Positions 1 through 64,000 of a DNA stretch of 64,000 bases are shown in pieces. The DNA lies in assembly GCF_964213995.1 (NCBI RefSeq), contig NC_135805.1, forward strand, positions 145,824,001-145,888,000, in the 5' to 3' direction. Under the pieces are notes generated by a model that saw only the letters and a program-made list of their open reading frames with translations, ran no database searches and had not been told where the DNA came from. A program made the translations under genes and the position numbers. Position 1 is the first letter of the stretch. Every line of letters starts with the position of its first letter. Source of the stretch: Mustelus asterias. Lineage: Eukaryota.

Positions 1-264
<264 letters not shown>

Positions 265-295
265 ACAAATTCACCCAATTCTCACAAAACCCAAA

Positions 296-311
296 GGCTC
301 TTTTCAGGGCC
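296..311 (+). terminator. Histone 3' stem-loop of H4
   Basis: GGCTCTTTTCAGGGCC after CCAAA; purine-rich HDE-like TTGAGAG about 15 nt downstream. Confidence 0.93.
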
Positions 312-451
312 GCCCAGATCCTCACATTGAGAGCACTGACCTTGGTACAGCAGCGGGCTCTTTCTACATATTGAATTTCATGCAGCTTTATCATCTGTTT
401 CGGAATTGGACCATTCTGCATTATCCCTGTAACAATCCTGTTGCACAAGCT

Positions 452-933
452 CTGGAAATGCCGGCGTTGGACTGGGGTAAACACAGTAAGAGTTTTAATA
501 ACACCAAGTTAAATTCCAACTGATTTATTTGGTAGCAAATGCCATTAGTTTTCGGAGCAGCACGATAGCCACGTTCCGCACACATGAGGACGGCCTCAAC
601 CGGGATATTGGGTTCATGTCACACTATCTGTAACCCCCACAGCTTGCCTGGACCTTCAGAGTCTCACTGGCTGTCCTGTCTGGAGACAAGACACATCTCT
701 TTAGCCTGTCTTGATGCTCTCTCCACTCACATTGTTTGTATATTAAAGACTTGATTAGCTGTAAGTATTCATATTCCAATCATTATTCTGTAAATTGAGT
801 TTGTCTTTATAGGCCCTTTTGTGAACAGAGTTCCCACTCACCTGAGGAAGGGGCTTAAGGCTCCGAAAGCTTGTGGCTTTTGCTACCAAATAAACCTGTT
901 GAACTTTAACCTGGTGTTGTTAAACCTCTTACT
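452..933. mobile_element. Penelope-like element remnant (inverted terminus, EN tail and pLTR)
   Basis: Shares CACCAGGTTAAAGTCCAAC-type ends in inverted orientation and the KFRTHEDGLNRD-coding tail with the RT/GIY-YIG elements at 39.9 and 54.5 kb; absent from the H4-H3 spacer of unit 2. Confidence 0.85.
839..875 (+). ncRNA. Minimal hammerhead ribozyme motif (PLE pLTR)
   Basis: CAC-CTGAGGA-A-GGGGC-ttaag-GCTCC-GAAA-GC-TT-GTG. Confidence 0.65.
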
Positions 934-1139
934 GTGCAGAAAGAGGCCATCCTTCATGGTGAAGTGTGTGTGTGACACTGTTTTGCGCCTATCACTGGGA
1001 GTTTGCTCCCAGCCTGTTCTGGCTCTATCACGGAATGAATCTGAATGTGTTCCTGGTGCGAAGGCAGTGAGGAAAAGTTTGCAGTGAAATTGGCGGTATT
1101 TTTGGCGGTGAATTTTGAAAAACAGGCGCCATCCGAGCT

Positions 1140-1703
<564 letters not shown>

Positions 1704-1732
1704 AAACCGACCTCAACCCCCAATCCAAAAAA

Positions 1733-1748
1733 GGCTCTTTTCAGAGCC
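1733..1748 (+). terminator. Histone 3' stem-loop of H3
   Basis: GGCTCTTTTCAGAGCC followed by the HDE AAAAGAGCTG. Confidence 0.95.
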
Positions 1749-2462
1749 AACTATTCTGTCAGGAAAAGAGCTGCACCGCGGATTGCGGATCATTAGAGCA
1801 ATCTATCTAACCACCAGGGCGGGGAACATCTATTCACAGTTAAGGGAAACAGTGTATAATAGGCATATCCACATTCCAAAGGTAATAACAAATCCATGAC
1901 ACATACTGAGGGAATGTTTTAAACGCAATTCCTGAGATATATTGCTAATACTTTAATGTACCGACATTTTATACTGGGTGCCAGAAATATGAAGATTTCC
2001 TCGAACCCACATTCCCCTAACGTTAGATATATGAATAACGATTTTAAAATGCACATTCAGTCCGGACTGGTCAATGCAGAATTCAATCTCCCTTCATCCG
2101 GGAAATGCATCCAATGTTATTTGTAGGGAGACACATAAATGAATGAAAGGAAGAGTGGTTCTCAATTGTGATTTGTAACACGTACAAATTTAATTCCTGT
2201 ACTCTTCTCTAAGAGGATAATGATGCATTGTCAGACAGATATGGATCAATCGCACACTCAGTGGCTGCAAAATATTGATAGAAAAATTACAACACGTCAA
2301 ATTTGAGAGGCTGATATAGAAACATGTCCGCACTTATCTTCCTACGCGTTGACCCTCCCCGCCCTTTCACAGATACTCAATCCAGCTCATTCTAGTGAAG
2401 AAATCTCTCATTCGCCACCAATCAGACGGATAACGGGTCACCCTTTCTCAGAGAAAGTGGGT

Positions 2463-2478
2463 GGCTCTGAAAAGAGCC
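2463..2478 (-). terminator. Histone 3' stem-loop of H2A
   Basis: Reverse complement GGCTCTTTTCAGAGCC-ACCCA. Confidence 0.95.
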
Positions 2479-2506
2479 TTTGGGTTGTTAGATTTCAGTG
2501 GTCACT

Positions 2507-2902
<396 letters not shown>

Positions 2903-4276
2903 TCAAAGACTTTGACAGAGAATGAGAAAAGCCGCCCAGATTCACTTCTCTTATAGCTTGGGGAGGGATGGCGGTGCACACATTGCTGATTGGCTATGGG
3001 GAAAACCTGATGACACCTTCTCCATAATGACCAATCAGATATCTGTTTAAAGCACCAATCGGGAAAGGCCACGGTGCTGAAGGTGGAAAGGGCGCCAAAT
3101 TCTCAGATTCCAACCGATTCATTATTTCAAATAAGCGCCAAAATACACAGGAAAAGTCGAATAGGAACTGTAAAAAATGTTAATGCCTAATTCAGATTTC
3201 AGCTCAAGATTAGAATACACTCCATTTCTCTTCCTAATCTAAAATTTCCCTTTCTCAGGCAGTTTCTGGTTTTATGTGTGGGATTTCTGCGTAACTGTCA
3301 ACAAGTCGGAAATTAGTTGAAGGAACCCACCGCGGGAAATTTGAATTAAAATCAGGAGCAACATTTTCAAATTCCAACCGATTGATTTTCACGTTTAAAA
3401 TCCCGCCAACAAGAAATAATTCAAATAACAAACCAGCTTTTAATGTGATTTTTTTTAACATTCATCCAATCTATCTTTCTCCAGTTCCTGATTGTGTCTG
3501 TCTGGTTAATGAGTACAGGGCAATAATTCGAAAATAGCGCCAAATTAGCAGAATCCCAAAATGTTTTTTTTTTAATTCAACATGGATGAGACCGTCGATA
3601 TATGTCAGAATCAAGGAAATGCTTTCACCCGGAAAGTCTCCAGAATAGTCAACACCGCTCAATGACCATGTTTAGAAACTACCGTCCAGTATTTTACTGG
3701 TTCCTATTTTATCACAAGTCTCAGATTCGCTTTTACAAACCGGGATCCATTCGAGTTTAATCTCGGTCTTTTTTGAAACCCGCTTTCCTGGCGGCGGGAA
3801 GTCCCATTTCTAGTACTTTGGACGACAATGGTGCGGATTTTGAACAAATTAACATTGTATTATAAAACAATATTCTAATACCGTCTCCGTGTTATGGACT
3901 GCTGCCGATTGGCGCCGCTCAAAAGCAGAGAGCACATCTTGGTTTAAATTTGCCAGTATTGAGATTGATGCTTCATAAAACACCAGTGCTTACAGGGAAT
4001 GAAATGATCGGTTACAGAGACAAAACCGGAACAGAACTGGAATTGGAAACATTTGTTTCCTATTTGCTGTCTCTCCCTAAAGACAGTGAAACTGTCCGAA
4101 TATCAACTCAGGGGGTCAGTGGCCAGACATTATTCGTCGGCAATAGTTAAGACTAATAGCCAAACAGGCGAGAACTCTATTATCCAGAACATCCGGACTG
4201 AAACACTAACGAAAAAAAAATTAGAAGTATATTTCAAAAACAAATATAGTATAGCTTTCTCACAGAAGTTGTGGGT

Positions 4277-4292
4277 GGCTCTTAAAAGAGCC
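4277..4292 (-). terminator. Histone 3' stem-loop of H2B
   Basis: Reverse complement GGCTCTTTTAAGAGCC-ACCCA. Confidence 0.95.
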
Positions 4293-4324
4293 GTTGCGTA
4301 TATTTTTCAGTGCATTGTGTAGTT

Positions 4325-4702
4325 TTACTTGGAGCTGGTGTACTTGGTCACCGCCTTTGTCCCCTCCGACACGGCGTGCTTGGCCAGTTCCCCGGGCAGC
4401 AGCAGGCGCACGGCGGTCTGGATCTCCCGGGAGCTGATGGTGCTGCGCTTGTTGTAATGGGTCAGGCGGGAAGCCTCACCCGCGATGCGCTCGAAGATGT
4501 CGTTAACGAACGAGTTCATGATGCTCATGGCCTTGGAGGAGATGCCGGTATCGGGGTGAACCTGCTTCATCACTTTGTAGATGTACAGACTGTAACTCTG
4601 CTTCCTGGTCTTCCTCCTCTTCTTACCACTTGCGGTTGCCGGTTTCTTCTGCGCTTTTTTGGCGCCCTTCTTGGAACCTTGGAGTTTCTTTTCTTCAGGC
4701 AT
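4325..4702 (-). CDS. H2B: Histone H2B (125 aa)
   Basis: MPEEKK...[24 protein letters not shown]...AVTKYTSSK*. Confidence 0.97.
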
Positions 4703-4778
4703 GGTGCATGAAGACTGCAGACACAGAATAACTGAAACGTCCCCAGAACTCCTCTCTTAAAGATTAACCCAGACAACT

Positions 4779-4786
4779 ATGCAAAT
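4779..4786 (-). promoter_or_regulatory. H2B octamer element (Oct-1/OCA-S site)
   Basis: ATGCAAAT about 80 bp upstream of the H2B ATG; the classic H2B subtype element; mutated to CTGCAAAT in the pseudogene copy. Confidence 0.85.
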
Positions 4787-5114
4787 GAAGGATGGGCGAA
4801 AGACGTGTTCATCATTGACTAATCTATAATGATGCTGTGTTTTCTGCTTATTTCATTGGTTCGGTCCGATAACCAATCACAGTTATTGCTCCTCACATCC
4901 ACAAATTCTCTGCAGCCACATCCTCCACTCCCCTTACTGCCTCCTTATTCAAACAATTCCCTAACTTCCTCACTGCTGATAAAACCACATCACTATAAAA
5001 TACTGCTGACACCGTTCACACCTCTTCCCTTCCTCACGAGTAAGAACTGCTCCTTATTTTATTCCATCGACTCGATGTCGCAGTCCAGAATATTTGAGTT
5101 CAATCCCAAAGGCT

Positions 5115-5760
5115 GGTTAGCACTGCTGCCTCGCAGCGCCAGGGATCCGGGATCAAATTCGCCCTCGGATCACTGTCGGTGTGGAGTTTGCACGTTCTCC
5201 CCGTGTCTGCATGGGTTTCCTCCGGGTGCTCTGGTTTGCCCCCACAAAGATGCGCAAGTTAGGTTTATTGGCCATGCTAAATTGCCTCTTAATATCCCAA
5301 CATAAGGTAAAATTTAAAGTAAAGTTTATTTACTACACACAAAAAGGCTCACATTAACACTGCAATGAAGTTACTGTGAAAATCTCCCAGTCGCCACACT
5401 CCGGCGCCTGTTCAGGTATACTGAGGGATAATTTAGTATTGCCAATGCATCTAACCAGCACTCCTTTCGGACTGTGGGAGGAAACCAGAGCACCCAGAGT
5501 AAACCCACGCAGACACGGGGAGAACATGCAAACTCCACACAGTCACCCAAGCCAAGAATCGAATGCGGGTTCCTGACACCGTGAGGCAGCAGTACTAACC
5601 ACTGTGCCAACATTCCACCCCTACAACGTGTGTTGGTTAGGGGATTAGCTGAGTAAATACGTTATGGAGATAGGGGTCTGGGTAACATGTTTTCTCAGGG
5701 AGTAGCTGCAGACTCAATGGACCGAATGGCCTGCTTCTGTACTATAAAGATGACATGATG
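5115..5760 (+). mobile_element. HE1/V-SINE-like tRNA SINE interrupted by an antisense SINE (about 5305-5615)
   Basis: TGGTTAGCACTGCTGCCTC... head, V-domain GGAGTTTGCACGTTCTCCCCGTGTCTGC and LINE-like tail. Confidence 0.8.
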
Positions 5761-5881
5761 AAACTGCGGCTCATGTGCACGTTGCTGACACAAGTCCCCC
5801 AGTGGACATGGGTATCAGGTCAATCTCAAAAAGCCTGACTGTAAAAGACCTCTGCCATCTATCCGATCCTCGTGTTTATAT

Positions 5882-6207
5882 GGGCAGCATGGTGGCACAG
5901 TGGTTCACACTGCTGCCTCACAGCACCAGGGACCTGGGTTCGATTTCTGGCTTGGATCACTGTCTGTGTGGAGTTTGCACATTCTCCCTGTGCCTGCGTG
6001 GGTTCCCTCTGGGTGCTCTGGTCTCCTCCCACAGTCCAAAGATGTGTGGGTTAAATGGTTTGGCCATGCAAAATTGCTCCTTAGTGTCAGGGAGACTAGC
6101 TGGGGTAAATACATGGGGTTAGGGGGATAGGGCCTGGGTGGGGTTGTGGTTGGTCCAGACTCAATGAGCCGAATGGCCTCTTTCTGCACTGTAGGATTCT
6201 ATGATTT
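5882..6207 (+). mobile_element. Full-length HE1-like SINE
   Basis: A box TGGCACAGTGG, B box GGTTCGATT, V-domain and ATTCTATG tail. Confidence 0.85.
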
Positions 6208-6316
6208 AGTATTATTCAGTATTAGACATTCTATGTTTCATTATTATCATCAATATTATTTCATAGTTTACATCTTCTGACACGGAAGTTTCATTATTAA
6301 CTCTGTTTCTCCACAG

Positions 6317-6590
6317 GTTTTCTCCGGGAGTTCTGGATTCCTCCCATATTCCAAATATGTGCAACGTAGGTGGATTGGACATGCTAAATAACCACTTCAT
6401 GTTCAAAGATGTACAGGTTAAGTGGATTCGCGATGGCAAATTGCCCCTTGGTGTCAAAATATCAGCAAATTAGATGAATTAAATATGGTAAATGGGTGGG
6501 GTTATGGGGATAGAGTCGAGGGTAGTGTCTGGTTGGGATGCTTGGAGGGATGGTGCAGCCTCTTTCTGCACTGTTGGGATTCTATGGTTC
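6317..6590 (+). mobile_element. 5'-truncated HE1-like SINE
   Basis: Central and tail similarity to the other copies. Confidence 0.65.
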
Positions 6591-9229
6591 TATCTCTGGG
6601 TGTTTGGAAATGAATCTACCAGTTGCTGCAAATCATGTTTTCTTGTTTACTCTGTTCATGTCAGTGCATGGAAGATGTGGGTTGTTCTCTGTGGCTGCCA
6701 AACTTTGATAATTGTTGCAGTGTGAGCCAACCTGATTCCGTTGTCCCATGTGTATGTGAGTATGTTATTTCATTTTGGTTTCTGACAGTTTCTCACACAG
6801 GAAATTATAATGGTTCCAACCTGTGTCATTTTTTGGTTCGCTGATCACTATTCAACACAGAATCTGAGAGTTTCTGGAATGTGAGAGTGGAATTTCACTC
6901 ATATGTGATTATTTGTGTCTGGATTTTATTCTCTACCTGTTAGCTACTTCATTATAATTGTCATAATTCTGTAAGCATTTTATTTTATAATTGATTGAGG
7001 GTTTTCAAACTCTGTCTCTGGAATGTGGATATGCCAATTATTCACTGCCTTTTCCTGAATTGTGAACAGATGTCTTTTTTTTCCCTGTCTTGGTCCTCGC
7101 ATTTTAAAGTGGGTTGTACAATATATCTCTGATAGGAAAACAATAAATTGCATAGGATTGGAGCACATTGCCCATCGCTCCTGCTCCACCATTCAATGTG
7201 ATCATGAATGGTGTTGGATTTCACACTGATTTTCCAAATTGTTGTCCCATATCCTCGCCTTCTCAAAAGACTAAACTCGAGGTAACATAACTCTAATTTA
7301 CTCAGTCTCTCATCATATGGCACCCTGAACCCAGGTACTAATTTAGTAAACACTTGTGAGTATTGTTAACAATAGTAATCTGGTTCTCTGATCTCTTTAT
7401 GGGATTCTGGGTTTTAGGATTTATCGTTCTGCAAGTGGGTGTTGCTATTGTTTGTCTCACTGTCAGAACAAAGTTTTGCTTTTATATCAGTCAGTTTGTG
7501 GTACTCTGCCTGTTGTTTTCCATTCTCGAGAGTAGAAATCCTTTTATTTGATGATTATTCTTCAGGATTGTAAAATAGGATGTTCATTCTATGATTTCTC
7601 CTCCCTGTGAATGCTGAATGATTTGCATTACTCTGCACACACCATTTGCACATGTAAAGTTGTGTATTTATTCCCTCTTTGTATCAATTGGTATTTGTAA
7701 TGTAGCAAAACTGGGATTAAATCTGTCTCTAAAATTATCTGGTACAACCTGTGAGAGTGGGTTCCAGCAGAATCTGTCTGGAACAAATGTGAGGTTGAAG
7801 TTGATTGTGATCCCATCAAAACCGTTGAGTTAGATTTATTTTGTGTCATTCAGTCTGTGGCATGTCATGTGACTGTGGATTCAGCTCTGTGTCTATTCGA
7901 CTTTGAAATATATCGACTGCAATTATTACTGTGGTTATAGCTCTGTGCGTATTTTTCTCGTAATGTATACAGCTTCTGCCTGTAAATTATATTTTGTCCA
8001 TTCTACTACAAATTACTATTTCATTCCAATGTCAGACAGGATATTTAAGTCTAGCTTTTTAAAAATTCTGTAATTGTAGTCTCCTCCTCTCACCTGGGTT
8101 AGAGGGAAATGTTAAATAGTCACCCAATTGTGCACTGTTTTACTCTTGGACTGAAAGTTGTTCTTTAGCTTGGGAGTCCAAATATGTGCGGGACCATAGT
8201 TTCAGGGGGGTGAACAGGGTAAATGTGTGGGGTTGCGGGAATAGGACCTGGATGGGATTGTGGTCGGTACGGACTTGATGGGATGAATGGCTTTCTTCTG
8301 TACTGTGGGGATTCTATGATTCTATGAACAGTACGGGACTGAATAATTATACTCTTTGTTACATTGGGCCTGATGATCTTGCAGTATCTGTGTACTTTGT
8401 GAGTGACACTTATCTACATTGTGTCGGAATTAGCTGAGCATTTCAGGTGCTTAAGTTCTGTCTTTTTAAATTGATACTATTATGTATCGACCTCAATTCA
8501 GAAGGCATCAGGAGTATCCATTGCCCAGGTTTGTTTGAATTTTTTTTGTATGTTACATTTTTGTTTTGTGCAAGAATGATGCGGAGATCTCACAATCTGA
8601 ATGGACACACAAACACAGTGATATTCTCCTGTTTCCCCCACCCCTATCACACAGTCTCTCCTGCACATTATTCACATCTACACAATCACAGGCTAAAATG
8701 TTTTGGAAATTGAAACTTCCGAGGGCATATTGTCCCTCTCTTTCCCCTGCTATGTTGGATAATTGTAAATTCTACATTCACTTTGTTAATCTCTCTGTAT
8801 TTCCTGCCCCACGTATTGTGTTAACCTCACTCCCCAGCAGCAGCCAGATGTGTTTTCATGAAATTACATTGATCGTGCAGCTCTCCTCAAGGTGAAAATA
8901 CAAATGATATTTTCACTAAACCTCAAGATTTTCCAGTTTGAGGTTATCCTCCTGCACTGCTCAGTAACACTAAACCCTGAACTCAACAGCAGGGACGTCC
9001 AGTTAAAGAATAGTCCCCAGTCGCTGATCCTGGAGTTTCTGACAGTCACAGGCAAACTCTGACCATTCTGATCCAAACTGGATATTTTTTAAAAAGGGAT
9101 AAAATCCTGGACATTCTGAGAAGACGGAACAGAAACCATGTCACCCACAACATGGCAGCAGTGTTCACAGTGAGTGTCAGTGTTACACATGTTAGCATTT
9201 TGTCCAAATCATGCGCAATAACATACTGG

Positions 9230-9735
9230 AAAGAGAGAGAGATATGCAGACACATAGCCAGACACATAGACTAAGGGAGAGGGAGATGGAGAAATGAGCG
9301 ACATGGAGATAGCGGAACAGAGTGACAGAGTAAGAGAAAGATTGAGAAAGACAGACAAACACAAAAGGATAGAGATAAAGGGAGAGTTAGGGACAAAAAT
9401 GGGAGATACATATAGTTAGAGAGACAGAGAGAGAGTGAGAGATAAACACACACAGCAAAAGACAGAGAGAGGGAAAGTGAGACAGATAGAGAGATATTGG
9501 GACAGAACTACAGAGAAATGGAATGGAAAACATAGCGAGTAATAGAGAGAGAGGAAGACAGAGGGAGAGAGAGAGAGATGGTGAGACAAATAGAGACACA
9601 CTTAGAGTGATATAGAGAGTCACACTGAGACGGGAGGCACAGTGACAGATAAAGAGAGATTGAGGGAGATAGAACGGGAGAGACTCATAGAGGGACAGAG
9701 AAAATGAATGATAGAGACAGAGAGAGAGGAGGAAT
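9230..9735. repeat. (AG)-rich low-complexity tract
   Basis: Degenerate GAGA repeats. Confidence 0.85.
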
Positions 9736-9759
9736 GGGTGAATGAAAATTCAATATTAA

Positions 9760-10027
9760 GTTGAAGTTAAGTCTATTTATTCGTGTCACAAGTTAGCTTA
9801 CATGAGCACTGCAATGAAGCTACTGTGAAAATCTCCTAGTCGCCACCATCCGGTGTCTGTTCAGGTACACTGAGGGAGAATTTAGCATGGCCAATGAACC
9901 TAACAAGCATATCGTTTAGACTCTGGGAGGAAGCAGAGTACCAATGCCAACATGAGGAGAACATGCAACCTTCACACAGACAGTGCCCCAAGCTGGGAAT
10001 CAATCCCGAATCCCTGGCACTGTGAGA
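9760..10027 (-). mobile_element. SINE, alternative-tail subfamily
   Basis: Reverse-complement V-domain plus the ...CACAGTAGCTTCATTGCAGTG... tail. Confidence 0.7.
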
Positions 10028-10539
10028 AGGTATTGTATTCCAGTTCCAAGCTCTGTGTCAACATCAGAATGAAGAACAATATTACAATAACACATGCATT
10101 AGCAGAGGTAATATGTGGTATGAATACAGCATTAGAATGCATACATACAACAATTCATAATTGCACCGCAAGCATACTCAAAGGGGATAGAATTGCTTTG
10201 GAAACAGATCAGAGTGTGCGACTTTGTAAACCAGGGGAGTGTGTAAAACAGGGGAGTGTGTAAAACAGGGGAATGCTGAAACTGGGGAAAGTGTTTACTG
10301 GGTGCGTGTTAAACAGGGGAGTGTGTAAACTGGGGAATGAGTATACCAGTTGAGTTTATCAAGCAGAGGAATGTGTATAACAGTGGAGTGTCTAAAGCCA
10401 GGGAATGTGTACATCTGGGGCGTGCCTTTACCAAGGGAATGTATAAAGTCATGGGAATCCGTTTGTCAGGGATGTGTGTATACCAGGAGAGTCTGTGATC
10501 CTCAGGGATTTACCTATTGAATTCAACTTAAAATTGGGA

Positions 10540-11892
10540 AAGCGTGAAAATAGTAATGTTCTACATTTCAATAAGATTTCACATAACAGACTACGGTGTA
10601 AAGTTGAAGCACATGGAATTGCAGGTCGTGTCTTGAGATGGATAGAAAGTTGGCTAGCAGACAGGAAGCAAAAGGTTGGCAGAAATGAGTCCTTTTTGAA
10701 TGGCAGTCAGTGAAAAATGGGGTTACACAGGGATCTGTGCTAGGACCCCAACTGTTTACATTATATATTAATGATTTGGAAGAGGGATTTGAATCTATTA
10801 TCTCCAAATTTGCAGATGATACAAAGTTGGTTGGGGGGTGAGCAATGAGGATGATGCAGAGATGCTCAGTGATTTGGACAGACTGAGTGTGTGGATATGT
10901 GCATGGCAGATGCAGTATAATGTGGATTAATGTGATTTCATGCATTTTGGTAGTATTAATAGGAAGACTTGAATGGGTGTAAATTGAGAGAGGTGGATAA
11001 TCAGCGAGACCTTGGGGTCCTCGTACATCAGTCACTGAAAGTACGGCATCAGGTATAACAGGCAGTAAAGAAGGCAAATGGTATGTTGGCCTTCATAGTG
11101 TGACGATTTGAGTATACGGATAGGGATGTTTTGCTGCAATTGTAAAGGGCGTTTGTGAGGCCAAAGCTGGAGTACTGTGTGCAATTTTGGTGTTAATATC
11201 TGAGGAAGGATATCATTCCTATCGAGGAAGTACAGTGAAGGTTTGCCAGGCTGGTTCCTGGGATGGCATATCTGTCATATGAGGAGAGACTAACTTGGTT
11301 AGGATTATGTTCACTGGAGTTTAGAAGAGCGAGAGGGGATCTCATAGGAAATAATAAAATTTTAACAGCGTCAGACAGGGTAGATTCAGTAAAAATGTTC
11401 CCAATGGTGGGGGAGGCCAGATCTTGAGGTCCTAGTTTGATATGGGGTAAACCATTTAGAACTGAGGTGGGGAGAAATTTCTTCACCCAAGGGGTGGTGA
11501 ATGTGCAGAATTCACAACCACACAATGTAGTTGAGGCCAAAACGTTTGATTTCAAGAAGAAATTAGATAACAGCTCTTGGGGCTGAAGGGGTCAAGGGAT
11601 ATGGGGGGAGGGGAGATCAGGATATTGAATTTGATGATCAGCCATGATCAAAATGAATGGCGGAGCAGACTCGAAGGGGCGAATGGCTTACTCCTGCTTC
11701 TAGTTTCTATGTAATGGCATGAGAGAGGGTGCAGAGGAAATTCACCATGATTTTGCCTGGGCTGAAGCGTTTCATCTCCAAAGAGAGGTTGATAATGCCA
11801 GGATTGTTTCCCTTAGAGAAGAGATGATAGATTGGAATTAACTGTTTTCTTTAGTGGAAGGGTCAATAACCAGGGAGCATAGATTGAAGTTA
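10540..11892 (+). mobile_element. CR1/HER1-type LINE, degenerate RT and 3' end, plus an adjacent fragment
   Basis: KFADDTK motif; 3' UTR GATCAGCCATGATC...GAATGGCTTACTCCTGCT. Confidence 0.9.
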
Positions 11893-11904
11893 ATCCCAAA
11901 GGCT

Positions 11905-12730
11905 GGTTAGCACTGCTGTCTCACAGCGTCGGGGACCCGGGATCAATTCCGGCATCGGGTAATTGTCTGTATGGAGTTTGCATGTTCTCAGCGTGTCTGC
12001 ATGGATTTCATCTGGGCGCTCCGGTTTCTTCCCACAATCCAAAGATGCGTAGGTTGGGATTATTGGCTATGCTAAATTGCCTCTTCATGTTCCAACATAT
12101 GTATGTTAGGGGATTAGCTGAGTAAATATGTTATTGTGATAGTGATCTGCGTAACATGTTTTTGCAGAGAGTAGCTGCAGCCTCGATGGGCCGAATGGCC
12201 TGCTTCTGTACTGTAGAGATGACATGATGAAACTGCGGCTCATGTGCACATTGCTGACACAAGTCCGCCAGCTGACATGGATATCAGGTCAATGACAAAA
12301 ACCTGACTGTAAAAAGACCTCTGCCATCTATCCTTCCCAGTGCATATTTGTGCTTATATTCTGTATTCGACATTCTATGGTTCATTATTACAATCAGTGC
12401 TATTCCATAATTTACAGCTTCTGACACGCAAGTTTCATTATTAGCTCTGTTTCTCCACAGGCGTCATCCAGGAGCTCTGGATTCCTCTCATATTCCAAAT
12501 ATGTGCAGCTTAGGTGGATTGGCCATGCTAAATAACCCTTTTGTGTTCAAAGATGCGCAGGTTAGGTGGTTTGGCCATGGTAAATTACCCTTTAGTGTCA
12601 AAAGATTAGCAAGTGAGATGAATTAAACATGGTAAATGCATGGAGTTATGGGGATAGGAGAGGGTAGTGTCTGGTTGGGATGCTCGGAGTGTCAGTGCAG
12701 AAAGAATCTGCACTGTTGGGATTCTATGGT
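11905..12730 (+). mobile_element. Two HE1-like SINEs (about 11905-12228 and 12460-12730) within duplication copy B
   Basis: Paralogous to the SINEs at 5115 and 6317. Confidence 0.75.
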
Positions 12731-14721
12731 TCTGTGTCTGGGTGTTTTGAAATGAATCTACCAGACGCAGCAAATCATGTGGCTTTTTTTTTACTCTGTT
12801 CATGTCAGTGCATGGAAGATGTGGGTTGTTCTCTGTGGCTGCCAGACTTTACTTTGATAATTGTGGCAGTGTGAGCCAACCTGATACAGTTATCCACGTC
12901 TATGTGAGTATGTTATTTAATTTTGGTTTCTAACAGTCTCTGATGCAGGAAATTATAACGGTTCCAAACCTTGTCATGTTCTGGTTCACTGATTGCTGTG
13001 CTACTCAGTATCTGAGATTTTCTGGTGTGTGGAAGTGGAATTTCACTTGTAAGTGATTGTTTGTGTCTGGAATTCATTCTTTACCTGTTAGTTACTTCAT
13101 CATAATCATATCATAATTCTGTAAGCAATTTTTTGGATAAATGATTGAGGGTTTTCAAACTCTATCTGGAATGTGGCTATGCCCATTATTCACTGTCCTT
13201 CCCTGAATTGTGAACAGATGTTTTTTTTTCTTCCCTGTTTTGTTCCTCGCATTTTAAAGAGGGTTGTACAATGTACCTCTCACAGGAACACAATAATTTG
13301 CACAGGATTAAAGCATGTGGCCCATCACTCCTGCCCCACCATTCAATGTGATCACGAATGATGTTGGATTTCACACTGATTTTCCAAACTGTTGTCCCAT
13401 ATCATTCACCTTCTCAAAAGACTAAACTCTGGGGAATATAATCCTCATTTACTCAGTCTCTCATCATAGGGCACCCTGAACCCAGGTACTAATTTAGTAA
13501 ACACTTGTGAGTACTGTTAACAATAGTAATCTGGTTCTCAGATCTCTTTATGGGATTCTGGGTTTCAGAATTTATGGTTCTGCAAGTGGGTGTTGCTCTT
13601 GTTTGTCTCACTGTCAGAATAAAATTTTCCTTCTATATCAGTCAGTCTGTGGTACTCTGCATGTTGTTTTCGATTCTCGAGAGGAGAAATCAGAGAGTGA
13701 ACACCCTATTATCCAATCCTTAAATGCAATCCTGAAACAAAAGGATTTCTACTCTCGAGTGAATGCTGAACGATTTGCATCACTCTGCATACACCATTTT
13801 CACATCTGAAATGTGAAGTTGTGTATTTTATATCCCTGTGTATCGCTCAGTATTTGTAATGTCGCAAAACTGGAATTAAATCTGTCTTTAAAATGATCCA
13901 GTCCAATCTGTGAGAGTGGGTTCCAGCAGGATCTGTCTGGAACAAATGTGAAGTTGAAGTTGATTGTGATCCAGTCAAAACCTTTGAGTTAGATTTCTTC
14001 AGTGTCATTCAGTCTGTGGCATGTCATGTGACTCCGGATTCAGCTCTGTGTCTATTGCACTTTGAAATATATCGACTGCAAATATTACTGTGGTTATAGC
14101 CCTGTGCGTATTTTTCTCGTAATCTTACTGAGGTGGGATTATTGCATGGCTTGTCAGTTTATTGGAGATTCTGAGATTCTGGACATGATTCTCTATCTGT
14201 CACTCTCTAAAATCAACTACAAGTGTGGATTAAGTCAGTTCTCATCAAGTTCCAGCTGACATTGAGTGTATGATTCATTTGAATATCCTGTGTTTCTGCC
14301 GTTGGGTATTAATGTGCCACTATCTGTCTTTTAGTGCCTGATATATTGTATCATTTCTGGACACATTGTATTTGATTGTAGGGTAGATTCTGTATTAATG
14401 CAGATTTTATATGAACAAGATTATTTTCTTGATTCGTCAGTTTCAGAGAGTGTAAGTGATTGTGGGATTTATTATATAGATTTCAGTCTTGGCAGTTTTT
14501 ATAACTAAGGGCTGCATCCTCAATCTGTCAGCCTCCAGTGCGGTGTGTATATGTAGGAATCATTCTGTTGTTGTTTTGTCTCTGGTATGTTTCGGAAGCT
14601 ATTGTTCTTGGGTCTGTCTGAGGCAAGAATGTAAATGGCAGATTAATTTTGCAGCTATGATTCTGTCATTATCCATAAAAGTGTAGTTTTGAATCTGTAT
14701 CTGTTTTGTCGTATATAAGTG

Positions 14722-15102
14722 GGGGACGAGGGGAGATCTTATTGAAACTTACAGGATACGGCAAGGCCTGGATAGAGTGGACGTGGAAGGATGTTTCCAC
14801 TAGTCGGAAAAACTAGAACCAGAGGGCACAACCTCAGGCTGAAGGGACGATCCTTGGATGAATTTCTTCAGCCAGAGGGTGGTGAATCTGTGGAACTCTT
14901 TGCCGCAGAAGGCTGTGGAGGCCAGATCATTGAGTGTCTTTAAGACAGAGATAGATAGGTTCTTGATTAATAAGGGGTTCATGGATTATGGGGAAAAGGC
15001 AGTAGAATGGGGATGAGAAAAATATCAGCCATGATTGAATGGTGGAGCAGACTCGATGGGCCGAGTGGCCTAATTCTGCTTCTATGTCTTATGGTCTTAT
15101 GG
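14722..15102 (+). mobile_element. CR1 LINE 3' end
   Basis: RGDLIETY...NFFSQRVVNLWNSLP and a (TCTTATGG)n tail; absent at the paralogous site near 52510. Confidence 0.9.
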
Positions 15103-16167
15103 GGTATAGTACTTATTTTTTTTTAAGTTAATTTTTATTTCAAGCATTGAGTTGGAATTTATTTGTTTAACATCTTAACATATCGAAATTTGTTTGATAT
15201 AATTTATAATATGGATTTGATGTATGTTATAGTAATAGACTAATCTCACTAACTGTATTTGAGTTGTGGAATAGTATTCATTTGAAACTATGAATAATAA
15301 AATGTGGATGTATCAATCAGGATTTGGGTGGGATTGTGGTCGGTACAGACTCAATGGGCTGAATGGCCTCCTTCTGTACTGTAGGATTCTATGATTCTAT
15401 GAACAGTGTCGGACTGAACAATTACATTCATTGTTACATTGGGCCTGATGATCTGGCTGTGTCTGTGTACTTTGTGAGTGACACTTTATCCACATTGTCT
15501 TGGAATTAGCTCAGCATTTTAGATTTTAAGTTCTGTCTTTTTAAATTGATACTATTATGTACCTAACTCAATTCAGAAGACATCAGGAGTATCCATTGCC
15601 CGGGTTTGTTCCCGCTTTTTTTGTATGTTTCAAACAATTACTGTTTTAATGATTATTTTTGTTTTGAAATCATTTATTAATTTCCTATTTATTAATTTAC
15701 CAGTACTTTTGTTGCAACAAAGTTTCAAGAAACTTTAATCCAAGAAACAAACATAATTTTACATTTACATTTACTTTGATGTTCTTATTTTACACTACAC
15801 TAAACACTCTGCATTTATAGAAATGCTTCATACCCTTGATCTTTAGAACTTTAAATTTGATGAATATAATGATTTGTGAACAGTTGAATCTGACAGTACC
15901 AATTTCCTGTTACTTCACTCCATGTTAAAATGTTTCCGAATGAATCTTTACCTTGTGCTCATTTTCGACCAGCAGATGGCAACAACAATCCACAATAAGT
16001 TGGATCTTGCCATCTGTGAACACAAACTGGAAAGCAGTGGGCCTGATTCTGCACTTGGAGCTGGTGCATACATGTGTGTCCAGTGGGGGTTGGTGTTTCT
16101 GCATCTCTTGTTTTCTAGTTTGGGAGAATGTCTTCTCTTCTACATTTTTTAATGAGGCCAAGTGAAT

Positions 16168-18980
16168 AAAATGCAATAAAGTTGATGAACTAATCACGCA
16201 GACAGATGTAAACGGGCACAATATAAGTGGGATTACGGAGACATGGCTGCAGGTGACCAGGGATGGGAATTGAATGTCCCAGGGTATTCAATATTTAGGA
16301 AGGACAGGCACAAAGGAAAAGGTGGTGGAGTGACACTGCTGGTTAAAGAGGAAATTAACACAACAGTGGGAAAGGATATTAGCTCTGACAACGCAGAGTC
16401 TGTATGGGTAGAGGTGAGAAATACCAAGGGGCAAAAAACATTAGTGTCATATATATAGACCCCCAAGCTGCAGTTGTGATGTTGGGAATGGATTAAACAT
16501 GAAAATAGAGATGCATGTGATCAGGGAATATCGGTGATCATGGGTGATTTAAATCTGCACACAGATTGGGCAAATCAAATTAGCCACAATGCCGTAGAGG
16601 AGGAATTCCTGGAGTGTATACGGGAAGGTTTTCTTGATATACCTGGAGGAACCAACTAGAGAGCAGGCCATCTTAGACTGGGTACTGTGTAATGAGAAGG
16701 GAATCATTGCCAATCTAGCTGTACGAGACACCTTGGGGATGAGCGACCATAACAGGAGAGAATCTTTTGTCAAGATGGAGAATGAAGTAGTTGATTCAGA
16801 GACCAGGATGCTGAATCTTAATAAAGAAAACTATGAGCATTTGAGGCACAAGTTGGCCGAGATAGATTGGGAGAGTCACTTAAAGGGATGACAGTGGATA
16901 AGCAATGGCAAACATTCAAGGAATGCACGGGGGAACTGGAGCAACTGTTTATTCCTCTCTGGCACAAAAGCAAAATGGGCAAGTGCGCCAATCCATGGTT
17001 CACAAAGGAAATTAGAGAGAGTATCTGATCCAAGGGAGAAGCATACAGATTGCCAAGAATAGTAATAGGTCTGAGGATTGGGAGCAGTTTAGAATTCAGC
17101 AAAGAAAGAGCAAGGGATTGATTAAGAAGGGGAAAATACGGTACAAAAGTAAGCTTGCAGGGAACATAAAGACTGACACTAAGAGTATCTATAGATACGT
17201 GAAGAGAAAGAGGTTGGTGAAGACAAGTGTAGGTCTCCTGCAGACACAAAAGGGGGAAAGTATAATAGGGGACAAAGAAATGGCTGAGCAACTGAATACA
17301 TACTTTGGTTCTGTCTTCACAAAAGAGGACAGAAATGTTGGAGAATGCAAGATTTACTGAGAGGGAAGAACTCAGGGAGATCAATATTAGTAGAGAAATA
17401 GTGCTGGGAAAATTGATGGGATTGAAGGCGGATAAATCCCCAGGGCTTTATAATCTACATCCCAGAGTACTTAAGGAAGTGGTTCTAGAAATAGTGGATG
17501 CATTGGTGGTCGTCTTCCAGGATTCTATAGACTGGGGAACAGTCCCTGAAAATTGGAGGGTAGCTAATATCATTCCAATATTCAAAAAGGGAGGTAGAGA
17601 GAAAACAGAATTATAGACCACTAAGCTTAACATCGGTGGTGTGGGAAAAAAATCTTGAATCCATTATCAAGGATTTTATAGCAGAGCATTTCGAAAACAT
17701 TGGCAGGATCAGACAGGGTCAGCATGGATTTATAAAGGGGAAATCATTCTTGACAAATCTATTGCAATTCTTTGAAGATGTAACTAGTAGAGTTGACAAA
17801 GGGGAACCAATCGATGTAGTATATTTGGACTTTAAGAAAGCCTTTGACAAAGTCCCACATAAGAGATTGTCGTGCAAGTTTAAAGTGCATGAGATTGGGG
17901 TAAGTGTATTAAGATGGATAGAAAACTGGTTGGCAGAGAGGAAACAAAGAGTAGGAATTAATGGATGCTTTTAAAATTGGCACAGTAACTAGTGGGGTGC
18001 CACAGGGATCGCTGCTGGGACCCCAGCTATTCACAATATATACCGGTGATTTCGACGAGGGAACAAAATGTAACATCTCAAAGTTTGCAGCTGATACCAA
18101 GTTGGTGGAGGGTGAACTGTGATGAGGATGCAGAGATCCTTCAGAATGATCTGGACAGGTTGGGTGAGTGGGCTAATCAAAGGCAGATGCAGCATAATTT
18201 GGATAAATGTGAGGTTATTCACTTTGGAAGCAAAAACAAGACGGCAGATTACAGATTACTACCTGAATGGCTGCAAATTGGGAGAGGGGAGTGTGCAGCG
18301 GGACCTAGGTATCCTTGTGCACCAGTGGATGTAGCAGGCAGTAAAGAAGGCAAATGGCATGTTGGCCTTCATTGTGAGAATTTTTGAGTACAGGAGCAGG
18401 GATGTGTTGTTGCAATTATACAGGGCCTTGGTGAGACCACACCTGGAGTATTGTGTGCAGTTTTGGTCTCCTTTTCTGAGGAAGGATATTCTTGCTACCA
18501 ATGGAGTGCAGTGAAGATTTACCAGGCTGATTCTGGGGATGGTGAGACTGATGTATGAGAGGTTGACTAGGTTAGGATTTATTTCACTGGAGTTCAGACG
18601 AATGAGAAGGGGATCTCATAGAGGCTTATAAAATTTGAACAGGACTAGACAGGATAGATGCAGGGAGGATGATCCCGATGGTGGGTGAGGCCAGACCAGG
18701 GGAGGATTCAGAGTAGTCCATTTAGGACTGAGGTGAGGAGACATTTCTTCACCCAAAGAGTGGTGAGCCTGTGCCATTCATTACCACAGGAAGTCATTGT
18801 GCCAAAACATTGAATGTATCCAAGAGGCGGCAAGATAAAGCACTGGGGTGAATGGGATCAAAGTTTATGTGGAGAAAGCAGGGTTAGGCTATTGAGTTGG
18901 ATGATCAGCCATGATCTTAATGAATGGTGGATCAGGCTCGAAGGGCCAAATGGCCTCCTCCTATCTTCTATGTTTCTATG
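16168..18980 (+). mobile_element. CR1 LINE, near-complete degenerate ORF2 (APE endonuclease and RT)
   Basis: GITETWL, MGDFNL, KSPGLYNLHPRVLKE, YLDFKKAFDKVPH; empty site in unit 2 at about 57000 (GCCAGGTGAATGTGGG). Confidence 0.95.
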
Positions 18981-19600
18981 AATGTGGGATCCCTCTGTGT
19001 CTGTCAATTTCCTTTACCTTACTATGGGTTTTGATCATTGTGTTTGTTTATGGGAACTTTACTCTGCATATTGTTAATTGCTGCAACAAAGTGCAACAAT
19101 TGGAGATATTTGGTATATGTGTCAATGACTGTGAGTTTTATACTGAACTTACCATTCTCTGTAACATGAATATGGCTGATATTCTGCAAATAATGTGGCT
19201 AATTAGGAGCTAGGTGCTTTAATTCATTCTATGTTTCTGAAATGTAAAATGTTTCTGACATCCATATGTGTGGGTTTCATTGATAATTTTTTTAACTCTG
19301 TGATATGTCACTGCAGTTGTAATTGCAAATGTAACTGTAATATTCCCTCTGTAAATGCCAGGGTCATCTATGTGTCCATGAATTTATCCTGTGTCCCTAT
19401 GTGGGTACTGCTTTTTCTTCATGTCTGTCATTTTCTGTTTTATTGTGAACCTCTGATATTTGAGTTCAATGTAAATTCTGTACCTTTCAATTTGCCATGT
19501 CCGCATTCACCTTTCTCACCAGTGCCTCCTAGTTGCCCTGCTTACTCAGCTCTCTACTTCACAGTCCACTGTGTTATAGTTATATATGTTATTCTGTACC

Positions 19601-19991
19601 TCTTGTTCTGAGGGAAGGAAGAGTGATTTTGCTTCATAGCTCTTGTCTTTGACCTTTTAACACTGCATGTGATGGTTTTTGCAATGCCTGACTTTCCTAA
19701 AATACGTACATGTCAAAGCTTGTTTGGCAGAAGCAAATGCCTTTGTTTGTCTATAACATTATGATTTGCATTTGTCAGAACACTACATTTGGCGTAGCAC
19801 TTTATAAATTTGAATGGGAATTCTGAACTGCCATGGAAATTTTCAGTTGTGTGAAAGTGATTCCTTTCTGCATTCTAACATCTAACGTATTTTAGGAAAG
19901 TCAGGCATTGCAAAAACCATCACATGCAGTGTTAAAAGGTCAAAGACAAGAGCTATGAAGCAAAATCACTCTTCCTTCCCTCAGAACAAGA
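19601..19991. repeat. Perfect 107-bp inverted repeat (19601-19707 / 19885-19991)
   Basis: Base-by-base reverse-complement match. Confidence 0.92.
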
Positions 19992-20024
19992 TGTGCAAAT
20001 GAGATGTTTGCACATTTCCTGTCA

Positions 20025-23000
20025 GGGGTTTACATTTCTGGATCACTGGGACTGTTTTTGGGGAAGGTGGGACCGGTAAAAGATCTACATCTGAATCAGA
20101 GCAGGACTAACATCCTTGTTGGTGGGTTTGAATGTGCTGTTGGGAAGAGTTTAAACTAGTTTGGCAGGGGGAGGGGACCCAGACTGTGAGCAAAGTAGGG
20201 ACACAGTATAACATTAAAAAGCAATCAGGTCAGAAGGAATACAGCGGTAGTAAGTTTCAAGGGAGTAAAACAAGGCTGGAGGGCCTCTACTTTAAAGCCA
20301 GGAGTATTAAAGGTAAAACGGATGAGTTAAGGGTGAGGATTGACACATGTAATTATGATATAATAGCCATCACAGAAACGTGGTTGAGTGAGGGGCAGAA
20401 TTGGCAGCTCAATGTCCCAGCATATAGAATCTTCAAGCAAGACAGAGGAGGAGGTAAAAGAGGAGGAGGCATTGTACTGTTAGTTAAGGAGGCAGTTACT
20501 GCAGTAAGAAGAGATGATATCTTGGAGGGCGCATCAAATGAGGATTTGTGGGTAGAGCTTAGAAATGAAAAAAGGACAGCTACATTGTTAGGTGTTTATT
20601 ATAGACCCCCAGATAGTCAGTGGGAAATTGAAGAGAAAATGTGTGCGCAATTCGCAGAGGGATGTAAAAATATTAAGAGGGTAATCATAGTAGGTGATTT
20701 CAACTTTCCCAACATTAATTGGGATAGCCATCATGTTAAAGGCTTAGATGGAATAAAGTTCTTAATCTATACAGGGAAATTTCTTAGGTCAATAAGTAGA
20801 GAATCTGACAAGGGGAGGAGCTGTGCTGGACCTAATTCTGGGGAATGAAGCCAGACAGGCGGTTGATGTGTTGATGGGGTAGCATTTTGGTGACAGTGAC
20901 CACAACATGGTTCAACTTAAATTTGTTATGGGCAAAGAAATTGACAACTTGCAGAAAAAAGTTTTGGATTGGGGGAAGAGTAGATTTTAACAAAATTAGG
21001 CAGGATCTGGACAAGGTAGACTGGAACAAGTTACTTGTGGGGAAATCTACAGAAGGGATGTGGGGATGGGGTGTTTGAAGATGAAATGGGGAGGGTACAG
21101 GCTCAACATGTACCCCCTAGGGTAATAGGAAGGTGTAACAAACCCAGAGAACCATGGATGACCAGAGACATTCAGAATACAATCAGAAGGAGAAGAGAAG
21201 CTTTTAACAAGTCTAAGGGGAGTAAGTCTGCGGAGGCATTAGTGGAGTACAGAAAGTGCAGGATGGAGCTTAAGAAATGAATTAGGAGAACAAAGAGGGG
21301 AATAGAGAGAGCTCTGGCTGGTAAAAGTAGGGAAAATCCTAAGATATTCGATAAGAATATCAATGGGAAGCGGATAACCAGGGCAAGAGTAAGGCCTATT
21401 AGGGACCAAGGGGGAAATCTGTAGGTGGAGGCAGAGGACATTGGTCAAGTGTTAAATGAATATTTTGCATCTGTCTTCATACATGAGAGTGAGGAGGTAG
21501 TTATGGAACTCAGGGAGAGAGACTGTGAGGCTCTAGAGAAAATTATCATAGGGAGGGACCAGGGTATTGGAGGTATTGGCAGGCTTAAAAGCGGACAAAT
21601 CTCTTGGTCCGGATGAATTGCGTCCAAGGCTGTTGTGGGAGACAAGGAGGAAATTGCAGGGGCTCTGATCTAAATTTTTAATTCCTCCCATGACCTCCAG
21701 AAAACTGGAGAACAGCTAATGTGGTCCCACTATTTAAGAAAGGTTGTAGAGACAAGCCAAGGAATTACAGACCAGTGAGTCTCACATCTATGGTTGGGAA
21801 ACTACTGGGGAAGATTCTGAAGAAGAGAATCTATCTCCATTTGGAGAGGCAAGGTTTGTTCAGGGATATTCAGCATAGTTTTGTCAGAGGAAGGTCATGC
21901 CTAACAAATTTGATTGAGTTTTTTGAGCATTAACCAAGTGTGTGGATGAGGGTGGTACGGTTGATATAATTTACATGGATTTCAGCAAGCCCTTTGACAA
22001 AGTCCCACATGGCAGACTTAGTAAGAAGACCAATGCACATGGGATGCAGAGTGATCTGACAAGGTGGATACATAATTGGCTTCACGGTAGGAGACCGAGG
22101 GTGGTGACAGACGGCTGCTTTAGTGATTGGTTGTCATGATGTGGAGATGCCGGCGTTGGACTGGGGTAAACACAGTAAGAAGTTTAGCAACACCAGGTTA
22201 AAGTCCAACAGGTTTATTTGGTAGCAAAAGCCACACAAGCTTTCGGAGCTGCAAGCCCCTTCTTCAGGTTCACCTGAAGAAGGGGCTTGCAGCTCCGAAA
22301 GCTTGTGTGGCTTTTGCTACCAAATAAACCTGTTGGACTTTAACCTGGTGTTGTTAAACTTTTTAGTGATTGGTTGCCAGTGACCAGTGGTGTACCAAGA
22401 GATTTGTGCTGGACCCCTTTTGTTCATCATTTATATAAATGACATAGATGACTATGTGGGGGGTAGAATCAGTAAGTTTGCCGATGACACAAAAATTGGC
22501 CGAGTGGTTAACAGTGAGATTGAGTTTCTTGGGTTACAAGAAGATATAGATGAGATGGTCAAATAGGGGAATAAATGGCAGATGGAATTTAACCCTGAAA
22601 AGTGAGAGGTGATACACTTTGGAAGGAGTAATTTGACAAGGAACTATACTATGAAAGGTCTGATACTGGAAAGTTCCGAAGAACAAAGGGACCTTGGCGT
22701 GTTTGCCATAGATCTCTGAAGGCAGAAAGGCAGATAAATAAGGTGGCGAAAAAGGCATATGGCACACTCGCCTTTATCAATCGGGGTAGAGATCACAAAA
22801 GCAGAGAGGTCGTGATGGAGCTATATAGAACTTTGGTAAGACCACAGCTGGAGTACTGTGTGCAGTTCTGGTCGCCACATGTCGGAAGGACATGAATGCA
22901 CTGGAGGGGGTGCAGAAGAGATTCACCAGGATGCTGCCTGAGTTGGAACATTTAAGTTATGAAGAGTGGTTGGATAGACTTGGGTTGTTTTTGTTGGAGC

Positions 23001-23375
23001 AGGGAAGACTGAGGGAGACCTGATTGAGGTGTTCAAGACTACTAGGGGCATGGACAGGGTGGATAGGGAGCAGATGTTCCCCTTAGTTGAAGGGCCAGTT
23101 ATGAGGGACACAAGTTAAAAGTGAGGGGTGGGAGGTTTAGGGAGGATTTAAAGAAAAATATTTTTACTCAGTGGGTGGTGATGGTCTGGAATGCGCTGCC
23201 TGGGAGGGTGGCGGAGGCGGGTTGCCTCACATCCTTTAAAAAGTACCTGGCATGCCATAACATTCAAGGCTATGGGCCAAGTGGGACTAGGTGGGCAGGT
23301 CAGAGCATTTCATGCATCGGTACAGTCTCCATGGTCCAAAGAGCCTCTTCTGCACTGTGGTATTCTGTGATTCTG
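20025..23375 (+). mobile_element. CR1 LINE (ORF1 end and degenerate ORF2)
   Basis: IAITETWL, VYYRPP, VGDFNFP, MDFSKPFDKVPH, KFADDTK, ATTCTGTG tail. Confidence 0.95.
22136..22361. mobile_element. 226-bp palindromic PLE mini-element with two head-to-head hammerhead motifs, nested in CR1
   Basis: 90-bp arms (22180-22269 / 22272-22361) with one mismatch; TSD TTTAGTGATTGGTTG at 22119-22133 and 22362-22376. Confidence 0.92.
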
Positions 23376-24194
23376 ATCATTGAGGGCTGGTGTTTCATTG
23401 TCCCTGAGCATTTCTGGTTTTGATTATCTGTTTTGCTTGGAAACAGAGCCTTGTTTGTACACAAGCTTTGTTTCTTTTTCCTTTCTCTCTCCCTCTCTCT
23501 GTCAGTTTCTGGCACGTGGATGTGAGAATTATCCTGCATCTGTCAATAACTGACATGTGGATTTGATTTTAGTCAGCATGTCAGTTTTAGTTGTGCATGT
23601 AGCTTGTGAATATCAATAAATCACTGGCTTTCACAGGGTTGGAAGTGGGGGCATGTTTTTACATCCTTTAATATAATTTATATGCGTGTCAAGTTAACTC
23701 TGTATCTAATAGTAAATGCAAGATGATTTCTGTGTCCTGGTGCACACATGTGTGTGGCTTGTGCTTGTGAATGAATGTGCTCCATTAACATCTGTGAATT
23801 ATTATTGGTGCATTATTTGACTTCAAGTCAGTATTCAACCTGTGAATGTTCATGTCTCACACTATTCATCAATTTATTTCATGATGGTGTGGCTTTATTC
23901 TGTACCTATGACATTTTGAATCAAATATTGCTGTTTAACTTTTCACACAAGAGTCTTGGAGTAAGAATGGAACTGTCAGCTTATAGTATGGAAGTGTGAT
24001 GTTCCCCATTTTAATTTGCACTAGAAAGTTTTAAATACGTCTTTTTTTTACTGCAGCCATTAATATCTGCACTCTCTCTAATATGTGTGTGTGGATTTTA
24101 CATTGCAACTGTTCACTTTATATGGGAACCCAGGTTTATTTTCCATCAGATTATCTCTCCTATGTGACTGATGTTATTTTATTCTCTGTACATG

Positions 24195-24330
24195 TCCATA
24201 AGACATAGAAGCAGAATTACGCCACTCGGTCCATCGAGTCTCCACCACCATTCAATCATGGCTGATATTTTTTCTCATCCCCATTCTCCTAACTTTCCCC
24301 CATTCCCCCTGATCCCCTTATTAATCAAGA
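24195..24330 (-). mobile_element. CR1 3'-tail fragment
   Basis: Reverse complement of the tail seen at 14960-15100. Confidence 0.75.
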
Positions 24331-25014
24331 ACCAGTTGAGCAAGTTCCAGTATAACATTTTTTATTTGCTATGATCTGATATTATGACCATCAGTGAGAA
24401 TAGTGATCTGGCACATGGTATATTGCTGAAGATGAAACAATATCAAAATAAAGATAAAGTTTGAGATCCTTGTCGAGGAATTTAATGTGTAGTTTTATGA
24501 GATGCCTGGGTACAATGCTCGGATTAATTCTGTGCATTTCGGATTAATTCTGTGCATTTCAGTCATCTGCAGCATCGGATATTTCATTGGCAGCTGAAGG
24601 TCTACACTTGTGAGATGATAGGTCCACCTTTCAATGTGATTTGAGGAAAGGTTGTTTCACCCGGATGGTGCTGGAAGTTAGGAATGCACTGCCTTGGAGG
24701 GTAATAGAGATGGGAAAAACTCAACTTTTAAAATGTACATGGATGAACATTTGAATGTCATAACAGTCAATGTTATGGCAAAGGGTTAGAAAGAGGGATT
24801 ACTGTAGATTTAATTTTGTTGGTCCAGAGTCAATGGGACAAAAGGCCACTTCTGTACACTCTGACTCTGCGATAATGCTTGGGACATTGGACATTGAGAG
24901 ACTCACCTGCACTCAGTGAATGAATTGGGGTTTTTTTTTCCACCTGTCCTTTAATGTATGATTGTTGGATTGAACATGTTTACCTAGAACTTGAGATCCA
25001 GGTGCACCAGTGAT

Positions 25015-25207
25015 CTGGGTGCTCCATTTTCCTCCCACAGTCCAACGATGTGCAGTTAGGTGGATTGGCCATGCTAAATTTTCCCTTAGTGTCAGGGGAC
25101 CATCTAGGGTAAATGCATGGGGTTATGGGGATCGGGCCTGGATGGGATTGTGGGTGGTGCAGACTCGATGGGCCGAATGGCATCCTTCTGCACTGTAGAG
25201 TTCGATT
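25015..25207 (+). mobile_element. Truncated HE1-like SINE
   Basis: CCTCCCACAGTCC...GGCCATGCTAAATT...GGGCCGAATGG. Confidence 0.75.
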
Positions 25208-26174
25208 CAATAAAACTCTGACTCTTTATTCTCTGTGAAGGTGGAACTGATGTTCTGTCTGTGTCCCTGCACTCTAGAATTAATATTGTACCTACTGGCA
25301 GTTAGAAGGCGACAGGAGAACTTATTCTGTGATGAATCCACACCTGGAATTGATTTCTTCATATGTTCACCTCGAGGAAGAAAAGAGATATCTTGTAAGT
25401 TAAGCTCAGACGATGTCAATGAGTCAAAGACATTTTTCAATTGGTAATCAGTTAGAAAAACATGGTCCAGAGATCATAACTAACAATAAAAAAGGTTTCT
25501 CATTTCACTACCACACACAGCCTTTATCCATCCGCTATTTTTGGTGCTTTGATATCACTTGACAACATTTAGAATCTATCCACACCAGTACCGCTCAGAG
25601 GATGTCACTGCCCGGGGGTACAGTGAGATTTCCTCAGATCTGATTACAATTTCACATTTCACTTACCATTTACTGAAACCAACAGCCGCTGCTAACACGT
25701 TTCTTTCTCGTTTCTCAGCAGGATGAGCTGGTGCCTCCGATCAGTGTCAGTTACAGGATTGTTCCCATCCTCACTGTCCCGCCTGTTTCCACCATTCACT
25801 GGGCAGTGCCAACAAAAAAACTGAACCGGGATTATACATCACAGGTTTGAGCAGAGAAAAACCCGATCATTTTCACTAGCAGCTTATTCACCTTCTGGCT
25901 CCCTCAGCAGTGTCTCACACAGTCCCAGGGACGCCTCTCCCTTCCCCCCGGCTCACTCCAATCCCGGAACAGGTTCCTGCTCCGCTCTGCCTCTTACAAA
26001 CAGCTCCCGAATCTCCCTGAACTTCCCCCGAGTCAGTGAGGATCTCTGAGCTCCTCTGTGTCCACACTCACCAATGGATGTGCTGCTGGGATGTGAACGC
26101 TGCTTCCTCGCTGACCTGGGCGCTGACATTTCCATTTCAGTCAGTTTCAAGCAAATGTTCGCCACATCACAAAT

Positions 26175-26260
26175 GGGCGGGGCCAGGGGAGGACAGCGCG
26201 CATGCGTTCTTCTAGTCCCAACCAACCAGGGCCGCGAACAGCGCAGCATCGCGCATGCGC
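26175..26260 (-). promoter_or_regulatory. CpG-rich promoter-like element: GC box and two NRF1-type sites
   Basis: GGGCGGGG at 26175, GCGCATGCG at 26198 and GCGCATGCGC at 26251; all retained at 61485-61559. Confidence 0.6.
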
Positions 26261-26349
26261 CTCTCTCCACAGTCATTCAGAGAACAAATGCAATTTGCTG
26301 AGTTATAATAAAGGCGAAAATACAGCGAATGCTGCAATCGGAAACCACA

Positions 26350-26515
26350 ACAGAAAATGCTGCAAAATCTCAGCAGGTCTGACAGCATCTGTGGAGAGGG
26401 AATAGAGCCAATGTTTCGAGTTAGGAAGAGGAAGGCTCCAAACATTCGCTCTTTTCTCTCTCCACAGATGCTGTCAAACCTGCTGAGATTTTCCAGCATT
26501 TTCTGTTTCTATTCC
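26350..26515. mobile_element. Older palindromic element, probably the terminus of a second PLE family
   Basis: ACAGAAAATGCTG..AAATCTCAGCAGGT.TGACAGCATCTGTGGAGAG arms inverted around a degenerate centre; also present at about 61650-62320, where later insertions split it. Confidence 0.6.
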
Positions 26516-27034
26516 AATTTGCACGGTTCCCCCCGTTTGACGTACTCTCAGTTTGAGCAAAGGAAGCTGGACTGTGGGGGACAGGCACAGAACGGTTCAA
26601 GCTGCTGGATAATCCCTGTCTGAAGTTCAAACTGAGATCATCCCTTGCAGTGCCTTTGCTGTTCATCAGCACATCGTCGCCAATACATCCTCACCCCAAA
26701 TCGGTGTGTTTGCTGTGATATCGCAGGAGTTAATATCTGAATAGAACAATCCCAGATTAATGTAATCAGATTGTTAATGTTGGTCACTGGGCACTGATCG
26801 AGCAATTTGATCAAAATATTCCAGATCATTCCAGAGGATATTGACCATACATTTCAGACATTATTGATCTGATCCTCTGACACATTGCAGGAGATTGGGA
26901 TTAATCCTGTGTCTGCCTCAGGTACAGGATCGGTGAGAGTTGAGTCACAACTTCTCAAACTGCTTGGAAGAGCCCAGGGTGACGTGACCCTGTTCAGACC
27001 AGACTTATTGTTCAATAGTAAATTTCTCAACTCG

Positions 27035-27285
27035 CCTAGGAGAGGAGTTGTTTGGGAATGGAATGGGAGCTGGGATTGAAATGGAAGCACACTGTTCGAC
27101 TCACTGTAGAAAGGATTGCATTGAGACGGGAATATTACTGACATGTCTGGATTGAATAGATCCGGGTTTCTAACCAGCTTGTATATGATATTCCAGTTTG
27201 TACATTTGTTCTGCGCGCTCTTTTCATTTCTGTTTAGAATTTGATTCTAAAATTTCATAGCAGGCAGAAGGAGGAGCTGGTTGAC
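27035..27285 (+). pseudogene. Orphan H4 upstream region with no H4 gene
   Basis: Colinear with 37604-37852 and 62625-62812 (GGATTGAATAGA...TTGTATCTGATATTCCAGTTT...GGAGGAGCTGG), then cut off by a CR1. Confidence 0.7.
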
Positions 27286-27309
27286 CGCATTGGCGGGGTC
27301 AACCATAAC

Positions 27310-30300
27310 TCTTAATTCCTTTACTGTTCAAAAATGTATCTATCCTTGCCTTAAAAACATTCAATGAGGTGGCCTCAACTGCTTCACTGGGTAGGGAATT
27401 TCACAGATTCACAACCTTTTGTGTAAAGAAGTTCCTCCTCAACTCAGTCCTAACTCTGCTTCCCCTTATTTTGAGGCCATGCCCCCTAGTTCTAGTTTTG
27501 CCTGCCAGTGGAAACAACTTCCCTGCTTCTATCTTATCTATTCCCTTCATAATCTTACATGTTTCAATGAAATCTCACCTCATTCTTCTGAATTGCAATG
27601 AGTATAGCCCCAGTCTACTCAGTCTCTCCTCATAAGCCAACCCTCTCAACTCTGGAATCAACCGAGTGAATCTCCTCTGTACCCCTTTCATTGCCAGTAT
27701 ATCCTTTCTCAAGTAAAGAGACCAAAACTGTACACAGTACTCCAGGTGTGGCCTCACCAGCACCTTATACAACTGCAACATAATCTCGCTGTTTTTAAAC
27801 TCCATCCCTCTCGCAATGAAGGGCAAAATTCCATCTGCCTTCTTAATTACCTGCTGCACCTGCAAACCAACGCTTTGTGATTCCTGCACAATGACACCCA
27901 GGTCCCTCTGCACAGCAGCATGCTGCAATTTTTTACCATTTAAATAATAGTCCATTTTGCTGTTACTCCTATCAAAATGGATGACCTCACATTTACCAAC
28001 ATTGTACTCCATCTGCAGACCCTTGCCCACTCAAACTATCTATATCCCTTTGCAGACTTTCAATGTCCTCTGTACACTTTGCTTTGCCACTCATCTTCGT
28101 GTTATCAGCGAATTTTGACACACTACACTTGGTTCCCAACTCCAAATCATCTATGGAAATCATTAACAATGTTGGTCCCAACACTGATCCCTGAGGCACA
28201 CCACTTGTCACTGATCGCCAACCAAAAAAACACCCATTTACCCCCACTCTTTGCTTTCTGTTAGTTAAGCAATCCTCTATCCATGCTAATATATTACCCG
28301 TAACACTGTGCACCTTTATTTTATGCAGCAGCATTTGTACGGCACCTTGTCAAATGCCTTCTGGAAATCCAGATACACCACACCCACAGTACTCCATTGT
28401 CCACCGCACATGTAATATTCTCAAAGAAATCCACCACATTAGTCAAACATGACCTTCCCTTCATGAACCCATGCTGCGTCTTTCCAATGGGACAATTTAT
28501 ATTCAGGTGTCTCGCTATTTCTTCCTTGATGATAGATTCAAGCATTTTCCCTACTACAGAAGTTAAGCTAACCGTACTATAGTTACCCGCTTTTTGTCTG
28601 CCTCCTTTTTTAAACAGTGGGATCACATTTGCTCTTTTCCAATCTCTGGGAACCACCAGAGTCCAGTGAATTTTGATAAATTACCACAAGTGCATTTGCT
28701 ATTTCTCCCGCCATCTCTTTTAGTACCCTGGAATGCATTCCATCAGGACGAGGAGACTTGTCTACCTTTAGCCCCATTAGCTTGTTCAACACTATCTCAT
28801 TCATAATAATGATAGTTTCAAAGTCCTCACCTGTCATAGCCTTCCTGTCATCAATTTTTGGCATGTTATTTATGTCTTCCAGTGTGAAGACAGACACAAA
28901 ATACCTGTTCAATGCCTCCGTCATTTCCTCATTTCCAGTTATTACATCCTCCTTCTCATCCTCTAAAGGACCAATGTTTACTTGAGCCCCTCTTTTTCCT
29001 TTTATATATTTGCAGAATCTTTTGCTATCTGTTTTTATATTCTGAGCTAGTTCACTCTCATAATCCATCTTACTTTTCTTTATAGCTTTTTTCGTGGCTT
29101 TCTGTTGACCTTCAAAGAATCTAGTTTCCCACTAATCCTTGCCACTTTGTACACATTTACTTTTGATATCCTCCTTTATTTCCTTAGATATCCATGGCTA
29201 ATTATCTATTTTTCTACTGTCCATCCTTATCACTGGTATATAATTTTGCTGAGCACTGTAAAAAATTGCTTTGAAAGTCCTCCACTGTTCCTCAATTATC
29301 CCACCATAAAGTTTTTGCTCCCAGTCTACCTTAGCCAACTCCTCCCTCATTCCATTGTAGCCTCCTTTTTTTAAGCACAAGACACTGGTCTTGGACTTTA
29401 TCTTGTCACGCTCCATCTGTGATGGCTTCTTCCGAGAGGATCCCTAATTGTAAGATCGTTAATTATTTCTTTCTCATTGCACAGGACCAGATCTAGGACA
29501 GCTTGCTCCCGCATAGGTTCCATTACATACTGTTCAAGGAAGCTATCGTGGATACATTCTATGAACTCCTCCTTAATTCTGCCTTGACTGACCTGGTTTG
29601 ACCAATCAATATGTAGATTAAAATCCCTCATGATAATTGTTGTACAGTTTTATATGCATGACTTATTTCCTTGTTTATTTCTCCCCCCACCGTGATGGTA
29701 TTATTTGGTGGCCTATAGCCTCCACCTATCAGTGACTTTTTCTCCTTACTATTTCTAATTTCCACCCAAATCCATTCAACCTTTTTTCCATAGAAACTAT
29801 ATCATCTCTCACCACCGCCCTGATGTCATCCTTAAATATCAGAGCTACACCACCTCCCTTACCTTCCTGTCTGTCCACCCAAACAGTCTGATATCCCTCG
29901 ATATTTAACTCCCAGTCATGACCATCCTGCAACCATGTCTCTGTCATGGCCACCAAATCACACTCATTCATGATGATTTGAGCCGTCAACTCATTTATCT
30001 TGTTTCAAATGCTACGAGCATTCAGATAAAGTGCACTTATGCTAGTTTGTATACCTTATTTTTGAATTCCTCAATTAATAACATCTCCTGAGTTCTCCTT
30101 CCTTTTAACTTCTTTCCTGATTTTTGATGTAGTTGGAACCTTCTCCCCACATACTAACCTGTTGCTTTGCTTTCTATTATCAGTTATATTTCCTGTACTT
30201 TTACTCTTCACTTCCCCCCAGCTTGCAAGTTTAAAGTCCCTGTTTATCCTTTTTGCGAGAACACTGGTCCCAGATCACTTCAGGTGGAGACCGTCCCAAT

Positions 30301-31021
30301 GGTACAGATCCCTCGTGTTCCAATATCGATACCAATTCCCCATGAAATGAAACTCCTCTTTCCCCAACCATTCCTTTAGCCATGTGTTAACTTCTGTAAT
30401 ACTCTCAACCTGATGCTAATTCGCATGTGGCTCGAGTAGTGATCCAATTTCTATAACCCTTTACGGCCTGTTCTTTAATTTAGTTCCGAGTGCTTCATAG
30501 TCCCCAAACAGGTCCTCTCTCCAAGTCTTGCCAATGTTGTTTGTCCCAAAATGGACCACAACAACTGCATCTTCCCCTTCCCACTCCAATATCCTTTCAA
30601 GCTGGTCAGAGATGTTCCTCACCCTGACACCAGACGGGCAACATACTATGTGGCACTCACAATCTGACTTACAAAGGATGCTATCAATCCCCCTAATTAT
30701 GGAATTCCCAACAACTACCAATTGTCTTTTTGCTCCCCCCTCTTGAATGGCCTCCTGTATCACGGTGCAGTGTTCAGCTGGTTCATCCTCCTGACAACAC
30801 TTTCTCTCATCCACACAGGGAGCAAGTACTTCATACCTGTTGGACAAGATAAAGAGCTGAAGCTCCTCAGTTCCTGAATTCAGGATCCCCCTACCTGCCT
30901 CACTTGCAGTCACAACCTGCTGTCCCTGACCACTGACCAAATTAGAGGTACCTAATCTACCGGGTGCATCCGCCTCCTGAAACAAAGTGTTCAGGTGCTC
31001 CTGCTCCAACTGCTCATCCAA
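27310..31021 (-). mobile_element. CR1 LINE with ORF1 (SGNH esterase-like) and degenerate ORF2
   Basis: ORF1 VVVGNSIIRGID...VVVHFGTNNIG; ORF2 AMTETWL, SGVPQGSVLGP, KFADNTK. Confidence 0.95.
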
Positions 31022-31144
31022 ATGATCCTTCCCCTTACCTTAAGTCGATGCTTCCTGGTTATTGACCCTTCCACTAAGGGAAAGAATTCATTCCTATCTA
31101 TCATCCCTTCTCTAAGGAAAACAATCCCTGCATAATCAGCCTCC

Positions 31145-31338
31145 CAAAGATGTGCGGGTTAGGTCGATTGGCCAGGTTAAAAAAAATTGCCCCTTAGAGT
31201 CCTGGGATGCGTAGGTTAGAGGGATTAGCGGGTAAAATATGTGGGATTAGGGCCTGGGTGGGATTGTGGTCGGTGCAGGCTCGATGGGCCGAATGGCCTC
31301 CTTCTGCACTGTAGGGTTTCTATGATTTCTATGATTTC
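31145..31338 (+). mobile_element. HE1-like SINE 3' half
   Basis: GATGTGCGGGTTAGG...GGGCCGAATGGCCTCC...(TTCTATGA)n. Confidence 0.8.
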
Positions 31339-31399
31339 ACAGCTCCAGCCCAGGCAACATCCAGGTGAATCTCCACTGCACCCTCTCTAGTGCAATTAA

Positions 31400-32560
31400 G
31401 TGGAAACTAGAAGAAGGAATAGGCCATTCGGCCCTTCAAGCCTGCTCTGCTATTCATTTTGATCATGGCTTTTCATCAAATTAAATATCCTGATCCCCAC
31501 TTCCCCCCATTGTGTTTCATCCCTGTAACCCCAAGAGCTGTATCTAACCTCTTATTGAAATCAGACAACATTTTAGCCTCAACTACTTTCTGTGGAAGTG
31601 AATTCCACATATTCACCACCCTCTCGGTGAAGAAATTTCTCCTCAACTCAATTCTAAAAGCTTTACTCCTTATCCTCAAACTATGACTTCTAGTTGTGGA
31701 CTCCTCCATCATTAGGAACATTCTTTCTGAATCTACACTGTCTAACGCTGTGAGAATTTTATAATTGCTGCGAGATCCCCTCTCACTCTTCTAAGTTCCA
31801 GTGAATATAATAATACATGACACAGTCTCTCCTCATATAATAGACATGGCATCCCAGAAATCAGCCTGGTAAACCTTTGCTGTACTCCCTCTATAGCAAG
31901 GATATCCTCCTTCAGATGAGGACACCAAAACTGTACACAATACTCCAGGTTTGGTCTCACCAACGCCCTGTACAATTGCACCGATCCATCCCTATCCCGA
32001 TACTCAAATCCTAATGCTATGAAGGTCAACATACCATTTGCCTTCTTTACTGCCTGCTGTACCAACGTGCTTACTTTCAGCGACAGATGCACAAGGACAC
32101 CAAGGTCTTGCTGAGAATCCACCTCTTTAAATTTACACTCATTCAAGTAATAATCTGTCTTCTTATTATTGCTAACAAAGTGCATAAACTCACATTTATC
32201 CTTATCATACTGTATCTGCCATGCACTTGCCCACACATGCAGCCTGTCCAAATCACGTTGACGCATCTCTGCATCCTCCTCACAGCTCATCTCCCACTCA
32301 ACTATGCATCATCTGCAAATCTGGAGATAATACATTCAATCCCCTCTTCCAACTCTTTAATATATAATGTGAACAATTGGAGTCCTGGCATGGATCGCTG
32401 CAGAATGCCACTCTTCACTGACTTCCAATCAGAAAAGGACGCATTAATGCCAACTCTTTCCTTCCTATCTGCTCACCAGCTTTCTATCCATCTCAAGACA
32501 TAACCTGCAATCTCATGTGCTTAAATTTTACACGGTAGTCTGCTATGTGGAACCTTGTCA
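31400..32560 (-). mobile_element. CR1 LINE 3' part (paralog of 10540-11712)
   Basis: KFADDA, LVRPNLEYCVQFW, RRNFFTERVVNMWNSLP. Confidence 0.9.
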
Positions 32561-32719
32561 AAATCTAGGACTCTACCATTTTTCACCTTTTCCCAATTTT
32601 AAGTTGAATTCAGCAGATAAATCCCCGAGGTTCACAGACTCCCCTCGTATAAGCACACCCCGATATACACATTTCCTTATTTTAGACACACCACTGTTAT
32701 AATCATTCCTCTGATTTAT

Positions 32720-33450
32720 ACACGCCACTGGTTCACACATTCTCCTGGTTTACACACTCCTCTGCTTTACACATTCCCCTACTTTACACACTCCCCTGGT
32801 TTACTCACTCCCCTGGTTTACTCACTCCCCTGGTTTACTCACTCCCCTGGTTTACTCACTCCCCTGGTTTACACAATCCCCTGGTTTGCATGCTCCCCGA
32901 GTTTACCCCCCCCCTCCCCCTCCCCCCACCCCCCAACCCCGCCCCCCGCCTTCCCGGTTTACACACTCCTCTGGTTTACACACTCCCCTGGATTAACACT
33001 CCCCTGGTTTAATTACTCCCCTGCTTTGCACACTCCCCTGGTTTGCGCTCACCCCTGTTTTGCACACTCCTCTTGTTTGTGGACTCCCCTGGTTTGTGCA
33101 CTCCCCTGGTTTGTGCACTCCCCTGGTTTGCGCACTCCCCTGGTTTGTGCACTCCCCTGGTTTGCGCACTCCCCTGGTTTGTGCACTCCCCTGGTTTGCG
33201 CACTCCCCTGGTTTGCGCACTCCCCTGGTTTGCGCACTCCCCTGGTTTGCGCACTCCCCTGGTTTGCGCACTCATCAGGTTTGTGCACGTCTCACGTTTA
33301 CTCACTCCCCTGATTTGAACATTCCCCTGTTTTGCACACTCCCCGGGTTTGCACACTCCCCTCATTTACTCACTCCCCTGGTTTCTGCACTCCCCTGCTT
33401 TCTTCCCTCCTATGGCTTCTGCACTAACTGCTTTGCGCACTCCCCTGTTT
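32720..33450. repeat. 17-bp minisatellite (ACTCCCCTGGTTTGCGC)n with an internal C-rich tract
   Basis: Direct tandem units; 17-aa periodicity in the ORFs of all frames. Confidence 0.95.
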
Positions 33451-33454
33451 GTGC

Positions 33455-34268
<814 letters not shown>

Positions 34269-34611
34269 ATCACTCCCTGTTTTTACACACTCTCCTGGTT
34301 TTAAACACTCCCCTGCTCTCCAAAGTCAACTGGTGCACACAATCTCCTGATTTATGAAGTCCCCTACTTTGATCTGTTTCCAAAGCAATTCTATCCCCCG
34401 TTGAGGACCATATGCTTGGGCCACAGTTATGCATTGTGATATGTATGTATTCTAATGCTGTAGTCATACCACACCTGACATCCTCAGATGATGCATGTGT
34501 TAGTGACAGAGCCATGGAGTGTTACACAATGGAAACAGGCCCTTCAGCCCAAGGTGTCCATGCCACCCAGTTTGTGTGATAGTGTCCTTCATTCTGTTAT
34601 TGACACGGAGT

Positions 34612-35531
34612 TCAGTAATGGATTATACTGTTGCCTCACAGAGCCAGGGATACAGGAGCAATTCCCAGCTTCGGTCACTGTCTGTGTGGATTTTGAATGT
34701 TCTCCCTGTGTCGGCGTGGGATTACTTTGGGTATTCTTGTTTCCTCCCACAGTCCAAAGGGCATGCTGTTTAAATGCATTGGTAATGCTAAATTACCCCT
34801 CAATGTACCTAAAGAGGGACCGGAGTGTGGTAACAAGGGGATTTTCACAGAAACTTCACGTGTAATGTTAGCATTCATGTCAAGAGGGCGAGAATACAAA
34901 AACAGGGATGTACTTCCGAGGCTGTATAAAGCTCTGGTCAGACACCACTTGGAGTATCGTGAGCAGTTTTAGGCCCCATATCTAAGGAAGAATGTGTTGG
35001 CCTTGGAAAGGGTCCAGGGGAGGTTTACAAGAAGTATCCCTCAAATGAAGAGCTTGTCGTATGAGGAATGGTTGAGGACTCTGGATTTGTACTCGTTGGA
35101 GTTTAGAAGGTTGAGGGGGATCTTATTGAAAGTTATAGGACACTGCGAGGCCTAGATAGAGTTGCCGTGGAGAGGATGTTTCCACGAGTAGGAAAAACTA
35201 GAAACAGAAGGCACAGATTTAGGCTACAGGTACGATCCTTTAAAACAGAGATGAGGAGGAATTTCTTCAGCCAGAGAGTAGTGAATCTGTGGATCTCTTT
35301 GCCGCGAACGTTGTGGTGGCCAGGTCATTGAATGTTGTTAAGACAGAGATAGATAGGTTCTTGATTAATAAGGGGATCCAGGGTTATGGGGAAAAGGCAG
35401 AAGAATGGGGATGAGAAAAATACCAGCCATGATTGAATGATGGAGGAGACTCAATGAGCTGAGTGGCCTAATTCTGCTCCTATGTCTTATGGTCTTAGTG
35501 CAGTGTTGATGTAAGCCTACTAATAAATAAA
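34612..35531 (+). mobile_element. SINE split by a CR1 3' end (about 34862-35497)
   Basis: The SINE tail ...AACTTCA|...|TGCAGTGTTGATGTAAGCCTAC resumes after the CR1 tail. Confidence 0.8.
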
Positions 35532-36689
35532 CCTATCTTCCACTTAATGTTCAATGTTCATTCTCCCATTGTCACCCTTACTACCTTTATTTATCTCCCG
35601 TTTAATCCCTCCATCTCCCTCCAAATTTATACCTTTGTCTTTCTCTGTGAATTCCTCATTCTTTCTCTAACTCTGTCTGGCTCTATCCCCCTGTTTCTCT
35701 TTTCTCCATCTCCCTCTCAATAAGTCTCATCATCTCTCTTTGTCTCTGGCTATGTGTCTCCCCATCTCTCTCTCTCTCTCATTTGCAGTATGTTACTGCG
35801 TGCGGTTTGGACAAAACGATGACATGTGTAACACTGACATGCACTGTGAACACTGCTGCCGTGTTGTGGATGAGACGGTTCCTGTCCCGTTTCCTCAGAA
35901 TGTCCTGGTCCATGATTTTATCTTTAGTTTTTAAATCTGTAGTTCAGTTCTGAATGGTCAGAGTTTGCCTTTGACTGTCAGCAACCCCAGTATCAGCGGC
36001 AATGGGATTATTCCTTAACTGGACGTCCCTGCTGTTTGAGTTCAGGGTTTAGTGTTCCTGAGCAGTGGAAGAGGATAAACTCAAACTGGAAAATCTCGAG
36101 TTTTAGTGAAGAGATCATTTGTATTTTCACCTTGAAGAAAGATGCACGATCAGAGTAATTTCATGAAAACGCATCTGATTGGCTGTTGCTGGGGAGTGAG
36201 GTGAACACAATATGTGGGGCAGGAAATACAGAGAAATTAACAAAGTGAAGGGAGGATTTACAATTACCCAAAAGAACAGGGAAAAGCGTGGAAGAGAGGG
36301 GCAATATGCCCTGGGAAGTTTAAATTGCGAAATCATTTTAGCCTGGGATTGTGTAGATGTGAATATTGTGCAGGAGAGAGTGTGTGATAGGGGCGGGGGA
36401 ACCAGGAGAACATCACTGTGTTTGTGTGTCCGTTCAGATTGTGAGATCTCCGCATCATTCCTGTGTAAAATAAAAATATTTTTCAATCAAATTCTCCCCC
36501 TGTATCCCTCCTACTTCTCAAAGTTAGATTTCAATGCAATTTCCATTTCGGTTTCCAACTTTCAGTCGAAAAGTGAGGAAGATGACAGCGATGGGGTGAG
36601 AGAGCGCGAACAGTACAGCAGCGAAACGGGATTTAATCCCAAATGCAGCCTTCAATCCGGGTGAAATATTTTCAGGAACAGACATTAGG

Positions 36690-37202
36690 ATGTCAGACAC
36701 AATGAGGATTGAAAGCAACAGGTCCCAGATCGTGGCGGAATGCAAGAATCGCAAGGGGATCTCCGCTGCCGCCATCAAGAAGGCGCTGCGGAGCAAAGGG
36801 GTGAATGTGGTGAAACGGGTGGCCCAGATCAGGCAAAGTTTAAGGAGGAATGTGGAAAATGGAAAGCTGATTCAGCACAGTGGTACTGGCGCCTCCGGCT
36901 CCTACAGACTCGCTCAGAAAACAGCGGAGCGGAAAACTGTAAAGAAGGTAAAGATAGGTGCGGCCAGGAAAACCCCAGTGAAGAAAGCGGTGGCCAAGAA
37001 AGCAACAAAGAAACCGGCAACAATGAAACCCACAGCGAAGAAAACAGTCAAGAAAGCAATCAAGGCGACAATTCCAAAAAAGAGCGTGAACAAAGCATCC
37101 CCCAAGAAAAAGATTGTTGTGAAGAAGGTCACGAAGGGAAAGACATTAAAAGCCAAACCCAAAGCGGCTGCAGCAAAGTCTAAGAAAGCAGGGAAGAAGT
37201 GA
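36690..37202 (+). CDS. H1: Linker histone H1, 5'-truncated or chimeric (possible pseudogene)
   Basis: RKGISAAAIKKAL...GTGASGSYRL globular core and K/A/P-rich tail; lacks the N-tail and the start of helix 1. Confidence 0.75.
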   Translation: MSDTMRIESNRSQIVAECKNRKGISAAAIKKALRSKGVNVVKRVAQIRQSLRRNVENGKLIQHSGTGASGSYRLAQKTAERKTVKKVKIGAARKTPVKKAVAKKATKKPATMKPTAKKTVKKAIKATIPKKSVNKASPKKKIVVKKVTKGKTLKAKPKAAAAKSKKAGKK

Positions 37203-37238
37203 AATACGCCGAGCAAATCCTAAACCTCTAAACCCAAA

Positions 37239-37254
37239 GGGTCTTCTCAGAGCC
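37239..37254 (+). terminator. H1 3' stem-loop (variant)
   Basis: GGGTCTTCTCAGAGCC-ACCCA with a G-G mismatch at stem pair 3; HDE-like AATGAGCTG downstream. Confidence 0.8.
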
Positions 37255-37887
37255 ACCCACCTCTCTCAGGAATGAGCTGAACTCCCCGCGGTCAATGAAT
37301 CGCTGTCCCGGCGCTGGGAGCAGATTTCAGATAGAAATGTCAATCCAATATTCCCGCTCACTCGCTGACATGTTCTAGACCCGGACCCCCCTCACACTCT
37401 GCACTCAAACACAGGGATGTTGCTGCCTCTCCCTGACCCTGGAATGGCTCCAGGGGAACACACACTTTGTGTTAGTTTCTTTATTCACAGATTCAGGGTG
37501 TGGGTTAAAAGGAATCCTCGTGGAGAAAGCCCACCTCACAACTCAAACCACAAACACATTTTATCAGCTGGGGGAGATGTAAATAAAATGCTCAATCCGT
37601 CTGGGAGAGGAGTTGTCGGGAATGGAAGAGGAGCTGGGATTGAAATGGGAGGAGGCAGTTCGACTGGTTATAGAAAGGATTGCACTGAGGCGGAATGTTA
37701 CTGACAAGTCTGGATTGAATAGACCCGGGTTTCTAACTAGCTTGTATCTGATATTCCAGTTTCTACGTATGTTCCACGCCTCTTTTCAGTTCTGTTTGAA
37801 TTTGAATCTAAAATGTCGGTTCGAGCCGGCAGGAGGAGGAGCTGGATGGTGAAAGACATTTCACTGCTCTGTCTGTCTCTCAGTCTC

Positions 37888-37945
37888 CTCCCCGCCCCGC
37901 CTCTCTCTCTTTCTCAGCCAGGTCGGGGCGAGCTGTATAATAAAG
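37888..37945 (+). promoter_or_regulatory. H4 promoter (GC boxes, CAGGTCGG H4 element, TATAATAAA)
   Basis: Motifs 55-110 bp upstream of the ATG; repeated at about 62848-62913. Confidence 0.75.
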
Positions 37946-37989
37946 GAAGCTGCAGCAGCTCCTCTCTCATTCAGCAGCGATTTGACTGA

Positions 37990-38310
<321 letters not shown>

Positions 38311-39019
38311 ACAAATCCACCCACTTCTCACAAAACCCAAAGGCTCTTTTCAGAGCCGCCCACATCCTCACATTGAGAGCCGTGACTTTGGTACAGAAAC
38401 GTGAATTTTTAAATATCAATGGCTTTAGAAAGAATTGCCATCGCGTAGTGTTTGGAGAGCAGAAAACATAAAGGAGAAAATCTGTCAGACTATAATTGTT
38501 GCTGAGATAATGAATAAATCGTAGCATCTTGGAGTGCGAAAAGAGGTTCTTCGGCGCATCGAGTCTGCACCGAACACAATCCCACTCCGGCCCTGCCTCA
38601 TGCATTCTCCCTCGCTCATCCCTCTGACACTGGACATTTAATACCATTACACGTTGTGTGTGTTTTAAGCTATCTTTCTATTCCATTCCTTCTATCGGTC
38701 TGCAGCAATTCACCTTCCTTCAACAGCTTAAAGCTTGTTTGGGCATTTTTATTCCACAGAATCCCTGCAGTGCAGAAACAGGCCATCCTTCATGGTGAAG
38801 TGTGTGTGTGAGACACTGTTTTGCGCCTATCACTGGGAGTTTGCTCCCAGCCTGTTCTGGCTCTATCACGGAATGAATCTGAATGTGTTCCTGGTGCGAA
38901 GGCTGTGAGGAAAAGTTTGCAGTGAAATTGGCGGTCTTTTTGGCGGTGAATTTTGAAAATCAGGCGCCATCCGAGCTCAGCCAATCAGAGCTGGCAGCCT
39001 GTGGTTGCTATGAGGGTGA

Positions 39020-39541
<522 letters not shown>

Positions 39542-40329
39542 AAATTCATCTCAACCCCCCAACCAAACAAAGGCTCTTTTCAGAGCCACCAAGTCTGTCA
39601 GAAAAAGAGCTGGAGCACTGATTACTTATATGTGGCAAATTTCTTTCATTTTTTTTCAATTAGTAATCAAAGGATTAGCATTATTTGTTTTACAGGAAAA
39701 CTCCCACATTTACACGTAAAACACATTCCTTGGATCCCACTATCGCGTAAGGTCAGATTCATGAATAACGATTTGAAAATGCACACTCAGGCCAGAGACC
39801 TTTTAATGCAGAATTCAATCTACGCTGCCTGGAAGCTGCAGAATGCACCCAATGTTATTTCCAGAGGCGCATATTAAAACACACTCCTGACACTTAACTC
39901 AGAACATCATGGCAGTGAATGAAAGGTCGTAACAACACCAGGTTAAAGTCCAACAGGTTTATTTGGTAGCAAATGCCATTAGTTTTCGGAGCGCTGCTCC
40001 TTTATCAGATGGAGTGGAAATCTGCTCTCAAACAGGGCACAGAGGCACAAAATCAAGTTACAGAATACTGATTAGAATGCAAATCTCTCCAACCAACCAG
40101 GTCTTAAAGATACAGACAACGTGAGTGGAGGGAGCATTAAGCACAGGTTAAAGAGATGTGTATTGTCTCCAGACGGGACAGCCAGTGAGATTCTGAAAGT
40201 CCAGGAGGCAACCTGTGGGGGTTACTGATAGTGTGACATAAACCCAACATCCCGGTTTAGGCCATCCTCGTGTGCGGAACTTGGCTATCCGTTTCTGCTC
40301 AGCGACTCTGTGCTGTCGTCTGTCATGAC

Positions 40330-41086
40330 GAAACAAATTAAAACAAAAACATGCTACTGTGTAAAGGGACCTGGGGGTCCTTGTGCATGAGACGCAAAAG
40401 CCCAGTCTGCAGGTACAACAGGTGATCAAGAAGGCAAATGGGATGTTGGCCTATATTGCGAAGGGGATAGAATATAAAAGCAGGGATGTCTTGATGCACC
40501 TGTACAGGGCATTGGTGAGGCCGCAGCTGGAATACTGTGTGCAGTATTGGTCCTCTTATATGAGGAAGGATATATTGGCATTGGAGGGAGTGCAGAGAAG
40601 GTTCACCAGGTTGATACCGGAGATGAGGGGTTTGGATTATGAGGAGAGGCTGAGGAGATTGGGTTTGTACTCGTTGGAGTTTAGAAGGATGAGGGGGGAT
40701 CTTATGGAGACTTATAAGATAATGCGGGGGCTGGATAGGGTGGAGGCGGAGAGATTCTTTCCACTTAGTAAGGAAGTTAAAACTAGAGGACACAGCCTCA
40801 AAATAAAGGGGGGTCGGTTTAAGACAGAGTTGAGGAGGAACTTCTTCTCTCAGAGGGTGGTGAATCTCTGGAATTCTCTGCCCACTGAGGTGGTGGAGGC
40901 TACCTCGCTGAATATGTTTAAAGCGCGGATGGATGGATTCCTGATCGGTAAGGGAATTAAGGGTTATGGGGATCAGGCGGGTAAGTGGTACTGATCCACG
41001 TCAGATCAGCCATGATCTTATTGAATGGCGGGGCAGGCTCGAGGGGCTAGATGGCCTACTCCTGCTCCTATTTCTTATGTTCTTAT
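40330..41086 (+). mobile_element. Young CR1 3' end nested in the PLE
   Basis: Uninterrupted 203-aa ORF2 C-terminus (40383-40994) and (TTCTTATG)n tail. Confidence 0.92.
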
Positions 41087-42447
41087 GAAGGCCGCCTTGG
41101 AGAACGCTTACCCGAAGATCAGAGGCTGAATGCCTGTGACCGCTGAAGTGCTCCCCCACAGGAAGAGAACAGTCTTGCCTGCTGATTGTCGAGCGGTGTT
41201 CATTCATCCGTTTTCGTAGCGTCTGCATGGTTTCCCCAATGTACCATGCCTCGGGACATCCTTTCCTGCAGCGTATCAGGTAGACAACGTTGGCCGAGTT
41301 GCAAGAGTAGGTACCGTGTACCTGGTAGATGGTGTTCTCACGTGAGATGATGGCATCCGTATCGATGATCCGGCAAGTCTTGCAGAGGTTGCTGTGGCAG
41401 GGTTGTGTAGTGTCGTGGTCACTGTTCTCCTGAATGGAACCAATTCCGGAGAGTAGGCCATGGTGAGTCTGATGGTGGGATGGAACTTGTTGATGTCATC
41501 ATATAGTTGTTTCAGTGATTGTTCACCATGACGCCAAAGGAAGAAAATGTCATCAATGTATCTACCTCCTCAGAAGACAAACACGGGACACGGTGGACAG
41601 AGTACCCTTCGTCGTCCAGTACTTCCCTGGAGCGAAGAAGCTACGGCATCTCCTCCGGATCCTTCAACATGTCATTGATGAAGACGAACATCTCGCCAAG
41701 GCCATCCCCACGCCCCCACTTCTTGCCTTCAAACAACCGCACAACCTCAAACAGACCATTGTCCGTAGCAAACTACCCAGCCTTCAGGAGAACAGTGACC
41801 ACGACACCACACAACCCTGCCACAGCAACCTCTGCAAGACGTGCCAGATCATCGACACGGATGCCATCATCGCACGTGAGAACACCATCTACCAGGTACA
41901 CGGTACCTACTCTTGCAACTCGGCCAACGTTGTTGACCTGATACGCTGCAGGAAAGGATGTCCCGAGGCAGGGTACATTGGGGAAACCATGCAGACGTTA
42001 CGACAACAGACGAATGAACACCACTCGACAATCACCAGGCAAGACTCTTCTCGTCCTGTGGGGGAGCACTTCAGCGGTCACGGGCATTCAGCCTCTGATC
42101 TTCGGGTAAGTGTTCTCCAAGGCGGCCTTCATGACACACGACAGCGCAGAGTCGCTGAGCAGAAACTGATAGCCAAGTTCCGCACACATGAGGACGGCCT
42201 AAACCGGGATGTTGGGTTTACGTCACACTATCAGTAACCCCCCACAGCTTGCAGCCTGGACCTGCAGAATCTCACTGGCTGTCCTGTCTGGAGACAAGAC
42301 ACATCTCTTTAACCTGCGCTTAATGCTCCCTCCACTCACATTGTCTGTATCTTTAAGACCTGGTTGGCTGTCGAGATTCGCATTCTAATCAGTATTCTGT
42401 AACTTGATTTTGTGTCTCTGTGCCCTGTTTGAGAGCAGATTTCCACT

Positions 42448-42484
42448 CCATCTGATGAAGGAGCAGCGCTCCGAAAGCTAATGG
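42448..42484 (+). ncRNA. Minimal type I hammerhead ribozyme motif
   Basis: CCAT-CTGATGA-A-GGAGC-agc-GCTCC-GAAA-GC-TA-ATGG: full catalytic core, stems I and II, palindromic stem III. Confidence 0.8.
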
Positions 42485-43017
42485 CATTTGCTACCAAATA
42501 AACCTGTTGGTCTTTAACCTGGTGTTGTTAAAACTCTTACTGGGTTTACCCCAGTCCAATGCCGGCATCTCCACATAGTGAATGAAAGGTACAGAGTAGG
42601 TGTCAATATTGATTTGTTACATGAAATTAAATTCTCATTCTCCTTCACAACATTCTCTTTCATAACAGGCATAACGGGTATGGTGTCAGAAGTGTGAGAT
42701 ATTGGATAGATCAGGGGCTGCAAAATGTTGATGGACAACTGAAGTACAACACTAAAAGTCTGATACAGAAACATGTCCGCAACTGTTCATTGTTCCTTAC
42801 ACGATGAATTCTTGAACAAAGATCAAACGCCTCATAACAACCTGCCCTTTCACAAATAAAGTGGTAGTTTCTCAATCCAGCTCCAATTAGTGGGAAGCTA
42901 TAGAGAAATTCTCTCAAATTCACCACCAAATGGATAGAGAATGGACCGCCCTTTCCACAGAGAAAGTGGGTGGCTCTGAAAAGAGCCTTTGGGTTGTTAG
43001 ATTTCAGAGTGGTCGCT

Positions 43018-43831
<814 letters not shown>

Positions 43832-44407
43832 TGTAACAATCTCACAAAGACTTTGACAGAGAATGAGAAAGGCCGCCCAGATTCACTTCTCTTATAACTT
43901 GGGGAGGGATGGCGGTGCACACATTGCTGATTGGCTATGGGGAAAACCTAATGAGACCTTCTCCACAATGACCAATCAGATATCTGTTTAAAGCACCAAT
44001 CGGGAAAGGCCACGGTGCTGAGGGTGGAAAGTAAGGGCGCCAAATTCTCAGATTCCAACCGATTCTTTTTTCAAATTTTAAATAAGCGCCAAAATTTGAA
44101 TAGGAATTGTAAAAAAATGTAAATGCATAATTCAGATTTCAGCTCAAGATTAGAATGCACTCCATTTCACTCCCTAATCTAAAAATTCCCTTTATCGGTC
44201 AGTTCCTGATTTTGTGCGGGATTTCCCTGTAACTGAGAAGAAGCGGGAATTCTGAATTGAAAACAGAAAATCAGAGGCAGAAAGTCAGGAGCCACATTTT
44301 CAAATCCCAACCGATTGTTTTTTACATTTAAAATCCCGCCAATGTGTAAAATAAGAAATAATTAAAATAATGAACCAGCTTTAATGTGGGATTTTTAATA
44401 TTTAGCC

Positions 44408-45087
44408 ATAGAGTCATAGAGGTTTACAGCATGGAAACAGGCCCTTCGGCCCAATTTGTCCATGCCGCCCTTTTTCTTTTAAACACCTAAACTAATCCCA
44501 ATTGCCCGCATTTGGCCCATATCCCTCTATACCCATCGTACCCATGTAACTATCTAAATGCTTTTTAAACGATAAAATTGTACCCGTCTCTACTACTACC
44601 TCTGGCAACTTGTTCCAGATACTCACCACCCTCTGTGTGAAACAATTGCTCCTCTGGACACTTTTGTATCTCTCCCCTCTCACCTTAAACCTATGCCCTC
44701 TAGTTTTAGACTCCCATACCTTTGAGAAAAGATATTGACTATCTACCTTGTCTATGCCCCTCATTATTTTATAGACCTCTATAAGGTCACTCCTCAGTCT
44801 CCTACGCTCCAGAGAAAAAAGTCCCAGTCTAATCAGCCTCTCCTTATAACTCAATCCATCAAGTCCCGGTAGCATCCTAGTAAATCTTTTCTGCACTCTT
44901 TCTAGTTTAATAATATCCTTTCTATAATAGGGTTACCAGAATTGCACAGTATTCCAAGTGTGGCCTTACCAATGTCTTGTACAACTTTAACAAGATGTCC
45001 CAACTCCTGTATTCAATGTTCTGACCGATGAAACCAAGCATGCCAAATGCCTTCTTCACCACTCTGTCCACCTGTCACTCCACTTTC
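44408..45087 (-). mobile_element. CR1 LINE 3' end
   Basis: QKRFTRMLPGL...LRSDLIEVYKIMRG...FTQRVVSIWNKLP. Confidence 0.9.
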
Positions 45088-45422
45088 TTCCTCTCATTGC
45101 TGATTATGTGTGTCTGTTTAATGAGGAGAGGGCAATAATTGGAAATTAGGGCCAAATGAGCAGAAACTCAAAACGTATTTTTAAAAATTAAACCACCGAT
45201 ATGTAAGTGGACAAGCTTTCAGTCAGAAATTCTCCAGCCGGGCCGAATGGCCTCCTCCTTGCACTGTAGTTAACACTGCCTAATGTTCTTCTGGCAGCGG
45301 GAATTCCCATTTCTAGTACTTTGGACAATAATGTTGTGAATTTTGAACAAATTAACATTGTAGAATAAAACCATATTCTAATACCGTCTCCGTGTTTTGA
45401 ACTGCTGCCTCTTGGTGCCGCT

Positions 45423-45630
45423 CAGTGGCACCGTGGTTACCACAGCTGCCTCAATGCGCCAGGGACCCGGGTTTGATTCTTGACCAGGGTAACTGTATGC
45501 GTGGAGTTTGCACATTCTCCCCATATCTGCGTGGGTTTCCTCCGGGTGCTCCGGTCTCCTCCCACAGTCCAAAGATGTGCATGTCAGGTGGGGTCTCTTT
45601 CTTCATTGTAGGATTCTATGAATCTATGAA
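45423..45630 (+). mobile_element. HE1-like SINE
   Basis: Head and V-domain; absent at the paralogous site near 3920. Confidence 0.75.
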
Positions 45631-46032
45631 AAGCAGAGAGCACATTTTGGTTTAAATTTGTTCGTATTGAGATTGCGGCTTCTTAAAACACCGGGGCTTA
45701 CAGGCAATGGAATGATCGGTTATAAAGACCAAACCGGAACTTTTGTGTTCTATTTGCTCTCTCTCCCTAAAGACAATCAGTTTCCGAATAGCAACTCCTC
45801 TAAGAACAAGGCACAGGGGGTCAGTGGCCGAACATTATTCATGGGGATTAGTTAACGGACTCATCGCCAAACAGGCGAGAATTCTATATAATCCATAACT
45901 TTGATTGAAAGGCTAACGATAAAGACAATTTGACTTAAATAAGTTCTAAAATTATAAGAGTATAGCTTTCTGAGATATTGTGGGTGGCTCTTAAAAGAGC
46001 TGTTTGGTTGCTTTTTTTCATGCATCGCAGTT

Positions 46033-46874
<842 letters not shown>

Positions 46875-47189
46875 GCTGCATGCAAACTACAGACACAGAA
46901 TAACTGAAACTTTCGCCTGAACTCCTCTTTTATGGATTAACCCCAGACAACTCTGCAAATTAAGGATGGGTGAAAGACGTGTTCACCATTGGCTACTCTG
47001 CAATGATGCGAGATTGCCTACTTACTGATTGGTTAGTTCAGATAACCAATCACAATTATTGCTCCACACATCCGCAAATTCTCTCTGCAGTCACTTCCGT
47101 TGCCGCCTCCTCATTCAAACAATCCCCTGACTCGCTCAATCTCCCTGACAGCATCAGTGCATTCTCTTTGCTGGTAAAACTGGCGTTTA

Positions 47190-48000
47190 CACATCCTCCA
47201 CATGTCTGCGTTAGTTTCTTCTGGGTGCTCCGCTTTCCTCCCACATTCCAAAAATGTGAAGATTAGGTTAATTGGCCATGCTAAATTGCCTTTCAGTGCC
47301 CCAAGATGTGATGGTTAGCTTATAAGCAGGGTAAATGCATTACGGAGACAGGGGTCTGGATAAGATGTTCTTTCAGATCGTAACTGCTACGCAATGAGCC
47401 GAATGGCCTGCTTCTACAATGAAGAAGAATCATAGTATCCCTACAGTGCAGAAGGAGACCCATCGAGCCTGCACTGACAACAATCCCACCCAGGCCCTTA
47501 CCCTAAAAACCCACATGTTTAAACCTTGCTAGTCGCCCTGACATTAATTTAGCATGGCCAAACAACCTAACCTGCACCTTTGGACTGTGGGTGGAAAGTG
47601 GAACAAGAGGAAACCTATACGGGGAGAATGCAAACTCCGCACAGATAGTGACCTGAGGCCGGAATTGAATCCGGGTCCCTGGTGCTGTGAGGCAGCAATG
47701 TGAACCATTTTGCCACCGCGCTACCCTTAAGAGCATCCCACCCACGCTCCCCCCTCCCCCTACCCATTTATCATGGACAATCCACCAAACCTACACATCC
47801 CTGGACACTAAAGTGTAAGTTAATATGGTGAATCCACCTAACCTGCACAACTTTGGAGTGTGGGAAGAAACGAGAGCACCTGGAGGAAACCCACAGAGAC
47901 ACGGGGAGAGCGTGCAAACTCGACACGGACAGTCACCTAAAGCGAGAATCGAACTCAGGTCCCTAGAGTTGTGAGTCAGCAATGCTGACCATTGTGCCCC
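47190..48000. mobile_element. Cluster of three HE1-like SINEs (one +, two -)
   Basis: V-domain, head and tail matches. Confidence 0.75.
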
Positions 48001-48016
48001 CCCCCCCCCCCCCCCG

Positions 48017-49998
48017 TTAAGAGAAGAAAATAAGTACTTTTGTGGAAAGGTAGAAAAGCAGGAACAAAAGAATTAGGTAAATATATTGTCGATGAGTCAG
48101 TTTAAAGTATATCAAGTCAGTGAAAGACAGTATAAGGTCGGCAGAATATCGCGATTTACGAACGTCTGATAGTTTAGTATTCTGTAACCGGTTAAAATTA
48201 TGTACTGCCGTCGGAATTTCATGTGCCATCTATTGTTCAAGGTTTGCCAAATATAAAAACACTGCAAAGCTTAAAATCTAGCCAGTTAAGAATCAAACCA
48301 AAACGTTTCTAATCAAATAACTAGTATGTATTGTACCTACTTTGATTTTGATTCGGTGCCTGTTATTTTCCTAGAGTGCGGGGGTTTAGATCTGGAGCTC
48401 AGTTTAAAAATGGAAACGGCGTGAATTAAAAGCGTTTGGATATCACGGTTACAATGTGCGAAGTGGTATGATACAACTGCCGCTTGATTATTTTTATTAT
48501 ACAGTATGGCACTGCCATATAGACCCAAGAATAACATCATATCCTGAAAAGCCTTAACCAACTTTGTATGATATATTTATATACTATATGTTGTGTATCA
48601 AATTAGATATGGTGTAAGAGTACATCATATAAAGATCGGAGCTGTATGGCATGTGGTTTTAATGGGGAAAGCGATGTCTTTTGATAAGATTACATACAAA
48701 TGAATGGATGTCCAACTGCAGCCAAGAAAACCCAGTGCAAAGTGTTATTTGATTCACACTAAGCTTTCTATGGAAGGGGGATATGTAATTAAATGTATAA
48801 TGCATGAGCTAAATCCATACAAACATTGGGAAAAATGTGGACAGAGGTATTGCCCACTATGCTGAGATTAAGAGCTACCACAAACCGGACAACCAGATTA
48901 ACCCCTTATGAGCTAATGACAGGACGGGCGATGCAATTACCCAAAAGCATCATAACAGGTGGGATCGATGTAGGTCCACTAAAAGATAAAATCAGGAGAT
49001 ATGTTTTGGAACTGAGCACCCAACTAAAAGGGATGCGCAAATTGGTAAAAGACAATCAGGAAATGAAAGATGCAGAGAGAGAGCTTGACATGCTCCCTCA
49101 CGTCCCAAAAGTGTCCTGGGAATCTTACTTATTACATGGATTGGTCATACTCATTTCCATTGTAATTGTCTGTTGTCTAATTGTTGGATGCCTGAAAGTC
49201 TGTTGCAAGGTGATGGTGACAAGAATTGTGCCAGGAGCCAGTGTATACATCGAAGAAGAAACCCAGATGATGCTCCCCGAAGTCATCAGAAGAAACGAAG
49301 AAGGAAAGAAGAAGAACAAAGATTTATACATTTAAAATTGTTGGTCTAGGGATTATTAAAGTCATAATCCGACCAGAAGTGGGGAAAAATATACAGATGA
49401 GTACACTTTAAAAAATGACTGCCTGGCACATAAACAGTCACCTGGGAAAGACATTAAACAGGCACTGACTTTTAGTACAGACAGCCATTTGAGTTTAAAA
49501 CATAAAGGACAGACAGCTATTTAAAGTTAAACACGCAGGAATCAGATCCTGCAGGAAGCCAGCCAGGGCATGAGGCACTCATTAGGATAAGGACAATAGG
49601 GTTGGGTAAAGAGATTAGCTACAGGTGGGATCGGGAATACATCAATGCAGGAAAACCAATTATTGTAAATTACTGTATGAATAGACCAAAACTAAAGTAA
49701 TTGATAGGGAAAATGTCCCCATCCTATGAAACAATGCGATGTTCACATGCTTATGTCTGTAGCTGTGTGTATATGTCTATAATGATGTGCTAACGATTGA
49801 TCACTACTTGATTCCAACAATGTGATTTTGGCTAATGTCCGGTCCATCTATTGTGTAAAGGGTATAAAGATGGACCGCTCCTATTGTCTCACTGAGAGAA
49901 GGTTTGCTGCTTGTTAGTGCCTTGTCTCCACGAAGCTTCATTAAAATAAAACTGTATTCTTGAACCTCCAAGCCTGACTCAGTGGTACATTTCCCACA
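48017..49998 (+). mobile_element. Internally deleted endogenous retrovirus remnant with 3' LTR (about 49390-49998)
   Basis: ORF 48826-49335 has an integrase motif (W...LP..L.LR.T...T.LTPYELMTGR) and an Env-like TM helix; PPT AGAAGTGGGGAAAAA, TATAAA, AATAAA, ends in CA. Confidence 0.8.
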
Positions 49999-51192
49999 GC
50001 ATGAGTGTTTTCAAACTCTCTCTGTCACTGGAAGTGGATATGCCTAGTCTTCACTATCTTTACCTGAACTGTGAGTGGGTGATTTTTTTTTCCCGTCTTG
50101 TTCCTCGCATTTTCCCAACTGGCTTTCCATATCCATCAGCTTCTCAAGAGAATAAACTCTGTGGAATGCAATCCTAATTTAGTCAGTCTCTCATCATAGG
50201 GCACCCTGAACCCAGGTACCAATTTAATGCACCTTTGTTCAACAGTCTCCAATGTGAGTATTGTTAACTATAGTATATCTGGTTCCCTGAACTTTTTATG
50301 GGAGTCTGGATTTTAGAACACACAGTATTTTGCTTTTTTTCAAATAACCTCGACCAGTTGTAGGCATTATTAGCAACAGCGTGGTTCAATGCTGACTGTG
50401 CTAATAACTAAGTTAACCACTTCTAATTTTAATAAAATGACATTTTATAGATAATCATTGATTATGCCTTTGGGCATTTTATATATGCTTAATGCAATAG
50501 CATCTAAGGGAGGACATTGTACTGAATCATTTCTTAAAGGTGTGGTATTGTTTAAATTCACCAGACAGGAAGTAACTGATATAAACTCTTACCTTCCTTG
50601 ACAGAATTGACAGTTGCAAGTTGAAAGCCACACTAACATATCAGAAATTCACAGCTCCCAAGCAAAACCAACATCAATACAGTAACATAATGATAGAAAA
50701 AGAATAAACAAAATTCTTGAAGTAAATAAATTGGAATACAAGGGGGAAAATCGGCACGCCCATTGTTGAATCTAAGTGATACAGATTAAAATCCACATTC
50801 AGACATCTGAATATGGCATACAAAAGAAAGGATCAGTTTCTCATCACTATGAGGCCAGGTGAAAACTTATAGGCAAAGACACATCAAATAGCAATTATGT
50901 ACCGATACAGATATAATCCATACTCTGTAATAAAGATAATAATCTCACATACCAGAGATTCATGCTGGTGCATCAGCAGATATGATGAACAAATGAATCA
51001 TTTCCCACACACTGAGCATTTAAAAAGCCTCTCATCAGTGTGAATACTTGTAGCAAGAGGGTGTTGCTATTTTTTCTCTCACTGTCAGAATAATGTTGTT
51101 TCTTTCTCTTTCTTTATCTGTTAGTTTGTGGTAATCTGCACATTGTTTCCATTCTAGTGTAGAAATCCTTTTGTTTGACGACTGTTCATAAG

Positions 51193-51528
51193 GTGGAACG
51201 GTGGCATAGTGGTTAGCACTGCTGCTCACAGCTCTCGGGAGCTGGGTTCGATTTCCGGCTTGGGTCGCTGTCTGTGTGGAGTTTGCACATTCTTCCTGTG
51301 TCTGCGTGGGTTTCCTCTGGGTGCTCCGGTTTCCTCCCACAGTCCAAAGATGCATGGGTTAGGTTGATTGACCATACTAAATTGCCCCTTAGTTTTCAGG
51401 AATGCGTAGGTTAGAGGGGTTACTGGGGTAAATATGGGGGTTGCAGGGATAGGCCTGGGTGGGATTGTTGTCGGTGCAGACTTGATGAGCCAAAATGGCC
51501 TCCTACTGCACTGTAGGGGTTCTATGGA
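51193..51528 (+). mobile_element. Full-length HE1-like SINE
   Basis: A and B boxes, V-domain and tail; absent at the paralogous site near 7560. Confidence 0.85.
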
Positions 51529-53944
51529 TTGTGAAATAGACTGTTCACGCTATGATTTCTCCTCTCTGTGTACCCTCAATGATTTGCATCACTCTGCACT
51601 CACCGCTTTTGCATATTATATGTGAATATGTGGATTTTGTGCCTGTGTTATCGCTCAGTATTTGTGAAGTATGCATAACTGGGATTCAAACTGTCTCTGT
51701 CTTGTAATGCCTGTGAGAGTTTGTTCCAGCAGAATCTGTCTGGAAAAAATGTAAGGTTGAAGTTGATTGTGATCCATTCAAAATATTTGAGTTAGATTTC
51801 TTTAGTGGTCATTCAATCTGTGGCATGTTATATGTTTGTGGGATTCAGCTCTCTGTCTACTCAATTTTGAAAGAACATCTATTACATATATGACTGTGGT
51901 GAAAGCTCTGCACTGAATGTTCTCATAATCTCAGTGAGGTGGGTTTAGTGCATGGCTTCTCAGTTTCTTGGATATTTTGTGAGTGTAGACATGATTCTAT
52001 ATTTCCCTTGAATCAAATACGAGTGTGGATTAACTCATCAAGATGTAGCTGACATTGTGTGTTTGATTTATTTAAATTCCCTGTGTTTCTGCTGTTGGGT
52101 GTGAGTGTCCCATCATCTGTGTCTTTCAGTGCCTGATACATTGCATCATTTTCAGACTAATTGTATCCGATTGTGGGGTAGTTTCTGTTTTCGTGTAGAT
52201 CTTTTATGAACAAGATTATTTTCCCGATTCTTCTATTTCAGAGAATGTAAATGACTGGGATTTCTTATATAGATTTCAGTCTTAGCAGTTTTTATAACTA
52301 AAGGCTGCATCCTCAGTCTGTCAGCCTCAAGTATGGTGCATACAGGTAGGAATCAATCAGTAGTTTTTCTTTCACTGGTAAGCTTTGAAAGATTGTGTCT
52401 GTCTGAGGCAAGAATGTGAATGCCAGATTCATTTTGCAGCTATGATTCTGCGCTTATCTATGTAAGTGTAGTTTCCAATCTGTATCTGTTTTGTCGTATG
52501 TAAATGTGGGATATTCTGTGTCAGAACTTTATTTTTATCTCTGGTATTATGTTGGAAATATTTGTTTAATGCATTAACATATTGATATCTGTTCATCATA
52601 GGATCTAATTTATAATATGGATTTGATCTATGTTATAGTAATAGGGTACTCTCACTTGCTGTATTTGAGTTGTGAAATAGTATTCATTTTGAAAATATGT
52701 GAATAATTAAATGCTTCAGTGAGATCCATGGCCTCGCATTTAATTCCTGCAGTGTGTAATAAAAGACTTGTCCTCTTATCTTTCAGTTTTATAGAATGGG
52801 CAGGGATTTTTTATTTTGGACTGGTGTGCAACATGTGACCTTGGTTGAATTCTTGGGTACTTTGTTGCAATTATTACAGATTCTGTCTATAAGTTAATCT
52901 CTGCCTATTCTAGCTAAGAATAGCTATTTTATTTCTGACCAGTGTCACAAGGACATTTAAATCAGGCATTTTAAAATCCTGTAATTGATGTCTCCACCTC
53001 TCAACTGGGTTAGAGGGAAATTTGAAAAAGTCGCCCAATGGCACTCTATTTTACTCTTGGATTGAAAAGTGATCTCTGACCTTGGAAATGGTGTGGGTAT
53101 GAATAATTATATTCTTTGTTACATTGAGCCTGATGATCTGGCAGTATCTGTGTACTTTGTGAATGACACTTTATATACATTGTGTTAGAATTATCTTGGC
53201 ATTTCAGGTGTTTATGTTCTGTCTTTTTAAGTTGATACTATTATGTATCTACCTCAATTACAGACTTCAGCAGGCATCAGGAGAATCCATTGTCTGAGCT
53301 TGCAATCATTTTTTTATTGTATGTTTCAGGGTTAAGGATTGCTTTTTTACTTGAATTAATTTATTAATTTACAGGCCTATACTTTTGTTGTAACAAAGTT
53401 TCTATTCGAGAATCAAGTAGAATTTTACATTGAAAACACATTCATGGTAAGATTATGTTGTTATTCTTATTTTAACAATGACCAACGTCAATGCTGGAAA
53501 TATTTAATTAAGTGCATTAAAAGTATAGAAAATATGGGAACACTGCAAAAGCCGTGAATCAAACTATGGTCAGTGGCATGGAAGGCAACCCTTCTCACAG
53601 CTATCTGAAAATTGTACTTCACACTATGCTACACGCGCTGTATTCATAGAAATGCTTCATACCCTCGATCTTTGCAAGCTCAAGCTTAGAACTTTAAATT
53701 TGATCCATATAATGATTTGCGAATAGCTGAATCTGATTGTGCCAGTTTCCTGTTACCTCGTTCCAAGTTTCTGAATGAATCTTTACCTCGTTGCATGCCT
53801 CATTATCAACAAGCAGATGGCACTAGTCCACAAAAAAACTGGATCTTGCCATCTGTGAACACAAAACTGGAAAGCAACAGGCCTGAAGCTGCACTTGGAG
53901 CTGGTGAAGATATCCTTCATCAAGAGGCAAATGCAGTCATCAGT

Positions 53945-54425
53945 TTTAAAGTTTAAAAGTTTATTTATTAGTGTCATAACTAGGCTTACATTTACATGGC
54001 AATGATGTTACTGTGAAAATTCCCAAGTCGCTCTAGTGCCTGTTCAGGTGTTAGGAATGGGTTAACAGACACCTTCCACTTAAGTCCTAAATTGGATGTT
54101 AATCATTGACTAGAAATCACAAGGATATATAGAGAGGTTACAGGTGGCACTGGGTGTTGGGTGTGTGTATGCGGAGTTATAAAAGAGAATAAAGTGAGTT
54201 TGTGAAGAAGCTGGACTGGCATCATATTTTATTAAGAGTACAGCGAGGGAGAATTTAGCATGGCTGATGCACCTAAACAGCACATCTGCTGGACTGTGGG
54301 AGGAAACTGAGGAAACCGACGCAAACATGGGGAGAACATGCAGACCACACACAGTGGCCCAAGGATGGAATTGAATCTGGGTCTCTGGAGCTGTGAGGCA
54401 GCAGTGCTAACCACTGTGCCACCTG
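53945..54425 (-). mobile_element. SINE (alternative tail) interrupted by a ~190-bp solo-LTR-like insert (about 54049-54242)
   Basis: SINE halves flank an insert starting TG with TATAAAAG and AATAAA. Confidence 0.6.
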
Positions 54426-54464
54426 TCACCTCACAAGGGCTGTCTGTAGGATCAAGGGATAATC

Positions 54465-56709
54465 ATGATGTGGAGATGCCGGTGTTGGACTGGGGTAACA
54501 CAGCAAGAGTTTTAACAACACCAGGTTAAAGTCCAACAGGTTTATTTGGTAGCAAGTGCCATTAGCTTTCGGAGCGCTGCTCCTTCGTCAGATGGAGTAG
54601 ATATCTGCTCATAAACAAGGCACACAGAGTCACAAACTCAAGTTACAGAATACAGATTAGAATGCGAATCTTTACAGCTAATCAAGTCTTAAAGATACAG
54701 ACAATGTGTTTGCCTTGTGTGAAGATACACAAGGCAAACACAGCGTATCGGGCAATGGGACCCTGTGCAAGAACCTCTCCGGCTATGTCGAGGACATCCT
54801 GAAACCCATTGTACAAAGAACCCCCAGCTTTTGTCGCGACACTACAGACTTCCTACAGAAACTCAACACACATGAAGCAGTTGAACCAGGAGCACTCCTC
54901 GTCACAATGGATGTCTCGGCACTCTGCACCAGCATCCCCCATGATGATGGCATTGCTGCAACGGCCTCAGTACACAACGCTGACAACTGCCAGTTTCCAG
55001 ATGCAATTTTACAACTCATCCGCTTCATCCTGGACCACAATGTCTTCACCTTCAACAATCAGTTCTTCATCCAGACACAGGGAACAGCCATGGGGAACAA
55101 ATTTGCACCTCAATATGCCAATATCTTCATGCACAGGTTCGAACAAGACTTCTTCACCGCACAGGACCTTCAACTGATGCTATATACTTGATACATCGAT
55201 GACATTTTCTTCCTTTGGACTCATGGTGAGCAATCACTGAAACAACTATATGATGACATCAACAAGTTCCATCCCACCATAAGACTCACCATGTACTACT
55301 CTCCGGAATCGGTTGCCATTCTTGGACACACGCATCTCCATTAAGGACGGTCACCTCAGCACCTCACTGTACCGCAAGCCCACGGATAACCTCACAATGC
55401 TCCACTTCTCCAGCTTCCACCCTAAACACATAAAAGAAGCCATCCCCTACGGACAAGCCCTCCGTATACACAGGATCTGCTCAGATGAGGAGGATCGCAA
55501 CAGACACCTCCAGACGCTGAAAGACGCCCTCATAAGAACAGGATATGGCGCTCGACTCATCGATCGACAGTTCCAACGCGCCATAGCGATAAACCGCACC
55601 GACCTCCTCAGAAGACAAACATGGGAGATGGTGGACAGAGTACCCTTTGTTGTCCAGTACTTCCCCGGAGCGGAGAAGCTACGGCATCTCCTCCGGAGCC
55701 TTCAACATGTCATTGATGAAGACTAACATCTCACCAAGGCCATCCCCACACCCCCACTTCTTGTCTTCAAACAACCGCACAACCTCAAACAGACCATTGT
55801 CCTCAGCAAACTATCCAGCCTTCAGGAGAACAGTGATCACGACACCACACAACCTTGCCACAGCAACCTCTGCAAGACATGCCGGGTCATCGACACGGAT
55901 GCCATCATCTCACGTGAGAACACCATCTACCAGGCACACGGTACCTACTCTTGCAACTCGGCCAACGTTGTCTACCTGATACGTTGCAGGAAAGGATGTC
56001 CCGAGGCATGGTACATTGGGGAAACCATGCAGACACTACAACAATGGATGAATGAATACCGCTCAACAATCAGCAGGCAAGACTGTTCTCTTCCTGTGGG
56101 GGAGCACTTCAGCGGTCACGGGCATTCGGCCTCTGATCTTCGGGTAAGCGTTCTCCAAGGCGGCCTTCACGACACACGACAGCGCAGAGTCGCTGAGCAG
56201 AAACTGATAGCCAAGTTCCGCACACGCGAGGACGGCCTCAACCGGGATCTTGGGTTCATGTCACACTATCGGTAACCCCCACAGCTTGCCTGCACCTGCA
56301 GAATCTCACTGGCTGTCCTGTCTGTAGATAATACACATTTCTTTAAACTGTGCCTAATGTTCTCTCCACTCACATTGTCTTTATCTTTAAGTCTTGATTA
56401 GCTGTAAAGATTTGTATTCTAATCAGTCTTCTGTAACTTGAGTTTGTGTCTCTGTATGCCTTGTTTACACATCTCTTTAACCTGTGCTTAATGCTCCCTC
56501 CACTCACATTGTCTGTATCTTTAAGACCTGGTTGGCTTTAGAGATTTGCATTCTAATCAGTATTCTGTAACTTGATTTTGTGTCTCTGTGCCCTGTTTGA
56601 GAGTAGATTTCCACTCCATCTGACAAAGGAGCAGTGCTCCGAAAGCTAATGGCATTTGCTACCAAATAATCCTGTTGGACTTTAACCTGATGCTGTTAAA
56701 ACTCTTACT
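54465..56709 (+). mobile_element. Neptune-type Penelope-like element: inverted pLTR, RT, GIY-YIG and pLTR
   Basis: LVTMDVSAL.TSIP, GTAMG..FAPQYANIFM, Y.*YIDD, FLD, YRKPT, YIGET; TSD GGATCAAGGGATA (54449-54461 / 56710-56722); hammerhead at 54559-54595(-). Confidence 0.95.
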
Positions 56710-56773
56710 GGATCAAGGGATACCCAGAAATTAAGGCTGTGCGCGTATGTACACATGTGCAGTTGAGAGGAAG

Positions 56774-56915
56774 GTGTGTGTGTGTGTGTGTATGTGCGAG
56801 GGAAGGGCTGTGTGTGTGTAGGGAAGGGCTGTGTGTGTGTGTGTAGGGAAGGGCTGTGTGTGTGTGTGTAGGGAAGGGCTGTGTGTGTGTGTGTAGGGAA
56901 GGGCTGTGTGTGTGT
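56774..56915. repeat. Compound (GT)n-AGGGAAGGGCT minisatellite
   Basis: About 5 tandem units. Confidence 0.9.
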
Positions 56916-59912
56916 ACTGTGGGCTTGGAGTTTCTGCACCTGCTGGTTTCTGGTTTAGGAGAACGTTTTCTCTTCTACACTTTTTAAATGTGGCCAGGTG
57001 AATGTGGGGCCCCTCTGTGTCTGTCAGTTTCCTTTATCTTACCATGGGTTCTGAACATTGTGCTTCTGTATGGGAATTGTGCTCTGCACAGTTAATTACT
57101 GCTGTGCAACTATTTGATATATATGTCATTGAGTTTGAGTTTTATTTTGAATGCACCATTCTCTGTAATATGAATATGGCTGATATTCTGCAAATAATGT
57201 GCTTGATTCGGAGCTGTGTGCTTTACTTTCACTGTGTCTCTGACATGAAAATGTTTCTGATAGGCAGATGTGTGGGTTCCATTCAGCATTTTTAACTATT
57301 GTGGTATGTAACTTCAATTGCATATTCTCTCTGTAAGTGTCACATACGTGTCCATGAATTTATCCTGTGTCCCTTAGTTAATACTAAGTGAATGAAATTG
57401 TTATCTTTTCCTGACAATCTATGATATGAGATTGTAGGATTTAACCTTTGCCTATCAAATTTTGGTGCAGGTATTGCTTTTACTTCATGTCTCTGTTGCA
57501 CCTGGTATGTCATTTTCTGTTTTACAGTGAACCTCTGATATGTGAGTGCAAGATACACTTTGTACCTTTCAATTTCTTATGTGAGCATTCACCTTTCTCA
57601 CCAGTCTCTCCCAGTCTGCTCTCTACCATAGGGTTGTAGGCATATGTTTATTTGTTATTTACTGTAGCTATCAATGTGTGCTTCCTGACTAAGATTACCT
57701 TTCTTACTTTGAGAAGCATGGTATTCCTGTTTGTATATTTACATTGTGCAAAAAGTGGTTTCATTCTACACCTCTTTGTCTGTGTTGTGGGTTTTGCATT
57801 GTGACTGCCTATCTATGTCATGGGAATCTGGGTTCAGTATGTATCCATCAATCTCTTCTGGCCCACTTAGCTTTCTACCTCGCAGTCTTGTGGGAAAGAA
57901 GAGTGACTTAGCTCCACAGTTCACCTTTGATCCACACAATACATGTGTTGGTTTTTGCAATGTGTGAGTTTTCTAAAATCTGTACATATCAAAGCTATTT
58001 TGGCAGAAGAGAATGTGTTTGTTTCTCTATCTGCCTTTTCTTAACATTGAATATAAATTCTGAACTGTTGTGTGAAACTTCAGTTCTGTGAAAGTGATTC
58101 CTTTCTGCATTTATTACTGATCAGATTATGATGTATAAATGTGATTTTCACACTTTTCCTGTCATTTTCTGGTAATTGAGTGCTCGGGTTTCATTGTCCC
58201 TGTGTATTTCTGGTGTTTAAGAGCCTTGTTTGTGCACGAGTGTTGTTCTCTCTCTCTCTCTCTGTCAGTTTCTGAATTATTCTGCATCACTGACTGATAT
58301 GTGGATTTGATATTAGTCAGCATGTCAGTCTTTTGCTATATGTTTAGCATGTAAATAACAATGAATCACTGGTTCTGTGGCAGATGAGCATGTTTTGACA
58401 CCTATTAATTAATCAATTTTGCATGCATGTCACCTTAATTCTGCATCTAATAGTAAATGTAACATTGTGCTCCATTAATATCTGTTTAACTGTTGTTGGT
58501 GTACAAACATTTGTCTCAGTATTAAATCTGTGAATGTTCGTGTTTATCAGCAATCATTAATCTATTTCATGGTGCTGTGGCTTTATTCTGTACCGATGAA
58601 ATTTTGAATAAAATATTTCTGTTTAACATTTCACACAAGAGCCTTGGCATAAAAATGCAACTGTGTGTTATGCAAGTGTGAGTGTTTTCCATTTTAATGC
58701 ACACTAATTGTTTCCAATACATTTTTTTTAAACAGCAGCCATTAATGTCTGCTCTGTCTCTAATATGTGTCTATGGGTTTTACATTGTCTGTCATTATGG
58801 GAACCAGGGTTTATTTTCCATCAGATTATCTTTCCAATGTGAGTGATGTTATTTTATTCTCTGTAGATGTCTGTAGATGTCAAAATCTGTTGAGCAGGTT
58901 CCAGTGTAACACATCTTATTTGCTGTGATCTGGTATTGTGACCAAAACTGAGAATAATGATCTGGTACATGATGTAGTACTGAAACAAAATGAACATTAT
59001 GGATAAATTTTGTGATCCTTGTAGTGGAGTTTAATGTGTTGCTTAGAGATGACTGGGTAGAATCTTTGGATTAAGTTTGTACATGTCACTAAGCTACCTG
59101 ATATTTCATTTGCAGCTGAAGGCCTATTCTTGTGAGATGATTGGACCACCTTTCAATGTGATTTGAGAAGATTCCTTCACCCAGAGGGTGGTGGGAATCT
59201 GGGATACACTGCATGGGAGGATAATAAGGATGGGAAAAGCTCAAACTTTAAAATATATGTGGATGAACACTTGACTGTCATAACGGTCAAGATTATGGGC
59301 CAAAGGATTCAATTTAACATTTTGCACAAGAGTAACTCCTGTAGATTTATTGTAGGTTTAGTTTACTTGGTCTGGACTCGATGGGCCAAAGAGTCTGTCT
59401 CCACTGTACTGACACTGACTCACCTGCCCAGTGATATTGAGCAGGAGTGAATTGGGGAAAGTTATTCCATCTGTCCTTTACTGTATGACTGGTGGATTGA
59501 ACATGTTTACCTAGAATTTTAGATCAATGAAATTCTGACAATTTTTGATCTCTGTACCAATGGATCTGATGTTCTGTCTATGCCTCTGCACTCTGGGATT
59601 AAAATTGTACCTATTGGCAGTTAGAATGAGACAGGGGAGATTATTCTTCTCTGATGGATCCGCACACTGGAAATTATTTCTCCAGATGTTCACCGAGAGG
59701 AAGGAAACATATATCTTGTAAGTCAAGCTCAGATGATGTCAAAGAAATAGTCAACGGCATATTTCAATAGATAATCAGTAAGAAATATGCGTTCTACAGA
59801 TCATAACCAACAATAAAAAATGTTTCTGATTCCACTAACCCACACACAGCCTTTATCCATCTGGCATGATTGGTGGTTTAACAACAATTGACAATATTTA
59901 GAATGTATCCAC

Positions 59913-60515
59913 AGGGATCTGGGTTCGATTTCCGGTTTAGGTCACTGTCGGTGCGGATTCTGCTCGTTCTCCCCGTGAGTCTGTGTGGGTTTCCTCTGGG
60001 TATTCCGGTTTCCTCCCACAGTGCAAATACGTGCTGGTTAGGGTGCATTGGCTATGCTAAATTCTCCCTCAGTGAACCCGAAAGGTGCTGGAGTGTGGCG
60101 GTTTTCACAGTAACTTCACTGCAGTGTTAATGTCAGCTTACTTGTGACAATAATAAATAAACTTTAAACCGGTACCATTCAGAGGATGTCACTACCCGGG
60201 GGGGACAGTGAGATTTCCTCAGATCGAGTAACAATTTCCCATTGCTCTCACCATTTACTGAAACCAACACGTTTCTTTCTCCTTTCTCAGCTGAATGAGC
60301 TGCTGCCTCCAATATATTTCCAGTCGTGTTTCCTCCCAGAATCGAAAGATTTGCGGGTTAAGTTGATTGACCATGCTAAATTGCCCCTGGGTGTCAGGGG
60401 GTTTAGAAGGCTAAATACATGGGATTACAGGAATAGGGCCTTGTTGGGATTGTTGTTGGTGCAGGCTCGATTGGCTGAATGGCCTCCTTCTGTACTGCAG
60501 GAATTTAACGATTCA
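59913..60515 (+). mobile_element. Two SINE fragments (about 59913-60168 and 60325-60515)
   Basis: V-domain and tails; absent in the unit 1 paralog. Confidence 0.7.
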
Positions 60516-60922
60516 ATTACAGGATTGTTCCCATCCTCACTGTCCCGCCTGTTTCCACCATTCACTGGACAATGCCAACAAACAAGCTGAAACAGCAGCT
60601 GAACCGGGGGATTATACATCACAGGTTTGAGCAGAGAAAAGCCCGATCATTTTCACTAGCAGCTTTTTCACCTTCTGGCTCCCTCAGCAGTGTCTCACAC
60701 AGTCCCAGGGACGCCTCTCCCTTCCCCCCGGCTCACTCCAATCCCGGAACAGGTTCCTGCTCCGCTCTGCCTCTTACAAACAGCTCCCGAATCTCCCTGA
60801 ACTTCCCCCGAGTCAGTGAGGATCTCTGAGCTCCTCTGTGTCCACACTCACCAATGGATGTGCTGCTGGGATGTGAACGCTGCTTCCTCGCTGACCTGGG
60901 CGCTGACATTTCCATTTCAGTC

Positions 60923-61432
60923 ATGATGTGGAGAGGGCCTTCGCGACACACGACAGCGCAGAGTCGCGGAGCAGAAACTGATAGCCAGGTTCCGCACACA
61001 CAAGGACGGCCTCAACCGGGATATTGGGTTTATGTCACACTATTTCACATAAATATTTCTGCTTTTTTCCTCCTGAGTCTTTATCATGCGATCCTAGAAT
61101 CAGAATTTATGTCACACTATTTGTAACTCCCACAGTTGCGTGGACCTGCAGAGTTTCACTGGCTGTCTTGTCTGGAGACAATACACATCTTTTTAGCCTG
61201 TCTTGATGCTCTCTCCACTCCCATTGTTTTGTTTCTTAAAGACTGGATTAGTTGTAAGTATTCGCATTCCAACCATTATTCATGTAAATTGAGTCTGTGT
61301 CTTATAAGTTCTGTTTGTGAACAGAATTCCCACTCACCTGAAGAAGGGGCTCAGAGCCTCGAAAGCTTGTGTGGCTTTTGCTACCAAATAAACCTGTTGG
61401 ACTTTAACCTGGTGTTGTTAAACTTCTTACTG
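60923..61432 (+). mobile_element. PLE 3' fragment (EN tail and pLTR, hammerhead at 61335-61371)
   Basis: 16-bp TSD ATTTCCATTTCAGTCA; empty site at about 26128-26143. Confidence 0.92.
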
Positions 61433-61704
61433 TATTTCCATTTCAGTCAGTTTCAAACAAAGGATTTCCGCTCACTGAGGAAATGGGCGGGGCCAGTGGA
61501 GGGAAGCGCGCATGCGTCAGGGCATCAGGGCTGCGAGCAGGGCAGCATCGCGCATGCGCGCCTCTCCACAATCATTCAGAGAACAAATGCAATTTGCTGA
61601 GTTATAATAAAGGCAAAAATACAGCGGATGCTGCAATCTGAAACCACAACAGAAAATGCTGCAAAATCTCAGCAGGTCTGACAGCATCTGTGGAGAGAGA
61701 ATAG

Positions 61705-61841
61705 ATGATGTGGAGATGCCGGTGTTGGAGTGGAGTAAATACAGTAAGAAGTCTCACAACACCAGGTTAAAGTCCAACAGGTTTATTTTGCTACCAACTA
61801 AACCTGTTGGACTTTAACCTGGTGTTGTGAGACTTCTTACT
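61705..61841. mobile_element. 137-bp PLE mini-palindrome
   Basis: Inverted termini only; TSD GAGAG(A/G)GAATAGA; empty site at about 26394-26406. Confidence 0.9.
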
Positions 61842-61897
61842 GAGAGGGAATAGAGCAAACGTTTCGAGTTTGGAAGACGAAGGCTCAAAACGTCGTC

Positions 61898-62247
61898 TTT
61901 GGAGAGGATGTTTCCACTAATCGGAAAAACTAGAACCAGAGGACACAACCTCAGACTAAAGGGACGATCCTTTAAAACAGAAATTCGTTTAAAACAGAGA
62001 TGAGGAGGAATTTCTTCAGGCAGAGAGTAGTGAATCTGTGGATCTATTTGCCGCAGAAAGCTGTGGAGGCCTGGTCATTGAGTGCCTTTAAGACAGAGAT
62101 AGGTTCTTGATTAATAAGGGGATCAGGGGTTATGGGGGGAAAAGCAGGAGAATGGGGATGAGAAAAATATCAGCCATGATTGAATGGCGGAGCATAGTCG
62201 ATGGGCAGAGTGGCCTCATTCTTCAACTATGTCTTCTGGTCTTATGG
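61898..62247 (+). mobile_element. CR1 3' end
   Basis: Same subfamily tail as 14722-15102 and 34862-35497. Confidence 0.85.
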
Positions 62248-62958
62248 AAACATTCGCTCTATTTTCTCTCCACAAATACTGTCAGACCTGCTGAGATTTT
62301 GCAGCATTTTCTGTTTCTGTTCCAGTTTGCTCAGTTCCCCTGTTCGATTTGCTCGCAGTTTGAGCAAAGGAAGCTGGGCTGTGGGGAACAGGCAGAGAAC
62401 GGTTCAAGGTGCTGGATAATCCCTGTCTGAAGTTCAAACTGAGATCATTCCCTCAGCGTCTTTGCTGTTCATCAGCACATCCTCACCAATACATCCTCAC
62501 CGCGAATCGGTGTGTTTGCTGTGATATCGCAGGAGTTAATATCTGATCAGAACAATCCCAGATTAATTTAATCAGATTGAAAATGTCGGACACGAAGCAC
62601 CTATCGAACTATTTGAGTCGAAATGTTCTTGCAGATAGGATTGTATTGAGGCGGGAATAGTACTGAGAAATCTGGATTGAATAAATCCAGAAAATAGCTT
62701 GTATCTGATATTCCAGTTTGTCCGTTTTGTTCCGCGCGCTTTTTTCACTTCTGTTTGAATTTGAATCCAAAATGTCGGTTCGAGCCGGCAGGAGGAGGAG
62801 CTGGATGGTGAAAGACATTTCACTGCTCTGTCTGTCTCTCAGTCTCCTCCCCGCCCCGCCTCTCTCTCTCTCTCTCTCTTTCTCAGTCAGGTCGGGGCGA
62901 GCTGTATAATAAAGGAAGCTGCAGCAGCTCCTCTCTCATTCAGCAGCGATTTGACTGA

Positions 62959-63279
<321 letters not shown>

Positions 63280-64000
63280 ACAAATCCACCCAATTCTCAC
63301 AAAACCCAAAGGCTCTTTTCAGAGCCGCCTACATCCTCACATTGAGAGCACTGACTTTGGTGCAGGAGCGGTGAATTTTAACGTTTGTGATTCATCATCG
63401 ATTGTATGATCATATTTTAAATTTTAGGACATGAGCTATTCCGCTCTTGCCATGTGTCTTCCGTTACACAACAGATTCGTCTTCGCTTGCTTTACCGTAC
63501 ATTGTAACCATCAGGAACCGGACCATTCCGCATTCACCCTAACGTGTCTGTCCTGTTACTACCTGAGCATTTTTGCCGCCTCTTTCAGAGAAATGTCTGA
63601 TTCAATGAACATCTGGTAAAAAGACACATACTGCCTGTGGGTCTGAAAAAATAATGGACATATTGTTTCGTCGTTGCTTCAATTTCCTGTTAATCATTTA
63701 TTACCATTACAGTTTGTTTTAAGCTGATGTATCTATATTTCATTCCTTCAATCGGTCTGTAGCAATTCATCTCCCTTCAATCGTCTAAAAATTGTTTTCA
63801 AATCATTCTTAGAATGCACAGAATGAGTGCTGTGCAGAAATAAGTCTTTCATGAAGTTTATTTGTGACACTCCGTTTTCCGCATTCCATTCTCCGAAAGA
63901 GCATCTTGCCCTTGTAGAACTGCCCTGCACGCAACATAATGCGGATTTCCCAAAGCTCAGGGATGCTTGTGTTCTGCACTCTGATCAGGTGTAGCTTTTT

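Follow-up and report, generated by a model that had tools for sequence, protein, structure and literature searches.

A candidate spliced noncoding passenger of histone units in a secondary histone cluster of the shark Mustelus asterias

Introduction

Can a histone repeat carry a further, hidden transcription unit besides its histone genes, and what would keep such a unit in place? This question is raised by a stretch of 64,000 nucleotides, here called the window (G000:C5:145824001-145888000, in a genome of 3.68 Gb), which contains H3, H2A, H2B, H1, H4, H3, a broken H2A and H2B, and H4. A first-pass annotation of the letters proposed a sixth, spliced, minus-strand transcription unit with an NRF1/GC-box promoter in both histone units of the window (units 1 and 2), together with a 313-bp block that is nearly identical between them.

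Genomic setting of the block

Across the genome, the 313-bp block is present in 11 copies, all on contig C5, at one end of the chromosome, between 144.36 and 145.89 Mb. Three DNA searches returned the same 11, which is a lower bound because the search skips very common words. Histone genes surround 11/11 copies in the 464 kb fetched around them, and the anticipated linkage to histone clusters is thus borne out. The copies occupy a fixed place and share one direction, away from H1/H4. At 9/11 copies an H4-promoter-like segment lies just upstream on the opposite strand, and in 10/11 the spacer shared downstream reaches a same-strand H2B or H2A gene. In unit 1, the H4-promoter-like segment (27019..27283, plus strand; 83% identical to 37584-37848 upstream of H4) is the divergent neighbour of the promoter described below. 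At the spacer's far end, the H2B gene (4325..4716, minus strand) has an acceptor-like YAG (4715-4717) 12 nt before its ATG.

Two parts of the earlier proposal need to be narrowed. The unit had been placed upstream of H4, but the nearest H4 of unit 1 is 11.7 kb off with H1 in between, and what does lie 0.8 kb upstream is the H4-promoter-like segment. Likewise, the term sixth unit of the histone repeat applies to some C5 units and not to the main clusters: exon 1, defined below, was detected neither in other C5 histone units nor in the main units, which are 64 kb long and lie on C85, C103 and C130. Exact H4 matches number 60 among 150 scored (281 candidates), and 14 of them are on C5. A metagenome scan gave 0 matches.

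The C5 cluster has further peculiarities. H2B (window 4325-4702) is 82-91% identical to most other copies and unlike main-cluster H2B, and H1 (window 36690-37202) is 54-59% identical to main-cluster H1 over the matched part. Judged from sequence, these differences suggest a variant histone set in the C5 cluster. Broken histone genes are present in several C5 units; in unit 2, H2A is diverged (window 43021-46875 region) and H2B there is split by insertions. Unit 1 contains an internal duplication of the H2B-proximal spacer (6213-8557 versus 12357-15632) and an inverted duplication of the sequence upstream of H1 (8557-11768 versus 31342-36477), where a degenerate short-period tandem array is also found (window 32629-33455). 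Elsewhere in the assembly, C561 closely mirrors C5:146.08-146.14 Mb and C940 mirrors the end of C102; these contigs are possibly haplotype duplicates.

Exon map and splicing

Exon joins were sought in assembled contigs of relatives, namely 5 of 13 RNA-like public runs that were classed as RNA by guess; the 13 come from five other organisms, and the 5 from four related organisms and five studies. As for the spacer, the evidence is limited to the parts that these contigs cover. Runs X1-X4 were compared with the window, and X1, X2, X4 and X12 with a repeat-poor copy, L049:5680-9790. Such contigs carry neither strand nor start nor level, and the minus strand follows from the GT-AG orientation.

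Exon 1 (25892..26160, minus strand), the most homogenised part among the 11 copies, ends at the donor AAG|GTGAAT, whose GT at 25891 is kept in 11/11 copies. A joint in X12 (5926>6031 on copy L049) matches the GT-AG intron between exons 1 and 2 exactly: it skips from AAG|GT, the homologue of 25891, to CAG|TG (25798), with a short side of 31 letters and a depth of 18. The X1 contig ends at 25891. Intron 1 (25799..25891, minus strand, 93 nt), skipped in X12, is retained in X2, X3 and X4 contigs. Exon 2 (25667..25798, minus strand) has the acceptor CCCAG in 10/11 copies and the donor ATG|GT in 11/11. Exon 3 (25296..25370, minus strand, 75 nt) keeps its acceptor AG in 7/11 copies and its donor GT in 10/11. 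Exons 2 and 3 are joined in X4 record 21 and X2 record 17 of the joint tables, and X1 record 3 of the piece table fits; in X4, the 64 letters between plus 1 shared letter give the 65 expected. The sequence at the loose end of X4 record 21 aligns immediately after TTCACAG at 16013, at a distance of 9.3 kb, where exon 4 starts (15952..16013, minus strand; 3' end presumed from the donor AAG|GTAAAG at 15951). This join of exons 3 and 4 has 28 letters on the exon-4 side. X2 record 17 (1219 nt) lacks intron 2 and retains introns 1 and 3, as would be expected of a partly spliced precursor. In unit 2, exon 1 (60672..60923, minus strand) is identical to that of unit 1 at 252/252 bases, and an exon 4 homologue is found by sequence match at 53790..53852 on the same strand.

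Contigs of the relatives cover 25654-26207 and have upstream ends at about 26147-26220, around the GC box. Their depth over the block is 3-33, compared with thousands on the flanking repeats. Each junction is backed by one to three contigs at a depth of 4-18. We consider it very probable that the locus gives rise to a spliced minus-strand unit with three GT-AG introns and a transcript of >200 nt.

A spliced minus-strand unit leading away from H4/H1 had been foreseen, and the GT-AG joins in the relatives' contigs agree with it. The five splice motifs then named also occur on the minus strand as described (TTG|GTGAGT at 26071, CCCAG| at 25799, ATG|GTAAGT at 25666, TAG|GTAAAC at 24983 and CAG|GTGAGT at 24906), but not all are used as predicted. 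The predicted junction 26072>25798 finds no support in the relatives, in which its donor reads GG in 5/5 runs and the contigs run through to splice at 25891. The motif TTG|GTGAGT (26066..26074, minus strand) falls inside exon 1 there; its GT is present in 11/11 copies here, and it may be an alternative donor used in this species only. Neither 24983 nor 24906 is used by any of the joins listed (15 of 143 for the window).

Promoter and start region

Motif search places an NRF1-type palindrome, GCGCATGCGC, at 26251..26260 as the distal promoter site and a second NRF1-type site at 26198..26206. The GC box CCCCGCCC at 26172..26181 is matched in 10/11 copies at <=2 mismatches and sits just upstream of a presumably dispersed transcription start region (26147..26220). 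The latter derives from the ends of X1-X4 contigs, which hint weakly at a start and cannot prove one. The same arrangement of two NRF1-type sites and a GC box is found by motif search in unit 2 (61485..61559), all on the minus strand as in unit 1. Both promoters are located where the first-pass annotation had put them. The names NRF1, GC box and ETS are ones that we assume for these motifs. Within the 64 kb, GCGCATGCG occurs at 26198, 26251, 61508 and 61550 only, all in the two promoters; its 6 strand matches compare with 0.09 expected, and 0/100 shuffles reached 6. GGGCGG is located at 26175 and 61485.

In unit 2, a retroelement inserted at the start region (60924-61434, about 510 bp, no strand assigned) with a 16-bp target-site duplication. 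It separates the promoter from exon 1, and its insertion junction forms the 5' edge of the 313-bp block. The same family, which we take to be Penelope-like, lies no more than about 50 bp from the start in 4/11 copies: unit 2 and the copies at C5 145.79, 145.187 and 145.195 Mb. Three of these insertions are at one and the same site; their ends differ, and they are 74-83% identical. A sister copy of one carrier is free of the insertion. Such a hot spot lends slight support to open germline chromatin, because the retroelement prefers a target motif similar to the start-region site and this preference explains part of the pattern.

Coding potential and RNA structure

The RNA is likely noncoding, as judged on the part up to exon 4. 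The first-pass annotation saw no convincing open reading frame, and we agree. One candidate, a 60-codon frame in exon 1, has 12 synonymous and 23 nonsynonymous variant codons and changes that fall 13/13/14 on the three codon positions, and it is frameshifted in at least three copies. It has no homologue among longer or similar-length proteins, nor among 1.84 billion representatives, and no Pfam family. We reject it as a gene on these grounds. The spliced model contains stops in all frames, and the majority spacer holds no gene-like frame except H2B. A signal-peptide reading of exon 4 (MARSNLLWIVVAIC...) was discarded as well, with its ATG present in 2/7 mapped copies only and indels breaking the frame.

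No Rfam family reaches threshold in the region, and sub-threshold miRNA matches at 26347-26499 fall on a high-copy repeat. Nine segments compared with shuffles contain no stable fold (z -1.4 to +1.6), and the window contains no tRNA. A role as host of a miRNA, snoRNA or other Rfam RNA was therefore rejected, given no family match and no stable hairpin in exons or short introns. The suggestion of a small-RNA precursor finds no backing in these folds or families.

A decayed single C2H2 finger (window 50960-51060) adjoins an inverted spacer piece in unit 2 only, and the piece that carries it also occurs on C4, C13, C16 and elsewhere. The finger motif has one match in the 464 kb around the 11 copies. 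The idea of a decayed zinc-finger gene was dropped because only unit 2 has the remnant at 51018, which sits on a small dispersed piece.

Homogeneity among copies

Alignment of units 1 and 2 confirms the reported near-identity: 25831-26143 and 60611-60923 differ at 2 sites (0.6%), and the distal spacers of the same units differ by 18%. Mean identity among the copies is 95.2% in exon 1, 92.9% in intron 1, 91.5% in exon 2, 85.6% in intron 2, 82.9% in exon 3, 83.5% in exon 4 and 80-82% in the spacer. Upstream, the first 750 bp or so remain 88-99% identical, beyond which identity declines to about 80%. The slope of identity follows the distance from the start and not exon or intron status.

Block and spacer yield different trees. 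Distances in exon 1 do not correlate significantly with spacer distances (Mantel p 0.11), whereas distances in proximal intron 3 do (Mantel p 0.004). Copies with cut or displaced promoters are still 94-99% identical. The spacers of paralogues within the genome differ by 14-23%, apart from one recent pair at 2.7%. At the 4-fold sites of the C5 histone genes, differences amount to 1.6% in H4, 3.8% in H3, 6.3% in H1, 8.9% in H2A and 11.6% in H2B; exon 1, set beside these, differs by 2.5% over all its sites. The homogeneity of exon 1 matches that of the silent sites of H3 and H4, so that exon 1, too, undergoes concerted evolution. The claim that the block is maintained together with the histone genes stands as concerted evolution; the near-identity, which conversion would explain, is by itself no proof of function. 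Localised gene conversion between units is the likely source of this near-identity, which does not prove selection at the RNA level.

Comparison with the relatives points the same way in part. Among the differences listed, 12 sites were considered; all of X1-X4 differ from unit 1 at 10, and at 7/10 of these the relatives' letter is present in 0/11 copies. Exon 1 differs from the relatives' contigs by about 4-6% and spacer pieces by 6-17%. The lower divergence of exon 1 would also fit selection on it. These values give no verdict on selection, because orthologues are inseparable from paralogues and the spacer pieces may be paralogous.

The shared spacer (window 5000-24400) is A-rich on the minus strand, with an A-T skew of up to +0.37 that is interrupted near exons 1-3 and near exon 4. 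Germline transcription of a strand leaves the opposite skew. The A-richness counts against germline transcription of the minus strand for this reason, and could be a mark of plus-strand transcription from the H2B side.

Remote homology in the main histone clusters

In the main units, collinear remote homology (E 3e-10) extends from the last part of intron 1 through exon 2, including its acceptor AG, into the first part of intron 2, and later spacer pieces are also kept there in collinear order. All exon-2 homologues (27/27 candidates) are on histone-cluster contigs. The main-cluster homologue that was aligned keeps the acceptor AG at about 70% identity. Moreover, the main units have an NRF1/ETS-type CpG island of their own, which precedes the exon-2 homologue by 6-17 kb and shares its strand. 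The 40 places scored of 145 candidates for this island are all on histone-cluster contigs or C959. Its similarity to exon 1 is marginal for one variant, whose score was reached by 1, 4 and 96 of 200 shuffles. For another variant there is none, as 145-196 of 300 shuffles reach the score. A profile search gave no match. At L058:8560-8880 (G000:C130:206560-206880, minus strand) the island contains a Kozak-like ATG. The island may possibly represent a second family of hidden transcription units.

Alternative readings and proposed mechanism

What is the unit for? Exon 1 might be under purifying selection as part of a functional lncRNA, acting for example at the histone locus body. The lower divergence of exon 1 than of spacer pieces from the relatives, the intact donors 25891 and 25666 in 11/11 copies and the survival of the exon-2 acceptor AG in the main-cluster homologue all speak for it. 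We regard this as unlikely nonetheless. Conservation in exons 3 and 4 does not exceed that of introns, exon 2 is less well kept than intron 1, and copies whose promoters are damaged are homogenised to the same degree. Moreover, no stable fold appears in the nine segments examined, and no Rfam family in the region. No more probable is a bolder variant, in which an old cell-cycle-independent promoter that predates the split of cluster types drives a sixth concerted gene whose RNA regulates the locus or leads into H2B/H2A. A little less credible again, the unit could be a remnant 5' leader: a protein-coding gene, duplicated with the histone unit, would have decayed, its promoter still firing and nothing depending on it. 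Several small exons with ordinary splice sites, the loss of the exon 3 acceptor in 4/11 copies and an ancestry common with the main clusters, where remnants only occur, are as this reading would have them, but the majority spacer contains no frame other than H2B, no protein homologue was found and the sole zinc-finger remnant (51018) occurs in unit 2 only, on a small piece that is itself dispersed.

We likewise doubt, slightly more strongly, that an alternative upstream promoter splices leader exons into H2B or H2A and thereby supplies histone mRNA outside S phase. Both genes lie downstream on the same strand, and a YAG precedes the ATG by 12 nt in 10/11 of the C5 H2B genes with ATG located; the same YAG is present in units without the promoter, however, and among the compared runs no read joins any exon to H2B. 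An X12 contig does leave the exon-1 donor (L049:5928) into sequence that matches H2A coding DNA exactly over 19 nt, but it is a single contig, its H2A-like part begins mid-gene behind 9 non-H2A letters, and the junction was not found in this genome. A precursor of piRNA or other small RNA appears improbable. Its primary transcript would cross 10 kb or more of spacer in which LINE and SINE pieces abound; these insertions vary between copies and are removed together with intron 3, and no hairpin was found. Finally, something with no relation to histone units, a dispersed repeat or a chance cluster of motifs, could hide behind copy counts that are lower bounds. The location of 11/11 copies in histone units and the exact exon joins refute it, and the low depth over the block compared with the flanking repeats agrees, so that we give it almost no credence.

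On balance, we lean towards a multi-copy spliced noncoding unit with an NRF1/GC-box promoter, a conversion-homogenised exon 1 and a benefit that comes from the promoter. The promoter, co-duplicated with the histone genes, would fire away from H1/H4 and would be of the constitutive CpG-island Pol II type, unlike the S-phase TATA promoters beside it. The RNA, with short reading frames only and these upstream of introns, would be unstable. Exon 1 would be homogenised by ectopic gene conversion between units, as would H3 and H4, with breaks probably drawn by open promoter chromatin. Species without a working PRDM9 recombine at promoter-like features, and a partial PRDM9 is described for some cartilaginous fish, according to the available portion of PMC5519329. 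Any benefit is probably conferred in cis, through promoter activity and the act of transcription and not through the RNA sequence; we propose that it would consist of an open, unmethylated region beside the H1/H4 promoter.

Significance and comparison with known systems

A literature search turned up no earlier account of a unit of this kind, and the loci may already be present in genome annotations as unnamed lncRNA models. The spliced, probably noncoding gene is likely a new kind of histone-repeat passenger, residing in a secondary histone cluster and with a putative function. If real, it would be a vertebrate case in which a spliced Pol II-type noncoding gene is duplicated and homogenised along with histone genes. 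It would also offer a natural test of how constitutive and S-phase histone promoters share one locus, and of whether conversion in multigene arrays starts at promoters: conversion marks a noncoding first exon as sharply as H3/H4 while the spacer drifts by about 20%. For comparative work, this is a warning that near-identity of paralogous noncoding blocks need not mean selection.

One class with which the unit can be compared comprises the divergent, promoter-associated lncRNAs of CpG-island promoters. It resembles them in its NRF1-type and GC-box motifs, its dispersed start, its head-to-head position with a coding gene, its splicing, its poorly conserved downstream exons and its lack of an open reading frame. 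In contrast to them, the shark unit is served by a separate promoter, 0.8 kb or more from that of the histone gene, and exists as 11 homogenised copies, and its neighbour is a replication-dependent histone gene.

Non-histone passengers of histone repeats are known: 5S rRNA in Artemia and Mytilus, and the rRNA cistron in the boll weevil and Potamopyrgus (PMC13525598). In the available portion of that source the linked passengers are rRNA genes, and the words shark and noncoding each occur 0 times. tRNA genes have been described beside a ray histone cluster, as far as the accessible part of that report goes (10.1101/2025.06.08.657570). Like the rRNA passengers, as these are presented there, the shark unit is a second, non-histone unit duplicated with the histone quintet and subject to concerted evolution, and a cell-cycle-independent gene sharing a locus with S-phase genes raises the same question in both. 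Unlike them, it yields a spliced RNA of Pol II type that belongs to no known family, with no Rfam match, and is not rRNA; it is found in a vertebrate and in a subset of units.

As for its mode of evolution, the unit is reminiscent of the concerted evolution of tandem histone genes (PMC13525598) and of promoter-directed recombination (PMC5519329), so far as the available portions of these sources describe them, in that paralogues are closer than orthologues at exon 1, H3 and H4. It departs from concerted tandem histone genes, as portrayed there, in that homogenisation is confined to islands and the spacers of these units differ by 14-23%.
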